Part shown: positions 1 to 64,000 of the stretch, one piece after another | Layout of the letters: each line of letters begins with the position of its first letter | Numbering within the stretch: position 1 is the first letter of the stretch | Assembly (NCBI GenBank): GCA_044356335.1 | Contig: JBIKWL010000005.1 | Location: 10,946-74,945 of the forward strand | Direction: 5' to 3' | Source: Candidatus Sericytochromatia bacterium | GTDB taxonomy: Bacteria > Cyanobacteriota > Sericytochromatia > UBA7694 | DNA length: 64,000 bases | The notes under the pieces: generated by a model | The model's database searches: none | The model's input: only the letters and a program-made list of their open reading frames with translations | Told to the model about the DNA's origin: nothing | Made by a program: the position numbers and the translations under genes

Positions 1-2
1 GG

Positions 3-695
3 CCTGCCGAAAAGGGCCAAACCCCACGCGGCGACGCCCTGCTGCAATGGCTGGTCGAAGACTTACACCCCCAATTGGTCGAACAATTGCGCATCGACGA
101 CCGGCCCGAAATGCGGCTCGTGGGTGGCTCTTCTTTGGGCGGTCTCTTGGCATTGTATGCCGGGTTCAGCTACAGCGATTTCTTTGGCAAGGTCATGTCT
201 ATGTCCCCTTCGCTTTGGGTCGGCAATGGCGCCATCTACGACTATATCGCCGAGGCGGCATTTTTACACAACCTGGATTTTCTCAAATTGTATATCGACT
301 GCGGGGCGCTCGAAGACGACGATGATCCCGAAGCCTGGAGTGATGAATACTGGGAGGAATCCGCGGACGACGACAATGCTGACGACAACGCCGACGAAAC
401 CACCCCCACAGAAACCAAGTCGGCTGCCGCCTTCTCTGTTCCCAATCAGGCAGCAAGCGACGACGACAATGAAGATGAAGACGAGTCAGAAGAGGACGAG
501 GAAGAGTGGGACACCGACCCGCTTGAAGACGCTGAGTATTTGATTGAAATCCTCGAAGCCAAAGGCTTTGAAGACGGCGAGCACTTTCTCTGGGTGCCCG
601 ACCCCGAAGGCGAACACAACGAATGGCATTGGAGCAAACGCCTGCCTTTGGCATTGGCTTGGCTTTTTGAAGATGACACCTCACTGTTAAAATAG
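3..695 (+). CDS. Putative esterase (alpha/beta hydrolase, enterochelin-esterase-like). 5' end truncated by the window edge. Carries an Asp/Glu-rich low-complexity insert.
   Basis: GGSSLGG (GxSxG) nucleophile motif. The ORF is open to the window start. A D/E-rich stretch spans about residues 75-150. Confidence 0.55.
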   Translation, partial: PAEKGQTPRGDALLQWLVEDLHPQLVEQLRIDDRPEMRLVGGSSLGGLLALYAGFSYSDFFGKVMSMSPSLWVGNGAIYDYIAEAAFLHNLDFLKLYIDCGALEDDDDPEAWSDEYWEESADDDNADDNADETTPTETKSAAAFSVPNQAASDDDNEDEDESEEDEEEWDTDPLEDAEYLIEILEAKGFEDGEHFLWVPDPEGEHNEWHWSKRLPLALAWLFEDDTSLLK

Positions 696-819
696 AGCAT
701 CTTGCTCTCCAAGGAAGCCTTTCACATATGGAATTTGCGACACCGATCTTGATTGTCTTGGCCGCAGTGGCCCTGTTTTTGGCGCTATTTAGTCGCAGTG
801 TAAATAAATAGCGCTTGTT

Positions 820-2241
820 TTAGGCGCGCACGAGGATCCTGCCCCAACAGGCATCCACAGGCAAAGGTGAGCAAGTGGGCCCCAGCTCAAAGCTTTGGCC
901 GGGATGTAAAAGATCGCGATACAAGCCAGGTTTGATACCTGCCGACAGGGGCAAAGCCACAGCCTGATCGGCCATATTTACAGCCACCACCAGGTCTTGG
1001 CTTCCCTGAAGTGCAAAGGCCAATTGCTCCGAGCGCACACACAGGGGCAAATATACGCCCTGAAAGTATTCTGAATGGGTTTTGCGCAAGTGAATCAGGC
1101 GCTGAAAATCCTGCCAGAGAGGGGATGTTTGGGCTTGCTCCCAAGCGGTCTGAACGGAGAGTGCAGGGCGCAGCGGGGTATCGTCTCCCCCGCGTTTTTC
1201 CCCCAAGAGGCCCCATTCACTGCCGGCATAAAGCGAGGGAATACCGGGCATGCTCATCAGCAACAATGAAAGCGGAGCGAGGTGACGTTTGTTTTTGAGC
1301 AGGCTGGCCACGCGGTTGACGTCGTGGTTGTCGGCAAAATTATACAGCGGTTTTTCACGGCACAGGCCCCCTGCCCCAAAGAGCCGTTCCAGGGCATGGG
1401 ACAGTTCAAAATAGTTTTTGTCGTTGTGGGCCGAGTGCAGCGCTTTGTAGCCTTCGTAATTGGTGACCGAATCGAGTAAGCCGGGTTCCAAATAAGAGCG
1501 ATAACCACCGTGAATCACCTCACCGAGCAGCCAAAAACCGGGTTTGATGCGCTGGCAATGCAAGGCCAAGGCCTTTAAAAAATCCGGTTCCAGGGCATAA
1601 GCGACATCCAGACGCAGGCCGTCGATTTCAAATGCATGGATCCAGCTCGAAATGGCATCAAAGAGATAAGCCTGCACTTCTGGGTTACGCAAATTGAGCT
1701 TGACCAATTCGCTGTGACCTTCCCAACAGGCGTAGCCAAAGGCATCACCCTGGCTCAAGTGGCGGTTAAAATCCAGCTCAAACCAGCCTGTGTAGCGCGA
1801 ATGTCTGCCGTTTTGGCGCACATCGGCAAAGGCGAAAAAATCCCGGCCCACGTGGTGAAAGACCCCATCGAGCAAGACCTGAATGCCCGCAGCATGTAAA
1901 TCTCCGACCAGAGTTGTGAGATCGTGGTTCTGGCCCAGGCGGCGATCCAGTTGAAAATAGTCCACGGTATCGTAACCATGGCTCATGGATTCAAAGACAG
2001 GCCCCAAATACAGGGCCTCAATCCCCAATTTTTGCCAATAGGGAACCCACTCGCGCAATTGGGCCAAACGCGGGACCGGGGCGGCGTGGGGGGTATTCTG
2101 GGCCGGTGCCCCACAGAGCCCGAGCGGATAGACATGGTAAAAACAGGCGGGCATAAAGGGCTTGGGGTCTTGAGCGCTGAGTGGGTGAAAAACCGGCTGA
2201 ATAGGCGATTGAGACTGAATCTGAGTGGCTGTAAAAGACAT
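820..2241 (-). CDS. Alpha-amylase family glycoside hydrolase (GH13)
   Basis: Carries the conserved GH13 blocks DGVFHH, GLRLDVA, EVIHG and NHD. Confidence 0.75.
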   Translation of the reverse strand: MSFTATQIQSQSPIQPVFHPLSAQDPKPFMPACFYHVYPLGLCGAPAQNTPHAAPVPRLAQLREWVPYWQKLGIEALYLGPVFESMSHGYDTVDYFQLDRRLGQNHDLTTLVGDLHAAGIQVLLDGVFHHVGRDFFAFADVRQNGRHSRYTGWFELDFNRHLSQGDAFGYACWEGHSELVKLNLRNPEVQAYLFDAISSWIHAFEIDGLRLDVAYALEPDFLKALALHCQRIKPGFWLLGEVIHGGYRSYLEPGLLDSVTNYEGYKALHSAHNDKNYFELSHALERLFGAGGLCREKPLYNFADNHDVNRVASLLKNKRHLAPLSLLLMSMPGIPSLYAGSEWGLLGEKRGGDDTPLRPALSVQTAWEQAQTSPLWQDFQRLIHLRKTHSEYFQGVYLPLCVRSEQLAFALQGSQDLVVAVNMADQAVALPLSAGIKPGLYRDLLHPGQSFELGPTCSPLPVDACWGRILVRA

Positions 2242-2330
2242 AAAAGAGACTCCTTGAGAGATGTTTAAAAATACAAAGTGATTTTCTATACCTACCGTTT
2301 GGTATAGTTCTGTGAAAAAAAATTTAAAGC

Positions 2331-2933
2331 TTACAAAACGTAGATCCCATACATATAGTGTTTGACCAATTGGTGGATTTCCTGTCCCGAAAAGCCGACA
2401 CCGGTGCGAGCGGCATCGCGCTTTAACAGCGCCAGGGCCTGATGATTTAAGCTGCCGGTTAAACTGCTTGCCAAAAAGACGGCATGGCCGCGCAAATTGC
2501 CGTGTTGAGGCACCGCCTGTACAAACAGTGTTTCGAGCAGATTGTGCAATTGCAAACGAAAGGGCTGAATCAAAGGCTCTGTTTCGTGTTCGGCGGGCAG
2601 GTAATTCATCGAAAGCATCAGGTAAAAAAAGTCGGGTTCGGCCTGGGCACTCTCGAAATAGGCGGCGGCCACCTGCTCCAAGCTGGCGATCAGATCGCCC
2701 TGGTAATCCGCAGCCCGCTGTAGCCGTGCCAGAAAAGCCGGGCTGTAGGTCGCCAAAATGGCGCTGAGCAGGCCCTGTTTATGGCCAAAATAGTGGTAAA
2801 GCGTGGGTTTGCTCAGGCCCGCCGCAGTCACGATCTCCTGCACACCCACGGAGCTATAGCCCCGGCGGGCAAAGAGCGAAAGTGCTGTTTGCAAGAGAAT
2901 TTGGCGATTGTCTGAGCTGGATGATTTTGTCAT
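2331..2933 (-). CDS. TetR/AcrR family transcriptional regulator
   Basis: N-terminal HTH matching the TetR signature (LFARRGYSSVGVQEIVTAAGLSKPTLYHYF). Confidence 0.8.
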   Translation of the reverse strand: MTKSSSSDNRQILLQTALSLFARRGYSSVGVQEIVTAAGLSKPTLYHYFGHKQGLLSAILATYSPAFLARLQRAADYQGDLIASLEQVAAAYFESAQAEPDFFYLMLSMNYLPAEHETEPLIQPFRLQLHNLLETLFVQAVPQHGNLRGHAVFLASSLTGSLNHQALALLKRDAARTGVGFSGQEIHQLVKHYMYGIYVL

Positions 2934-2990
2934 GGATTCATTCTATACCGATTGGTATAGAATGGCAAGCAAATATCTCTAAAGCAGTTT

Positions 2991-3623
2991 TTATAATAAT
3001 TTAAAAATGCCTTTAAGGGCTGTGCGGATCTTCTTTTCGGCATCCGCAGGCAAGAGCCAAACCTTGTCGGAGCTGTCCCAGCGAGCCCCATCAATTTTTT
3101 TGATCAGGCGGATGCTCTTGGGATCGTAAGGTACCCCCAGCGCCACGCAGCCCTCTTGTTTGTCAAAGGTCACGCGTGGGTGTTCAAAATCTGTCGCCAG
3201 ACTCTCCAGTACCATGTCCACCATTTCGAGCCGCATTTCTGCGCGGGCCTCAGCTTTGGCGGCTTCACGCCGGAAAAATTCGCGCAGACCCTCAACGGTA
3301 TCGCGCACGGCATAGAGATTGCGTGGCGTAATCGGCAAAGACCAGGATTTGTCCGAGGGGTGGTATTGCGCGCCCTCAATATGTTTGATCGAGGCAACCG
3401 CTGTTTTGTGGTACGGAAAATTCAGACCCAAATCGGTGTCGCTGAGCGTGACCGCCACTTCGTCCAGTTCGCCTTCGAGTGGGGCCAGAACCAGGGCAAC
3501 CAGATCTGGGGAGAGCTTCTCGGCCTGGGCTTCTGCCGCCTCTCTCTCGGAGTCAGACAGATCCGAAACCAACGCGTACGGGCTCAACATAAATAAGCGC
3601 CTCTTTTTCACAGATATATACAT
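2991..3623 (-). CDS. Hypothetical protein with an internally duplicated about 20-aa module (GAxY/WxxSDKxWxLP)
   Basis: Long ORF. The motif occurs twice (IEGAQYHPSDKSWSLP and IDGARWDSSDKVWLLP). I recognise no known domain. Confidence 0.45.
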   Translation of the reverse strand: MYISVKKRRLFMLSPYALVSDLSDSEREAAEAQAEKLSPDLVALVLAPLEGELDEVAVTLSDTDLGLNFPYHKTAVASIKHIEGAQYHPSDKSWSLPITPRNLYAVRDTVEGLREFFRREAAKAEARAEMRLEMVDMVLESLATDFEHPRVTFDKQEGCVALGVPYDPKSIRLIKKIDGARWDSSDKVWLLPADAEKKIRTALKGIFKLL

Positions 3624-3682
3624 ATTGTATCACAATGTATATATCTGTGTGCAGCTGAGCGACCTGCGCGAACTGCGCGAAC

Positions 3683-4501
3683 TTAAGCGGCCCGGAGCTG
3701 GTTGACCCGTTCCATAAAAGCTGCGGTGCGGTCATAATCCACCCCGTTTTGCCATTGGCCCAAGGTCTTCAAATCCGAGCCCACGATCAAGGCATCGGCC
3801 AAGGGCAAATAATCGTGTACATTTGCCCGGCTCACCCCCGAGCCCACCAAGACAGGCAGATCCACGCCTGCTTTGACAGCCTTGAGTTCTGCAAGATCTG
3901 CCGTTTTGCCCGTGGCGCTGCCGGTCAGAATCAGTCCATCACTGCGAAAAAAGGACGCGGCCTGGGCTGTTTCGACAATATCCACATCTTGTGTCATCGC
4001 GTGGGAGCTGTGTTTCTTTTTGATATCTGTTAAAACCAAAATATCTTGGGCCTCGATCTGCCGCCGGTAGCGCAGGAGTTCACCGGCACAGGCCTGCATC
4101 TGCCCTTCGTCAGCGATATGGGCAAAGACAAAACCTTCAGCGCGAATAAATTGCATGCCAGCAGAGGCAGCCACCGCCAGCGCGGCCTGATTGGCCCCCG
4201 CCAAAATCTGAATGCCACAGGGCACAGCTCCACAGCGCTGCTTGACGGCATGGGCCACAATGCTCATTTGCGCCACAATTTCGGGCCCCACCTCGCGGTT
4301 GAGATAGGGCAAATCGTGCATATTTTCAATCATCAGGGCATCGACCCCTGCGCGCAAATAAAGCTCAACTTCTGCCAGGGCGGCATCCAAAACCGCAGCT
4401 GCTGGCCCCTGATAAGCAGGGGTACCCATCAAGGGCAAAAGGTGAATCATCGCAATCACAGGCTTGGGGGTGGTAAAAACCGTATCAAAACGAGACATCA
4501 T
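3683..4501 (-). CDS. BtpA/SgcQ family TIM-barrel protein
   Basis: Global similarity to the BtpA family (PF03437-like), including VIAMIHLLPLMGTP and the LVGSGV C-terminal block. Confidence 0.65.
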   Translation of the reverse strand: MMSRFDTVFTTPKPVIAMIHLLPLMGTPAYQGPAAAVLDAALAEVELYLRAGVDALMIENMHDLPYLNREVGPEIVAQMSIVAHAVKQRCGAVPCGIQILAGANQAALAVAASAGMQFIRAEGFVFAHIADEGQMQACAGELLRYRRQIEAQDILVLTDIKKKHSSHAMTQDVDIVETAQAASFFRSDGLILTGSATGKTADLAELKAVKAGVDLPVLVGSGVSRANVHDYLPLADALIVGSDLKTLGQWQNGVDYDRTAAFMERVNQLRAA

Positions 4502-5262
4502 CGTTCAACCTCTTCATCTTTTTTTAAAAACGGCGCAGCCAAATCGCTGTTGTCGAGCACAACACGGGCCCAGCGCCAGGGCTCGCAGCGCTGCAGATAC
4601 ATCTGTTGTCCCTGCACATAACGCCGTTGGCCGGGGGCTTCGGGGTCGGGGTCACTGCCATCACGTTGGGCCAGGCGGGCCACAGAAACGGCAAAAGGCA
4701 CGTCCAAAAACAGCGAAAAATCCCAATAGCTGCGCAATTCAGGTCGGTGCAAAAAAATGCCGTCCAAGAGCAAAACAGCGCCCGCTTGGGCCTGCTGCCA
4801 AGGCAAATCCAGGCGCTGATCCAAACGGTGATCAAAAACCGCCGGGCGGTAAGCCAAATTGCCCCCTGGCGAAAGCGGATCGAGCAGATTGGCTTTTAAT
4901 TGAGAATAGTCATACGAATCCTCAAAAAAGCCCAGAGGGGAGTCTTTGCCCTGCCGGTAGCGCAGAACACGGGGGTGGTGAAAACCATCCACCGAAGCAC
5001 GGATCACCGGCACTCCCTGAGCCAGCAAAAGCGCTCCCAATTCATGGGCCAGCGTGGTCTTGCCCGCCCCATCCACCCCATCGATCGCCACCCGCAATAC
5101 AGGCTGGGGTTGAATCCGCCTGATCTGGCCCAGCACTTGCGTTAAAACCCACGAACGCGACACGTTTAGCGCTTTCCGGCTGAGAGACAGGCATCCCGCA
5201 GTGCAAAGAACTGGGTGCGGTGGGCGTCGATCTGTGCTGGCTGACAGTTCAGACAGCGCCAA
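4498..5262 (-). CDS. P-loop nucleoside/uridine-kinase-like protein (PRK/Udk family). The start codon is uncertain and is probably downstream of 5262.
   Basis: Walker A motif IDGVDGAGKTT followed by kinase-like blocks. The stop overlaps the BtpA-gene start by 4 bp. The annotated start would overlap the upstream LRR gene by about 97 bp. Confidence 0.5.
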   Translation of the reverse strand: MALSELSASTDRRPPHPVLCTAGCLSLSRKALNVSRSWVLTQVLGQIRRIQPQPVLRVAIDGVDGAGKTTLAHELGALLLAQGVPVIRASVDGFHHPRVLRYRQGKDSPLGFFEDSYDYSQLKANLLDPLSPGGNLAYRPAVFDHRLDQRLDLPWQQAQAGAVLLLDGIFLHRPELRSYWDFSLFLDVPFAVSVARLAQRDGSDPDPEAPGQRRYVQGQQMYLQRCEPWRWARVVLDNSDLAAPFLKKDEEVER

Positions 5263-6131
5263 GGTTTGCCTTTGCCGGTTAACATCACCATCGTCGTTGA
5301 CTGTTTACAGGTTTTACACAAAATACCCTGATAAGCTTCACTGACAGGCGCAAACAAATCACAGTCCACCTCAGGCAGCAGGGCAGCCAAACGGGCGATT
5401 TCTTCCATTTCAAACTGATTGGAAAGCAATAAATACTTGAGTTTTGGCAAATGTGTCAGGGCATCTAAGCTGGGTTCTTCCAAAATGAGGGTCGTCAGCA
5501 TCAGGCGTTTAAGCTGTGTAAGCCTGGCAAGCGGTGCCAGATTCTTGATTTTGACTTTTTTTAGACTGTTGCGCTGACCCGTAATGCTCAGCGACTCCAG
5601 CGCGGTCAGGGGTTCGAGAAAACGCAAATCGCAGACCCCTGGGTTGTTTTCAATTTCGAGATCCACCAGCGTCGTCAATTGGCTCAAAACCGATATGGGC
5701 TCAGCAGAAGGGGCACTGCCCAGATGCAAATGCCTGATTTTTTTTAATTGCAAAAGCGGTTCCAGAGAGCGAAGCGCCCCCCATTTGATATACAGGCTTT
5801 CCAAATGGGGCATCTGACAGGCCGCTTCAAACAGCTCTTGGGTCACTTTGGTCTGAAACCAGAGAATTTTGACCGAATCACAGCTGGGCAGCTTTTCACA
5901 CCAAGCGGCCACCAACTTCTTTTGCTGAGACGCGGGCAAATCCGTTTGGGTACAGGCCAAAGACAGGCGTTCTCCCCCCTCAAAATCTGCCGGGTCTCGC
6001 GGTGAAGGCGGTGGAAAATTCAAAGCCGGGCGATGATACCAATAGCTTTGCCAAGGATGAATCTCCAGGCTGCGCACCGCTATCTCGGCTTTGATCCCCT
6101 GAATAAATTCCTGGAAGACGCCGTTACTCAT
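5166..6131 (-). CDS. Leucine-rich-repeat protein with a C-terminal CxxC...CxxC zinc-ribbon
   Basis: Repeated LxxLxxLxL segments (LESLYI, LRSLEPL, LHLGS, LVDLEI, LESLSI and others). C-terminal CKTCK...CLNC. Confidence 0.5.
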   Translation of the reverse strand: MSNGVFQEFIQGIKAEIAVRSLEIHPWQSYWYHRPALNFPPPSPRDPADFEGGERLSLACTQTDLPASQQKKLVAAWCEKLPSCDSVKILWFQTKVTQELFEAACQMPHLESLYIKWGALRSLEPLLQLKKIRHLHLGSAPSAEPISVLSQLTTLVDLEIENNPGVCDLRFLEPLTALESLSITGQRNSLKKVKIKNLAPLARLTQLKRLMLTTLILEEPSLDALTHLPKLKYLLLSNQFEMEEIARLAALLPEVDCDLFAPVSEAYQGILCKTCKQSTTMVMLTGKGKPWRCLNCQPAQIDAHRTQFFALRDACLSAGKR

Positions 6132-8305
6132 TCAGGCCCATTTAGGCCCAAGACCTTTAAAAAGAAGGCATATTTAAACGCCACCTCTTTAAGGTAATCA
6201 TAACGGCCAGAGGCACCCGCATGACCGGCACTCATATTGGTGTGCAACATCAGCAGGTTTTGGTCGGTTTTGGTGGCGCGCAGCTTGGCGACAAATTTGG
6301 CGGGCTCCCAATACTTTACGCGGGGGTCGTTGAGGCCTGCCAGCACGAGCATATTCGGGTAGTTTTTGGCGGCAATATTGTCGTAAGGTGAGTAGGTCTT
6401 GATATAGTCGTAATACGCCTTTTGATTGGGATTTCCCCATTCGTCGTATTCGATCACGGTCAAAGGCAAACTCGGATCAAGCATGGTGCTCAGGGCATCG
6501 ACAAAAGGCACATCGGCGATCACGCCTTGAAAGAGATCCGGGCGCAAATTGGTCACAGCCCCCATCAACAGGCCACCGGCGCTGCCACCTTCAATCACCA
6601 GCTTTTGGGGCGAGGTAAAGCCGTTTTTGATCAGGGCCTCGGCACTGGCGACAAAATCGGTAAAGGTATTGCGTTTATTGAGCAATTTGCCATTGAGGTA
6701 CCATTCACGGCCCAGGTCTTCACCGCCGCGAATATGGGCCAGGGCGTAGACAAAGCCGCGTTCGAGCAAGGCAATTCGGTTGGCGTCAAAATCTGTGTCG
6801 GTGCTGGAGCCATAGGCCCCATAGCTGTAGAGCAGGGTTGGGTTTTGTCCCGTCTTTTTGAGACCCCGTTTGTAGATCAGCGAAACCGGCACACGCACGC
6901 CGTCGGGGGCTGTGGCGTAGATCCGCTCAGTCACATAGCGGCCCGCATCATACCCAGGCACCGGGGATTGTTTTTTCAGGGCCAATTCCTGGGTATTCAG
7001 TTCGATGTCAAAGACCGAAGGGGGGGTCAACATCGAGGAATAGCCGACACGCAGCAGATTGCTATCGTGGTCCTGTTCAGCAGCGGGCCAAAGCGAGAAA
7101 TGGTTTTCAGGAAAGCGCAGGGTAATCTGTTTGTCGGTCAGCAGGTGTTTGACCCGCACCTCTTGGCGCGCGTCTGTACGGTAAATCAGCGCGGCCCAAC
7201 TGTCAAAGACCTTGACCGATTCCAGCTTGGCCCCCTTTTGTTCGGGCACAAAATCTTTCCATTGGCTGCGAGCAGGATTGGCAATCGGGGCCTGTTTCAG
7301 GCTGAAATTGAGCGAGCCATCATTGCTGTGAATCAGAAAACGCGGGCCGCTGTCCTCTACATGGTATTCCAGGCCTTCGATCCGGGGCTGAATCATCACG
7401 GGGGTGCTGTCGGGCTGATTCGCAGGGATATAGCGGCATTCAGTTGTGGTCAGACTCTCGATCTGGAGGATTAAATATTTGCCACTGGCGGTTTTGCCAA
7501 TATTCACGTTATAGCGTTCATCGGGCTCTTCAAAGACCAAAGTGTCTTTGGCGGCCTCTGTGCCCAGGCGGTGGCGGAATAGGCGATAAGGCCGATTGGC
7601 GGCGTCGATCACGTTATAAAAGAGGGTTTGGCTGTCAGCGGCCCACTCGACGGTGTAATAGGTATTGGGAATGCGTTCAGCCAGCAATTGCCCTGTCTGC
7701 AAATCTTTGACCATCAGGGTAAAGGCCTCTGCTCCCGTGGTATCGAGTGAATAGGCCAAATAGCGCTGATCGGGGCTCACCTCATAAATACCCAGGGCCA
7801 TAAAATCCTGGCCTTTGGCCTCGGTATTGAGATCGAGCAAAACCTCTTCAGGACCATTCATACTGCCTTTGCGGCGGCAATAGACCGGGTAATTCTGACC
7901 GGCATCAATGCGCGAATAATAAAAATAATCGCCCTTTTTGCGTGGCACGCTCTGATCTTTTTCAACCATGCGGCCCACCATTTCTTGATAAAGGGCCTTT
8001 TGCAAAGGCCGGGTATCTGCCATCTGGGCCTCGGTATAGCTATTTTCGGCCTGCAGGTAATTTAAAACACGGGGGTCTTCGGGGTAATTGCGCAGCCAGA
8101 AATAGGGATCTTCGCGGTTATCACCGTGTAAGCTGAGGGTTTTGGGCTGAAGAGGGGCCTGCGGAGGCTGCGTTTGTGCAGCCTGGGCGGGAAATGGGGA
8201 CAAGGTCATGATTAAAACTCCTGTGAGAAAAGTGGAACGAAGCAGTTGCAGGGTCGGGGCCAAGGGCTGAAACCGGGTATTTTTCCGCATCAGATTGATC
8301 CTCAA
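6128..8305 (-). CDS. ptrB: Oligopeptidase B (protease II), prolyl oligopeptidase family S9A, with an N-terminal signal peptide
   Basis: Strong collinearity with PtrB. GGSAGG serine motif and the S9 C-terminal catalytic domain. Hydrophobic N-terminus. Confidence 0.8.
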   Translation of the reverse strand: MRINLMRKNTRFQPLAPTLQLLRSTFLTGVLIMTLSPFPAQAAQTQPPQAPLQPKTLSLHGDNREDPYFWLRNYPEDPRVLNYLQAENSYTEAQMADTRPLQKALYQEMVGRMVEKDQSVPRKKGDYFYYSRIDAGQNYPVYCRRKGSMNGPEEVLLDLNTEAKGQDFMALGIYEVSPDQRYLAYSLDTTGAEAFTLMVKDLQTGQLLAERIPNTYYTVEWAADSQTLFYNVIDAANRPYRLFRHRLGTEAAKDTLVFEEPDERYNVNIGKTASGKYLILQIESLTTTECRYIPANQPDSTPVMIQPRIEGLEYHVEDSGPRFLIHSNDGSLNFSLKQAPIANPARSQWKDFVPEQKGAKLESVKVFDSWAALIYRTDARQEVRVKHLLTDKQITLRFPENHFSLWPAAEQDHDSNLLRVGYSSMLTPPSVFDIELNTQELALKKQSPVPGYDAGRYVTERIYATAPDGVRVPVSLIYKRGLKKTGQNPTLLYSYGAYGSSTDTDFDANRIALLERGFVYALAHIRGGEDLGREWYLNGKLLNKRNTFTDFVASAEALIKNGFTSPQKLVIEGGSAGGLLMGAVTNLRPDLFQGVIADVPFVDALSTMLDPSLPLTVIEYDEWGNPNQKAYYDYIKTYSPYDNIAAKNYPNMLVLAGLNDPRVKYWEPAKFVAKLRATKTDQNLLMLHTNMSAGHAGASGRYDYLKEVAFKYAFFLKVLGLNGPE

Positions 8306-8521
8306 ATTGATTTTTTTTCAGTGAACCACAAAAATTGACCCGATCACAACTGTAGGCCTCCCAGACAAGGCCCAAAATAGATTGAGGATTCTTTCTTGAC
8401 GAATGGGCGGATCCTTGGCTATGCTTATAATTGACGCGGTGTGTACAAAGATCTTCAATCCCTTTTTTGCGCTTGTCACACAGCTACTTGCAAACGAACT
8501 CGCGATTTGAAAGGTAATACC

Positions 8522-10258
8522 ATGTCTGAAAAAACTGGATTTCTCCGCAACCTCTTCCTCGGCGATGTGATTGAAGAAGTTATTTTTCCCTTCCCCCGCA
8601 TGAAAGCCGAAGAGCAGGAAACCATTGAGATGATTTCCGCCAGCATCAAGGCCTTTGGCAAAAAAGTTAACCAAGACAAAATCGACAAAGACGAAAAACT
8701 GCCGCCTGAGCTGCTGGAAGAAATGAAAGAACTGGGTCTCTTTGGTCTGATCATCCCCGAACAGTATGATGGCATTGGCCTGAGTGTCTCTGGTTACGCG
8801 CGCGTGCTCGAAGACCTGGCTGTGCTTGGCAGCGCCGTGGCAGCTACCGTTGGGGGCCACCAGAGCATTGGCATGAAAGGCCTGCTCTTGAGTGGCAACG
8901 ATGTCCAGAAAAAGAAATATCTCTCCAAATTGGCCAGTGGTGAAATGATTGCCGCTTTCTGTTTGACCGAGCCCAATTCCGGCTCAGATGCCGCCAGCAT
9001 CCGCACCCGCGCCGTCTTGAGCGAAGATGGCAGCCACTATATCCTCAACGGCGAAAAACAATTTATCACCAACGGTGGTTTTGCCGATTTTTACACCGTC
9101 TTTGCCCAAACCAGCATTGAAGAACAGGGCGTCAAACAGGACAAAATCACGGCCTTTATTGTCACCCGCGATCTTGGCGGTGTGAGCAGTGGCCCCGAAG
9201 AGCAGAAAATGGGCTGGAAAGGTTCTTCCACCACCATGGTCTTCTTCGAAGATGTCAAAGTGCCCGTCGAAAATGTGATTGGTGAACCTGGCAAAGGCTT
9301 TAAAGTTGCCATGGAAATTCTCAACAATGGCCGTCTCAGCACCTCCACCGCCTCTTTTGGCGTGGCCAAAATGCTGATCGATATGAGCATCAAATACGCC
9401 AATGAGCGCAAACAATTTGGCAAAGAGATTGGCCAATTCGACATTATCAAAGAGAAGATCGCCAATATGTCGATGCTGGCCTATGGCATGCAGTGCCTGG
9501 GTTATATGACGGCCGGGATCGTCGATCGTGGTGTGACCGATTATTCGATCGAAGCTGCAGTCGCCAAGGTCTTCAGCACCGAAGCGCTCTGGAAAATCTG
9601 CGACGAAGCGATGCAGATCCACGGCGGCATGGGCTATATGCGCGAATTGCCGATCGAACGCTTTATGCGCGATGCCCGTCTCGGTTTGATTATTGAAGGC
9701 ACCAGCGAAATCTCCCGTGCCATGATCGCCCTCGAAGGCCTCAAAACCCTGGGCAAATTCCTGAAAAAAGCCGGTCTGCGCGGCTATGCCCAAAAAACCT
9801 TTACCCCTGCCAAAATGACCAAGGCCCACCCGATCTTCAGCAAAGAAGTCAACCTCTTTTGCAAAGGTGTCGACAAACTGAGCGCCTACGCCATGCAATT
9901 GCTGCGGGTCTACAAAAAAGACGTGATCCTGCTGCAATTGCACCAAAAGCGCATTGCCGAAGCCGTCATGGATCTCTACGTGATGTCCGCAATGCTGTCG
10001 CGCACCACGGCGTTGCTTGAAGCTGGCAAGAGCAAAGAAGAGGCCAAAACCGAGATCTACATGACCCGTTCTTACTGCCGCATGGCCTTTGAGCGGATCG
10101 AAAAGAACATGGATCAATTTGATCTCAACCACGACCATTACCTCGGACGTCTGGCCGACACCCTCTACGAAGATGGCGAGTTCGCTCCCACAATCTTTGA
10201 TCTGGGTAGCTTAGAAGATATGCCGGCCGCCAAAGAATTGGCCACCGCCACTCCCTGA
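8522..10258 (+). CDS. Long-form acyl-CoA dehydrogenase (about 580 aa)
   Basis: ACAD N-terminal, middle and C-terminal domain blocks (FCLTEPNSGSDA, GxKxFITNG, QIHGGMGY). The likely start is the ATG at 8522, 27 codons inside the listed ORF. Confidence 0.8.
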   Translation: MSEKTGFLRNLFLGDVIEEVIFPFPRMKAEEQETIEMISASIKAFGKKVNQDKIDKDEKLPPELLEEMKELGLFGLIIPEQYDGIGLSVSGYARVLEDLAVLGSAVAATVGGHQSIGMKGLLLSGNDVQKKKYLSKLASGEMIAAFCLTEPNSGSDAASIRTRAVLSEDGSHYILNGEKQFITNGGFADFYTVFAQTSIEEQGVKQDKITAFIVTRDLGGVSSGPEEQKMGWKGSSTTMVFFEDVKVPVENVIGEPGKGFKVAMEILNNGRLSTSTASFGVAKMLIDMSIKYANERKQFGKEIGQFDIIKEKIANMSMLAYGMQCLGYMTAGIVDRGVTDYSIEAAVAKVFSTEALWKICDEAMQIHGGMGYMRELPIERFMRDARLGLIIEGTSEISRAMIALEGLKTLGKFLKKAGLRGYAQKTFTPAKMTKAHPIFSKEVNLFCKGVDKLSAYAMQLLRVYKKDVILLQLHQKRIAEAVMDLYVMSAMLSRTTALLEAGKSKEEAKTEIYMTRSYCRMAFERIEKNMDQFDLNHDHYLGRLADTLYEDGEFAPTIFDLGSLEDMPAAKELATATP

Positions 10259-10320
10259 GCTTGAAAGACAGCAAGGCCCGATCTGAGATCGCCAGATCGG
10301 GCCTTTGTTATGATAAAGAG

Positions 10321-11127
10321 ATGTCTCAATTTCCACACCATCAGACCTTGATCCAAAAATTGCTCACCCAGATCCAGCCAGATCCACGGTATCTGGGTCT
10401 GGCTGCGGGGGGCTCCTGGTCTGAAAAGCGCCTCGATCAGTGGTCCGATCTGGACCTGATTCTGTTCTGTGAGCCCCAGAGCCTGCCTGCACTGCTGGGC
10501 ACACGTGTGTCACTGGCAGCTAAATTGGGAGACCTGCTTGAGAGTTTTAGCGGTCAACACCTGGGCGATGAACGCCTGTTGATCTGCCTGTATGGGGACC
10601 CCTTGATGCAGGTGGGTTTAAAATGGATCGCTTTGCCCGATTATGTGCAGCGGGTCGAAGATCCCGAATTGCTCTGGGAGCGGAATTCACAGGTATCTCA
10701 ACTCTTGAGTGAGACATCCGGTGCCTATCCACGCCCAGATCTGGCCTGGATCGAAGCGCGTTTTTGGGTTTGGGTCCATCATGGTGCCCTCAAACTGGGC
10801 CGGGGAGAACTGCTTGAGCTGGCGGATCATTTGGGTTACTTGCGCAATCAGGTGCTGGGTCCGCTCTTGCTGATGCAATATGGACATCCCCCCCGGCGGG
10901 TCCGGCGGGTGGAAACAGACTTGCCGCCCGAAGCCTTGGCCCGACTTTTACAGACCTTGGCGGCTCATGATCGTGAGGCACAAGCCGAGGCACTGAGGGC
11001 TGCTGTCAGCCTCTACCGCGATTTACGTGTGTTCCACGGTTTGCCTGTCCAAGCCTGGAACCAGCAGGCAGAAAAAGCCGTGATGGAATTTTTCGAGGCC
11101 GTTCGCGGAAATAGGCCTGTGTTATAA
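10321..11127 (+). CDS. Nucleotidyltransferase (Pol-beta superfamily, ANT(6)/AadK-like)
   Basis: GGSWSEKRLDQWSDLDLILF matches the NTase GS...DxD signature. The length is about 270 aa. Confidence 0.5.
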   Translation: MSQFPHHQTLIQKLLTQIQPDPRYLGLAAGGSWSEKRLDQWSDLDLILFCEPQSLPALLGTRVSLAAKLGDLLESFSGQHLGDERLLICLYGDPLMQVGLKWIALPDYVQRVEDPELLWERNSQVSQLLSETSGAYPRPDLAWIEARFWVWVHHGALKLGRGELLELADHLGYLRNQVLGPLLLMQYGHPPRRVRRVETDLPPEALARLLQTLAAHDREAQAEALRAAVSLYRDLRVFHGLPVQAWNQQAEKAVMEFFEAVRGNRPVL

Positions 11128-11161
11128 TTGCCGGAGACTTCTGAAATAACGCGAAATAGAT

Positions 11162-11539
11162 ATGTATAATAACAAAACCAAATCCAAAGCCCTTTTGAGT
11201 GATGCTGATGTATCATCCCATCTTGAGGCGCTTGTTGAATTACTTGAAGAGAAAAAAGCGATTGATCTGGCCAGTTTAGATCTGCGCCAACGCTCCACCG
11301 TTGCCGATTATTTTGTGGTGGGTGGCGCCAACTCACGTCCCCACGGCCAAGCATTGGTGGGAACCGTGCACCAATATGCCAAAGAGAAAGATTTACAGGT
11401 TTACAGCCTGGAAGGCCAAGGTGACGGCACCTGGATCTTGATCGATCTGGGCTTTCTCGTGGTACATATCATGCAAGAAGAGGAACGCCGTTTTTACAAT
11501 CTGGAAGAGCTGTGGAGCCATGCAGAAGCAAGCCATTAA
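11162..11539 (+). CDS. rsfS: Ribosome silencing factor RsfS (Iojap)
   Basis: DUF143-like blocks (DYFVV, WILIDLGFLVVHIM, RRFYNLEELW). Confidence 0.8.
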   Translation: MYNNKTKSKALLSDADVSSHLEALVELLEEKKAIDLASLDLRQRSTVADYFVVGGANSRPHGQALVGTVHQYAKEKDLQVYSLEGQGDGTWILIDLGFLVVHIMQEEERRFYNLEELWSHAEASH

Positions 11540-11999
11540 AGCAGGTTTTAAACGAGCCCACCAACAGGGGATGACGATCTATGAAATCCTGACGGTGTGC
11601 GTTATTATCTCTGTTCTGGTCATGATTGCTGTGCCCAATTTTATTGCCAATAAAGATCGGGCCAACGACTCCCAAATCGAAAGTAACGCACGTACACTGC
11701 GAATTATGCTTGAAACCTACAAAGTAGATCACAAGCTCTATCCTGAAGATCTGCGTACATTGGGCTACGAAGCCACCCAAGAAAAATACAACAAAGCCAT
11801 GACCAACCCCTATAGCCAAGCCAGTGGCGAAGTGGAAAGCGGCAAATGGGCGATTGACTATGTTGGCCCCACCGGCCCAGCGGGTATGGTCACTTATCAA
11901 CCTTTGGCTGGGGGCGATAAATATTATATTTTTGGCTATGCCAAAGACGGCTCTTTTCACAAAAAGAGCGGTAAAATTTTCACCATGAGCAATGGCTAA
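11520..11999 (+). CDS. Prepilin-type N-terminal cleavage/methylation domain protein (type IV pilin-like or pseudopilin)
   Basis: Leader ending in G followed by MTIYEILTVCVIISVLVMIAVPNF, with Glu at +5 and a hydrophobic helix. The start overlaps the rsfS end by 20 bp. Confidence 0.6.
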   Translation: MQKQAIKAGFKRAHQQGMTIYEILTVCVIISVLVMIAVPNFIANKDRANDSQIESNARTLRIMLETYKVDHKLYPEDLRTLGYEATQEKYNKAMTNPYSQASGEVESGKWAIDYVGPTGPAGMVTYQPLAGGDKYYIFGYAKDGSFHKKSGKIFTMSNG

Positions 12000-12039
12000 C
12001 TGAGCAATAGCTAAACAAAGACAATAAGGGAAAACAGAG

Positions 12040-12588
12040 ATGGCAGAACGCAGCTACCGCCGCACCCAGTATTTTGTCAAACCGGATTTACAAACCAAAT
12101 ATGCCTTTATGTTTGTACTGGCCATTGGGGTGGGCCTCAATTTGGGAGTCATTCTGGCGCTATTGGCTCCGATGCTCAAAAATGACTCACCGGTTTTTCC
12201 TTTGCTCTATTTGCTCTTGGCCCTCTCATTTGTCGTGCTCGTAGCGGGTATCAGCATTCTCTTTACCCATAAAATCGCCGGGCCGATCTTCAAGATCGAG
12301 CGCAGTTTTCGCCAGATCATCGACGAAAAAGATCTGAGCTTGCGTGTCTTTTTGCGCACGGATGACGAGCTGCAGGAATTGGCTGAAGAGATCAACCGTT
12401 TACTGGAACATTTCCGCAACAGCCTCTTACTCGAAAACCAAAAAAGTGACGCTCTATTGGCCAAACTTGACTATGTACTGGCCAATCTGGAGGGCGAAAA
12501 TGCCCTGCCCGCAGCGGAGATCCAAGAGCGTTTGGCCGATCTACGCCAAAAACTCGAGGATACGGGCCTAAAATACAAACTCAGGTAG
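12040..12588 (+). CDS. Small membrane protein with two TM helices and a HAMP-like coiled-coil domain
   Basis: Two hydrophobic segments followed by the HAMP-like AGPIFKIERSFRQIIDEKDLSLRV...LQELAEEINRLLE. Confidence 0.45.
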   Translation: MAERSYRRTQYFVKPDLQTKYAFMFVLAIGVGLNLGVILALLAPMLKNDSPVFPLLYLLLALSFVVLVAGISILFTHKIAGPIFKIERSFRQIIDEKDLSLRVFLRTDDELQELAEEINRLLEHFRNSLLLENQKSDALLAKLDYVLANLEGENALPAAEIQERLADLRQKLEDTGLKYKLR

Positions 12589-12633
12589 TCAGATCCCGAT
12601 CCCGTTCAAAACTGGATTTATTTTTCTAAACCC

Positions 12634-12661
12634 TTGTCAAGGCCGTCGTTTTCCTATAAAT
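12634..12661 (+). promoter_or_regulatory. Candidate sigma70-type promoter for the str operon (TTGTCA-N15/16-TATAAAT)
   Basis: Hexamers seen about 240 bp upstream of rpsL. The rpsL gene uses a TTG start with the GAGGAGGG RBS at about 12884. Confidence 0.25.
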
Positions 12662-12900
12662 TAGGAAGTCTTGGGGACTTCTTGGAATGACTCCGGTAAA
12701 AATGGGGTGCTTTTTGACCGCTTGGTCTGAGATGTAACTCACATCTGACTCTCATCTGGCTCAGATTTTTCCCGCAAAGCCGCTGAATATGGTAGACATC
12801 GCCCCAATCTATTGCTATACTTTGTTTCCTGAAATACCATTTTCATTATTCCGATTTATCCTGAATTTAAAGCTTGTAAACCAGTTGAGGAGGGATTCTC

Positions 12901-13299
12901 TTGCCTACGATCAATCAGTTAATCCGGAAACCTAGAAAAGCCGTGACTTATAAATCCAAGTCACCCGCTTTGAAACAATGCCCTCAGCGCAGAGGGGTTT
13001 GTACCCGTGTTTTTACCATGACACCGAAAAAACCGAACTCCGCCCTGCGCAAAGTGGCCCGTGTTCGTCTGACCAGCAAAATTGAAGTAACCGCTTATAT
13101 TCCTGGTATTGGCCACAACCTGCAGGAGCACTCTGTTGTGCTGATCCGCGGCGGCCGTGTCAAAGACTTGCCCGGTGTGCGTTACCACGTGGTTCGCGGC
13201 ACCCTGGATACAGGTGGTGCCGTCAACAGAGCCCAAGGACGCTCCAAATATGGCGCTAAACCGCCTAAGAAATCCAAAACAGTAGCGAAGAAAAAGTAG
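12901..13299 (+). CDS. rpsL: 30S ribosomal protein S12
   Basis: Canonical S12 sequence ([28 protein letters not shown]). TTG start. Confidence 0.95.
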
Positions 13300-13314
13300 T
13301 GAAAAGGTGATCCT

Positions 13315-13785
13315 ATGCCCAGAAGAGCGAAAATCAAAAAGCGGATTCCAGCACCCGATGCCGTATACCGCAGTGAAATTCTTTCTAAATTTGTCAATTG
13401 CATGATGATGCGCGGCAAGAAGACCGTGGCTGAAAACATTGTTTATAAAGCCCTCGGTCGTGCTGAAGAAAAACTGAAAAAACCTGGCATTGAAATCTTC
13501 GAACAGGCACTTAAAAACGTGCGTCCAGTGATCGAAGTGAAACCCCGCCGTGTCGGTGGCGCTACTTATCAGGTTCCTGTTGAAGTAACCGACGAGCGCG
13601 GTATCGCTCTGGCGCTGCGCTGGGTCATCAAACACGCCCGCGCCCGCAATGGCAAATCCATGATTGAGCAGCTGTCGTCTGAACTCACGGATGCCTATAA
13701 CAATACCGGCGCCAGTGTCAAGAAGCGCGAAGACACACACAAAATGGCCGATGCCAATCGGGCTTTCGCGCATTACCGCTATTAA
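13315..13785 (+). CDS. rpsG: 30S ribosomal protein S7
   Basis: Canonical S7 sequence. Confidence 0.95.
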   Translation: MPRRAKIKKRIPAPDAVYRSEILSKFVNCMMMRGKKTVAENIVYKALGRAEEKLKKPGIEIFEQALKNVRPVIEVKPRRVGGATYQVPVEVTDERGIALALRWVIKHARARNGKSMIEQLSSELTDAYNNTGASVKKREDTHKMADANRAFAHYRY

Positions 13786-13797
13786 AGGATACAGATT

Positions 13798-15897
13798 ATG
13801 TCTAGGAAAGTAAAAATTGAAACCGTCCGCAATATTGGCATTGTTGCCCATATTGATGCCGGTAAAACCACCACGACAGAGCGCATTCTGTACTACACCG
13901 GCATGGTTCACAAGATCGGTGAAGTACACGACGGCACCGCCGTGACCGACTACATGGTACAAGAGCGCGAACGTGGGATCACCATCACCTCAGCTGCCAT
14001 TACCTCCGAATGGAAAAACCACCGGATCAATATCATTGATACCCCTGGTCACGTGGACTTCACCGTTGAAGTAGAGCGCTCTTTGCGCGTACTTGATGGC
14101 ATGGTCGGCGTCATTTGCGCAGTGGCCGGTGTACAGCCCCAGTCTGAAACCGTCTGGCGCCAAGCCAACCGTTACAAAGTTCCCCGTATTGCCTTCGTCA
14201 ACAAAATGGATCGTCCAGGCGCCAACTTCGTTCGTGCCTTCGAAAAAGTGCGTGAGCGCTTGAATGACCGTGCGATTCCCGCCCAATTGCCCATCTTCCA
14301 AAACGAAGAGTTCTTTGGCATCATCGATTTGATCACCGAAAAAGCCTACGGTTATTTTGATGACCTCGGTGAAGATATCCGTGAGATTCCCATTCCCGAT
14401 GATATGCTCAAAGATGTGGAAAAATACCGCGAAGAGTTGATCGAAGCAGCCTCCGAAATGGATGACGAGCTGATCAACAAATACCTCGAAGGTGAAGCCA
14501 TCGGCATTGATGAACTCAAAGCCGCAATCCGCAAATCTGTCATTGCCACCAAGATGACCCCCGTTTTCTGTGGCACCGCTTTTAAAAACAAAGGGGTTCA
14601 GCTCCTGCTGGATGCGGTTCTGGATTATCTGCCTTCTCCCAGCGATGTCGCTCCCGTCAAAGACATGTCCAAAGAAGACGAAGAAGTTTTGCTCTATCCC
14701 AAAGATGACGAGCCCTTCTCTGCCTTGGCCTTTAAGATCATCACTGATCCCTTTATTGGCAAACTGACCTTTATCCGTTGCTATTCTGGCACTCTGGAAA
14801 AAGGCAGCTATGTCTACAACTCCACCAAAGGCAGTAAAGAGCGTATCTCCCGTCTGGTTCAGATGCGTGCCGATCAGCGTCTCGAAATCGATGCCGTGTA
14901 TGCAGGCGATTTGGCAGCTGCCATCGGTCTGCGCAACACCACCACCGGTGACACCCTCTGTACGGAAGACAAGCCCGTGATTCTGGAGAGCATGGTCTTC
15001 CCCGAACCTGTGGTTTCTGTGGCCGTTGAGCCCAAGACCCAAGCCGACCGCGACAAGCTCTCTGCAGCTCTGGGCCGTCTGGCTGAAGAAGATCCCACTT
15101 TCCGCGTGAAAGTGGACCATGAGACCGGCGAAACGATTATTTCCGGCATGGGTGAATTGCACCTCGAGATTATCGCTGACCGTCTGGTTCGCGAATTCAA
15201 CGTCGGCTGTAATGTTGGTAAACCTCAGATTTCTTACCGCGAAACCATTCGCAACAAGATTGAAAACGAGACCAAGTTTATCAAACAATCCGGCGGTCGC
15301 GGTCAATATGCACATATCCGTGTTCGTATGGAACCCCTTCCCGCTGATTCAGATGAGTCATTTATCTTCGTCAGCGAAGTCGTCGGGGGTGTTATTCCCA
15401 AAGAATACATTCCTGCCGTTGAAGGTGGCATGCGTGATGCCATGACCTCAGGCGTCGTTGCTGGTTTCCCTGCAATTGGCATCAAAGTGACCCTGTACGA
15501 TGGTTCTTATCACGAAGTTGACTCTTCTGATATGGCCTTCCGGATCGCTGGTTCAATGGGCTTCAAAGAATCTATGCGCAAAGCCAACCCCTATCTGTTG
15601 GAACCCCGCATGAGCCTCGAAGTTATTGTGCCCGAAAATAATATGGGTGACGTCATGGGCGACCTTCAAGGCCGTCGTCGTGGCGAACTCAAGAGCATGG
15701 AAGCCGAAGATGGTGGCCTCCAGAAAATTCATGCATCTGTTCCCTTGGCCGAAATGTTCGGCTACGCAACCGATGTACGGTCCATGACACAAGGCCGTGG
15801 GACCTTCAGTATGGAGTTCTCACACTATGCCGAAGTACCTAAGAACGTGGCCGAAGCCGTAGTGTATCAATCTGGCGCTGCTAAAGCAAAGGCATAG
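13798..15897 (+). CDS. fusA: Elongation factor G
   Basis: [10 protein letters not shown]-domain and full-length collinearity with EF-G. Confidence 0.95.
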
Positions 15898-15905
15898 ATA
15901 TGCTA

Positions 15906-15950
15906 TAGACACTTGGCCTAAGATTGATTAAAATTGATCTTAGGCCAAGT
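15906..15950 (+). terminator. Perfect 13-bp-stem palindrome between fusA and tuf; candidate attenuator or partial terminator
   Basis: acttggcctaaga-N-tcttaggccaagt, with no strong T-tract. Confidence 0.3.
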
Positions 15951-16001
15951 TAAATATAAGTTAACCCAATCAAAATTATATTGTGACCTAGGAGATTCAG
16001 T

Positions 16002-17234
16002 ATGGCGAGAGAAAAATTTGAACGAAATAAACCGCACGTCAATATCGGCACAATTGGCCACGTTGACCACGGTAAAACAACCCTGACTGCAGCTATTACC
16101 ATGACATTGGCAGCAGCCGGTGGTGGTCTGGCTCGTGGCTACGACCAAATTGACAATGCCCCCGAAGAAAAAGCCCGTGGTATTACCATTAATACCAGCC
16201 ACGTGGAATATGAAACCACAAAACGGCACTATGCTCACGTGGACTGCCCTGGCCACGCTGACTACATCAAGAACATGATTACTGGTGCAGCTCAGATGGA
16301 CGGCGCTATCTTGGTTGTGTCTGCAGCTGACGGCCCCATGCCCCAGACCCGCGAACATATCCTCTTGGCCCGCCAGGTAGGCGTTCCCAGCATGGTTTGC
16401 TTCCTCAACAAGATCGACCAGGTAGATGACCCTGAGCTGATCGAGTTGGTTGAAATGGAACTGCGCGAACTGTTGACCGAATATGACTTCCCCGGCGATG
16501 ATATCCCCATCGTAGCTGGTTCTGGCTTTAAAGCCATGGAAGCCATGACTGGCAACCCCAAAACCCAACGCGGTGAAAACGAATGGGTCGACAAAGTCTG
16601 GGCCCTGATGGACGCCGTTGACTCTTACATTCCCGATCCCGCCCGTGACGTCGACAAACCCCTGCTGATGGCAGTGGAAGATGTCTTCACCATCACTGGT
16701 CGTGGTACCGTAGCAACTGGCCGTATTGAACGCGGTCGCTGCAAAGTCGGTGAAGAAGTTGAAATCGTCGGTCTCGGCGATACCCGTAAAACAGTTGTAA
16801 CCGGTGTGGAAATGTTCCGCAAAACCCTGGACGAAGGTCTGGCTGGTGACAACGTGGGTATCCTGATGCGCGGTATCAGCAAAGATGACGTGGAGCGCGG
16901 CCAGGTTGTTGCTAAACCCGGTTCAATCAAGCCCCACAATCACTTCAATGCACAGGTTTACGTCTTGAAGAAAGAGGAAGGTGGCCGTCACACCCCCTTC
17001 TTCCCTGGCTATCGTCCTCAGTTCTATGTCCGTACCACCGACGTAACCGGCGAGTGCAAACTCCCCGAAGGCGTAGAGATGGTCATGCCTGGCGACAATA
17101 TCGGAATGGTAGTTGTCCTGCAGAAGCCGGTCGCTATCGAAGAAGGGATGCGTTTCGCGATTCGTGAAGGTGGCCGTACGGTCGGTTCAGGCGTCGTAAG
17201 CAAAATCCTGGAAGACATTAAAGAAGAAGAATAA
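16002..17234 (+). CDS. tuf: Elongation factor Tu
   Basis: [10 protein letters not shown] and canonical EF-Tu sequence throughout. Confidence 0.97.
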
Positions 17235-17245
17235 GGATTGTTAGT

Positions 17246-17554
17246 ATGGCTGGTCAAAAAATCAGAATTAGGTTAAAGTCCTACGATCATCGTTTGCTGG
17301 ATGAGTCCGCTCGTCGCATTGTGGACACAGCTCGCCGTACCGACGCCAAGGTGGTAGGTCCGGTCCCGCTGCCGATTCGCAAGCACATTTTTTGTGTGCT
17401 TCGTTCTCCACACGTGGATAAAAAATCTCGGGAACATTTCGAGATTCGCACCCACAAGCGCTTGCTGGATATTCTGGAACCCTCCACGAAGACGGTTGAT
17501 GCGCTGATGCACATGGACCTGCCTGCTGGCGTCGATATTGAAGTAAAGCTGTAG
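17246..17554 (+). CDS. rpsJ: 30S ribosomal protein S10
   Basis: Canonical S10 sequence, 11 bp after tuf. Confidence 0.95.
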
Positions 17555-17600
17555 TCCAGACTACAGTTGCAAAAGAAGAAAGTAAGGAGACATAACCCCG

Positions 17601-18245
17601 ATGAGTTCTACTGTAGGACTTATAGGTACCAAACTGGGGATGACACATGTCTTCGATGAAACGGGAAACAGTGTGCCGGTTACGGTTATCCAAGCCGGCC
17701 CCTGTCCGATCGTCCAGATCAAAAAGCCGGATACCGATGGGTATTCGGCTTTGCAAGTCGGATTTTCGCCTGTTCCGAAGCACCGTGTGAGCAAACCACA
17801 GCAAGGTCATTTTAAAAAAGCGGGTGTCCATACAACTCGACGCCTGGTTGAATTCCGCCTCCAAAGCATTGAAGGTTTTGAAGTTGGCAGCGAGCTGACC
17901 GTTGGTCAGTTTGAAGCCGGTCAATCCGTCAACGTTCAAGGCCGCCAGATTGGCAAGGGCTTTATGGGTGCCACCAAACGCCACCACTTCGGTCGTGGTC
18001 CGATGAGTCACGGTTCTAAATCGCACCGCATCCCCGGTTCGATTGGTGCCGGTACCACCCCTGGCCGTGTTTACAAAGGTGTCAAAATGTCTGGTCGCAA
18101 ACCCAATAAGGTCACGACTGTTAAACATATTGAAATCGTCAAAGTAGACGCCGAACGCAATCTGTTGCTGGTCAAAGGTTCGATCCCCGGTTCGACCGGA
18201 GCCCAGGTTAAAATTGTACCCGTTAAATTAGGAGGACAGCCCTGA
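17601..18245 (+). CDS. rplC: 50S ribosomal protein L3
   Basis: Canonical L3 sequence. Confidence 0.95.
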
Positions 18246-18856
18246 TGTCAGCACTTAAAAAGTATGATGGTCAAGGATTTGGCAGCATTGAAGCCACAGA
18301 TCTGCTCTGGGGCGCTGAGCCCAATACCGATTTGATGCACATGGCTGCTGTCCGCCAGTTGAACAATGCCCGTGTAGGCACTGCCTGCACCAAAACCCGT
18401 ATGGAAGTTGCCGGCGGCGGCAGAAAGCCCTGGAAACAAAAAGGCACAGGCCGCGCACGCGCTGGCAGCCGTACCTCGTCAATTTGGCGTGGGGGCGGTG
18501 TATCTTTTGGTCCTAAACCCCGCAGCTTTGCAACCAGCCTGAACCGCAAAATGGCGGCCCGTGCATTGAGTTCTGCCCTGTCCGCCCAGCGTGAACAGGT
18601 AGTGGTTGTCTCTGATTCGCTTTTGAATCTGAACAAAACCGCCGAATTCATCGCTCTGCTCGGCAAAATGGGTCTGGCTAATCAGAAAGTTTTGGTGGTA
18701 GCTGATTACAATGAAGCCCTCCACCGTGTGACCCGCAACCTCCGTCAGGTGTCTGTGGTGAGCCCCAAAAACGTAGGTGTGGTCGATGTACTCGATCATC
18801 AAGCCCTCGTGATTGCTGAAGGCTCACTGTCATTACTCGAAGGAAGGTTTGTATAA
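18245..18856 (+). CDS. rplD: 50S ribosomal protein L4
   Basis: Canonical L4 sequence. Confidence 0.93.
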   Translation: MSALKKYDGQGFGSIEATDLLWGAEPNTDLMHMAAVRQLNNARVGTACTKTRMEVAGGGRKPWKQKGTGRARAGSRTSSIWRGGGVSFGPKPRSFATSLNRKMAARALSSALSAQREQVVVVSDSLLNLNKTAEFIALLGKMGLANQKVLVVADYNEALHRVTRNLRQVSVVSPKNVGVVDVLDHQALVIAEGSLSLLEGRFV

Positions 18857-19134
18857 TGGATCCTTATACAATTGTGAAGTATCCCCTGATCACTGAAAAA
18901 TCCACCCTTTTGGGTGCAGACAATCAGTACGTCTTTGAAGTGGATACAAAAGCAAATAAAGTTGAGATTGCCAAAGCCGTCGCAACCATTTTTAAAGTGG
19001 AAGTTGATAAGGTACGCACCCTCAATGTGAAGCCGGAGCAACGGGCCTTCGGGAGCCGTGCACGCAAGCGGAAACTCCGCAAAAAAGCAATTGTGACCCT
19101 CAAAGCCGGTCACAAAATTGATCTCGCTATTTAA
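18856..19134 (+). CDS. rplW: 50S ribosomal protein L23
   Basis: Canonical L23 sequence. Confidence 0.93.
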   Translation: MDPYTIVKYPLITEKSTLLGADNQYVFEVDTKANKVEIAKAVATIFKVEVDKVRTLNVKPEQRAFGSRARKRKLRKKAIVTLKAGHKIDLAI

Positions 19135-19151
19135 GAAAGTGGTGAAACACT

Positions 19152-19988
19152 ATGGGTATTCGAGTTTTAAAACCAACAACCGCCGGCCAGCGCAATATGA
19201 GTCGGCTTACATATGAGGAAATCACTACCTCTACGCCCGAAAAATCACTGCTGGCACCCCTGAAGAAAACAGGTGGTCGCAACAATACCGGACGGATTAC
19301 ATCCCGTTTCCGGGGAGGCGGCCACAAACGTCACTACCGTTTGATTGATTTTAAGCGCAACAAAGAGAGTGTACCGGCCAAAGTGGCAACGATCGAATAC
19401 GATCCCAACCGCACGGCCAATATTGCTCTGCTTCACTATGCAGATGGTGAAAAGCGCTATATCTTGGCCCCCCAGGGTCTGCAAGTCGGTGATGAAATTT
19501 TAGCTGGTGAAGGGGCCGATATTAAACCCGGTCACGCCATGCAGCTGAAAGATATTCCTCTGGGTACAGTGATTCATAACGTGGAACTCCAGCCCGGTCG
19601 GGGCGGACAGTTGGCCCGTGCGGCCGGCACATCTGCTCAGCTCGTGGCCAAGGACGGTGAATACGTTCAAATCAAGCTGCCTTCTGGTGAAGTGCGTATG
19701 GTTTCCAGAAATTGCCGGGCTACCATTGGTGCTCTGGGCAATGCGGATTTCAAAAACGTTTCGATAGGTAAAGCCGGTCGCAAACGTCACATGGGCCGTC
19801 GGCCTCATAACCGCGGCGTGGTAATGAACCCCTGCGATCACCCCCATGGTGGTGGTGAAGGCAAAGCTCCCGTTGGGGGCAAGGCACAGACTCCTTGGGG
19901 TCAGCCTGCAATGGGTTTCCGTACCCGCAAGAAAAAACCGAGCGATCGCTTCATTACTCAGAAGCGCGTCAGCCGCAATGCACGATAA
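19152..19988 (+). CDS. rplB: 50S ribosomal protein L2
   Basis: Canonical L2 sequence. Confidence 0.95.
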
Positions 19989-20003
19989 AGGAGACAGCGA
20001 CGA

Positions 20004-20282
20004 ATGAGCCGTTCTGTAAAAAAGGGACCTTTTATTCAAGAAAAGCTGCTCAAGAAAATTGAGCGCATGAATGATAAAAACGAGAAGCGCGTAATTAAAA
20101 CCTGGTCCCGCGCATCCACCATTACACCGGATATGATCGGACACACTATTGCCGTCTACAACGGCCGCAAACATGTGCCCATCTTTGTGACTGAGAACAT
20201 GGTCGACTATCGCCTGGGTGAGTTCGTTCCCACCCGTATGTTCCGTGGCCACGCCGGTGAAAAAACCGTATCACGCCGATAG
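20004..20282 (+). CDS. rpsS: 30S ribosomal protein S19
   Basis: Canonical S19 sequence. Confidence 0.95.
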
Positions 20283-20297
20283 AATGAGGAACATACC

Positions 20298-20648
20298 GTG
20301 AGTAACCCAGTAAAAGTCAAGGCTATAGCCAAGAATGTCAGCATGTCACCCTTCAAGCTGAGACGGGTGATGAATCTGGTCCGGGGAATGAATGGCTTAG
20401 ATGCATTGGACCACCTCAAGTTCATGCCCCACAAAGCCGCCCGTATCATCGAAAAGGTTCTCCACTCTGCGCTTTCAAACGCAGAAAACAACAATATGTT
20501 GGATGTGGAAGAGCTCTATGTGGTCGAAGCATTTGTAGATGGTGGCCGTACGCTGCGCCGGGTTCAACCCCGTGCCCAGGGCCGTGCTTACCAGATCAAA
20601 AAACGCTCCAGCCACGTCACCATCGCCGTTGGGCCGAAGAAGAAGTAA
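20298..20648 (+). CDS. rplV: 50S ribosomal protein L22
   Basis: Canonical L22 sequence. Confidence 0.93.
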   Translation: MSNPVKVKAIAKNVSMSPFKLRRVMNLVRGMNGLDALDHLKFMPHKAARIIEKVLHSALSNAENNNMLDVEELYVVEAFVDGGRTLRRVQPRAQGRAYQIKKRSSHVTIAVGPKKK

Positions 20649-20657
20649 GGAGACAAT

Positions 20658-21326
20658 ATGGGCCAGAAAGTACACCCAATCGGATTTCGGTTGGGCATTA
20701 CCAAAAATTGGAAAAGCCGTTGGTTTTCCCCCAAGAACTATCCCGATCTGATCCAAGAAGATCGCCGTATTCGTGACATCGTCAAAAAACAGCTGTCTGC
20801 CGCAGGCATCGCTGATATTGAAGTTGAGCGTAAATCAAACCAAGTTGAAGTCACCATTCAGACTGCTAAGCCCGGCATGGTTGTCGGTCGCGGTGGCAAA
20901 AACATCGAAGAACTGCGTCAGAAACTCTTCCAGGAACTGAACAAAAAAGTTCAGATGAACGTGCAAGAAGTGAAGTCTGTTGAAACCAACGCCCAGCTGA
21001 TCGCTGAAGCGGCCGCTCAACAGCTCGAAAAACGCGTGGCGTTTCGCCGCGTGATGAAGCAGTCCATGACCCGCGCCATGAATTCAGGTGCCCAAGGCAT
21101 CAAAATCATGATCGCTGGCCGTCTCGGCGGTGCAGATATTGCCCGTACCGAATGGCTGCGCGAAGGCCGGATTCCGTTGCACACCCTGCGTGCAGATATC
21201 GATTATGGTTTCTTCGAAGCCAAGACCGTTTTCGGCATTATCGGTATCAAAGTTTGGGTCTACAACGGCGAAAAGCTGAGAGAAAAAGAGTCGAAAAAAG
21301 AGGTCCCCTCCAATGCTAATGCCTAA
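20658..21326 (+). CDS. rpsC: 30S ribosomal protein S3
   Basis: Canonical S3 with KH domain. Confidence 0.95.
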
Positions 21327-21765
21327 ACGTACTAAGTACAGAAAGCAGATGCGGGGCCGCATGAAGGGCAAGGAAACCCGTGGTACGACTGTCGCCTTTG
21401 GCGAATTCGGACTGCAAGGTCTGGAGCCTGCCTGGATTACCGCCCGCCAAATTGAGGCTGCCCGTCGCGCCATGACCCGTTCTGTCCGTCGTGGTGGGAA
21501 AGTGCATATCCGTGTTTTCCCCGACAAGCCAATCACAGCAAAACCCGCCGAAACCCGCATGGGTAGCGGTAAAGGTTCACCTGAGTATTGGGTAGCCGTT
21601 GTCAAACCCGGTCGTGTTTTATTTGAACTCGCTGGGGTTCCCGAAGAAGTAGCCCGCAAGGCTATGCGTTTGGCCAGTGCCAAATTGCCAATCAAGACCC
21701 GCTTTGTCAGTCGCGCTGAACAAGAAGCAGCTGCCACTGAAACCGCGGAAGGAGGCGAAGAATAA
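21313..21765 (+). CDS. rplP: 50S ribosomal protein L16
   Basis: [12 protein letters not shown] start and canonical L16 sequence. Overlaps the rpsC end by 14 bp. Confidence 0.93.
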
Positions 21766-21766
21766 G

Positions 21767-21988
21767 ATGTCTAAGCAAGAAATCAGTCGTTTGCGCGAAC
21801 TTTCCCAGCAGGAATTGCTGGATGAGCGTCAGGAAGCCAAACAGGAACTTTTTAATCTGAAGTTCCAGTGGATGGCGACACGTCAGCTTTCCAACACCGC
21901 CCGTCTGCGTCTGTTACGGCAAAAAGTTGCCCGTATCAACACCCTGTTGCGGGAACGTGAATTGGAAGGAGAAGAAGTCAATGCCTAA
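21767..21988 (+). CDS. rpmC: 50S ribosomal protein L29
   Basis: The internal ATG at 21767 gives the 73-aa L29 ([20 protein letters not shown]...). The listed longer ORF is rejected because it lies inside rplP. Confidence 0.9.
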
Positions 21989-22229
21989 ACGTGTACTGAC
22001 CGGCAAGGTCGTCAGTGACAAAATGCAAAAAACCCGTGTGGCTGAAATCGAACGTTTCCCCACACACCCGATCTACAAAAAGGTACAGTCCCGCAGAAAG
22101 CGCTACAAGTTCCATGATGAACAAGAGCTCTCCAAAGCTGGTGATTTGGTCCGCATTGTGGAGTGCCGCCCCATGAGCCGTGACAAACACTTCCGTCTTT
22201 TGGAAGTTGTTGAGTCCGGATTGGATTAA
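21981..22229 (+). CDS. rpsQ: 30S ribosomal protein S17
   Basis: The ATG at 21981 gives [18 protein letters not shown]..., the canonical S17. Confidence 0.92.
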
Positions 22230-22242
22230 TAAGGAGTTAGTT

Positions 22243-22611
22243 ATGATTCAGCAAGAAAGTCGTCTCGCTGTGGCTGACAACACCGGCGCAAAAGAACTGC
22301 TCTGCATCACCGTGCTCGGCAGCTCTGGCCGTCGTTACGCTCATGTGGGTGACACGATTGTCGCCGTCGTCAAAGAAGCCACCCCCAATATGCCTGTCAA
22401 AAAAAGTCAGGTTGTCAAAGCCGTCATCGTGCGTACCAAGCACCAGATCCACCGCAAAGATGGTTCGCGGATTCGCTTTGATGAAAATGCCGCCGTGATT
22501 GTCAACAATGATGGCAATCCGATTGGTACCCGTGTTTTTGGCCCTGTGGCCCGTGAACTTCGGGAAAAGAACTATATGAAAATTGTCTCACTTGCCCCGG
22601 AGGTTCTTTAA
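22243..22611 (+). CDS. rplN: 50S ribosomal protein L14
   Basis: The ATG at 22243 preceded by AAGGAG gives [17 protein letters not shown], the canonical L14. Confidence 0.93.
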
Positions 22612-22613
22612 AT

Positions 22614-22970
22614 ATGGCATCCAATAAAACTGATAAAGAGTACCGTCGTCTGACGATTAAAAAAGGCGATCAGGTGGTTGTTATTTCCGGTCGCGATGCA
22701 GATCGTGGTAAGGTAGGTAAGGTTCTGCGCGTTCTGCCCAAAACCGACCGTGTTGTTGTAGAAGGTGTTGGCATGGTGACCCGTCACCAAAAGCCCACTA
22801 TGCAAGGCCAAAAGGGTTCTCTCGTTAGAAAAGAAGCCCCAATTCAACGCTCCCGCGTAATGCTCTATGATGCAAGCCTGAAAAAAGGCGTGCGGACCGG
22901 TAGCAAAACTCTGGAAAACGGACAAAAAGTCCGTGTCTCTCAAAAATCGGGCGAAACGCTCGACAATTAA
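22614..22970 (+). CDS. rplX: 50S ribosomal protein L24
   Basis: L24 KOW-domain sequence. Confidence 0.9.
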   Translation: MASNKTDKEYRRLTIKKGDQVVVISGRDADRGKVGKVLRVLPKTDRVVVEGVGMVTRHQKPTMQGQKGSLVRKEAPIQRSRVMLYDASLKKGVRTGSKTLENGQKVRVSQKSGETLDN

Positions 22971-23003
22971 TTAATTTAAAATATCTTGAAGGAGTAGCTA
23001 AGT

Positions 23004-23558
23004 ATGGTTGCAGAAGCAAAACCAAGACTTAAGCAGTTCTACCGCGAGCAAGTGGTTCCCAAGCTCAAAGACGAGTTTCAGTACGCCAACGTTATGGACG
23101 TGCCCAAACTTGACAAAATCGTGGTCAGTATCGGTTTGGGTGAATATATTCTCAATCACAAAGCCCTGGAATTTGCCCAGACAGATTTGGCCACTATCAC
23201 CGGTCAAAAACCGATTGTGGTCAAAGCAAAGAAATCCATTGCCAACTTCAAACTGCGCCAGGGCATGCCCATCGGTTTGAAAGTCACCCTGCGTGGTGAT
23301 CGCATGTATGAATTCCTGGATCGCCTCGTCTCCCTGGCTCTGCCCCGGATTCGTGACTTTCGCGGAGTTTCCAACAAAGCGTTCGATCAACGTGGCAATT
23401 ACACCATTGGTCTTAAAGAACAGCTGATCTTCCCCGAAATCAGCTACGACAAGGTCGACAAAGTGCGCGGTATGAACATCACCTTCGTAACCTCCGCCAA
23501 AAACGACCAAGAAGCTCACGCTCTGCTCAAACATTTTGGAATGCCGTTTCGGAAGTAG
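23004..23558 (+). CDS. rplE: 50S ribosomal protein L5
   Basis: Canonical L5 sequence. Confidence 0.95.
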
Positions 23559-23567
23559 GAGACAATT

Positions 23568-23753
23568 ATGGCAAAAACATCAATGATTGAAAAATCCAAG
23601 CGCCCCGCAAAATACAAAGTCCGTCAACACAACCGTTGCCGGAGCTGTGGCCGCCCCAAAGCCTATTATCGCTATTTTGGCCTCTGCCGCATTTGCTTGC
23701 GCGAAAATGCTCACAAGGGTGTATTGCCCGGTGTGAAGAAGTCCAGTTGGTAA
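23568..23753 (+). CDS. rpsZ: 30S ribosomal protein S14, zinc-binding type Z (61 aa)
   Basis: CRSCGRP...CRIC C4 zinc ribbon in the short S14 form. Confidence 0.92.
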
Positions 23754-23766
23754 GAGGAGAAATAGT

Positions 23767-24159
23767 ATGGTTACAGATCCTATCAGTGATATGCTTACCC
23801 GGGTCCGCAATGCCCTGATGCTGCGCAAAGACTCCGTGGAAGTACCGCATTCCAAAATTAAAAAAGAAGTGTCACGGGTTTTAAAAGAAAACGGCTATAT
23901 TACCGATTTCTTTGAAGTCAGTGATGACAAATTCAAGAAAATCAAATTGGTTCTCAAGTACCACGATGGCCGCTCCGTCATTCAGGGCCTCAAACGCGTC
24001 AGCACCCCCGGTCGCCGCGTGTATGTTGGAACCCAAGAAGTACCGCGCGTGATGGGCGGAATGGGCGTGGCTGTGGTCTCTACCTCCCGTGGCATTCTTA
24101 CCGGTCACCAGGCCCGTCGTCTCAAAGTCGGCGGCGAATTACTGTGTTATGTATGGTAG
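23767..24159 (+). CDS. rpsH: 30S ribosomal protein S8
   Basis: Canonical S8 sequence. Confidence 0.95.
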   Translation: MVTDPISDMLTRVRNALMLRKDSVEVPHSKIKKEVSRVLKENGYITDFFEVSDDKFKKIKLVLKYHDGRSVIQGLKRVSTPGRRVYVGTQEVPRVMGGMGVAVVSTSRGILTGHQARRLKVGGELLCYVW

Positions 24160-24168
24160 GTAAAAGCA

Positions 24169-24705
24169 ATGTCTCGAATTGGTAAAAAACCCATTACACT
24201 GGCCAAAGCCACCGTTGAAGTCAGTGGCAATACCGTCAAAGTCAAAGGCCCCAAAGGCGAACTGTCTCAGGATATCCGTGATGAAGTCTCGATCGAAGTT
24301 CTCGATGGTGTCTTGCACGTAAGCCGCAAAAATGACAGCAAACAGGCCCGTGCACTGCATGGTCTCTATCGTTCTCTGCTGGCCAATATGGTAGAAGGCG
24401 TGAACAACGGCTTCTCCAAATCCCTCGAAATGATTGGGGTCGGTTATAAAGCCGCTCTCAAAGGAACCAGCCTGGTTTTGAACGTAGGCTATTCCCACCC
24501 TGTGGAGATTGAAGCGCCTCCCGGCATCGTCCTCGAAACAGAAGGCCCCACCCGTATCCATGTCAAAGGCATTGATAAGGGCGAGGTCGGTAACGTCGCT
24601 GCCAAAATCCGCGCTGTGCGCAAACCCGAGCCTTACAAAGGCAAAGGGATCCGGTATGTGGGCGAAGTCGTCCGCAGAAAAGCCGGCAAATCAGGTAAGA
24701 AGTAG
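24169..24705 (+). CDS. rplF: 50S ribosomal protein L6
   Basis: Canonical L6 sequence. Confidence 0.95.
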   Translation: MSRIGKKPITLAKATVEVSGNTVKVKGPKGELSQDIRDEVSIEVLDGVLHVSRKNDSKQARALHGLYRSLLANMVEGVNNGFSKSLEMIGVGYKAALKGTSLVLNVGYSHPVEIEAPPGIVLETEGPTRIHVKGIDKGEVGNVAAKIRAVRKPEPYKGKGIRYVGEVVRRKAGKSGKK

Positions 24706-24721
24706 TCGGAGGCCATAAAAA

Positions 24722-25087
24722 ATGAGTATTGAAACACGTCGTGCTGAGCGCAAGCGCCGGCACGTTCGTTCCCGTAAAAACCTCAGCGGTACCGCTGAAC
24801 GTCCCCGTCTGGCCGTATTCCGCAGCCATCAGCATATTTACGCTCAGATTATCAACGATGAGCAAGGCCATACCTTGGCTGCAGCATCTTCTGTTGAGCC
24901 CGAAGTCAAAAAAGAAGCTGAATACTTTGGCAATATTGATGGTGCCAAAGTCATCGGTGCCCGGATTGCCAAAAAAGCCTTGGAACAGGGAATCACCCAG
25001 GTCGTTTTTGACCGTGGTGGCAATAAGTACCATGGCCGTGTTGCGGCTCTGGCTGATGCTGCCCGTGAAAACGGTCTGAGTTTCTAA
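24722..25087 (+). CDS. rplR: 50S ribosomal protein L18
   Basis: Canonical L18 sequence. Confidence 0.93.
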
Positions 25088-25109
25088 GGAATTGAGAGGA
25101 AATTAGAAC

Positions 25110-25625
25110 GTGGTCAAAAAACAAAACGAAACCGATTCCCAGTGGACTGAAAAAGTCGTCCAGGTCCGCCGTGTGACCAAAGTAGTCAAAGGCGGAAAAC
25201 GCCTTAGTTTCCGAGTTATCACCATTGTCGGTGATGGCGAAGGCAAAGTTGGTGTAGGTGTTGGCAAATCAGCTGACGTCGTAGGTGCCATTCAAAAAGG
25301 CATGTCCGATGCCCGTAAAAATCTGATTGATGTGCCCATCGTCGACACAACGATCCCTCATCCGGTAACATCTCGCTTTGGCTCTGCCAGCGTGCTGGTT
25401 AAACCGGCCCGTCAAGGTACCGGTGTTATTGCCGGTGGTGCGGTGCGCATTGTACTTGAAGCTGCAGGCATCAAAAATGCCACAGCCAAGTGCTTGGGTT
25501 CCAAATCCCCCTTGAACAATGCCCGTGCTGCGGTTCAGGCTCTGCAAGAACTCCGCACCATTGAGCAGATTTCCGAATCCCGTGGCTTGAGTGCAAAAGA
25601 AGTACTCCGCGGCCGCCCAGTCTGA
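25110..25625 (+). CDS. rpsE: 30S ribosomal protein S5
   Basis: Canonical S5 sequence with a GTG start. Confidence 0.94.
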
Positions 25626-25643
25626 TAAAAAGGAATTTTTGAC

Positions 25644-26087
25644 ATGAAACTGCAGGATTTATCTCGCAATACAAAACGCGCCAAACGCAAACGCGTTGGC
25701 CGTGGTATGGGTTCGGGTATGGGTAAAACCGCTACCCGTGGCCACCGTGGTCAAGGCCAGCGCTCAGGCCCCGAGAAAAAAGCCGGTTTTGAAGGTGGCC
25801 AGATGCCCCTTTATCGCCGTCTGCCCAAGAAAAAACACTTTGTGATCCCCTACCGTTCAAACTGGGCGATCATCAATGTGGGCACCCTCAACAAGCTCTT
25901 TGAAGCCGGTTCAACCGTGGATTTCGCTGCTCTGGCCGCGAAAAGCGTGATTGATCACCGTGCCGATGGTGTTCGCGTCTTGGGCCACGGAGAACTGACC
26001 GTTGCCTTGAATATTACAGCCAGCTACGTCACTCCTTCTGCCAAGGAAAAGATCGAAGCTGCAGGTGGTTCCATTCAGCTCGTATGA
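25644..26087 (+). CDS. rplO: 50S ribosomal protein L15
   Basis: Canonical L15 sequence. It directly follows rpsE with no L30 gene between them. Confidence 0.93.
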   Translation: MKLQDLSRNTKRAKRKRVGRGMGSGMGKTATRGHRGQGQRSGPEKKAGFEGGQMPLYRRLPKKKHFVIPYRSNWAIINVGTLNKLFEAGSTVDFAALAAKSVIDHRADGVRVLGHGELTVALNITASYVTPSAKEKIEAAGGSIQLV

Positions 26088-27391
26088 AACGAGAACAAGC
26101 TTTACGCCCGGAAGTCCTCATGGAAATGTGGCAGGCTTCCGGGCTTAAATTTAAGATCTTTTTTACCCTGGGGATGATTTTCCTGGTAAGATTTGGCGTT
26201 CAGATTCCCGTCAGCGGGCTGGACGCCAATATTATTGCCAATCTCTTCCGCCAGGGTAGTTTGCTTCAATTTGTCGACCTCTTCGCAGGGGGAGCCCTGG
26301 CCAAGTTTTCAGTTCTGGCCATGGGCATTTTGCCGTATATCAACGCCTCGATTATTATGCAGTTGATGGGTACGGTCATACCCAAGCTAGAGGAATTACA
26401 AAAAGAAGGCGGAGAGGCCGGGCGAAGGCAGATCGCTCAGTTTACCCGCGTCCTGACGATTATTCTCGGTTCCGTTCAAGCCGTTGGAATGTCAGTCTGG
26501 CTCTGGCGCAGTGGCGCTGTTCCCAGCCATCCCGCCACCGGCAGTATGCCGCTTTTGTTCATTATCAACACCACGGTTTTGCTGGTTGCTGGCACTGTTT
26601 TGGTGATGTGGATCGGCGAAATGATGACCGAATATGGCATTGGCAACGGTGCCTCGCTCTTGATTTTCATCGGGATCGTCGCAGCCATTCCCCAATACAT
26701 CCAAAACACGGTTGAATTGGTCAATCAAGGAGCCTCAAACTGGTTTGCGGTTGGAACACTTGTGGCCTCTTATTTGGCACTGCTGGTCTTGATTGTCTAC
26801 GCCTCTGAAGGGGCCCGCAAAATCCCTGTGCAGTCGGCAAAGAAACAGGTAGGTAACCGGATGTACGGTGGCCGTGGTACCTATTTACCTTTCCGTATTA
26901 CCCAGGGTGGCGTAATGCCCGTCATTTTCGCCTCTTCGGTGCTGCTCTTTCCGGCCACGATTCAACAGTTTGCACCCAATGCAAAAGTCTTGAAAACCAT
27001 CACGGATTTTCTCACCCAACAGCCGGGGTACGGCATTTTCTTTACCTCGCTGATCTTTTTCTTCGCCTTTTTCTACGCTTCGCTGGTGCTCAATCCCCAG
27101 GAAATTGCCAATAATCTCAAGCGCTACGGCAGCTATATTCCGGGCTACCGTCCGGGCCGTCCAACCGCTGAGTATCTCGACATGGTCCTGAAACGGATCA
27201 CGTTTTGTGGCGCAATCTTCTTGGCTTTGATTGTGGTTTTCCCCATGCTCATGGTTGAAATTACCGGTGTCACGACACTGGAACGGGTGGGCAGTACCGC
27301 GATTCTGATCATGGTGGGCGTAGCCATTGACCTCTTTAATCAATTGCAAACCCATCTCTTAGCAAGACAGTACGAAGGATTTACCACATGA
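26084..27391 (+). CDS. secY: Preprotein translocase subunit SecY
   Basis: 10-TM SecY profile. Overlaps rplO by 4 bp. Confidence 0.93.
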   Translation: MKREQALRPEVLMEMWQASGLKFKIFFTLGMIFLVRFGVQIPVSGLDANIIANLFRQGSLLQFVDLFAGGALAKFSVLAMGILPYINASIIMQLMGTVIPKLEELQKEGGEAGRRQIAQFTRVLTIILGSVQAVGMSVWLWRSGAVPSHPATGSMPLLFIINTTVLLVAGTVLVMWIGEMMTEYGIGNGASLLIFIGIVAAIPQYIQNTVELVNQGASNWFAVGTLVASYLALLVLIVYASEGARKIPVQSAKKQVGNRMYGGRGTYLPFRITQGGVMPVIFASSVLLFPATIQQFAPNAKVLKTITDFLTQQPGYGIFFTSLIFFFAFFYASLVLNPQEIANNLKRYGSYIPGYRPGRPTAEYLDMVLKRITFCGAIFLALIVVFPMLMVEITGVTTLERVGSTAILIMVGVAIDLFNQLQTHLLARQYEGFTT

Positions 27392-28038
27392 GTAACGGTA
27401 TTCATCTGATTTTCCTTGGCGCCCCTGGTGCCGGTAAAGGCACCCAGGCCCACGTCATTGCCGAACAGTATCAAGCAGCCCACGTTTCAACAGGGGATAT
27501 TCTGCGTCAAGCGGCCCGCGAGGGCACCGAAATGGGACTCAAAGCCAAGGCCTTTATGGACCAAGGTGCACTGGTTCCCGATGAGGTGATTATTGGCCTG
27601 ATTCGCGAACGCTTGACCCATGCGGATTTCCCCAAAAATTGGATCATGGATGGGTTCCCCCGCACTCTCGCACAGGCCCAGGCCCTCGATCAACTTCTGA
27701 CTGAAATTGGCCAGGATCTGACTGCAGTGCTGAATATTGATGTGCCACTGGATCTGCTGATGGACCGCCTGACTTTGCGCAGAACCTGCCGCAAAACGGG
27801 CAAGATCTTCAATTTGAAGTTCAACCCACCTGAAGATCCCAGTCTGTATGATCTCTATCAGCGCGACGACGATAAACCCGAAGCGGTTGAAAAACGCCTG
27901 CAGGTCTATCAAGAGCAAACCCAACCGCTGATTGCCTATTATGAAAAGACCGGCAAATTGGCGGATATCCAGGGCGATCTCGAAGTCACCCAGGTGACGG
28001 AAGTCATTCAAGAAGTCGTCAATCAGCGCAATCGCTGA
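27388..28038 (+). CDS. adk: Adenylate kinase
   Basis: GAPGAGKGTQ P-loop and a long LID domain. Confidence 0.93.
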   Translation: MSNGIHLIFLGAPGAGKGTQAHVIAEQYQAAHVSTGDILRQAAREGTEMGLKAKAFMDQGALVPDEVIIGLIRERLTHADFPKNWIMDGFPRTLAQAQALDQLLTEIGQDLTAVLNIDVPLDLLMDRLTLRRTCRKTGKIFNLKFNPPEDPSLYDLYQRDDDKPEAVEKRLQVYQEQTQPLIAYYEKTGKLADIQGDLEVTQVTEVIQEVVNQRNR

Positions 28039-28054
28039 AAACACGTCAGCGTTT

Positions 28055-28086
28055 AAGCCCTCCCTCATAGGAGGGCTTTTTTCTTT
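28055..28086 (+). terminator. Rho-independent terminator that ends the ribosomal supercluster after adk
   Basis: aagccctcc-ctcat-ggagggctt hairpin followed by TTTTTCTTTG. Confidence 0.7.
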
Positions 28087-28160
28087 GTCCAAGGTCATTG
28101 TTTGGCGGCATTTCAACTGCTAAACTCAATCACATCATCTGTCAAAGGAAGCCCCATCAT

Positions 28161-28787
28161 ATGAATAAATCCACCCTGAAAAAAGCCCTGTTTTTCGGTT
28201 TACCCGCACTCCTAACAGCAGCCATGCTCAGCGCAAAACCGGTCGAGGCCTCTTCCATGCCCAAAGCCGATGCCAACCGCTCATCTTTTGCCTTTGGTAT
28301 TGGCCCCAGCGCCGCCCTCGATCTGGAGTTGTTTCCCAGAACCACACTGGGCGTTTCTGCAGGTCTGCCCTTTCTGGTCAATGGCTGGACCGACCTCAGC
28401 AGCCGCTACGACGTGCGTCTGATGACCAATCTATACCATGATCGTGACCATCACGATCGCCACCATTACCATGACAGTAGCTTTTCTCTGAGTTTGATCC
28501 TGGGGGTCTGGGGCGATGCCAATTTTCGCGATCTGAGCGTTTCGCGTTGGCTGGGCATTGAAATTGGCGTGGCCATGGCCTACCGTTTCAATGAACATGT
28601 GACCGCCCGTTTAAATTTGGTTCCGGGGTATAACTTTTTTAACGGCAATCTCAACCAATTGGTCTTCCAAAACTTTTTTCCACCAGCCGCAGGTGCTGAG
28701 GTCGCTTGGCATATCAGCCCCAATTTAGAGGCCACACTGGGTTATAACGGCCAGGGAGATATTCTCGGCTTCCGTTTTCGGATCTAA
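28161..28787 (+). CDS. Putative outer-membrane beta-barrel protein with a His-rich loop
   Basis: N-terminal signal peptide from the internal ATG at 28161. Alternating amphipathic strands. C-terminal GFRFRI, F-terminated. HDRDHHDRHHYHD stretch. Confidence 0.5.
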   Translation: MNKSTLKKALFFGLPALLTAAMLSAKPVEASSMPKADANRSSFAFGIGPSAALDLELFPRTTLGVSAGLPFLVNGWTDLSSRYDVRLMTNLYHDRDHHDRHHYHDSSFSLSLILGVWGDANFRDLSVSRWLGIEIGVAMAYRFNEHVTARLNLVPGYNFFNGNLNQLVFQNFFPPAAGAEVAWHISPNLEATLGYNGQGDILGFRFRI

Positions 28788-28921
28788 GCAAAATCAAATC
28801 TTTACAACCTGTTTACCTTGGCATTACCTTTTAGAGGCAGATTTTCACTCAGGGCCGACAATTTTAGGGTCATAAACCGCAAAAATTTAGGCTGAATTGG
28901 GATCAGGACGCCCAGGACAGC

Positions 28922-28949
28922 TTGTAAAGCTATTTTTAAGTGCTATAAT
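28922..28949 (+). promoter_or_regulatory. Candidate sigma70 promoter TTGTAA-N16-TATAAT
   Basis: Consensus-like hexamers about 35 bp upstream of the lipoprotein gene that starts with GTG at 28982. Confidence 0.35.
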
Positions 28950-28981
28950 TAAAATACTCTTTTTATATGGGTAACTAACAC

Positions 28982-30127
28982 GTGAAAAACAAAATTGCAA
29001 ATTCGGTTCTGAGTACTGTCCTGGCAACAGTCACTGTTTCTCTGTTGGCAGCCTGTGGAACCCCACAGACTGTTTCAACTGCCAGCACCGTCAATGCCTC
29101 TTCCCTGCAGACCGCCGCAACGGCAACTCTGGCTCCAATTGAAGTTCAGAGTATTCCTGGCTATGCGATCAAACCCTCTTTGGGTAGCGCCAGCGTCACC
29201 GGGCAATTAAAAATTCCCGCCAATCTGATTCTCTCTGCTACAGATCTGAGTTCGATTACCGCTCCGCCCCAAGGGATCACGGCTCCGCCCCAAGGCATTA
29301 CCGCTCCCCCACAAGGGATCACGGCTCCGCCCCAAGGCATTACCGCCCCGCCCCTTGGTGTGCTTCCTGCCCAGTCGATTTTCGGCATTCGTTCCGTCAA
29401 GTCGTCAGGTCTCGCCGCTGGATTCTGGGCTGAATTTTTCCGCGATAATTTTAAGTTGGTCGTGCCTGAACTTGGGCAACAGGCCTTCGTAAACAGCACA
29501 GTTCTTCAGTACATCAATGGTCAGCCTTATTTTGTGGCCAGCTATGTGCTGCCCAAAGTCAGTCCCAATCAGACCTATACAGTAGAAGCCAAACACCCGC
29601 TCATGAGCCTGCGCTCAACCCTGAGCACCGGTGAAGCAGGCCAGACTGCCGCTTCTGATTTGGACTTGGGTTCAACCGCTGTTGATCTGGTCAAAAAAGC
29701 CGCACAGACCCGCAATAAAAAGGTCAATTTGGCTTACCTCAACCAGAGCATGAAAGAACTGGAAAACATCTCCAGTGCGCTGCAAAAGCGTTACAAAGGC
29801 AGTATCAGCGAAGCTGAATTACAAAAAGTGGTCAATAGCTACGTAGATAGCATTCCTGCTTACTCTGAGCCCACTTCGATTCGCGTCGAAGGCGAGCGTC
29901 AGCTGAAAGTGAAAAAGGGAGCCACCTTACAGCTTTCTGCCACCACCTTATTCGCCAATCAGCAAAAGACCCAAGCTGTTCACTGGCGCACCCAACAGGG
30001 AGACGTGGTAAATGTCCTGGCTGACGGAACCATCCTCGGCGTTAAGTCCGGTTCTTCTGTCCTGGAAGCCATCTCTGTTGACAATCCGGCCCTGAAAGAT
30101 CAGATTCGGATTGACGTCATCAATTAA
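28982..30127 (+). CDS. Surface lipoprotein with a 5x ITAPPQG tandem repeat and a C-terminal bacterial Ig-like (Big_2) domain
   Basis: LLAAC lipobox. 21-bp coding repeats. Big_2-like C-terminus (VKKGATLQLSAT...VKSGSSVLEAISVDNP). Confidence 0.6.
   Translation: MKNKIANSVLSTVLATVTVSLLAACGTPQTVSTASTVNASSLQTAATATLAPIEVQSIPGYAIKPSLGSASVTGQLKIPANLILSATDLSSITAPPQGITAPPQGITAPPQGITAPPQGITAPPLGVLPAQSIFGIRSVKSSGLAAGFWAEFFRDNFKLVVPELGQQAFVNSTVLQYINGQPYFVASYVLPKVSPNQTYTVEAKHPLMSLRSTLSTGEAGQTAASDLDLGSTAVDLVKKAAQTRNKKVNLAYLNQSMKELENISSALQKRYKGSISEAELQKVVNSYVDSIPAYSEPTSIRVEGERQLKVKKGATLQLSATTLFANQQKTQAVHWRTQQGDVVNVLADGTILGVKSGSSVLEAISVDNPALKDQIRIDVIN
29255..29359 (+). repeat. Five tandem 21-bp coding repeats (ITAPPQG x4 plus ITAPPLG)
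   Basis: Near-identical units with alternating synonymous variants, read directly from the sequence. Confidence 0.85.
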
Positions 30128-30139
30128 ATTTCTCTTTCT

Positions 30140-31441
30140 GTGAAATTTGAGTTTAAAAGATTAAGGCGAGCCCCCGTGCTCGCCTTGAGCTTTTTGTCTT
30201 TTTCCTGCACCCCCCCCAACAGCCCCCCGATCGAACCTCCTGTTGTCAAATTGGGGGTTGCGGTACCTTTGACGGGCTCCTTGGCTGCAAGGGGGCCCTC
30301 TCGGCGCAAAGCGGCTGAATTGGCTGCCGAACACCTCAATCAGGTCGGTGGTGTCGATAGCAAACAGATCAAGCTCTTCCATGTCGACTCAGCCACCAGC
30401 GGGCCGATTGCGGCTCAGCGTGTACGCGAGATGTTTGATCAAAACCCGGATATCCAGGCCTTAATTGGGCCCTCTGGCAGCCAAGAGAGCCGGGATGTTC
30501 TGACCGTGATGAAAGAAAAACAAAGACCGATGATCTCTCCGGCGTCAACATCCGCCCTGTTTTCAAGTATTGATGATGGCGGTTATTTCTTTCGCACAGT
30601 GCCCTCAGATGCTTTTCAGGGCCAAATCCTGGCCGCCAAAATCCGCGAATTTGGCTTTAAAAAAGTCGCAACCCTCTATGTCGACAATACCTATGGTCAA
30701 TCTTTAAATGACGTGCTCAAAGCCGATTTAAACAAACACCAAATTCAGGTTTTGGCTCAGATCAAATACCCCGAAACAGTCAAAACCGATTATGATGCTG
30801 AGATCAAACAATTGCTGAGCCAATCCGTGGACGCGGTCTGCTTTATTGGCTATCCCGGTGAGGCCCCTGGCATTTTTAATGCCTGGCTCAAAAGCGGCTT
30901 GGTCCCACAGCTCAAGTGGTTTTTTTCCGATGGCCTCAAAGCCGCTGAGATTGTACAAGGGGTCAACAGCCCCGAAAAACTCGATACTTCTCTGGGGGCC
31001 ATTCCCGCCTCTTCCTCCCAAATGGCCGATGCCCAATTTTTTCAAGAGGCCTATATCCAACGCTATGGCGATTTTCCGGTCTCTTATGCCGCCAATACCT
31101 ATGATGCCTTGATTTTATCTGCACTGGCCCTGCAGCGCACCCGTTTTTCCCAGACCAAAGATCTGCGCCAAGCCATTCGCGAGGTGGCCAGTCCACCCGG
31201 AACCCAAATCCGCCCAGGCAAAGACGGGCTCAAACAGGCCTTGCTGCTCTTGGCCAAAGGTGAAGATATCGACTACCAGGGTGTCTCTGGCGATCTGAAT
31301 ATGGACGAAGTCGGTGATGTGCGCAATGATTATGAGATCTGGACGCTCAAAAATGGTTTTATTTTAAGGGTTGAAACCTTCTCCATCGCGGGTCTCGATG
31401 ACAAAAAAGCGGGGCCCCTGTCAGAGCCCCCCAAAGCATAA
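30140..31441 (+). CDS. ABC transporter periplasmic substrate-binding protein, type-1 PBP (branched-chain amino acid / Liv-like)
   Basis: PBP1 fold signature blocks. The N-terminus looks like a lipoprotein signal. Confidence 0.65.
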   Translation: MKFEFKRLRRAPVLALSFLSFSCTPPNSPPIEPPVVKLGVAVPLTGSLAARGPSRRKAAELAAEHLNQVGGVDSKQIKLFHVDSATSGPIAAQRVREMFDQNPDIQALIGPSGSQESRDVLTVMKEKQRPMISPASTSALFSSIDDGGYFFRTVPSDAFQGQILAAKIREFGFKKVATLYVDNTYGQSLNDVLKADLNKHQIQVLAQIKYPETVKTDYDAEIKQLLSQSVDAVCFIGYPGEAPGIFNAWLKSGLVPQLKWFFSDGLKAAEIVQGVNSPEKLDTSLGAIPASSSQMADAQFFQEAYIQRYGDFPVSYAANTYDALILSALALQRTRFSQTKDLRQAIREVASPPGTQIRPGKDGLKQALLLLAKGEDIDYQGVSGDLNMDEVGDVRNDYEIWTLKNGFILRVETFSIAGLDDKKAGPLSEPPKA

Positions 31442-31460
31442 AGCAACAGGTTTACAACAC

Positions 31461-34175
31461 CTAAGTTACCGAGGTCATTTGACCCGGATGGTATTTGGAA
31501 ATTCCTTGGCTGTCCCAGTGAATGTGAATGCAATTTCGGCCTGAGCCTTTGCATTTGTAAAGGGCGTCATCCGCCCGGCGAACCAGGTCTTCGGATTTGA
31601 GATCGCGGGGGGTGTATTGTGCCACGCCAATGCTGGTGGTGATCTGACGAATCGGATTGCCTTCGAGATCGTAGAGCTGCATCGACTCCACCACTTTGCG
31701 AATTTTTTCAGCCGCAATGGCCGCTTGATCCGCTTTGGTATCGGGCAAAATCACGACCATTTCTTCGCCGCCATAGCGCACGGGCATGTCTGTGCGACGT
31801 ACCGTTTTGGCCAAAACCTGACCAAAACTCGCCAAAACCTGGTCCCCAACCTGGTGACCATAGGTATCGTTGAAGCTCTTAAAATGGTCAATGTCCATCA
31901 GCAGAATCGAGAAAGGTTTGTCTGGGTTGCGCTGGCAGCGCTGGAATTCTTTCATCAACAATTCATCAAAATAGCGGCGGTTATACAGGCCTGTAAGCTT
32001 GTCAAAATTGGCCTGACGGTGCAATTTAGTCACATCTGTCAGCACCATAACGACCCCAGTGACCTCGGCCCGTTTGTCGATAACCGGCGTGAGTGAGAGG
32101 TGGTAAACCCCCCACTCGGTTGTCACTTGCACTTCTTTTTGCTTGCGCCGAAAGACCGTGGTCTGCCAAATATCCTGCCATTGCTGCGACTGCATATTAA
32201 AAACCCGGCCCAGCAATTGAATAATATTGGCATGGGTCAGATTGAGATCTTCTGACAGGCGCAGGGTATGTACAAAATTTTCATTGTAAAAATTGATCTC
32301 TCCCAATTGGTTGCAAACCACCACCGGATTGGTCGTGCTCTGCAAAACCGTTTGGAAAAACAGGGCATCGTCCTGGGTTTGTTTACGCAATTGACGCAGG
32401 GCCTCAATTTTCTCCTCTACCCCCGGAATCAGGTCGCGGGCAGGGCCCTCTTTGATAAAGGTCTGGGTCAAAGCAGTGGTGGCTGCATTGTGGATATTTT
32501 CCAAGAGCTGCCCAGAGAGATCGTCCATCTCCAATTTAACAGGATAAAAAATTTCAAAAATGCCAATCAGTTGGCGGTGGGGATCAAAGAAAGGCAAGAG
32601 TACAAATTGGCTGTCTTTGAGCTGAGCATAGCGGCGTTTGAAATCCAGATGGGTGGTATAGGCCTCTTTGAGTGAATCGGGAAGGCGCTGAAAATCCATA
32701 GGAACCGCACGCACTGGCACTTCTTGGGGAGACAGGGCCTGGTAATAAGGCGGCAAGTGTTCGTACCGGGTGGGCAGGTCTTTCTCATCCAATTCTTCGT
32801 CTGAATCGCCCTGTCCGTCTTCGGTGTATTTGCCATCGCGGCTTTTGACCTCGCGCAGAACCATTTGCTTTTTATCGCTGTTATACTCGCGGTAGCAGAC
32901 CCAGGCCGCCTGACTGATATACAAAAGAGCTGTCAGGGTGTGTTCAATTTTTTGATTAAAATTCTGCTTGGGGGTTTTGCGCTGATCTTCTTGAATGCCC
33001 TGAATCTGTTCGTTCAACGCCAAATTTGAGCGCACAGAGATCATGATCGTGACCCCGGCTCCCATCATGATACTAAAACAGAAAACAGGCACAATATCGA
33101 TCAAAAGGTGGGCCACGTTAAACAAAAGGAAACCCATCAAGAGAGAAAAAACAGACAGGCCCGTCAATATAGCCCATTGATGGGAGATCGCAAAACGGGG
33201 CAAAAACAAGCCCGCACTGGCACCTATCAAGAGCAAAACGATAATCACCACCATCGGACTGGCATGGTACAGGGGCTTTTTGTCGATCAAACTCTGGATC
33301 AGATGGGCCTGAATTTCAATCCCGTACATGGGTTTACTGGCCTGATCGCCAAATGGGCTTGTGGTGACATCCCCAAGCGTCGGGGAATAGACCCCAATCA
33401 AAACCACTTTGTTTTTAAAATTGATCTTGGTATTGCCGGCCACAGCATCGGCAAACGAAACCATGGGGAAAAAGCCTGGCGGCCCCTGATAATGCAGGCG
33501 AATCAGATCACTCTCCAAGGGAAAACGGCTGTGTTTGCCCAAGAGCATCTGCCCTTCCTGAATCTGGATATCTGAAGCCTCCAGCCCGAGGTAAAGTCGG
33601 GCCAATTCCAGCCCCATTGGAAAAATCACCTGACGGGGCACTGCTTTTTGGTTGATCGCCTGGGCCTCAATAAAATGAGTTGTATCTCCAGGATAAGACG
33701 AGACGTTGCCCAAAGCGTAAATCAGCTCCTGCAATTTGGGCATGGGGGCATTGGTATTGCCGTTGGAATAATCGTAGAAAAAGGGCATAACCACATTTTT
33801 ACTTTTGGCCACAGCATCAAAGAGCTGTTGATCGACTTTGGGATCTTTATTGGGTGAGCCAAAGAGAATATTAAACCCCACCGCCTTGGCCCCTTGCTCT
33901 GAAAGCCGATTTAAAAACTTGGCATATTCTGTGCGGGCAATCGGATAGCCCATTTTGGCAGTAGAGGCATCATCAAGGCCCACCAAAACAATATCGGGAT
34001 GCGGTTTGGCGTTGATAAACCGGGTTTTGAAATAGGAGTCTTGGATCGTGCTTTCAAGCCCCTGCATACCCCCCCCCAGATAAGCACTGATCAGCAAAAG
34101 GGCAAACAAGACCCCCATCATACTGACAAAGACCGGGGTATTTTTTAGAAAAACGCTTTTAAATTGCTGCTTCAC
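31461..34175 (-). CDS. Membrane sensor diguanylate cyclase: CHASE2 domain, TM region, PAS-like domain and GGDEF domain. The active-site motif is GGEEM and an RxxD I-site is present.
   Basis: N-terminal CHASE2 with a TM cluster. C-terminal GGDEF domain (RYGGEEMVVILPDT, RRTD I-site, DHFKSFNDTYGHQVGD). Confidence 0.75.
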   Translation of the reverse strand: MKQQFKSVFLKNTPVFVSMMGVLFALLLISAYLGGGMQGLESTIQDSYFKTRFINAKPHPDIVLVGLDDASTAKMGYPIARTEYAKFLNRLSEQGAKAVGFNILFGSPNKDPKVDQQLFDAVAKSKNVVMPFFYDYSNGNTNAPMPKLQELIYALGNVSSYPGDTTHFIEAQAINQKAVPRQVIFPMGLELARLYLGLEASDIQIQEGQMLLGKHSRFPLESDLIRLHYQGPPGFFPMVSFADAVAGNTKINFKNKVVLIGVYSPTLGDVTTSPFGDQASKPMYGIEIQAHLIQSLIDKKPLYHASPMVVIIVLLLIGASAGLFLPRFAISHQWAILTGLSVFSLLMGFLLFNVAHLLIDIVPVFCFSIMMGAGVTIMISVRSNLALNEQIQGIQEDQRKTPKQNFNQKIEHTLTALLYISQAAWVCYREYNSDKKQMVLREVKSRDGKYTEDGQGDSDEELDEKDLPTRYEHLPPYYQALSPQEVPVRAVPMDFQRLPDSLKEAYTTHLDFKRRYAQLKDSQFVLLPFFDPHRQLIGIFEIFYPVKLEMDDLSGQLLENIHNAATTALTQTFIKEGPARDLIPGVEEKIEALRQLRKQTQDDALFFQTVLQSTTNPVVVCNQLGEINFYNENFVHTLRLSEDLNLTHANIIQLLGRVFNMQSQQWQDIWQTTVFRRKQKEVQVTTEWGVYHLSLTPVIDKRAEVTGVVMVLTDVTKLHRQANFDKLTGLYNRRYFDELLMKEFQRCQRNPDKPFSILLMDIDHFKSFNDTYGHQVGDQVLASFGQVLAKTVRRTDMPVRYGGEEMVVILPDTKADQAAIAAEKIRKVVESMQLYDLEGNPIRQITTSIGVAQYTPRDLKSEDLVRRADDALYKCKGSGRNCIHIHWDSQGISKYHPGQMTSVT

Positions 34176-34278
34176 TATTGCTTACGTTGTCCCATTATTG
34201 ATCCAATGATTCGCTCTCTTCGGTTCTACTAGTTTAACCCAAAAGCCCGAGTATACCAAGCTCTGCCCTTCAGATGGC

Positions 34279-34839
34279 TTGGTCTCTTTTGATAGAATCA
34301 GGCATAATGAATATATCACCAGACAAAGGAACATAAACGTGTTACGCAAATTTACATTTGCCCTGCTCATCAGCTTGGCGTTGCCCGCCCTGGCGTTGGC
34401 CAAACAAAACTTTATTCCCGGTCAAAGCGTGGCTCAAGTCAATCTGGGAACCCCAGATAAAACAGGCATTCAGCAATTGAGCAAAACCCTGGGCCAAAAA
34501 CCGGCTGTCAGCGGCAAAGACACAGAGTACGAAGGGCAGACCGTCTATTATTATTATTTTGGCAAAAAAGATCCTGCCAATCAGAATTACGCCCTGCAGG
34601 TCTACAGCGATGTCAAACATAAAATCTTTATCTTTGAAATCAACAGCCCAGATTTTGCAACACCCGAAGGCATTCATGTGGGTTCCAGCGAAGCCGAGTT
34701 GGTCAAAGCTTATGGCAATAAATTGAAAAAACTACAGCGGGGTGCCATCTATCTCAAATACAGTTTGGGCGGTCGCAAAGGCACCGACTTTTATGTTAAA
34801 AATCAAAAAGTCAGCCAAATTCTGGTCCGCGATTATTAA
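34279..34839 (+). CDS. Hypothetical exported protein. The likely start is GTG at 34339, behind an AAGGAA RBS.
   Basis: Signal-peptide-like LRKFTFALLISLALPALALA. Confidence 0.45.
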   Translation: MVSFDRIRHNEYITRQRNINVLRKFTFALLISLALPALALAKQNFIPGQSVAQVNLGTPDKTGIQQLSKTLGQKPAVSGKDTEYEGQTVYYYYFGKKDPANQNYALQVYSDVKHKIFIFEINSPDFATPEGIHVGSSEAELVKAYGNKLKKLQRGAIYLKYSLGGRKGTDFYVKNQKVSQILVRDY

Positions 34840-34881
34840 TGCCCCTATTCATACAGGGGTCTCTAAAGGGAGAATAAAATC

Positions 34882-35718
34882 TTGAAAAAATGGTTTTTAA
34901 GCTTGAGTCTGCTGATTGTGAGCCTGCCTGCCCAGGCGGTTTCCTTGGAACAGGACTTTCAACTCTCACCGATCAGTCCTCCCAAAGCCAACGGTGTTGA
35001 GCTGCAATGGTCCCAAGCGGCCGAAGCAGAACCAGGACTGGAATTGCCCTTTGTCTCACTTTCGGACAGGCAGGTACTGACCGACCTCAAAGGCACCTGG
35101 ATTTCACTTTTGTCTTCAACCCGGCCCAAAGCCACCGTTTCATTCAATCTCGAACTCAATGGGCGCTCAGTTTACCAAAACAGTTTCAACACATCCAAAG
35201 GTCTGAGCTTGCCATCGATCCCTCTCAAGCCAGGCAAAAACGACCTGACACTGACCCTGGATGACACGGGTTCTCAGCCCCAGACCCAAAAATTTACCCT
35301 CTACAATCTGGGCCCACCACCCGGTCCCACCTTTGCCCTGGTGGACAAGTACAATTTTACCCTCTATTATGTCCAGGATCAGATCCTCAAGAAAATCTAT
35401 CCAATCGCCACAGGCCGCCCCCGCACCCCCACCCCGTTGGGTCTGTTTATCATGGCCCGCAAAGAGGTCATGCCTTATGCCAATACCGGTTGGGGCGTGC
35501 GGCGCATGTTGATTTATACGCCAGCAGAATACGCACGCGGACATTGGGCGGGTTATGCCGTACACGGCACCAACAATCCTGCCAGCATTGGCACAGAGGC
35601 CTCACATGGCTGTGTGCGCATGTTTAACCAAGACGTGACGGAGCTATCGCAAATGATGCCCCTGCAAACCCCTGTCTTGATTCGCGAGCAATTGCCTTTT
35701 TATATCGAGAAGCTCTAA
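34882..35718 (+). CDS. L,D-transpeptidase (YkuD domain) with a signal peptide
   Basis: C-terminal catalytic HGT...SHGCVRM motif. Confidence 0.7.
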   Translation: MKKWFLSLSLLIVSLPAQAVSLEQDFQLSPISPPKANGVELQWSQAAEAEPGLELPFVSLSDRQVLTDLKGTWISLLSSTRPKATVSFNLELNGRSVYQNSFNTSKGLSLPSIPLKPGKNDLTLTLDDTGSQPQTQKFTLYNLGPPPGPTFALVDKYNFTLYYVQDQILKKIYPIATGRPRTPTPLGLFIMARKEVMPYANTGWGVRRMLIYTPAEYARGHWAGYAVHGTNNPASIGTEASHGCVRMFNQDVTELSQMMPLQTPVLIREQLPFYIEKL

Positions 35719-35742
35719 GCTTAAAGCTTTAAACCACGCGGG

Positions 35743-36834
35743 CTAAGCCATCACCGTGTCATCTTGCTGGGTCAACTCTTCGAGTTTGGCCTGCTGGTCA
35801 GCGGTGATCATGGCATCGATCAACTCGTGTACATCGCCATTGAGAATCTCAGGCAATTTGTACAGGGTCAATTTAATCCGGTGGTCGGTCACGCGGCCTT
35901 CAGGGAAGTTATAGGTGCGAATGCGTTCACTGCGGTCGCCACTGCCCACCTGGGATTTGCGCGCATCTGCGCGTTCATCGTGTTGGGCCTGGGTCAGACG
36001 ATCCAACATTTTGGTTTTGAGCATAATCATCGCCTTCATGCGGTTCTGCAATTGTGAGCGTTCTTCTTGGCAGGCCACAACAATCCCGGTTGGCACGTGG
36101 GTGATCCGCACAGCCGTCTCAACCTTGTTCACGTTCTGGCCACCTGCGCCCCCTGAGCGGAATGTGTCCATCTGCAAATCGGCTGGGTTGATCTCGATAT
36201 CGATATCTTCGGCTTCAGCCATCACTGCCACGGTTGCAGCTGAAGTGTGAATCCGGCCAGAGGCTTCGGTATCGGGCACACGCTGCACCCGGTGCACCCC
36301 CGATTCAAATTTGAGATAGCTATAAACGCTGTCCCCTTCGATCGACATCACCGCTTCTTTGATGCCATTGAGGCCGGTTTCGTTGACCGAAAGCAGGGTG
36401 GTTTTCCATTTTTTGGACTCGGCAAAACGGGTGTACATGCGCACCAAATCGGCCGCAAAGAGCGCAGCTTCTTCGCCCCCCGTACCAGCCCGCACTTCAA
36501 GCAGAATATTTTTCTCGTCGTTGGGGTCTTTGGGTAAAAGCAGCAACTGCAAATGTTTTTCGAGTTTGACTTGGCGCTCAGACAATTCAGTCAACTCAGC
36601 TTGAATCAATTCCCGCATATCGGGGTCTTGTTCTTCTCGCACCATTTCTTGGGTATTGGCCAATTCTTGATTGACCTTTTCCAGCTCGTGATAAATGCCA
36701 ACTTTTTCTTCAAGCTCCGCGTGGGCCTTGGCATATTTACGAAAGCGCTCCTGATCGCGAATCACATCAGGATCTGACAAAAGCTCTGTCAGTTCCTGAT
36801 GCTTGTGGACAATGGCTTCAAACGGGGCGATCAC
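35743..36834 (-). CDS. prfA: Peptide chain release factor 1
   Basis: GGQNVNK (GGQ) motif, PxT-type tripeptide region (RVPDTE) and RF1-like collinearity. Confidence 0.9.
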
Positions 36835-37424
36835 GATTTCAGCGATTCAGACATTTCTTGAATCAGCGAAAGGGCTTTGGCCACAGAGGCTTTCATATCA
36901 GAAACGCGCTGACTTTCCTGACGGATTTCGTCAACCAATTGATTCAAGGTGGCCAAATTAAAATCATCTGCGCCTTGAGAGAGGGAACTGCTTTCGGGCT
37001 CTGAATAGCTCTCTTCAGCCACAACCACGGCTTCAGCGACAGCTTCTTCTTCAGCTTCATCGAAGGCTGGGTAAGCGTCGAGTTCTTCTTCGACCAACTC
37101 GGTTTCGTCGGCATAAGCAACTTCGGCAGCGGGCTCATCGGCAGGCTCGGCTTCTGATTCAGCGTATTCCATTTCGGAGGCTTCTTCGGCAACGTCCGCA
37201 ACGACTTCTTCAGCAGCTTCAGCCACAAATTCAATGGGTTCCTCATCGGTGGGAAACATATTGTCGAGTTCAGCATCCAGAGAGGCAACATCAGCCGACG
37301 TGTCGGCCATGATCTCGACTGGCTCATCGGTGGGGAACATACCATCCAAGGCTTCATCCAGAGAAGGATCAGTGTGTGTGTTCATTTCTTCGTCTTCCCA
37401 GACTTGGGTTTCGGAATCGCTCAT
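36831..37424 (-). CDS. Highly acidic hypothetical protein with a duplicated [17 protein letters not shown] motif. It overlaps the prfA start by 4 bp.
   Basis: Start proposed at the internal Met (MSDSETQVW...). The longer listed ORF has a hydrophobic N-terminus that is probably not real. Confidence 0.5.
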
Positions 37425-37622
37425 GGGGTTATTTCTCTCTTCCCGAATTTGGTGAAATTGTTTATAAAAGACTCTATGAAAAACTATTATAGCATAGCAT
37501 ATTCCACTGCCAAGCAAGTCAGAATGAGCTTCAGAGCCTCTGCAAGGAATCTTTTTTCTTGTGCTCCCATGTTATAATCTTGCTGATTCTTACCATCTCA
37601 CCCCTCTCAGGGATAACAGGCC

Positions 37623-38237
37623 ATGGCCGCAGAAAGCAGAAGCGAAGACTACCTCAAGCACCTGGCTCAGATTTGCAGCAACTGTACCCGCTGCGAATTA
37701 CACAATAGCCGCAATTTAAGTGTTTTTTCTGATGGCAATCCCAACGCCCGTCTGATGATCGTCGGTGAGGGCCCTGGCCAAAACGAAGATCAGACAGGCC
37801 TGCCCTTTGTGGGCAAAGCGGGACAATTACTCACCCGCATGTTGAACGCGGTGGGCTTTGATCGCCAGCAAGACACCTATATCACCAATGTGGTCAAATG
37901 CCGGCCGCCCGGCAACCGTACTCCCACACCTGCCGAAATGGCTGCCTGTTTTCCCTATTTAAAACGACAGATCCAAGCGGTGCAGCCCCTGATCTTGGTT
38001 TTAACCGGCGCGACAGCGGTTAAAGGTGTTCTCGCCGATCAACGTCCCATCAGCCGCATGCGCGGCGAGTGGATTTTGCGCCAAAATATTTGGTGCTTGG
38101 CCACTTTTCACCCTTCTTTTCTCTTGCGCAACGAATCCAAAGAAAAGGGTTCCCCCAAGTGGCTGGCCTGGCAGGATTTCAAGGAAATTCGGCGCAAATA
38201 CGAAGAATTGACACACCTCTCAGCCCAGACAGAGTGA
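37623..38237 (+). CDS. Uracil-DNA glycosylase, family 4 (4Fe-4S type)
   Basis: GEGPGQNEDQTGLPFVGKAGQLL motif and CSNCTRCELH cysteine cluster. Confidence 0.8.
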   Translation: MAAESRSEDYLKHLAQICSNCTRCELHNSRNLSVFSDGNPNARLMIVGEGPGQNEDQTGLPFVGKAGQLLTRMLNAVGFDRQQDTYITNVVKCRPPGNRTPTPAEMAACFPYLKRQIQAVQPLILVLTGATAVKGVLADQRPISRMRGEWILRQNIWCLATFHPSFLLRNESKEKGSPKWLAWQDFKEIRRKYEELTHLSAQTE

Positions 38238-38452
38238 TTCAGTTAGCCCCATATAGCCACAAAACAGCGCGCATTTAGCTTGTTCTTTTCTTCTGGTCGC
38301 AGCCGGGAGATTGTGTTAAAATTCCCTGGCATGAGTAAGAATACGCCTTATTTATTGGCCTTGAACCTCCAGCAGAACTTTTCACAGAGCCCCCTGTTGA
38401 ATCAACGCTTACTCAGTAGATTTTCATCAAGCAAAACAAAAGGAGAACGGTT

Positions 38453-39418
38453 GTGCAGCCTGCCTTAGCAACAGAACATCCACCAGCGACCAACGAGCAC
38501 AGCTCCACGGAGCACAGCAGCACGTCCACCACGGAACACAGCTCCTCCTCCAGCACGGAGCACAACAGCGCATCCACAACGGAACACAGCGCAACCTCCA
38601 GCACGGAGCATTCCAGTACCACGACCACAGAACACGCCACAAGCACAGAACACAGCAGCGACGGCCATGCCGCAGCCGGTGGCGAACATGCAGCCCCAGG
38701 TTCAACCTACCATCCCCCCGGCCATTTTAATCTGCAAGTGGGGGGTGTCAAAGTTCACTTCGACACCCTTTTGGGCAGTTGGTTGGTCATGGCCTTTATT
38801 ATTACTTTGGCGTTTACTGCCACCCGTCAACTGAGCAAGAAACCCGCCAAAAAACAAGTTTTCTTTGAATCCCTCGTTGATTTGGCCCATGGCATTGTCA
38901 AAGCCCAGGTCAGCAAAGAGACCTTCCGCTATGTACCGTTGATCGGCACGATCTTTCTGTTTGTGCTCTGCTGCAATTGGATGGGGCTTTTGCCCTGGCG
39001 TGTGCTCGAGTTAATGGGCACGCCCCATGGCTTTGAAATTGCCTCCCCCACCAACGATGTTAATACCAATGGCGCTCTGGCGATTATCTCCGTGGCCTCT
39101 TATTGGTATTTTGGCATCCGCAAAAAGGGTCTGGCCCACTTCAAGCACTATTTTCAGCCGATGTGGTTCCTCTTCCCCCTGAACATGATGGAAGATATCA
39201 CCCGTCCGCTCTCTCTGACTTTCCGTTTGTTCGGCAATATTATCGGCGGCGAAATCGTGATGGGCATCTTGCTCTTCTTAACTGCTCCGCTGATTATCAC
39301 CGGTGTGGTGGTGCTGCCCATGATAGCCATGGAAGTCTTGGTCGGATTTATCCAGGCCTTCATCTTCTCCATGCTGACCGCCTCTTATATTGGGGCCGTG
39401 GTCGCAGAACACCATTAA
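38453..39418 (+). CDS. atpB: F0F1 ATP synthase subunit a with an about 90-aa N-terminal T/S/H-rich TEHSS-repeat extension. It lies alone, with no other atp genes adjacent.
   Basis: Conserved subunit-a C-terminal helices (LSLTFRLFGNIIGGE, essential Arg). GTG start behind an AAGGAG RBS. (TEHSSx)n repeats across residues 7-70. Confidence 0.7.
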   Translation: MQPALATEHPPATNEHSSTEHSSTSTTEHSSSSSTEHNSASTTEHSATSSTEHSSTTTTEHATSTEHSSDGHAAAGGEHAAPGSTYHPPGHFNLQVGGVKVHFDTLLGSWLVMAFIITLAFTATRQLSKKPAKKQVFFESLVDLAHGIVKAQVSKETFRYVPLIGTIFLFVLCCNWMGLLPWRVLELMGTPHGFEIASPTNDVNTNGALAIISVASYWYFGIRKKGLAHFKHYFQPMWFLFPLNMMEDITRPLSLTFRLFGNIIGGEIVMGILLFLTAPLIITGVVVLPMIAMEVLVGFIQAFIFSMLTASYIGAVVAEHH

Positions 39419-39435
39419 ACCCTAAGTCTATTTTT

Positions 39436-39478
39436 AAAAGCGGAAGACTTTTGCGCAAAAGTCTTCCGCTTTTTTTTA
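39436..39478 (+). terminator. Strong rho-independent terminator directly after atpB
   Basis: aaaagcggaagactttt-gcgc-aaaagtcttccgctttt hairpin followed by a T8 run. Confidence 0.8.
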
Positions 39479-39670
39479 GCTCGAGATTAGCGCTCTGGAT
39501 GCACGAGTGATAATGGCTCAAGTTGAATCAGCATCTAATAATCGCCGGATAATCGCCCAGAACAAATCACAGTCCCAAAACTCAGGAATTTAAAAAACTA
39601 AGTTTTTTTAAATTCAGATAGAAAATTCACTTGACACTTCAAATCGGATCGTTCATCATGAATACATGTA

Positions 39671-39697
39671 TCAGCACTCTATGTGAGTGAGTGCTAA
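39671..39697 (+). promoter_or_regulatory. CIRCE element (HrcA operator) upstream of groES
   Basis: TCAGCACTC-N9-GAGTGCTAA, one mismatch from the consensus TTAGCACTC-N9-GAGTGCTAA. Confidence 0.75.
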
Positions 39698-39811
39698 ACA
39701 TAAACAACAAACAAACGTATCCTAAGTAGACTGATGCAAAGCGCCTTTCATGCGCAAAAGCTTTAAAAGATACTTTAGAATATGCCAAATTTTATGGAGG
39801 TCCTAGACATC

Positions 39812-40111
39812 ATGGCAAAGACATTTTTGAAGCCCCTGGGCGACCGGGTGGTTGTAAAAGTAGTTGAAGGTGAAGATAAAACCAGCGGTGGCATTTTGCT
39901 GCCCCAAACCGCCAAAGAAAAACCCCAGGAAGCCGAAGTGCTGGCTGTGGGTCCCGGCAAAATGCTGGAAGATGGCAAACGCTCTTCGATGGAAGTGCGT
40001 GAAGGTGATCGCGTGATCTTTGCCAAATACGGCGGAACCGAAGTGAAATCCCAAGGCGAAGAACTTCTGATCATTTCAGAAAAAGACATTCTCGCCATCG
40101 TTGAAAGATAA
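39812..40111 (+). CDS. groES: Co-chaperonin GroES
   Basis: The start at the internal ATG 39812 gives [17 protein letters not shown]..., the canonical GroES. Confidence 0.95.
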
Positions 40112-41788
<1,677 letters not shown>

Positions 41789-41859
41789 GCCTCACGGCTC
41801 ACTGACGTTCACCTAAATATTCCAAAGGGGCCTCCGGGCCCCTTTTCCTTTGGTACAAT

Positions 41860-43167
41860 TTGCCTATGCAACTGCTCCGTTTAATGCAAAATTATTTCCC
41901 CCCTCCCGTTCTGGATTTGCTCCAGCAGACGGGTCAGGCTGCTGCCGATTTAAATCTCAAGGTCTACCTGATTGGGGGCAGCATTCGCGATCTGCTCTTG
42001 CCCCACCGCGCATTTGATTGGGACGTCGATTTGGTGGTTGAAAACCAGGGAGAAGAAGCACGTGCAGAAGCACTGGCGCGCGAATTACAAAACCGCTTGG
42101 GCGGTCAATTGCAGGTCTTTAAACAATACGGCACCGCCAAATTGGGCAAATTCAAGCCCGACGAGCGTCTGCAGTTGGACATCGCAACAGCCAGAACGGA
42201 AAGTTATGCCTATCCGGGTGCCAATCCCGAAGTGGCATTCAGCGATTTACACGCCGATCTCGACCGCCGCGATTTTAGTGTTAATGCCTTGGCGATCGCC
42301 CTTTTGCCAGACAACTTTGGCCAATTGGTCGATTATTTTGAGGGCTATCACGACTTGCAACACCGCCACTTGCGCACCCTGCACCCAGATAAATTTCGCG
42401 AGGATCCTGTCCGCGCTTGGCGGGCCTGTCGCCTCGAACAGGCACTGGATTTTCAGATTGAAAGCGAAACAGCTGAGCTGATAGCCAAGACAATGAAGAG
42501 CGGTATTTTTGATGGATTCTGCTCAGCCCGGATCCGGGCTGAGCTGCGCAAAGTACTGAGTTTTGACGACCCGATTCCCTGCCTTTTGCGTTTGTCAGAG
42601 CTGGGGGTTTTGCGCTGCCTGGATCCCCATTTGAAACTGAATAATACACTCTTGGCTGCCTTGAACCGTCTGGAACAGTGGCAGCCCTGGTTTGCCGAAG
42701 CGCACGACGCCTGGGCGGCCCCGCTTTGCCTCTTGCTCGAAGCGGTCCCGTTAGAAAAACGCCCAGCCCTGCTGCCCAAACTGGAGTTGAATCAACACCA
42801 ACTGCGTTCCTGGCTGGCTTTTGAACAAAACAGCAAGACTTATTTACAAAAAGACTGGCCGGAAATGCCTCCCAGTGCCATTTATGACGCGCTCAAAGAG
42901 GTCCCCGATCTCACACTTTGGCTCTGGCTGGCACGTTATCCAGAGAGCCCACTGGCACTTGCCATTGAACGATTTTGGCTGGAGTGGCGTAACATCAAGC
43001 CTTTTTTAACGGGCCATGAACTCAAACAATGGCTCAAACCTGGCCCACACATGCGGGCCCTTTTAAACGAATTGCTGCGGGCCCGACTCGACGGGAACAC
43101 CCACAGCCGCGAAGACGAAATGACCCTGGCTCAAAAACTGATCCAGCAAAGACAAGAGGTAGTATGA
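41860..43167 (+). CDS. tRNA nucleotidyltransferase / poly(A) polymerase family protein (CCA-adding-enzyme-like)
   Basis: PolyA_pol head-domain motif LIGGSIRDLLL...DxD. Confidence 0.65.
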   Translation: MPMQLLRLMQNYFPPPVLDLLQQTGQAAADLNLKVYLIGGSIRDLLLPHRAFDWDVDLVVENQGEEARAEALARELQNRLGGQLQVFKQYGTAKLGKFKPDERLQLDIATARTESYAYPGANPEVAFSDLHADLDRRDFSVNALAIALLPDNFGQLVDYFEGYHDLQHRHLRTLHPDKFREDPVRAWRACRLEQALDFQIESETAELIAKTMKSGIFDGFCSARIRAELRKVLSFDDPIPCLLRLSELGVLRCLDPHLKLNNTLLAALNRLEQWQPWFAEAHDAWAAPLCLLLEAVPLEKRPALLPKLELNQHQLRSWLAFEQNSKTYLQKDWPEMPPSAIYDALKEVPDLTLWLWLARYPESPLALAIERFWLEWRNIKPFLTGHELKQWLKPGPHMRALLNELLRARLDGNTHSREDEMTLAQKLIQQRQEVV

Positions 43168-43796
43168 TCTTTCGCTCAAATCCATTGGATCTGTTGATCC
43201 TGATTCCCCTATTTATTATTTCGATCACCATGCACGAGGCCGCCCATGCTTATGCCGCTCATGCCTTTGGTGACGATACGGCCGCCAAAGACGGACGTTT
43301 GACCCTGAACCCCTTGGCCCATTTGGATCCCTTGGGGGCCATTATGGTGCTGCTGGTCGGTTTTGGTTGGGCCAAACCGGTGCCGGTCGATCCGCGCAAT
43401 TTACGCAACCCCAATTGGCAGATGCCAGCGGTGGCAGCAGCCGGTCCTTTGGCCAATCTCGTTTTGGCGATAATCAGCATTGTGTTGCTGATTCTGAGCA
43501 CCCACACGGGCCAAACTTTTTTTGCTGAACCGCTGTTTCTCTCTGCCTCGTTAAATTTGCTGCTGATGCTGTTTAATCTGGTGCCCCTTCCCCCTTTGGA
43601 TGGCGCGGGCATTTTAAGGGGCTTTTTACCCCGGCCTTTACAGTTCAAACTTGATGAACTCGGTGCTTATGGGCCTGTGATTCTGATCATTTTGGTCTTT
43701 GTGCCCGGCGTCAAAGACGTCTTCTTTGGCACCCTCTATGGCATCACCAAGGTTATTTTTGAATTTTTGATGGGTCTGTTTGCCTTTTTGGGTTAA
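43164..43796 (+). CDS. Site-2-protease-like M50 family membrane metallopeptidase
   Basis: HEAAH (HExxH) in the first TM segment. Multi-TM protein. The start at ATG 43164 overlaps the upstream gene by 4 bp. Confidence 0.55.
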   Translation: MIFRSNPLDLLILIPLFIISITMHEAAHAYAAHAFGDDTAAKDGRLTLNPLAHLDPLGAIMVLLVGFGWAKPVPVDPRNLRNPNWQMPAVAAAGPLANLVLAIISIVLLILSTHTGQTFFAEPLFLSASLNLLLMLFNLVPLPPLDGAGILRGFLPRPLQFKLDELGAYGPVILIILVFVPGVKDVFFGTLYGITKVIFEFLMGLFAFLG

Positions 43797-43867
43797 AGCA
43801 AAGGTGCCCATTTTGAGATTTACTTTGCTCTGAATTTAAGATATGATTAAAACAAATCAATTTTTTT

Positions 43868-45379
43868 GTGATGGTTAGCATGAATCTGATCAAATCCAAA
43901 CGTCTTACTGCGGTTTTTCAGCTGATAACCGCCTCTCTTTTTGTTTTTTCTTGTCAAACAGTCGTACCCCAACCTCAAAACCAAGCTCCCGCAGCTGTAT
44001 CGCGTCTGAGCGCAACGGCTGTGCGCCCAACCCCCAATCAATTTATGTGGGGCGTCTCCTCGGCAGGTTATCAGGCCGAAGGCAATGAGACCAACAGCCA
44101 ATGGTATTTTTGGGAACAAGCTGGTAAAACCAAACACCGCAGCGGCAAAGCTGTGGATTTTTACAACCGCTATGAAGAAGATATTCTGCTCGCCAAGCAA
44201 ATGGGCGTCAATTCTTTCCGCATGAGTGTGGAGTGGAGCCGGGTTGAACCCCAACCTGGGGTTTTTGACGAAGCCCAGATTGCCCATTACCGCAAAATCG
44301 TACAAACCGTGCGCAAACATGGCATGGAGCCATTGGTGACCCTGGTGCATTTTACCTATCCGCATTGGCTCGATATCGACAGTGATCGCGATGGTTTGAG
44401 AAGCTGGGAAGATCCCGATAGCATTGATGCCTACCTGCGTTACACCGATAAAGTTGCGCGTGCCCTCAGCAGCGACGTACGCTATTGGATCACCTTCAAC
44501 GAGCCCAATATCTGGTTGCCCATTGCTCATCTCTTTGGCAAAACCCCACCCGGCACCCGCTCACCGTTGGGCTTTCTGCGCTCAGGTTGGAATGTCTTAA
44601 AAGCCCATGCCCGTGCCTATGATCGCCTTCATGGTATCAATCCCCAGGCCATGGTCTCTTCAAATATTTTCCAATTCCAATACAATCCCTTTGCCAAGAG
44701 CCCCAAATCGTTTGCCGCCTCTCCCGAAGCCATGAACGCCCGCACAATTGAAGCTTTTGCTGACAGCGATTGGTTCATGGATGGCCTTAAAAGCGGTGAC
44801 TATGCCTACGGAGTTCACGCCCAACAATTGTTTAAACCCTCTCACTATGCCAGTGAGGCCTCGGCCCGCAACAATGGCACGGTCGCACTTTTGGGGCGTT
44901 TTGACTATGTTGCGTTTGACTATTATTACCGTTTTACCAAACTGGAACAGGTCATGAATGCGCATGAAACCTGGCGGATGCCGATTTATCCCGAAGGCCT
45001 TTACAATGTGCTGATGGATTATCACCGCCGCTTTAATAAACCGATTGTGATTGCCGAAAACGGCATTGGGCTCTTCCAAAACAAGCCCCGCGCTGATGGC
45101 TGGAAACGGGCAGATCATATCGTGCACCACGTCTATCACATGCAGCGGGCGATGCAAGACGGCGCCAAAGTAATCGGCTATTATCATTGGTCGATCACCG
45201 ACAATTACGAGTGGGGCGATTTCGACTCCGCCTTCGGGCTCTATCGCGTCGATGCACTCAACGATCCCAGCCTGACACGCATTCCCACCGATGGGGTCGA
45301 GGCTTATCGTGCGGTGATTGCAGCCAAAGGAGCCAGTCCGCTGCTCCAGCAGAAATACCCAGGCCCAATCAACCGCTAG
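43868..45379 (+). CDS. Glycoside hydrolase family 1 (beta-glucosidase-like) with a lipoprotein-type signal
   Basis: TFNEPN (acid/base) and IAENG (nucleophile) motifs, with [12 protein letters not shown]. Confidence 0.75.
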
Positions 45380-45459
45380 ATCATTTGATAATAGCGCTTA
45401 AAGTCGTCAAAGATACAACAGCAATACATAGCACCAAAGAAATAGAAAGATTATCATTT

Positions 45460-45894
45460 ATGGGTTTTGTTCAAGAATTTAAAGAATTTGCCATGAAAGG
45501 CAATGTCGTGGATCTCGCTGTCGGCGTGATCATTGGTGGGGCCTTTGGCAAAATCACCAATTCAGTGGTTGCCGATGTCTTTATGCCGCCCTTGGGATTG
45601 CTGACCGGTGGCGTCAATTTTACGGATATCAAAATCCCGCTCAAAGCGGCGGTAACCGATGCAGCCGGAAAAATCACGGCACAGGCCGTGACAGTCAATA
45701 TTGGTACTTTTTTACAGACGGTGTTTGACTTCACCTTGATGGCCCTGGCGGTCTTTGTAATGATCAAACTATTAAATAATCTCAAGAAAAAAGAAGAAGC
45801 CAAACCAGCTGCTCCAGCCGCCCCACCGGAGCCCAGCAAAGAAGAGATTTTGTTAACCGAGATCCGTGACGCTATCCGGGCAAGCTTAAAATAG
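45460..45894 (+). CDS. mscL: Large-conductance mechanosensitive channel MscL
   Basis: [32 protein letters not shown], the canonical MscL N-terminus. The listed longer ORF is rejected because it overlaps the GH1 gene. Confidence 0.85.
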
Positions 45895-45920
45895 CATCTC
45901 CAGGTCTAAAATCTGGCATC

Positions 45921-45959
45921 AGCCGGCAGAGAGCACTCTCTGCTGGCTTTCTGCTTTTT
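45921..45959 (+). terminator. Likely rho-independent terminator after mscL
   Basis: Imperfect 12-bp hairpin followed by a TTTCTGCTTTTT tract. Confidence 0.4.
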
Positions 45960-46049
45960 GATAAACATCAATCAATTGGGTGCAGGAACAGCCCCCGTTG
46001 AGAAACCCCAGGCCTCAAGATAGTAAAAGCCACGTCTTTAGCCAAAGAC

Positions 46050-47456
46050 TTGGCAATCGCTGAGGAGAAATCTATGTGCCCCATTGTATCTGGCTATTCT
46101 GAGTCTTTGGTCAATCGAAACAGCTCTGTTTCAGATGCCGCCCAAGGATTGCGTTCAGGCAGTATCGCAAGAGCAGGACAAAGCTGGAGTTCAATTGAAA
46201 CGCAGGCACTTCCCCAGGCTCCTGGCACAGAATCCGCAACACTCCCCGAACTCCCCCTTTCTCCCGAAACAGCTGAACTGGCATTTGATTCGGACTTGCA
46301 AGGCCAGTGGCAAGGGACGGGGAGAGAACAAGCAGATTTTCAACCTTCTCAGCTCGCTTTTGGGCTGCGCGAAAAAAATCAGCGCTTTGAATTCAGTCAA
46401 AGCCTAAAACAGGATATAAAAAGTGCTTCGGCAACCATCCCTGAGCACGGGAAATCTGACGAGAGAAGCTATACCGTGGGTCATCTGAGTCTGGCGTCCA
46501 CAGCCCAAATCAAAGATGAACTCGGCAAAGAATGGCTGATCTTGGAACAGAATTTCAGCGCAGCAGACAGCGGAGAGCAAGCGCGTTCGGGCTTGGCCCG
46601 TTACCAAGCCACACAGGCTCTTCAGGTTTCGGGGGCTTGGTCAAGCAACCCAACCCACCAAAGTCGTAGCTTGGGAGTCTCGTATCAGCCGTCAACAGAA
46701 GAAGCACCCGATCCGCTTTCACTCTCACTGCTCACCACACAGACCGAGACGGCTGAACAAAAAACAGAGGCCCAAAACCTGCATTTACAATACGACCAAA
46801 GCCATTTGACTTATGCCCATGAGCACAGCAATCCCCGTCAAACAATGGCAGGGTCAATAGCCCCCCAAACCATGCAAGAGCTTGGGGTAGGCAGCACAAT
46901 TCAAACGCTCTCTTTCGGCCTCAATCAACGGGAGACCATCGCTGAATTTTTCAATCTGGAGACACAGACGGGATTTCTCAATTGGCAGCTCAACGAAAGC
47001 AGCCAAATCCAGCTCAATCACAGCCGTGAAGTACTCAGCGAAGGCAGTCTTCCGGCCACAGTCAGCGAGTCGAATCAAATCACACTCAAACACAGTTTTG
47101 ACCCAGAAACCAGCGGGGAACTGAGCTATCTGAATAAGCCCCAAGTATCAGAACTCTTTTCAGGAAAATGGAGCGATAGCCAATGGGAAGGCGCCTTCGA
47201 GCGCGAGCGCAATCACAAAGACCCAAGCTTAAGCCAAACCCGTTACCAACTCAGTTACGCCACTCAAAGTTTGCAAGAACAGCCCCTGGCACTGGAGTGC
47301 CGCGTTTCACTCTTAGAACGGTCAAATGGGAAAGAATGGAATGGAAATCTGCGTCTCTATGGAACAGAGCTTAAAGAATCTGCTTTTGAGGCCAGCTTGA
47401 ATGTGGGTTCAAAAACACCACCCACACTCAAGTTCAACTACAACCAGGACTTTTAG
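46050..47456 (+). CDS. Hypothetical Q/S/T-rich protein with a C-terminal ...NYNQDF (F-terminal) sequence; possible outer-membrane protein
   Basis: Long ORF with compositional bias. No clear N-terminal signal from the annotated start, and the true start is uncertain. Confidence 0.4.
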   Translation: MAIAEEKSMCPIVSGYSESLVNRNSSVSDAAQGLRSGSIARAGQSWSSIETQALPQAPGTESATLPELPLSPETAELAFDSDLQGQWQGTGREQADFQPSQLAFGLREKNQRFEFSQSLKQDIKSASATIPEHGKSDERSYTVGHLSLASTAQIKDELGKEWLILEQNFSAADSGEQARSGLARYQATQALQVSGAWSSNPTHQSRSLGVSYQPSTEEAPDPLSLSLLTTQTETAEQKTEAQNLHLQYDQSHLTYAHEHSNPRQTMAGSIAPQTMQELGVGSTIQTLSFGLNQRETIAEFFNLETQTGFLNWQLNESSQIQLNHSREVLSEGSLPATVSESNQITLKHSFDPETSGELSYLNKPQVSELFSGKWSDSQWEGAFERERNHKDPSLSQTRYQLSYATQSLQEQPLALECRVSLLERSNGKEWNGNLRLYGTELKESAFEASLNVGSKTPPTLKFNYNQDF

Positions 47457-48541
47457 CCTGCAAACGAAATAATCTGGCTGATACCTTTACCGGCTGAACG
47501 GCGGTTGTCCATGGCCGATTGCAATTCTGCGGCTGTGCGCACCTGATTGGGACCACGGGCAGGATCATCGACAATAAAGGTGCCATCGGGATTGACCCCT
47601 TTGATCACGGTATAGTGGCCGGCTGTGCCACCAAAACCACCGGTCAGCAAAACGACTTTTTCGCCCTTATCGAGTTTTGCTTTGATCTGGGCCAAGGCCT
47701 GCTGACTGTTTGCGGGCAGCGATTCGGTGGTAGAGGTAACCGTACGGCCTTGGGCTGCTGCCTGTTTTTTGACAGCTTCGGCCAATTGCTCTGTGCCAAT
47801 GGCAAAGGCCCCGCCTTCGTTGCCACTGGTCGACACACGTCCACCCACCATTTGGCGAATTTCATGCATCGAAGGCGCAGGCAAACCCAATTGTTTCATG
47901 ATCATTGAAGCCGAAGCCGGGCCACAATTGGCCTGAGACTCACGGGCATGAGTTGCTCCCAAACCACGTTCGGACCATTGGGAGGTAAATGAACCTGTAT
48001 CGCCAGGCGCAGTGGGGGGATTGCCAACACCCGTTGCCCCACCCGCACCAGGTGTACCCGGCATTTGAAAGTCGCCGGTAGGCGCAAAACAGGCACCGGG
48101 ACGACCCTGAACATCAACTTGGCAGTCAGATTCCTGGGCCTGTTCAGAAGAAGGCACCCAGGAAAATAGGTTTTTGAAAAAGTCACCGATTGAACCAAAG
48201 AAAGATTTGTCTTCAACGGGATTGGCGGCATCTTTAAACTGGCTGAAGAGTTCATTCACCAATTGCGAGTCTTTGAGGCCACCCGCCATTTTCTCCAACT
48301 CGGCCATTTCACTTTTTTCAAGAACGCCGTTATTGAAAAAGCCCACGTTGGTAAAGTCTTTCATTTTATCAGCGAGTTTGAGAAATGCGGCTTTCTCAGA
48401 CTCAGGCCCATCCAGGCCTTTGACCAATTGCTTCAGATCTTTGAGTTCGTCCCGGGAGATTTTGCCGTCTGAGGTAATCTGCTGAAGTTGATTGACAAAT
48501 GTGGGATTAAGCGGTTGAGAGGGGCCGACCTGCATGGGCAA
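47453..48541 (-). CDS. Hypothetical protein with a C-terminal papain-like C39-type cysteine peptidase domain
   Basis: NCGPASASMIMKQLG (catalytic Cys region) and GHYTVIKGVNPDGTFIVDDP (His region). There is no ABC transporter or ATPase module. Confidence 0.5.
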   Translation of the reverse strand: MPMQVGPSQPLNPTFVNQLQQITSDGKISRDELKDLKQLVKGLDGPESEKAAFLKLADKMKDFTNVGFFNNGVLEKSEMAELEKMAGGLKDSQLVNELFSQFKDAANPVEDKSFFGSIGDFFKNLFSWVPSSEQAQESDCQVDVQGRPGACFAPTGDFQMPGTPGAGGATGVGNPPTAPGDTGSFTSQWSERGLGATHARESQANCGPASASMIMKQLGLPAPSMHEIRQMVGGRVSTSGNEGGAFAIGTEQLAEAVKKQAAAQGRTVTSTTESLPANSQQALAQIKAKLDKGEKVVLLTGGFGGTAGHYTVIKGVNPDGTFIVDDPARGPNQVRTAAELQSAMDNRRSAGKGISQIISFAG

Positions 48542-48618
48542 AACTCCTTAAAAAATATAAACTAGTTTCTTTATACCCTGCCCTTGTAAAATAATTCGGC
48601 AAGACTTGGAAAACGAGT

Positions 48619-50100
48619 TTAAGCTTTGTTTATTTTTTCTAAATCGATCAGAACTTGAGCTGTGCGGCTGCGTTTGTAACTGTCAATTTCTTTCAAGGCC
48701 TTGACCTCTCCCGCTTTGGCCCGTGTGACCATTTTTTTCTGATTGAGCGGCGAGAGGTCCAATTGAATCGCTGGAGCTGCAGGTGATTCCGCAGAGGCCC
48801 CGCCCACTTTTTTACGGGCATGAAAGTCGGCAAAAATGGCCTGAATGTCTTCCCAGGAAGGGGAGTGGCTCCACAATGCTTCTTCAGCCAAAAGATGCTG
48901 AAGCGGGAAAATCGCAAGTTTTTCCAAAGCTTCGTGTTCCTCTAAAAGCAAGGTCACTTTTTTTAAAGCCAAAATATCTTGGGCCAAACGGGTCAACTTC
49001 CCCCATTCAGCCCAAGCCAAACGTTCAACCCGCAGCAATTTGGCCAAAATCGTCGAAGAAGCAGTTTTGCGATCTTTAAACAGCGACAATTGCTGGTTGA
49101 TGCGCTCTATCTCCTGCAAATGCTGAGCCAGGATCTGACAAATGGCCGTCCAGCGTTCGGCCAAGGTGCGAATTACCGACTTGTGATCGGTTTCGTAATG
49201 CTGGGCCACTTGGTGAATAAAGAGTTTGGCCAGGGTTTCTTTTTGGCGCAAAACTTGCTCAGGCACAATTTGGGGAGGCGCTTCCACCAGTTTTTGGTAG
49301 AGCCGATGTACCCGTTCGGCAAAGAGAAAGGTCTGAGCAATAGCATCTTCGACATCTTCAGCAGGCAAATCAATGCCAATTTGCGTCAATAGACGGTAGA
49401 CATAGGCAATATCACTTTGGGTCATGAAGTTTTCAGGTGTGGCGGCAAAGAGCGCTGCAATAATAAACTCCATGATCACCTGTGGACTATTGCTCAAACG
49501 CAGCAGCGAAAGCAGTTCTGGCCGAAGCCAGTCGGTTTCGGGACTTTCACCCGATTGGGCAGCCATTTGAACATAGACCTGCTTCATCGAAGCCCTGAAA
49601 ACATCCATATCAATCTGCAGGGCCTGTTTTTTGACCTCGGGTTTGTCTTCTTCAATCCCTTCGGCCCCAAAGCGATTTAAGAGACCCGAAAGGGCGCCAA
49701 ATTTGAGGTCAAAGCTCTCATCACGGGCTTCTTCAACCGTTTTGCGTTTGGGCGGGGGGTTGCTGCCTGGTTTTTCATAACCGACCCGAATCGTCTCGGG
49801 CTGGGTATAGTCAAACTCTTCCTCCTCGTCATCGCCCTCCCAATCATCTTCCCAATCCTCTTCAAAAGAGGCTTCCTGGGCATCCCGCGACAAGGTCTCT
49901 TCCTGCTGAGGTTCTTTGCCCATCAAGGTATTGAGTAGGTTTTTGGTCTCCCCGAGGGGAGTGTCGTCCATGAATTTTTTGGCTTTTTCGAGAAACTGAT
50001 TGCGCAATTGGTGGTGCTGACCACGGGCCATCGGCTTTTCAGCCTTGACATGCTCTTCATCGGATTTAGAAAAATATTCGCCGCTGTTGTCTTTGGCCAT
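48619..50100 (-). CDS. Hypothetical protein (493 aa) with an acidic DE-rich segment and a predicted helical C-terminal region
   Basis: Long ORF. I recognise no motif. Confidence 0.4.
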   Translation of the reverse strand: MAKDNSGEYFSKSDEEHVKAEKPMARGQHHQLRNQFLEKAKKFMDDTPLGETKNLLNTLMGKEPQQEETLSRDAQEASFEEDWEDDWEGDDEEEEFDYTQPETIRVGYEKPGSNPPPKRKTVEEARDESFDLKFGALSGLLNRFGAEGIEEDKPEVKKQALQIDMDVFRASMKQVYVQMAAQSGESPETDWLRPELLSLLRLSNSPQVIMEFIIAALFAATPENFMTQSDIAYVYRLLTQIGIDLPAEDVEDAIAQTFLFAERVHRLYQKLVEAPPQIVPEQVLRQKETLAKLFIHQVAQHYETDHKSVIRTLAERWTAICQILAQHLQEIERINQQLSLFKDRKTASSTILAKLLRVERLAWAEWGKLTRLAQDILALKKVTLLLEEHEALEKLAIFPLQHLLAEEALWSHSPSWEDIQAIFADFHARKKVGGASAESPAAPAIQLDLSPLNQKKMVTRAKAGEVKALKEIDSYKRSRTAQVLIDLEKINKA

Positions 50101-50103
50101 TGC

Positions 50104-51225
50104 TTAAACTGCCCCCTGTTCCGCTTCGGCTGAAACAGGTTCTTGCTCTGCCTCTTCTTCGGGATCAGCCAAATAGGTCAGATAGATATAGCGCAGCACT
50201 GAGCGCAAAATCGCAGCCACGGGCACCCCAAAGAGCAGCCCCACAGCCCCAAAGAAATGCTCTCCAACCACAATGGAGAAGACGATGATCGCCGGATGCA
50301 ATTCAACGGTATGCCCCAGAATTTTGGGATTGAGAAAATTGGCTTCGATCAGATGAATAATAATAATCACACCAATCACGGCCAAAGCCGTGAGCCAGGA
50401 TTGGGTCAGGGCAATAATCACCGCTGGCACCGTACTGATCACCGCTCCAAAGACCGGAATCAAACTAAAGATACCTGCGACAAAACCAATGGTGATCGCA
50501 AATTTAACCTTGAGCAACAACAATCCCAGGGTGGTCAAGGTGCCGTTGATCAAACAAATCAGCAATTGCCCGCGAATCGTGCCACTCAGATCGCGGTCGA
50601 TAGCATGCACCAAGTCCAGCACCAGGGGACGATAGCGCTTGGGGATCAGCTGAATCAGCTCCACTTTAATTCGGGGCAAATCAATCAGGAGAAACGCCGT
50701 GACAATAAAGATCACCAAAAATGTACTCAGGGCCGAAAAGAGCAATTTGATCAGGGTTTGCACATGACTGACCATGGACTCAATCTGGCCTTTGCCCGCC
50801 TTGATCACAGTTTCTAAACCCTGAGCGAGATAGGTCTCGACATCCAGACGCAAACCAAATTTGGTATTGTAAAACTCGGCCTGCTGCACCAAAGAAGGCA
50901 GGGTTACCGCCCTGAAATGCTCAAGCTGATGGGGCAAATCCCGACCCATGCGCAAAACTTCTTGGTAAAGTGGCGGCAAGACAATCAAGCCCAAAATCGC
51001 CACCCCCAAAAACACAAAGATATAGACCAGCATCACAGTGATGCCACGGGGCAAGGTTCGACCTAAAAATTTTTGTTTGGAAAGATAATCTACCAAAGGA
51101 GCGAGCAAATAGACAAACAGTCCACTGAAAACAAAGGGCAATAAAATTTCATGGATCAAATACAAAAGACCTGCCAGAGCGGCAGTAAAAAAGAGAAATA
51201 TCCAGCGTTTGGTTTTGGGGTTCAT
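50104..51225 (-). CDS. AI-2E family transporter (PerM/YhhT, UPF0118)
   Basis: 8-TM topology and family-typical N- and C-terminal blocks. Confidence 0.7.
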   Translation of the reverse strand: MNPKTKRWIFLFFTAALAGLLYLIHEILLPFVFSGLFVYLLAPLVDYLSKQKFLGRTLPRGITVMLVYIFVFLGVAILGLIVLPPLYQEVLRMGRDLPHQLEHFRAVTLPSLVQQAEFYNTKFGLRLDVETYLAQGLETVIKAGKGQIESMVSHVQTLIKLLFSALSTFLVIFIVTAFLLIDLPRIKVELIQLIPKRYRPLVLDLVHAIDRDLSGTIRGQLLICLINGTLTTLGLLLLKVKFAITIGFVAGIFSLIPVFGAVISTVPAVIIALTQSWLTALAVIGVIIIIHLIEANFLNPKILGHTVELHPAIIVFSIVVGEHFFGAVGLLFGVPVAAILRSVLRYIYLTYLADPEEEAEQEPVSAEAEQGAV

Positions 51226-51271
51226 CAGTTCTCAGGCTTTGTTTGCGCAGATTTTACCAAGTATAACATTT

Positions 51272-51357
51272 CAGAGCAAGATCAACCTGACTGACGCAGG
51301 TTATCTTGCAGGAACAGCAGAGCAAGAACAACCTGACTGGCGCAGCTTATCTTGCTG
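51272..51357 (+). repeat. Two tandem about 40-bp direct repeats, each an internally nested palindrome (GCAAGAT...CCTG...CAGG...ATCTTGC)
   Basis: cagagcaagatcaacctgactgacgcaggttatcttgcagg is repeated as cagagcaagaacaacctgactggcgcagcttatcttgctg. Confidence 0.6.
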
Positions 51358-51425
51358 AAAGAGCAGGCAAGAGGAAGCTCCCCCTTCTTACACGGCAGGC
51401 CTGTCACGCCTGTTAAAATGAAAGC

Positions 51426-53249
51426 ATGCAGCTCAGTGAACAACTCAAACACCTGCCTTCTCAGCCTGGCGTCTATTTAATGAAAGGCCCTGAAGGGCAA
51501 TTGCTGTATATTGGCAAGGCCCGTTCGCTGGCCCACCGCGTGCGCTCGTATTTTCAGACCGGCCGCCCCCTGCATGGGCCCAAGATCGAGAAGATGGTCG
51601 AATTGGTGACCCAGATCGAAACCATTCTGACAGATACCGAGGTCGAGGCCCTGGTGCTCGAAGAGCAGTTGATCCGCCAACACCAGCCCCGCTACAATAC
51701 CCTGCTCAAAAACAGCAAAGGTTTTCCGTATATTCGCATCACTTGGCAAGATGCCTATCCACGTGTCGAGATGGTCCGGCAACGCACGGCCAAAGACAAA
51801 TCCCTGTACTTTGGACCCTACCCCAGCGCCAGCGCTGTCAATAGCCTTCTCTACGCTGTACGCGAGATTTTCCCGGTCGAAAAATGCAAAGACCCCCGCA
51901 AAGAAAAACAGGTTTGCATTTATTACCAGATCAAGCGCTGTCTGGGCCATTGCCAAAAAAAGGTCAGCTCCGAAGACTACAAAGACATGTTGCAAGATAT
52001 TCGCCTGTTTCTGGAGGGCAAATCGCCGATTTTGCGCGAAAAACTTGAAGCACGCATGCGCCAACACGCAGGTCTGATGCAATACGAACAGGCCGCCCAA
52101 TTGCGCGACACCCTTGGTGCTTTGCAGCGTTTTATTGTGCCTGCGGGCAAACAAAAAATTGTCGGCAATCCCGAATGGAACCTGGATCTGATTCACATTG
52201 CCCGCAATGCCCTACTCTGCCATGTGGTGGTCTTTCAGGTGCGCGAAGGTCTGCTGCAAACGCCGCTGCCACATACTTTTGCCATTCGTCAGCAGGACGA
52301 AACAGCAGAGATTTTAACCCGCTTTCTCTACCAGTTTTATTCGCGCGATATCGAAGTGCCGCCAGAGATCTTGCTGCCCCAAGAAATCGAGGAGAGCGAA
52401 ATTTTGGCACTGTGGCTGCGCGAAAAACGCGGGGGCAAGGTCAACCTGGGATATCCCCAGCGCGGCGATAAAAAAGCCCTGCTCGAAATGGTCGGCAAAA
52501 ATGTCGAACAGGGCCTCAAAAAAGCCGAGCAAGACAGCCATTACGACCTGGCCGTGGAAGGTCTCGAAGAACTGCGCCAATTGCTGCAATTGGAACAGGC
52601 CCCGGCTTTGATCGAGGGCTTTGACATCTCCCATTTTCAGGGCCAAGAGACGGTGGCTTCGCTGGTGGTGCTCGAAAATGGCATGAGTGCCCGCTCGCTC
52701 TACCGGCGGTATAAAATTCGCAGCGCCGAGGGTGTGCCCAACGACTTTGTCTCGATGGAAGAAGTGGTCACCCGCCGCTACCGCAAGCTGGCCCAGGCAG
52801 GCTTGGCCTTTCCCGATCTGATTCTGATCGATGGGGGCAAAGGCCAAGTCAGCGCAGCGATGCGCGCCTTTGACAAAGCGGGACTTACCCCGCCTGCGCT
52901 GGTGGGGCTGGCCAAACGCGAAGAGCTGCTGATCTTTCCCGATCGCAGCGAGCCCGTGCGCTTGCCGCGCCATTCACCTGCGCTCAAGCTTTTAATGCAA
53001 TTGCGCGATGAGGCCCACCGCTTTGCCTTGACCTATCACCGCAGTTTGCGCAGCAAACGCACCCTCACCTCTGAACTCGATGGCATTGATGGCATTGGCC
53101 CTCATCGCCGTCGCCATTTATTGCAGGTCTTTGGTTCTGTCGATAAAATTAAAGCAGCAGAGATTCAAGAACTGATGCTGACAGGGGGCCTGCCCCGCAA
53201 AGTCGCCCAAACCGTTTATTATCACTTCAGGAAAACACAATCATCATGA
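51426..53249 (+). CDS. uvrC: Excinuclease ABC subunit C
   Basis: GIY-YIG N-terminus (PGVYLMKG...LYIGKA), UvrBC-interaction region and C-terminal HhH. Confidence 0.9.
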   Translation: MQLSEQLKHLPSQPGVYLMKGPEGQLLYIGKARSLAHRVRSYFQTGRPLHGPKIEKMVELVTQIETILTDTEVEALVLEEQLIRQHQPRYNTLLKNSKGFPYIRITWQDAYPRVEMVRQRTAKDKSLYFGPYPSASAVNSLLYAVREIFPVEKCKDPRKEKQVCIYYQIKRCLGHCQKKVSSEDYKDMLQDIRLFLEGKSPILREKLEARMRQHAGLMQYEQAAQLRDTLGALQRFIVPAGKQKIVGNPEWNLDLIHIARNALLCHVVVFQVREGLLQTPLPHTFAIRQQDETAEILTRFLYQFYSRDIEVPPEILLPQEIEESEILALWLREKRGGKVNLGYPQRGDKKALLEMVGKNVEQGLKKAEQDSHYDLAVEGLEELRQLLQLEQAPALIEGFDISHFQGQETVASLVVLENGMSARSLYRRYKIRSAEGVPNDFVSMEEVVTRRYRKLAQAGLAFPDLILIDGGKGQVSAAMRAFDKAGLTPPALVGLAKREELLIFPDRSEPVRLPRHSPALKLLMQLRDEAHRFALTYHRSLRSKRTLTSELDGIDGIGPHRRRHLLQVFGSVDKIKAAEIQELMLTGGLPRKVAQTVYYHFRKTQSS

Positions 53250-53369
53250 TGCGGAAGCTTCGCAAAAATTACAAAAATATCGTTGTTTGGGGCATTATTG
53301 CCTCTTTGGTGCTGAGTATCATCTTTAGTTTGGTTGTCTCAATGGCCACGATTTTTGTACAATAAAGAT

Positions 53370-54554
53370 ATGACATCTCCTTTCTCTTTTCATAAACTCA
53401 CGTTAATCGCATCAGCGGGACTGATGCTGGCGCTCTCGCTGTCTGCGACCGCCCCCTCTTTGAGCGCCCCCTCCAACCAAAAAGTGCGCTCCCAGGTGCA
53501 AGAATTTAAGAACAACGAAGTGCGCATCAAAGAGCTGAAAAACAAGATCCAAGAGCTGGAAAAAAAGGCCCGCAACTCCAAGGAGAATATCTCCGAGATT
53601 CAACAGGAACTCGAAAAAACCAAGCTCGAACTCGACAAAACCAACCGCCGCTATGAGGTCGCCCACAAAGAGGTGGAAGTCATCACCAAACAATTGCTAA
53701 GGGCTGAACAGAGCTGGGAAAGCCGCCTCGACGCCTCGCAAGATCGCCTGCGCGAAATGTACAAATTGCGCCGCTATTCCCAGACCAATCAATTGGTCGA
53801 AGCCCAAAACCTCTCCAGTTTTATGCGCCGCCTGACCTATTTCCGCTATTTGGCCAAACAGGACCAAAACATGTTGGACGAAATGCGCCTGGCCAAAGAA
53901 AAGCTCGAACGCTACCAATACCAGCAAATGCTCAAACGGCAAATTCTTGGCAAAAAAGCCCACGAACAGGCCCAGGCCAAAGCCCTGCACGAATACCAAA
54001 AGCGCAAAGAGCAGCAATACCTGGCCCGCGTGCAAAAAGAAAAGGCCGTCTACGAAAAAGAGATGAATGCCTTAGAGGCTGAATCGCGCCGGATTGCCGA
54101 ATATCTACGCCAGCTCTACGCCGCCCGCAGCGGAGGCGGCAGCCGCATGAGTTCAGTACCTCTCGGCAGTGGCCGTTTTACCTCCCCCGTGCCCGGCGCG
54201 GTCATGACCTCGCCCTTCGGCTGGCGCACCCACCCGATTTTTGGCACGGCCCGTTTACACACCGGCATTGACTTTGGTGTTGGTTCCGGCACACCGATTC
54301 GGGCCGCCGACCACGGCGTGGTGATCGATGCCTCTTGGATGGGCGGCTATGGCAAAGCAGTCATGGTGGATCATGGTCAGGGTCTGGTCACCCTCTACGC
54401 CCACACCTCAGCTTATTACGTGACTGTCGGACAGCGTGTGCGCAAGGGCCAGATCATTGCCGCTGTGGGCAGCACAGGTTATAGCACAGGCCCCCACTTG
54501 CACCTCGAAGTACGCAAAAACGGGAATCCGATTGATCCACGGCCTTTCTTTTAG
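53370..54554 (+). CDS. M23 family metallopeptidase with an N-terminal coiled-coil (EnvC/NlpD-like)
   Basis: Signal peptide, then long coiled coils. C-terminal HTGIDFG...GSTGYSTGPHLHLEV. Confidence 0.7.
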   Translation: MTSPFSFHKLTLIASAGLMLALSLSATAPSLSAPSNQKVRSQVQEFKNNEVRIKELKNKIQELEKKARNSKENISEIQQELEKTKLELDKTNRRYEVAHKEVEVITKQLLRAEQSWESRLDASQDRLREMYKLRRYSQTNQLVEAQNLSSFMRRLTYFRYLAKQDQNMLDEMRLAKEKLERYQYQQMLKRQILGKKAHEQAQAKALHEYQKRKEQQYLARVQKEKAVYEKEMNALEAESRRIAEYLRQLYAARSGGGSRMSSVPLGSGRFTSPVPGAVMTSPFGWRTHPIFGTARLHTGIDFGVGSGTPIRAADHGVVIDASWMGGYGKAVMVDHGQGLVTLYAHTSAYYVTVGQRVRKGQIIAAVGSTGYSTGPHLHLEVRKNGNPIDPRPFF

Positions 54555-54578
54555 GGCCGCGTTAAAATTTGCCCAGGC

Positions 54579-55067
54579 CTATTTCGGCAAATACTTCTTC
54601 AGCTCTCGGCCAATGCTCTCAGGGCTGTCTTGGGGTGCGTAGCGTTTGATCACCTTGCCATTGGCATCGACCAAAAATTTGGTGAAATTCCATTTCACAT
54701 CTTTGCTGCCCAAAAGACCCGGAGCCTGGGTTTTGAGGTAATCATAAAGCGGGTGAGAATGGGAGCCGTTGACGTCGATCTTGGCAAACATCGGAAAGCT
54801 GACGCCATAATTCAATTGGCAGAACGAGGCAATCTCTGCTTCGTTGCCAGGCTCTTGCGCGCCAAACTGGTTGCAGGGAAAGCCCAAAATTTCCAGACCC
54901 TGCGCATGGTATTCTTTGTAGATTTTTTCGAGACCGTCGTATTGCGGGGTAAAACCGCATTTGCTGGCAGTATTGACGATCAGCAGCACCTTGCCTTGGT
55001 AGGTCTCCAAGGGAACCGTTTCACCTTGGATATTTTTGACTTCAAAATGATAAATGGAAGGGCTCAT
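54579..55067 (-). CDS. Glutathione peroxidase (Cys-type)
   Basis: LIVNTASKCGFT, GLEILGFPCNQFGAQEPG and WNFTKFL motifs. Confidence 0.8.
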   Translation of the reverse strand: MSPSIYHFEVKNIQGETVPLETYQGKVLLIVNTASKCGFTPQYDGLEKIYKEYHAQGLEILGFPCNQFGAQEPGNEAEIASFCQLNYGVSFPMFAKIDVNGSHSHPLYDYLKTQAPGLLGSKDVKWNFTKFLVDANGKVIKRYAPQDSPESIGRELKKYLPK

Positions 55068-55152
55068 AGATATTCTCCTCTTGCACGTTTCTTTGCACGT
55101 TTGCACCCATAGGCTCACCATAACATGGGTTCAAGCCTGACTTAAAGCAGAC

Positions 55153-55956
55153 TCAGGCGATCTCAAAACAGGCGGCCAGAGCCGGTGCACCGTATTCCGC
55201 CGCCCCCACCCGCACGCTTAAATTGGGCAAAATCTGAATATCACAGGGGTTGTGGGTATGACCGGCCAAGACCTTCACCTGGCTCTGCGGGTAGAGCGGC
55301 AGCAGCTCTGCGAGCAAATCCCCCACGGCTTTGCAGGTAAAATGCGGGGCCCAATTGTCATCGGCGATGTCTGTGCCATAGAGGCAGGCTTCGCGAAACG
55401 GCGGGGGATGCATCAGCAAATAGACCTGCCGAAATTCCTGTAAAGCCTGCTTTAAGCGGGGCCGCAACCAAGCAGCAGCCTCATCACCGAGTTGGTTTAA
55501 AAGCGCCAAACGCCCGGATTCACCGGCTTGGGCAAACTCTGAAATCAGGCGATAGTCTTTGAGCTTGATCGTCGAAGTAGCATAATCGCCGTGGCGACCA
55601 TCCGACCAGCCATCATGGCCGAGCAGGCAGGTCGAAGGGGAGAGAGGAACCAAACCAGAAGCCGGCATCCAGCGCAACCATTCAGATTGCTGACTTAAGC
55701 TGGCCATGGCCCTGCGCACCTCAGCGATGCTGCCATGGTAATAATCGTGATTGCCCAAGATAAAATAGACGGGAATCTGCAGTTCTGCTGCCAAGTCAGA
55801 CAAATAACCAGCCACATTCTGGGATTCTGCCAAATCACCGGTCAGGCACAGGGCCTGAGGGTTTTGGGCCTGAATGCTGTATGCAAAAGCAGCAATCACC
55901 TCGGCATCGCAATGATCGAGGTGAATATCTGTGGCCCAGGCCAAAAGTCCTGCCAT
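55153..55956 (-). CDS. Metallophosphoesterase (calcineurin-like)
   Basis: GDLAE...GNHDYYHG and GHTH motifs. Confidence 0.65.
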   Translation of the reverse strand: MAGLLAWATDIHLDHCDAEVIAAFAYSIQAQNPQALCLTGDLAESQNVAGYLSDLAAELQIPVYFILGNHDYYHGSIAEVRRAMASLSQQSEWLRWMPASGLVPLSPSTCLLGHDGWSDGRHGDYATSTIKLKDYRLISEFAQAGESGRLALLNQLGDEAAAWLRPRLKQALQEFRQVYLLMHPPPFREACLYGTDIADDNWAPHFTCKAVGDLLAELLPLYPQSQVKVLAGHTHNPCDIQILPNLSVRVGAAEYGAPALAACFEIA

Positions 55957-55961
55957 GTAAT

Positions 55962-56951
55962 CTAAAAAACAACCAATTCCTGGTGTGAGCCAGGGAAGGC
56001 GATATCTTCAATCCGGTAGGTCACACCATCGGGATTAAAGCGCACGCGGCTGACGCGATTCTGCTGATTGTGAGAGACATAGAGCTGTTGGCCGTCTTGC
56101 GAAAGGGCTGCATAGCGGGGCAAAGCGTGGGGCAGGGTGATCGGGGACAAGCGGTTGATCTGTTTGTCTTCGATTTGATAGCGCTCAATTTTATCGTTGA
56201 TACTGGCAAAGATCGAACGGCCATTGCGGGAAATCAGACCACTGTAGAGGTAGTTCTCGGAGCCTTTGGCCTGGGCAGTTTTATAACCCAGCTCACCCGT
56301 TTTGTAATTAAACGAGTAATTGACAGAATAGGTCTGGCGACTGGCCAGATTCACGGTGGTACGGGTCATCGATGCGGCACCAAAGTGCAAAATCTGCAAA
56401 TCTTGGGTCTGGGCGCCATATTGTAAGGTGCCTGGCTGAAAATCATAGACCACAGGCTGCCAGCCGTAGGCCCGCAGATCGTAGCTAAACAGAGCGGGAC
56501 GTTTGTTTTGCATGCCCACAGCATAGAGTTTGCCATTTTGAATTAAAAAATCTTCGGTTTCAAGGCCGACTTGAGAAAAAGACAGCAGACGGCGAACCTG
56601 ACCATCGAGGACATTCACTTCGTAGAGAGTTTGATCGGTACTGCCCTGAGCGACAGAATTGACATAGAGCTTGCCTTCAGCCTGAACGCCATCCATGCTT
56701 TTGACTTTGCCTGGCACCATCACCGAGCGTACGCCCTGTTGGTTCAGATCGAGAATTTTGACAATCGAGTGGCCTTCACGGGCTTCGATGCTACAGAGGT
56801 AGCGGTCTTGGTTCTTGGCGGCCTGGGCAGGCGCGGTATTTAAAGCTCTGACTTGAGCAGGGGCCAAGACAGGAGCGGAGGAACAGGCCGTGATCAAGCT
56901 GCTGATAACGAGGGCCAGCGAAAGAAACGCTGGAATTTTGAATACGGACAT
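55962..56951 (-). CDS. Hypothetical lipoprotein, possibly a beta-propeller; the sequence ends in F
   Basis: Signal peptide followed by ITACS lipobox. Repetitive beta-rich sequence. Confidence 0.45.
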   Translation of the reverse strand: MSVFKIPAFLSLALVISSLITACSSAPVLAPAQVRALNTAPAQAAKNQDRYLCSIEAREGHSIVKILDLNQQGVRSVMVPGKVKSMDGVQAEGKLYVNSVAQGSTDQTLYEVNVLDGQVRRLLSFSQVGLETEDFLIQNGKLYAVGMQNKRPALFSYDLRAYGWQPVVYDFQPGTLQYGAQTQDLQILHFGAASMTRTTVNLASRQTYSVNYSFNYKTGELGYKTAQAKGSENYLYSGLISRNGRSIFASINDKIERYQIEDKQINRLSPITLPHALPRYAALSQDGQQLYVSHNQQNRVSRVRFNPDGVTYRIEDIAFPGSHQELVVF

Positions 56952-57292
56952 TGCGATTAACCCAAAATAAACTTTATCGTGTTTTTACTAGTTTTTTACT
57001 ATGTCTTAATCTTATCATAATCATTTTTAAAAGAAAAGATCCGTTTGCCCATTTTTTTAGATTTTCGGGGTTATTTTTGCCAAAACCCGGTTTTTGAGGG
57101 TCTTCAAATGGTGGCAAAACGGGATAGGAAGCTCAACAAGCGGCTCATCTTAAATTGGATGCAGCTTGTTTACAGCCCACTCTATCAGTGGCATTATTAA
57201 AAACCACAATGCAACAAATACGAAGCAACATCCTTTAAGCTGGTCACAGACATTTAAATCCAATCCTTTTTGTATCGAAAGAGTAGTCCTTT

Positions 57293-57748
57293 ATGAAAAA
57301 GCAGCTTACAGTATGCCTCTCTCTCCTTTTATATTGCACTCTTGGTACTAAAGCCCATGCCTTGAGCGAAAAATATCAACATTTAACGTTGAAAGAAAGA
57401 GAGTCAGTTTTTCAGACTCTGAGAATGGACGAATCGACTTTTTTTCCGGAAAACTTGATTCCCTTTGGTTTTGCTTCTTTTTCGCGTGGCGACATTCTAA
57501 CAGGTACGGCAGTTTGCTTAATGGATGCTGCCACCGTATTTATTGTAGCCATTGGTAATGGCTGGACAATAGGAGCGGCACCAATAGGGTACGTTTTAGG
57601 AAGAGGTATTGGCCTGTTTACGATGGGAGTACATATCCCTGAGTACAATAATCAGTTGAAGCGCGATCTGGGTATCGATACGACTCTAAGTCTAGATAAA
57701 ATAAGTACTGGCCACATTCAACTGGCTACTTATCAATTCACGTTCTAA
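57293..57748 (+). CDS. Small exported protein with a Gly-rich hydrophobic segment, located in the AT-rich islet
   Basis: Signal peptide. Internal AVCLMDAATVFIVAIGNGWTIGAAPIGYVLGRGIGLF. Confidence 0.4.
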   Translation: MKKQLTVCLSLLLYCTLGTKAHALSEKYQHLTLKERESVFQTLRMDESTFFPENLIPFGFASFSRGDILTGTAVCLMDAATVFIVAIGNGWTIGAAPIGYVLGRGIGLFTMGVHIPEYNNQLKRDLGIDTTLSLDKISTGHIQLATYQFTF

Positions 57749-57760
57749 GCCCTTTAATGA

Positions 57761-58381
57761 ATGAGTAACAAAAATAACATGAATAAATTACTCCTGGTCA
57801 CCACGCTATTTTTATCCGGCTGCGCCACAACACAACAGTGGAAATATGTTGCTATCTATGAAAAGGCTTTTAAGCAAGTCTTAGTAGATGGCGAGAAACA
57901 AGCTCTTGATGTTGATTTACCCTTGAGTTTCAAAGATAAATTTATCAAAATTTCGCTCAAGCCGGAAAGGTTTGGGGTGTTTTTGTATCTTGAAAACTTA
58001 ACCAGTAAAACCATTCAAGTGATTTGGAATGACTCAGTTATTTACTTAGAGCATCAGCCTTTGGCCATTCTTCCAACAGAAGCGACTGCTTACTCCTCGT
58101 ATAACGGACAGCATATTAGCCTGATTCCGCCAGGTGCTTTCTTCAAGCAAACGGCAGCACCTTTAAAGGATATAAACACTTTTCTGAGTTCAAATACAGA
58201 TTTACATCCCCTTTACACAGAAAAAGCGCGCCAAGAAATGAAAGAAGAATTCTACAACTATGTAAATGGTAAAAAACAGTCGGAAATATATGATCTCATG
58301 TTAACCCTCGAAATTGAAGGAGTCAAAAAAGAGTACTTTTTTGAGTTTTACATATCAAGTGCAAAAATTGTTGAGTTATAA
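57761..58381 (+). CDS. Hypothetical lipoprotein in the AT-rich islet
   Basis: LFLSGC lipobox. Confidence 0.4.
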   Translation: MSNKNNMNKLLLVTTLFLSGCATTQQWKYVAIYEKAFKQVLVDGEKQALDVDLPLSFKDKFIKISLKPERFGVFLYLENLTSKTIQVIWNDSVIYLEHQPLAILPTEATAYSSYNGQHISLIPPGAFFKQTAAPLKDINTFLSSNTDLHPLYTEKARQEMKEEFYNYVNGKKQSEIYDLMLTLEIEGVKKEYFFEFYISSAKIVEL

Positions 58382-58398
58382 CCCTAAAGAGGAAAACC

Positions 58399-59193
58399 TT
58401 ACTCCAAGGTCTTGGTAATCTTGCTCTTGAGCAAGGTAAACAGACCAGAGGCTTTGTACGCTTTGTCGAGCAATAAGCTGCCAACAGCGCCACCGGCCAC
58501 AGCGGCGATGGTGATCGGCAGTCCACCGGCTCCTGCCAAGGTCACGCCCAGGCTGGCCATACCAGAGAAAACACTGGCACCCATCCCGGATAAAAAGCCA
58601 CCGACAGTATCAGCTGCGACATTGCCCACAGCCTCTTTGGCAGTTTGGCGACCAGAGATGGTTTCAAAGGTATTGGCGAATAAAGAGGTACCGGCATTGA
58701 TGGCGCTGGAGATGCCGCCTGCTTTGATTGAAATCACACCCACCTGTTTGAGACCGCCCGCCAAACCTTTAAAGGCCTGACCAAATTGGCCGTTGATAAA
58801 GCCACTTTTGACATTCTGATAAGTGGTGTGGGTGATGGTGGCAACTTCTCCACCGTAGCGATAGCCGACATAACCACCGGAAAGGGTGCGGCCAACCAAG
58901 CTGCCAATAGCCGAAAAACCTCGGGGATTATTGCTGAAAGAAGTGGTGTCCTGATAGACGTAGCCGCCACCGTCTTTGATACCGGTGAGCTGGGCAACAA
59001 CTTTGTTATACCGATTTTGTTCAGCTGTGTCAGGAACATAGCCGTACTCCATCTTTTTGTCGAGCTTCTTGGCCCATTCAATCTCCTCACGGGAGACAGG
59101 CGCCATCACCGGCGCGGTAACGGTACCGGCGGTGGGACTCTTGCCCAGGGCGGGCAGAGAAGGCGTAGTGGGGAGAGCGCTTAAAGTTGTCAT
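58399..59193 (-). CDS. Gly/Ala-rich glycine-zipper protein, paralog C; shares ADTVGG and the zipper domain with paralogs A1 and A2
   Basis: VGNVAADTVGGFLSG motif. C-terminal GxxxG ladder. No signal peptide. Confidence 0.6.
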   Translation of the reverse strand: MTTLSALPTTPSLPALGKSPTAGTVTAPVMAPVSREEIEWAKKLDKKMEYGYVPDTAEQNRYNKVVAQLTGIKDGGGYVYQDTTSFSNNPRGFSAIGSLVGRTLSGGYVGYRYGGEVATITHTTYQNVKSGFINGQFGQAFKGLAGGLKQVGVISIKAGGISSAINAGTSLFANTFETISGRQTAKEAVGNVAADTVGGFLSGMGASVFSGMASLGVTLAGAGGLPITIAAVAGGAVGSLLLDKAYKASGLFTLLKSKITKTLE

Positions 59194-59304
59194 TGTGTTT
59201 ATTAACCTGTTTAAGTTATCGAAAGAACAGGTTAAGATCTTGCTTGTTTTTAGTTAAGAAAACCCTTTATTTTGGGGACTTTGCTGCCACTTAAATAGAA
59301 AAAA

Positions 59305-59347
59305 GACCTAAAAAAAAAGACCTGGTCTGCAAGATGCAGTTCCAGGT
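59305..59347 (-). terminator. Rho-independent terminator on the - strand, after glycine-zipper gene B2
   Basis: On the - strand the sequence reads gacctgg-N16-ccaggtc followed by T9. Confidence 0.65.
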
Positions 59348-59382
59348 CAGAGGGAGTAATGTAGAGTTAAAAGTGTTTTAGC

Positions 59383-59970
59383 TTAAAAGGAGTCAGTCAG
59401 GGGCTTGGCGAGTTGACCGCCAAGCACGCCACCCACAGCACCAAAGGCCACGGTGGCAATGGTTAAAGGAATACCAGCCAGGCCCAGAGAGCCCAAGGCC
59501 AGATTGCCCAGACCGCCAATGGTGACAGCACCGAGACCACCCACGGCACCGCCGATGGTGTCTTTCATGACATTGCTCACCGCTGTGCTGCCATCGGTGC
59601 TGCCAGAGGCAATGCCCACGCCGTTGGTCACAACCGAGACACCGGCACTGACCAAAGCCGACAGACCAGCGCCTTTGAGACCCGTCAATGCGGTGTTTTT
59701 CAGACCTGTCATAAAGGTCTTGCCGAAAATAGATTTGATATTCTGACCCATCTGATTGCCCAGTTTGTGGGCGGCAAAACCGCCTCCGGCGGCATTGGCC
59801 ACCATTGAGCCAATTGAAGAGAAATCGCCACCAAAGGCACCGCCGCCTGTATCGCCGGTCGAAGGGGTATAAGGTGAATAAGGGGTGTAGTTGCTGGTTT
59901 GTACGCTGGGAGCAGTCGCCGTATAGGGATTGGATCCAATGCCTGTTAAACTCATTTTGATAAACTCCAT
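59383..59970 (-). CDS. Gly/Ala-rich glycine-zipper protein, B-type paralog (B2)
   Basis: C-terminal GGLGAVTIGGLGNLALGSLGLAGIPLTIATVAFGAVGG is shared with B1. Confidence 0.6.
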   Translation of the reverse strand: MEFIKMSLTGIGSNPYTATAPSVQTSNYTPYSPYTPSTGDTGGGAFGGDFSSIGSMVANAAGGGFAAHKLGNQMGQNIKSIFGKTFMTGLKNTALTGLKGAGLSALVSAGVSVVTNGVGIASGSTDGSTAVSNVMKDTIGGAVGGLGAVTIGGLGNLALGSLGLAGIPLTIATVAFGAVGGVLGGQLAKPLTDSF

Positions 59971-60037
59971 TACTCTTTTAAAATCTTTGTAAAATCTTTG
60001 TAAAATCTTTAAATCCGTTTAGTTCTTGAAACAGAAC

Positions 60038-60766
60038 TTAATAACCGTAAGCAGGCTGTTGGTAATAACCCGCAGGTGCTGCAACAGGATCGGTTCCGCC
60101 AAAAGCTTTGCGCATCGTTCCTGCGAGGTTATCGCGCAGACCACTGGAATTGTAGAGGTAGTTCACACCAACCGAGCCAAGGGCTCCAGCCGCAGCCGCA
60201 GCAACGGTCAGAGGGATACCCGCCAAACCGAAGGAACGCAGAGCCAAGCTGCCCAAACCAGCACTGATACCGGCACCGGCACCGCCGAGCAAACCGCCGA
60301 CAGTATCTGCAGCCACATTGCCACCGGCATCGGCTTTGCTCATTTCTCCGCGGGCAGCGGCTGCGCCGTTTTGCACCCCGGAGATCAAACCGCTGACCAA
60401 ACCGCCAATACCTGCCGATTTGAGGGTGGCCATACCTAAATTTTTGAAGCCTGCGCCCATGCCCTGACTTTTAAAGGACTTAAAGGCATCAGAGACTTGA
60501 TTGTGCATCATGCCGCCGGTGATACCACCAGAGAGAATGCCACTGATCAGATTAAATCCATTACCTGTGGTACTCACAGGATAAACAGAAGGAGGATAAG
60601 GTTGGGTCTGCTGATAGCTATCGCCAGAAAAGACCCCAGCGACCTGATTGATCGCGCCATCTACGGCATATACTGCGGGAACCATAGTATTGACAGCGCC
60701 TTGAACAGCACCAGCTGTATAAACTGCCTGATTAAATCCATTGACCAATCCGTCAACTCCACCCAT
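60038..60766 (-). CDS. Gly/Ala-rich glycine-zipper protein, A-type paralog (A2)
   Basis: N-terminal MGGVDGLVNGFNQ...AVYAVDGAINQVAGVF and the ADAGGNVAADTVGGLL motif are shared with A1. C-terminal tail YYQQPAYGY. Confidence 0.6.
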   Translation of the reverse strand: MGGVDGLVNGFNQAVYTAGAVQGAVNTMVPAVYAVDGAINQVAGVFSGDSYQQTQPYPPSVYPVSTTGNGFNLISGILSGGITGGMMHNQVSDAFKSFKSQGMGAGFKNLGMATLKSAGIGGLVSGLISGVQNGAAAARGEMSKADAGGNVAADTVGGLLGGAGAGISAGLGSLALRSFGLAGIPLTVAAAAAGALGSVGVNYLYNSSGLRDNLAGTMRKAFGGTDPVAAPAGYYQQPAYGY

Positions 60767-61089
60767 GGTTCAATCTCCTTTGATCTTCTGTTAACCGTAA
60801 ATTTGTTTTCTTAGTTTAAATATCGCCAAGCCCCCCAAGATCTTGTGAGAGCAAGGTTAAGAAGCTATTAATCTTAGAGAAAGTTTTGAATAATAAATTT
60901 TAAGGCAGGATTAAGTCCAAACAATAGAAGCAAATTATTAGAACCAAAACAAAACAAAAACAAGGCTACCATTTGCATTGACACCTTTCCCCAAGAAAAT
61001 TAAATCCCTGTCATTGAAAGATTAACAAAGCATGAAGGCGCTGTTTTGGGCCGGAATAACCCGATCTTAACCCCGTTAAAAAGCAGCCA

Positions 61090-61119
61090 ATAAAAAAGCA
61101 GACACACAATGTGGTCTGC
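61090..61119 (-). terminator. Rho-independent terminator on the - strand, after glycine-zipper gene B1
   Basis: On the - strand gcagac-N10-gtctgc followed by TTTTTTATT. Confidence 0.5.
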
Positions 61120-61152
61120 CGAGGGAGTATGAGATGAGTCAGAAATTTGAAT

Positions 61153-64000: not shown

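Follow-up and report, generated by a model that had tools for sequence, protein, structure and literature searches.

The modular endolysins of phages that infect Gram-negative bacteria combine an N-terminal binding domain with a C-terminal catalytic domain and have no signal peptide, and the T6SS effectors Tae, Tge and VgrG3 degrade peptidoglycan. The C39 domains proper (PF03412; ComA, LahT, PCAT1) are the peptidase domains at the N-terminus of ABC transporters of the bacteriocin/PCAT kind. For the Pfam family C39_2 (PF13529), the stand-alone state is the norm (PMC10318531). The C39_2 domain is the N5 domain of mycobacteriophage LysA (PMC3314691), and a census of endolysins lists it among the catalytic domains (PMC8223927). 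StbD-CT, a CDI toxin of C. rodentium, is a C39-family enzyme that acts on GyrB and ParE. Cpe1, a T6SS effector of E. coli from the same family, cuts the sequence LHAGGKF in GyrB and ParE (PMC12136450).

The locus compared here with these systems lies in a 64-kb stretch of DNA (the window) and encodes a C39_2-like protein on the core chromosome, in surroundings that are neither a prophage nor a secretion-system locus. Its features are as follows.

47453..48535, minus strand: gene of the C39_2-like cysteine peptidase, 360 aa, leaderless (ORF; start from Shine-Dalgarno spacing and homolog N-termini)
48544..48549, minus strand: Shine-Dalgarno sequence AAGGAG, 8 nt 5' of the start codon at 48535 (seen in the DNA sequence itself)
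48206..48535, minus strand: residues 1-110, N-terminal module made of five helices, with the motifs SDGKISRDE and NNGVLEKSE
48158..48205, minus strand: amphipathic helix SFFGSIGDFFKNLFSW, residues 111-126, closing the N-module (conservation and modelled helix)
47951..48157, minus strand: residues 127-195, disordered linker of about 70 aa with a high content of Gly, Pro, Ala and Thr (pLDDT and composition)
47456..47950, minus strand: papain-fold catalytic domain (Peptidase_C39_2), residues 196-360
47924..47926, minus strand: codon of Cys204 (Cys206 in 362-aa numbering), the candidate catalytic Cys, invariant in alignments A1 and A3
47615..47617, minus strand: codon of His307 (His309 in 362-aa numbering), the candidate catalytic His, invariant in the alignments
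47564..47566, minus strand: codon of Asp324 (Asp326 in 362-aa numbering), candidate for the third position of the triad, invariant in A1 and A3

The initial annotation had placed a 362-aa ORF at 47453-48541. The ORF is present, but this start (a TTG at 48541) lies 6 nt upstream of a likelier one. We moved it to the ATG at 48535 because of the Shine-Dalgarno sequence and because the homologs begin with MQV, as does the 360-aa version; this ATG is probably the true start. Comparison of the gene with its orthologs gives a Ka/Ks of 0.04, and the gene is therefore under strong purifying selection.

The protein, which comes from an uncultured Sericytochromatia bacterium, is a genuine cysteine peptidase of the papain fold (C39_2 type), and it is intact. 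The Pfam Peptidase_C39_2 profile (PF13529) matches residues 187-328 over positions 7-143 of its 143, scoring 34.8 bits where the cut-off is 24 (E 3.1e-8), and 84 of 109 relatives match it as well, while Peptidase_C70 scores under its cut-off. The two C39 signatures reported earlier are both found, within QANCGPASASM and GHYTVIKG...VDDPARG. A Cys is present at the candidate catalytic position in all 128 full-length family C-domains, the Asp324 position is Asp in 125 of them and Asn in 2, and the complete C-H-D triad is found in 125/128 relatives. In the AF2 model the pLDDT of the C-domain exceeds 90. The description as a stand-alone C39-like papain-fold peptidase thus holds, with a fold that is not a different one and with Cys and His kept in the homologs, although the idea that a free-standing copy is out of the ordinary does not agree with the norm for C39_2. 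A tandem paralog in locus L009 was considered as an inactive copy and rejected, as its triad is intact in the HMM alignment.

The N-terminal 200 aa had been called unassignable. They consist instead of a conserved helical domain of about 110 aa, the amphipathic helix and the disordered Pro/Gly-rich linker. The N-module of the window peptidase has only sub-threshold EF-hand matches (E 0.01-0.09), and its paralogs match TerB or DUF533 at E 0.001-0.1 (best, TerB in P0066, 22.2 bits with a cut-off of 24.4). No known wall-binding or T6SS-loading domain was matched in it, and no recognised wall-binding domain was found elsewhere in the protein. The amphipathic helix (hydrophobic moment 0.56-0.61, mean hydrophobicity 0.33) is kept in 14 family members, among them the lysozyme-type P0066. 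The pLDDT of the model falls below 50 over residues 113-197 (362-aa numbering), and the linker differs from homolog to homolog in both its length and its sequence. We dropped the idea that the protein processes itself at a Gly-Gly of the linker, in the style of StbD-CT, since the AGGA in the linker of the window peptidase is not kept in the orthologs.

The N-module also occurs in front of other domains. A profile built from C39-type members alone recovers proteins that match the window peptidase over its first ~110-185 aa and have different C-termini. In P0055 (E 2e-17) and P0066 (5.5e-17) the C-terminus is T6SS_VgrG3-like_C, in P0107 it is SLT (1.3e-5, above the cut-off), and in P0155 it is a CHAP-like domain (1.7e-3, below the cut-off). 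BLAST of the window peptidase gives 42% identity over 185 aa with P0055 (E 1e-33), the contig of which belongs to a Sericytochromatia organism, and 47% identity over 98 aa with P0092 (E 1e-26), in both cases within the N-module only. In the layout of the family, the N-module closes with the amphipathic helix and is joined by a long Pro/Gly-rich disordered linker to an interchangeable C-terminal cell-wall hydrolase domain, which may be C39-like, CHAP/NlpC-P60-like, a VgrG3-like lysozyme or an SLT lytic transglycosylase. An independent second case of an N-module common to C39-like and wall-hydrolase proteins is found in locus L017, where a C39-like gene and an adjoining CHAP-like gene have in common a different N-module of ~80 aa (35% identity, E 4e-7). 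In L010, a CHAP-like relative (30.1 bits, above the cut-off) adjoins another C39-like paralog. Several paralogs with variable N-termini occur per genome. The subfamily of the window peptidase is small, with 256 matches in 1.84 billion representative proteins, and almost confined to the Sericytochromatia; a metagenome scan with the N-module pattern gave no confirmed relatives.

Because the N-module is shared with proteins bearing known wall-degrading domains, we favour, with a probability of about 0.5, the reading that the protein is a leaderless modular peptidoglycan peptidase (an endopeptidase or amidase) of the C39_2 branch of clan CA, predicted to be active. The argument is one of association between domain architectures. 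The C39-like domain itself would cleave the peptide part of peptidoglycan, and the N-module with its amphipathic helix would target, regulate or export the enzymes by a non-Sec route. The peptidase could then serve as an autolysin or as a weapon against other bacteria; the absence of a conserved adjacent immunity-like gene argues against an antibacterial effector, but not against an autolysin. The effector proposed in the initial annotation thus stays possible in another form, as a wall-degrading enzyme whose N-module is shared. In the wider C-domain family the accessory domains are related to the wall, with PG_binding_1 (8), LysM (5), SLT (3) and Hydrolase_2 (1) among the 109 relatives, and the relatives in IMG/VR are giant virion proteins with C39_2 and Phage_lysozyme2.

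Signal peptides and transmembrane segments are absent from all members of the close family. This counts against a wall-lytic role, as it leaves the route to the wall unexplained. In structure comparisons, the proteases that cut proteins at Gly-Gly (ComA, LahT, PCAT1, Cpe1, StbD-CT) match the peptidase as well as or better than PeiR, the sole wall enzyme, which likewise counts against it, as do the lack of a recognised wall-binding domain in the window peptidase and of matches to PHROG endolysins and to phage or plasmid records. Holin, prophage and secretion-system genes were not found in the 64-kb window. A phage or defence origin was rejected, since the window peptidase has no PHROG (endolysin) or PADLOC match and tblastn of phage and plasmid records found no relative.

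The surroundings of the gene had been read as a module of the peptidase and two large hypothetical proteins. The neighbours in question are listed below.

46050-47456, plus strand: 468-aa ORF (QST468), ending ...NYNQDF (ORF list)
48619-50100, minus strand: 493-aa ORF (acid493) (ORF list)
50104-51225, minus strand: 373-aa ORF, AI-2E_transport (ORF list and Pfam)

QST468 is indeed downstream of and convergent with the peptidase gene and encodes an F-terminated protein, and the AI-2E transporter is confirmed by Pfam. The 493-aa ORF also exists, but it does not follow the peptidase gene as had been described; it sits upstream on the same strand. Neither of the two large neighbours, of 468 and 493 aa, has a Pfam or NCBIfam match. 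A three-gene module is rejected on synteny. acid493 is a conserved partner of the AI-2E transporter and accompanies it in the distant loci L024 and L026 without an adjoining C39 gene, and in L027, a 69%-identical ortholog locus, an esterase gene lies between acid493 and the peptidase gene. QST468 is a genus-restricted, fast-evolving orphan with only two homologs; its rate of evolution is about 5 times that of its neighbours (Ka/Ks 0.2 against 0.04), and in one close relative (L005) it has been deleted, leaving a 91-aa remnant. A convergent 467-aa gene in L028 was considered as its counterpart and rejected for lack of similarity. The ortholog context thus shows the peptidase gene to be independent of both flanks. 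More generally, the neighbours of family genes are unrelated housekeeping genes that differ between genomes, and no neighbour family, immunity-like genes included, is conserved across the paralog loci.

The main rival of the wall-lytic reading is a toxin similar to Cpe1 and StbD-CT, which would attack an essential protein in the cytoplasm of a target cell (such as GyrB or ParE) at a site of the Gly-Gly type, with the N-module and linker responsible for delivery or entry. The best Foldseek matches in the PDB are StbD-CT (8ssk, 8ssm) and Cpe1 (9l5u, TM 0.69), and Cpe1, with its known cleavage of GyrB and ParE, is also the best genuine sequence-profile match in the PDB (E 2.8e-4). StbD-CT is laid out alike, with a flexible linker between an N-terminal domain and the C39 peptidase, and a leaderless family with multiple paralogs per genome and variable N-termini would suit such toxins. 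However, identity to the two peptidase domains is just 17-18%, and Pfam detects no PAAR (DUF4150), VgrG, Rhs, CdiA or LXG delivery domain in the window peptidase or its relatives. The window lacks secretion-system genes, no immunity-like gene is conserved beside any paralog, and the gene downstream is the convergent orphan QST468. Moreover, purifying selection on the peptidase equals that on housekeeping genes in strength, and the other partners of the N-module are wall hydrolases, not cytoplasmic toxins. We therefore consider this alternative unlikely.

A cytoplasmic papain-fold enzyme of other chemistry is more doubtful still. It could be a gamma-glutamyl transpeptidase similar to phytochelatin synthase, an acyltransferase or ligase similar to BtrH and CtaG, or a protease for ubiquitin-like modifiers, with the N-module as a possibly metal-binding regulator. 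Such an enzyme would account for the leaderless state and for the sub-threshold TerB/EF-hand-like motifs, and BtrH_N is matched in 6/109 relatives. In contrast, the window peptidase itself has no Pfam Phytochelatin or BtrH_N match, structures of this kind score below C39 domains, and the sharing of the N-module with lysozyme, SLT and CHAP domains would be left unaccounted for.

The weakest alternative, put forward in the initial annotation, is a protease that acts in trans to mature peptides with double-glycine leaders (bacteriocins or Nif11/NHLP-type), which we regard as very improbable, since ABC transporters, fused or neighbouring, are absent from 28 loci, from the adjacent genes of 23 genome loci and from the 109 relatives, GG-leader-like small ORFs are at chance level (regex search of the window and fetched loci: 6/4703, with 4.1 expected from shuffles) with none near a family gene, and the surrounding housekeeping genes vary by genome. 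The window peptidase has no ABC transporter domain in Pfam, as had been noted from the start. A split PCAT was also considered and rejected: the neighbours that recur in L006, L008 and L018 are GH15, trehalose-phosphate synthase, MAPEG-like and HD-GYP proteins, not transporters. Unlike ComA, LahT and PCAT1, the window peptidase has neither an ABC transporter nor GG-leader substrates, its conserved Gln is 3 residues before the Cys and not 6, and there are ~25 more residues between Cys and His. Its likeness in sequence to PF03412 is confined to the His/Asp region, where residues 304-336 alone are aligned (22.5 bits with a cut-off of 22).

A broader proposal goes beyond the peptidoglycan peptidase itself. 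Conceivably, though we hold this only tentatively, a signal-less, non-Sec route of delivery or activation not described before serves polymorphic wall-degrading enzymes in the Sericytochromatia, with the N-module and helix as the recognition or translocation element and the lytic domains attached by linkers. Such a system could serve bacterial antagonism, predation or programmed lysis.

As a stand-alone C39_2 peptidase, the protein is ordinary, and a relative is already called 'C39 family peptidase' by NCBI. The novelty lies in the architecture: in a lineage that is sister to the Cyanobacteria and uncultured, a single leaderless N-module is joined to wall hydrolases of at least four unrelated classes. 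The comparison also corrects an easy annotation error, in which 'C39' is taken to mean 'bacteriocin leader peptidase'. If the C39-like domain were confirmed as a peptidoglycan peptidase, a Pfam family of which little is known would gain a functional anchor. The question would then arise how signal-less lysins reach the wall, and the answer might point to a mechanism of export or autolysis in a phylum without cultured members.

Among the known systems, the peptidase domain is similar in structure to Cpe1 (9L5U) and StbD-CT (8SSK/8SSM), but the protein lacks the T6SS or CDI delivery domain and the adjacent immunity gene. With C39_2 proteins such as B. anthracis 3ERV and the N5 domain of LysA, it shares the stand-alone papain fold, the Cys-His-Asp triad and an HMM score above the cut-off, and, as with other C39_2 domains, lysins and proteins with wall-binding domains are found among its relatives. 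It differs from them in its lineage-specific N-module and linker and in the lack of a signal peptide, and its subfamily is separate, small and without PHROG, phage or plasmid relatives. In contrast to the modular endolysins and T6SS wall effectors, its gene has no holin, immunity or adaptor genes nearby. As in those enzymes, a non-catalytic N-module precedes a C-terminal lytic-type domain in a leaderless protein, and within the Sericytochromatia family one front module is likewise joined to peptidase, muramidase and transglycosylase domains.

The peptidase gene sits in a stretch of core chromosome, together with genes for SecY, GroEL, ATP synthase subunit a, a release factor, UvrC, MscL, a GH1 enzyme and an M23/EnvC-like peptidase; prophage and secretion-system genes are absent from the window. 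Contigs of Candidatus Blackallbacteria/Sericytochromatia MAGs are about 98% identical to it. The ORF listing confirms the open reading frames of the initial annotation, with the two large neighbours here termed QST468 and acid493:

46050-47456, + strand, QST468, 468-aa ORF
47453-48541, - strand, C39-like peptidase, 362-aa ORF, convergent with QST468
48619-50100, - strand, acid493, 493-aa ORF, upstream of the peptidase gene
50104-51225, AI-2E-family transporter gene, 373 aa

The peptidase gene and QST468 converge with stops that overlap by 4 bp. Translation of the peptidase probably starts at the ATG at 48535, two codons inside the 362-aa ORF, because AAGGAG is found 8 nt upstream and homologs begin with MQV. 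Residues are numbered according to the resulting 360-aa form. A conventional wall hydrolase or activator, an M23 peptidase that has a PcsB/EnvC-like coiled coil, is encoded just past UvrC (53334-54554, + strand), at a distance of about 5 kb from the C39-like gene.

The assignment as a peptidase is sound. In Pfam searches with the 362-aa protein, Peptidase_C39_2 scores 34.8 bits (cut-off 24), Peptidase_C39 reaches 22.5 bits against a cut-off of 22 in the His/Asp region only, Peptidase_C70 stays under its cut-off, and no ABC module is detected. C204, H307 and D324 are invariant in an alignment of 12 homologs, and of 128 full-length C-terminal domains in the wider family, 125 have a C-H-D triad and 2 have C-H-N. 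The AlphaFold2 model is confident for the C-terminal domain (pLDDT >90), moderately confident for the N-terminal helical domain, and disordered in the linker. The C39-like claim thus stands, with a C39_2 fold rather than a different or non-catalytic one, and with conserved Cys and His. In structure comparisons, the C-terminal domain obtains similar scores with PeiR, a pseudomurein endoisopeptidase (14.0), phytochelatin synthase (12.9), UfSP2 (12.9) and the B. anthracis C39_2 protein 3erv (12.4).

In the N-terminal half, a helical domain (about 110 aa) is followed by a conserved amphipathic helix (SFFGSIGDFFKNLFSW, hydrophobic moment 0.56-0.61) and a linker of about 70 aa that is enriched in Gly, Pro, Ala and Thr. 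The helical region with its terminal amphipathic helix is here called the N-module. Linker residues 137-150 include two cysteines (SDCQVDVQGRPGACF), which are conserved across the three closest ortholog groups but no longer at 53% identity. A disulfide loop could arise from them, and such a loop, if formed, would be a hint of an oxidising, extracytoplasmic location.

An exhaustive profile search of 1.84 billion representative proteins identified only 256 relatives. Of the 156 that were examined, 47 combine N-module and C-terminal domain, 94 have the C-terminal domain only, and 15 the N-module only. The latter bear other domains at the C-terminus:

P0055, VgrG3-like lysozyme, Pfam E 2e-17
P0066, VgrG3-like lysozyme, Pfam E 5.5e-17
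P0107, SLT, Pfam E 1.3e-5, above cut-off
P0155, CHAP-like, Pfam E 1.7e-3, below cut-off

By eye, a further relative, P0092, resembles P0155; Pfam finds no CHAP match in P0092. The window protein aligns with P0055, from a contig of a Sericytochromatia organism (42% identity, 185 aa, E 1e-33), and with P0092 (47% identity, 98 aa, E 1e-26), in both cases over N-module and linker only. Accessory domains in relatives with only the C-terminal domain are PG_binding_1 (8), LysM (5), SLT (3) and Hydrolase_2 (1). The weakly related proteins in IMG/VR are giant virion proteins that bear C39_2 as well as phage tail lysozyme domains, and C39_2 is listed as an endolysin catalytic domain (PMC3314691, PMC8223927). 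Two of the viral contigs (L031 39-7352 and L032 9-5921) encode tape-measure- or virion-like proteins of 2437 and 1970 aa with one or two C39_2 domains, in L031 also with a phage tail lysozyme domain.

At locus L017, a C39-like gene and an adjoining CHAP-like gene have about 80 N-terminal residues in common (E 4e-7), which by sequence is a second, unrelated module with the same swapping pattern. The pair sits between two proteins of about 1800 aa without a Pfam domain (4110-16756, STL-CYA2 genome). Elsewhere, C39-like paralogs are arranged in divergent pairs (L006 8746-11050, L008 8760-11041) or in tandem, overlapping by 4 bp (L009 9554-11613), and all retain the catalytic triad. In the group of L007, L010, L011, L012 and L014, a second paralog type (260-310 aa) has the strictly conserved start M-(T/S)-F-P-L...PGQLF, followed by a Pro-rich region and GLERGWxxLKDTFxFQF directly ahead of the C39-like domain, and a third type starts with MPNxDxxVxxLNxDV and contains ILKDGxIDxAExDL. 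These extreme N-termini might be recognition signals. In L029, a Wadjet/JetABC-like (MksBEF) gene set (8363-12393) lies about 4 kb from an SLT-type paralog with the N-module, probably by coincidence.

The most economical reading, to which we assign a probability of about one half, is that the window protein is a putative cell-wall peptidase or amidase within a lineage-specific modular hydrolase family. Signal peptides are absent from all close family members, including relatives with a peptidoglycan-binding domain, which implies that these proteins would be exported by a non-Sec route or set free by a lysis-type release. The common N-module and its amphipathic helix would be the obvious candidates for a role in export.

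The main rival, a protein-cleaving toxin of the Cpe1 or StbD-CT kind, draws on structural similarity, since these C39-family toxins hold the top Foldseek ranks, and on a layout like that of StbD-CT. It is weakened, and appears unlikely, in view of missing delivery domains and immunity genes and because diversifying selection is not seen: comparison with orthologs gives a Ka/Ks of 0.04, equal to that of UvrC and MscL.

Processing of double-glycine leaders, as originally suggested, is disfavoured, because family members are neither fused to an ABC transporter nor next to one at any of the loci and relatives examined, and leader motifs in 4703 small ORFs of the window and the retrieved loci are at about chance level (6 matches versus 4.1 expected), none of them near a family gene. 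Nor is the free-standing copy unusual: C39_2 members are single-domain peptidases, in contrast to the transporter-fused C39 family (PMC10318531), and a free-standing copy is therefore expected.

From synteny, homolog and Ka/Ks data, the peptidase and its two large neighbours, neither of which has a Pfam or NCBIfam match, do not form a three-gene module. Synteny with both is limited to the genus (loci L001, L002, L003 and L005), and all-against-all clustering of the ORFs from 23 loci yielded no neighbour family that is conserved outside it; the few recurrent neighbours are housekeeping genes. Acid493, an acidic, helical protein, has nine homologs. Two distant genomes have a homolog (57% and 35% identity) whose gene comes directly after that of the AI-2E transporter, its start overlapping the transporter gene's stop, without a C39 gene nearby. 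At a locus with a 69%-identical peptidase, an esterase gene separates acid493 from the peptidase gene. Acid493 is always directly behind the transporter gene (window 48619-51225, - strand; L024, L026, L027), even at 35% identity; the genes are separated by 3 nt or overlap at stop and start, and the two look like a conserved two-gene unit in Sericytochromatia. QST468 is an orphan confined to the genus, and 5.8 billion protein clusters contain only two homologs of it. The Ka/Ks of QST468, about 0.2, suggests a genuine coding gene whose evolution is fast, about five times as fast as that of the neighbouring genes. One close relative has lost most of QST468 and retains a 91-aa remnant (L005 11095-11370), and no counterpart was found at other paralog loci. 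The QST468 C-terminus is beta-signal-like (...LKFNYNQDF), and a signal peptide is absent.

Of the earlier interpretation, the peptidase assignment is thus retained, and the three-gene module and leader-peptide processing are given up. With respect to known systems, the catalytic domain adds a new member to a family already known, and the leaderless architecture, with its swappable domains, represents a new variant.

Follow-up and report, generated by a model that had tools for sequence, protein, structure and literature searches.

Flexible genomic islets are strain-variable replacement cassettes located at conserved intergenic hot spots, which often encode envelope proteins. Polymorphic toxin-immunity cassettes of the CDI/Rhs type swap their C-terminal toxins in the company of a cognate immunity gene. 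At the protein level, the closest described system is P13 of Borrelia burgdorferi, known as BB0034, together with its paralogues; plasmid records are where such Borrelia paralogues would be expected. To our knowledge, the P13 family is little studied and has no solved structure. The Borrelia protein is a porin-active homo-oligomer of ~300 kDa, predicted to be α-helical, from which CtpA removes the C-terminal 28 residues (PMC6879480); the P13 background given here is drawn from this paper and PMC4939628.

The present locus lies in a 64,000-nucleotide stretch of DNA from a Candidatus Sericytochromatia bacterium, hereafter referred to as the window. With moderate confidence, we interpret it as a mobile two-gene envelope cassette, composed of a P13-like gene and a lipoprotein gene, which has replaced an ancestral spacer and is not tied to the neighbouring glycine-rich array. 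It resembles the flexible genomic islets in its conserved flanks with unrelated low-GC alternatives from strain to strain, in its exported or surface products, and in the absence of an integrase, which fits an exchange through homologous recombination in the flanking DNA. It differs from them in its very small size (1.25 kb, two genes), and in that we infer replacement by recombination from the missing mobility features. For a specialist in genome plasticity, these findings are unlikely to come as a great surprise.

A strain-specific segment at a variable intergenic site

Alignment of the junctions and BLAST comparison with seven related Sericytochromatia/Blackallbacteria loci placed the breakpoints at 57137 and 58389, delimiting on the plus strand a strain-specific segment of 1253 bp (38.7% GC) that takes the place of an ancestral spacer of ~190 bp. 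The original prediction had drawn an AT-rich islet at 56952-58398. The part from 57137 to 58389 is indeed strain-specific, whereas the leftmost 185 bp (56952-57136, 33% GC) were not acquired and belong to the core: this AT-rich intergenic stretch lies upstream of the DUF6923 gene and is conserved throughout the near relatives, and in part in the distant L020. The homology of L004, L005, L006, L008, L016 and L019 continues unbroken to position 57136 and picks up again at 58390, with the ancestral terminator hairpin absent from the present strain. On the left, the islet is flanked by a core gene for a DUF6923/β-propeller-like lipoprotein (55962-56951, minus strand; Pfam DUF6923, E-value of 1e-10), with identities of 94-99% to the near relatives and 71% to L020. 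On the right lies gene C (58399-59193, minus strand), also a core gene and the last one of the glycine-rich array.

The strain-specific segment contains two ORFs only, ORF1 (57293-57748, 151 aa) and ORF2 (57761-58381, 206 aa), both on the plus strand and separated by 12 nt. ORF2 and gene C end 17 bp apart (58382-58398), with their stop codons facing each other, so that the pair is convergent with, and immediately beside, gene C as originally described. A candidate islet-borne promoter, found by consensus scan alone, is located at 57169-57197 on the plus strand (TTTACA, a 17-nt spacer and TG-n-CATTAT), in a region where the number of promoter-like consensus matches is not above chance; the leader of ~90 nt upstream of the ORF1 ATG shows weak conservation with L003. 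Judging from this layout, ORF2 is probably co-transcribed with ORF1, and the cassette would form one operon with its own promoter, encoding two envelope proteins. The segment is reproduced in two independent assemblies with 99.9-100% identity, in which L002 covers both junctions and L001, beginning at position 57232 of the window, covers the right junction only.

The composition of the region 56952-58398 deviates in each of the compositional measures named by the original prediction, namely sliding-window GC, GC3 and tetranucleotide usage. Its GC content of 38.0% is the lowest of all 1447-bp windows (z = -5.2), against a mean of 50.9% over the entire window; the AT-richness thus holds, in contrast to the assumed background of ~55%. 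The GC3 values of ORF1 (0.375) and ORF2 (0.386) are 3.5-3.7 standard deviations lower (z of about -3.6) than that of 42 other genes (0.565 ± 0.051, with a minimum of 0.450). The tetranucleotide L1 distance ranks first among 628 windows (z of 5.6), and the GC-normalised tetranucleotide correlation has a z of -2.8. In GC3 and tetranucleotide usage, the cassette deviates as foreign DNA does.

Six lineages with conserved flanks (L004/L017, L005, L006/L007, L016, L019 and L020) lack the 1253-bp segment; all of them keep the glycine-rich array, and they range from the closest relative (L016, with flanks of ~95% nucleotide identity) to the most distant. They hold just a spacer of 183-400 bp at the site, which is homologous in four of them (L004, L005, L016 and L019) and bears a terminator hairpin, AAAAACCTGCCGAAACAGGTTTTT; the spacer of L020 aligns poorly. 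In L008-L011/L018, the same site is occupied by an unrelated low-GC insert of 2705 bp and two genes, which encodes another pair of exported proteins. The lipoprotein of this insert has an N-terminal domain (34-37% identity) that is common to polymorphic-toxin-like lipoproteins elsewhere in these genomes. The site is thus an intergenic spot that varies between strains. Absent from six lineages with conserved flanks, exchanged for a different insert in another and outlying in composition, the segment 57137-58389 is a recently acquired, strain-specific two-gene cassette present in one strain, in agreement with the acquired islet originally proposed.

L005 and L008 have a second hot spot, flanked by the genes for the M23 peptidase and UvrC. 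In the lipoproteins at this position, and in that at the L008 site described above, a conserved N-terminal domain is joined by a PT-rich linker to unrelated C-termini. The hot-spot lipoproteins of the relatives gave weak matches to Tox-REase-3 and Imm30, which are below threshold and concern proteins unrelated to ORF1 and ORF2. Altogether, two intergenic hot spots are marked in this lineage, at which envelope cassettes and toxin-like cassettes are swapped, and which can serve to study diversity among the strains of this uncultured clade.

Regarding the route of acquisition, the borders of the islet show neither direct or inverted repeats nor a target-site duplication, and no inverted terminal repeats either, which led us to reject insertion by a transposon, integron or integrase. 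The segment has no mobility gene among its two ORFs, an Rfam search of the window gave no RNA-family match, tRNA or otherwise, and no relatives of the cassette proteins were found in plasmid, phage and viral collections. From this lack of mobility features, we infer that the cassette was gained by homologous replacement, in which it would have displaced the spacer, with its terminator, that ancestrally separated gene C from the DUF6923 gene.

ORF1 and the Borrelia P13 family

Profile comparisons place ORF1, as a divergent member, in the Borrelia P13 family (PF05628/NF033724). A full HMMER search with ORF1 retrieved 11 remote homologues, with profile-HMM E-values of 1e-8 to 9e-4 in 1.84 billion proteins. 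The resulting family comprises 13 members of 150-181 aa, 12 of which match NF033724 and 11 PF05628. ORF1 itself scores 11.5 bits against PF05628 (cut-off of 25) and 20.4 bits against NF033724 (E-value of 3.7e-4, cut-off of 100); as it falls below both curated thresholds, its membership rests on transitive profile evidence. An hhalign comparison of ORF1 plus P0004 against the seven members at or above the Pfam threshold gave a probability of 99.5%, with an E-value of 3.1e-23 over 133 columns. The conserved motifs span the full length of ORF1, including N-x-x-P-x-G-x-x-S-F-x-x-G-D, a conserved Asp, G-R-x-x-G and a terminal Phe, which are common to the Pfam-passing relatives. In NCBI, one family member from a related MAG, P0035, bears the name “P13 family porin [Candidatus Sericytochromatia bacterium]”.

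The N-terminus of ORF1 has the appearance of a signal peptide by rule-based judgement, with MKK, a hydrophobic core and AHA/L, and the hydropathy peak at residues 68-96 coincides with the Gly-rich, TM-like segment quoted in the original prediction, both features of which are therefore present. ORF1 is probably a small helical membrane protein, predicted to be Sec-exported and of the signal-peptidase-I type. The AF2 model (pLDDT of 62, pTM of 0.47) is all-helical with a disordered C-terminal tail, and a PDB fold search with this model found no significant match (best E-value of 1.2). Similar to Borrelia P13, ORF1 has a precursor in the range of 150-180 aa with an N-terminal signal peptide and a C-terminal tail, and its hydrophobic segments may likewise be helical instead of forming a β-barrel. 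In contrast, its host is a Sericytochromatia bacterium and not a spirochaete, and its gene is located in a strain-specific AT-rich cassette, where it is coupled to a lipoprotein gene. Neither ORF1 nor the Pfam-passing family member P0036 has a BLAST-level match in plasmid records, and a search of IMG/VR with ORF1 gave no match.

By analogy with P13 of B. burgdorferi, ORF1 may be located in the outer membrane, where it would oligomerise into a channel. As we know of no P13 relative outside Borrelia that has been studied, this channel function is an extrapolation. The other P13-like genes (in L012, L013, L015, L028 and L029) are single or in tandem, and have unrelated neighbours, none of which is ORF2-like. 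The 215-aa gene that follows P0035 in L029 was considered as a counterpart of ORF2 and found to be unrelated to it; this gene has a GDSH motif, presumably like that of SGNH hydrolases. Overall, the P13 family appears to have divergent relatives in the non-photosynthetic relatives of cyanobacteria, one of which moves together with an orphan lipoprotein in a strain-specific cassette, and the ORF1 cassette offers a non-spirochaete handle on this family.

The orphan lipoprotein and a second copy of the pair

ORF2 carries the lipobox LSGC at residues 18-21, after KNNMNK-LLLVTTLF, whereas its homologue in L003 has VSGC. According to the pattern [LVI][ASTVI][GAS]C, preceded by a positively charged n-region and a hydrophobic h-region, the 206-aa product is a predicted lipoprotein of the signal-peptidase-II type, as originally annotated, and its mature part is hydrophilic. 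It has no relatives outside the cassette in the collections searched: the sole homologue found is that in L003, adjoining the ORF1 homologue, and no match was obtained in Pfam, NCBIfam, PADLOC, PHROGs, PDB, plasmids, phages, IMG/VR, GTDB genomes and JGI metagenomes. The structure prediction of ORF2 has a pLDDT of 32.

The pair recurs once more, in L003, with 70-73% amino-acid identity. There it lies inside a different replaced segment (L003 2537-3993), at a position where the relatives L022-L027 have a gene for a 237-aa membrane protein. The L003 contig of 8.8 kb, which extends from the pair by ~2.6 kb on the upstream side and by 5 kb on the downstream side, has no array gene; at 4.4 kb downstream of the pair lies an immunity gene of the CdiI_3 type. 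Compared to the L003 homologues, dN/dS is 0.11 for ORF1 and 0.10 for ORF2. We propose that ORF2 may work together with ORF1, a partnership that rests on two cassettes only, because the other P13-like genes have no ORF2-like neighbour. The cassette would change the envelope of the carrier strain.

Alternative readings and the glycine-rich array

The pair could also be a self-contained competition module, in which ORF1 acts as a pore-forming toxin and ORF2 as its immunity lipoprotein, or in which both provide orphan protection against the toxins of other strains. Like CDI/Rhs-type cassettes, it is strain-specific, AT-rich and made of small genes, and a polymorphic-toxin-like lipoprotein sits at the same site in L008, with further ones at the M23 peptidase-UvrC hot spot of L005 and L008; the weak Tox-REase-3 and Imm30 matches, the CdiI_3 gene in L003 and the pore-forming activity of the P13 family in Borrelia (PMC6879480) point in the same direction. 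However, ORF1 and ORF2 have no toxin, immunity or secretion-system domain, they differ from CDI/Rhs-type cassettes in lacking a conserved delivery domain, a variable C-terminus and co-variation with any neighbouring gene, and no secretion apparatus adjoins the cassette. In addition, the signal peptide of ORF1 is ordinary, P13-like genes elsewhere do without an ORF2-like partner, and the toxin matches of the relatives are sub-threshold and in unrelated proteins, so we consider such a module unlikely. Rather doubtful, too, is a proposal in which a pore-former and a lipoprotein serving as its regulator or immunity protein are exchanged horizontally as a pair, competing with polymorphic-toxin-like cassettes for the Sericytochromatia hot spots; if true, P13-type proteins would take part in inter-strain competition or in the diversification of phage/bacteriocin receptors, and not in housekeeping solute uptake. 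The lack of mobility genes and border repeats would suit a cassette that is ancestral and was lost repeatedly, and not gained in this strain. Nevertheless, this history is highly improbable: it needs at least four or five precise losses all leaving the same sequence, given the homologous, hairpin-bearing spacers of L004, L005, L016 and L019 and the absence of the pair from the distant L020 as well, and it conflicts with the foreign-type GC3 and tetranucleotide usage. Even harder to credit is a patch of non-coding AT-rich filler, or a chimera made during assembly, in which both ORFs would be spurious or in decay. Very few homologues among 5.8 billion proteins and the missing Pfam match of either protein might suggest so, but selection (dN/dS of ~0.1 in both genes, with saturated dS), intact ORFs in two lineages, family motifs conserved over the whole of ORF1 and junctions at 99.9-100% identity in independent assemblies refute it; ORF1 and ORF2 are real genes under purifying selection.

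In the original prediction, the two proteins were candidate immunity or partner proteins of the adjacent glycine-zipper array, whose products were taken as toxins. This is in line with the location of the pair directly beside gene C and with the export of both products, which could bring them into contact with a membrane-active protein, and the other exported-protein pair at the same site in L008 fits as well. Nevertheless, the comparison with relatives reveals no link to the array, which is present and syntenic without the pair in L004, L005, L006, L016, L019, L020 and L008, down to ~70% nucleotide identity, and is thus kept in at least six pair-free lineages; conversely, L003 has the pair without an array gene in its 8.8-kb contig. 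Whichever of its three states the site is in, gene C of the near relatives is 97.6-98.8% identical and keeps the same C-terminus, so that the gene does not co-vary with the occupant of the site. Owing to the convergent orientation, the pair is not co-transcribed with gene C. Neither protein has an immunity or defence match in Pfam, NCBIfam, PADLOC and PHROGs, and a relationship of the ORF1 family to the array proteins was rejected (hhalign probability of 0.07%). Gene C matches no family in Pfam or NCBIfam, and for the array proteins themselves no family match was obtained either, leaving their toxin status only putative. A role of the pair as immunity or partner genes of the array is largely refuted by this distribution, and we hold it to be very improbable. 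A tempting toxin-immunity story is thereby removed, and the position next to the array is an accident of the recombination hot spot, with no functional link. In the preferred reading, the envelope cassette would accordingly work separately from the neighbouring array. The array genes had also been suspected of a foreign origin masked by their Gly/Ala codons, which does not hold, as sequence comparison across the relatives indicates that the array is ancestral to the clade, and its genes have GC3 values of 0.46-0.58, within the core range.

Composition, boundaries and gain of the islet

Composition analysis of the region 56952-58398 revealed a GC content of 38.0%; no other 1447-bp stretch is as low (z = -5.2). 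The mean of the window is 50.9%, below the background of about 55% assumed in the original prediction. The region also ranks first of 628 windows in tetranucleotide deviation (z 5.6) and is still an outlier after base-composition normalisation (z -2.8). It encodes the two small exported proteins that were predicted: ORF1 (57293-57748, + strand; 151 aa) with an MKK/hydrophobic/AHA signal peptide, and ORF2 (57761-58381, + strand; 206 aa) with the lipobox LSGC at residues 18-21. Both are convergent with gene C (58399-59193, - strand), the last member of a glycine-rich array. Their GC3 values of 0.375 and 0.386 fall far below those of the 42 other window genes (0.565 +/- 0.051, minimum 0.450), so that GC, GC3 and tetranucleotide usage all bear out the proposed AT-rich, compositionally distinct stretch. 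The second most tetranucleotide-deviant stretch, at about 40000-41700, overlaps a 552-aa ORF (40130-41788, + strand) and a long antisense ORF. The islet was recovered at 99.9-100% identity in two independent assemblies, L002 covering both junctions and L001 only the right one, and this agreement rules out an assembly chimera.

The boundaries were taken from seven related versions of the locus aligned to the window. Proteins that cluster with the products of the flanking genes bear the name "Candidatus Sericytochromatia bacterium", and among GTDB genomes "Candidatus Blackallbacteria bacterium mt_P12" comes closest. Homology with relatives is unbroken on the left as far as 57136 and extends back on the right to 58390, which delimits the strain-specific DNA to 57137-58389 (1253 bp, 38.7% GC). 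The adjacent 185 bp (56952-57136) are conserved AT-rich intergenic DNA upstream of the DUF6923 gene (55962-56951, - strand), a core element kept in relatives. Six lineages (L004/L017, L005, L006/L007, L016, L019 and L020) have no genes at the site, only a spacer of 183-400 bp. The flanks of L016 are about 95% identical to the window at the nucleotide level; L020 is distant (DUF6923 71% amino-acid identity, flanks about 70% nucleotide identity), and its spacer aligns poorly. The spacers of L004, L005, L016 and L019 are homologous; each contains a hairpin, AAAAACCTGCCGAAACAGGTTTTT, whose sequence suggests a bidirectional terminator. Both this hairpin and the tandem repeat GAGTCGAAGG, present in the spacer of islet-free relatives (L004 10804-10999), are gone from the window. 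In one further lineage (L008-L011/L018) the site is occupied by an unrelated low-GC insert of 2705 bp (L008 8313-11017). Its two genes, for a lipoprotein of 476 aa and a signal-peptide protein of 279 aa, likewise converge on gene C, and neither has a family match.

By this distribution the empty state is ancestral, and the window cassette is a recent gain that took the place of the spacer. Its acquisition is almost certain: the acquired-islet reading offered in the original prediction is supported by absence between conserved flanks in six lineages, a different insert in one, and the outlying composition. That the cassette is instead ancestral and was lost repeatedly is scarcely credible. The islet borders show neither direct nor inverted repeats, and no tRNA or mobility gene; we infer that recombination between the conserved flanking sequences exchanged the cassette. 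As an instance of flexible-genome replacement, the islet is unremarkable.

ORF1 and the P13 family

ORF1 has a strongly hydrophobic segment at residues 68-96. Alone, it matches NF033724 ("P13 family porin", E 3.7e-4) and PF05628 (11.5 bits against a cut-off of 25) below threshold. When 1.84 billion representatives were searched exhaustively with HMMER, ORF1 and its homologue P0004 retrieved another 11 proteins, 150-181 aa in length (E 1e-8 to 9e-4). The family shares a signal peptide, the motif N-x-x-P-x-G-x-x-S-F-x-x-G-D, a conserved Asp, G-R-x-x-G and an invariant C-terminal Phe. NF033724 is matched by 12 of the 13 members (best E 7e-13) and PF05628 by 11 (best E 5e-12), seven of them at or above the Pfam threshold; profile-profile comparison of ORF1 plus P0004 with those seven gave a probability of 99.5% and E 3e-23 over 133 columns. 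NCBI lists one of the seven, P0035 of the L008 genome, as "P13 family porin [Candidatus Sericytochromatia bacterium]". These profile matches make homology to P13 very probable and place ORF1 in a known family, as a new and divergent member. In its AlphaFold model, of modest confidence (pLDDT 62), ORF1 is entirely helical and ends in a disordered tail of about 20 residues; the model retrieved no significant fold match.

Borrelia P13 has been described as a homo-oligomer of about 300 kDa with porin activity and a predicted alpha-helical structure, from which CtpA removes the C-terminal 28 residues (PMC6879480; PMC4939628). The family reaches beyond spirochaetes, with one member from a Sericytochromatia MAG. 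Further P13-family genes lie in related metagenomic genomes: contig L028 (944-1987) carries tandem paralogues of 164 and 176 aa, and L029 (228-725) a lone copy with, after it, a gene whose 215-aa product has a GDSH motif. Full-text searches turned up no paper on the family outside spirochaetes, and there it appears unstudied; its occurrence in Sericytochromatia and the pairing of a P13-type gene with a lipoprotein gene in a mobile unit are mildly new.

ORF2, the second copy of the pair and a proposed mechanism

ORF2 is hydrophilic apart from its lipoprotein signal. Scans of Pfam, NCBIfam, PADLOC, PHROGs, PDB, plasmids, phages, IMG/VR, GTDB and JGI found no relatives, and structure prediction gave no usable model; ORF2 is an orphan lipoprotein. 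The sole homologues of ORF1 and ORF2 among 5.8 billion proteins searched form one adjacent pair on contig L003 (70% and 73% identity), flanked by hpt and a gene for a 357-aa exported protein. This pair also lies in a lineage-specific replaced segment (L003 2537-3993), where L022-L027 have a 237-aa membrane-protein gene instead. DNA similarity between the window and L003 is confined to the two coding sequences and a weakly conserved leader of about 90 nt. Both genes are under purifying selection (dN/dS 0.11 for ORF1 and 0.10 for ORF2, with dS saturated), and spurious ORFs are most improbable. Neighbours of other P13-like genes are unrelated to ORF2, and the ORF1-ORF2 link is specific to this cassette.

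We propose that the two genes, separated by 12 nt, form an operon in a strain-specific cassette, one of several alternative low-GC cargoes that would be swapped at this hot spot. The candidate promoter at 57169-57197 is a consensus match only, of a kind not above chance in the region. ORF1 would be exported by Sec, cleaved by signal peptidase I and assembled into a small helical oligomeric channel, its probable outer-membrane location and its channel activity both being suggested by homology to P13. ORF2 would be lipidated and anchored in the envelope, and would act together with ORF1. As a whole, this mechanism of operon cassette, P13-type channel and lipoprotein partner is reasonably probable. 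The ancestral terminator hairpin is lost in this strain and no terminator-like hairpin was detected between ORF2 and gene C, which are separated stop to stop by 17 bp (58382-58398), and the two transcripts may therefore overlap.

The glycine-rich array and toxin-immunity alternatives

The array consists of five tandem paralogous glycine-rich genes (58399-62826; 25-34% identity to gene C) with the conserved C-terminal region GNVAADTVGG...GIPLTIAAVA. Its proteins match no family in Pfam or NCBIfam, lack an obvious signal peptide and are only putative toxins. The original prediction took ORF1 and ORF2 for immunity or partner genes of this array and looked to relatives lacking it; the array is present in every relative examined, and the pair in none of them. 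It is syntenic throughout, with somewhat variable copy number (an extra copy of about 190 aa in L004/L017, L004 array 5854-10795, and in L019), and is core to the clade. Among near relatives gene C keeps 97.6-98.8% identity, against 76% in L020, and its C-terminus does not differ between islet-bearing, empty and alternative-insert genomes. The ORF1 family has no profile similarity to the array proteins, and the L003 contig has no glycine-rich gene in the about 2.6 kb upstream and 5 kb downstream of the pair. With the array kept without the pair, gene C hardly varying in near relatives and the L003 pair found without an array gene on its contig, an immunity or partner role for the array is highly unlikely.

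A self-contained toxin-immunity or protection module is also unlikely, if less so. In its favour, lipoproteins with a common N-terminal domain are encoded at the islet site in L008 and at another hot spot in L005 and L008. This second site lies between the genes for the M23 peptidase and UvrC; it is empty in the window (53250-53333) and carries low-GC cassettes in L005 (9209-12408) and L008 (14853-17428). Their 585-aa and 566-aa proteins, the latter with a lipoprotein-type signal, are 88% identical over about 215 N-terminal residues, and the N-terminal domain of the 476-aa L008 lipoprotein is 34-37% identical to both. In these proteins a PT-rich linker joins the N-terminal domain to C-termini that are unrelated, and small genes come next. 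This arrangement resembles that of polymorphic toxins, and weak matches to Tox-REase-3 (E 1.3e-3) and Imm30 (E 0.013) occur in hot-spot cassettes of relatives. A CDI immunity gene (CdiI_3, E 1e-16) also lies 4.4 kb downstream of the L003 pair (L003 8153-8602) in a 37-40% GC patch, with no toxin gene visible on that contig. However, neither ORF1 nor ORF2 shows any toxin or immunity feature of its own, and we favour the channel-lipoprotein cassette.

Gly/Ala codons had been thought to mask a foreign origin of the array, but nothing points that way, its GC3 of 0.46-0.58 being inside the core range. Within the array, a 386-bp AT-rich gap (60767-61152; about 39-40% GC) separates the 242-aa and 221-aa genes.
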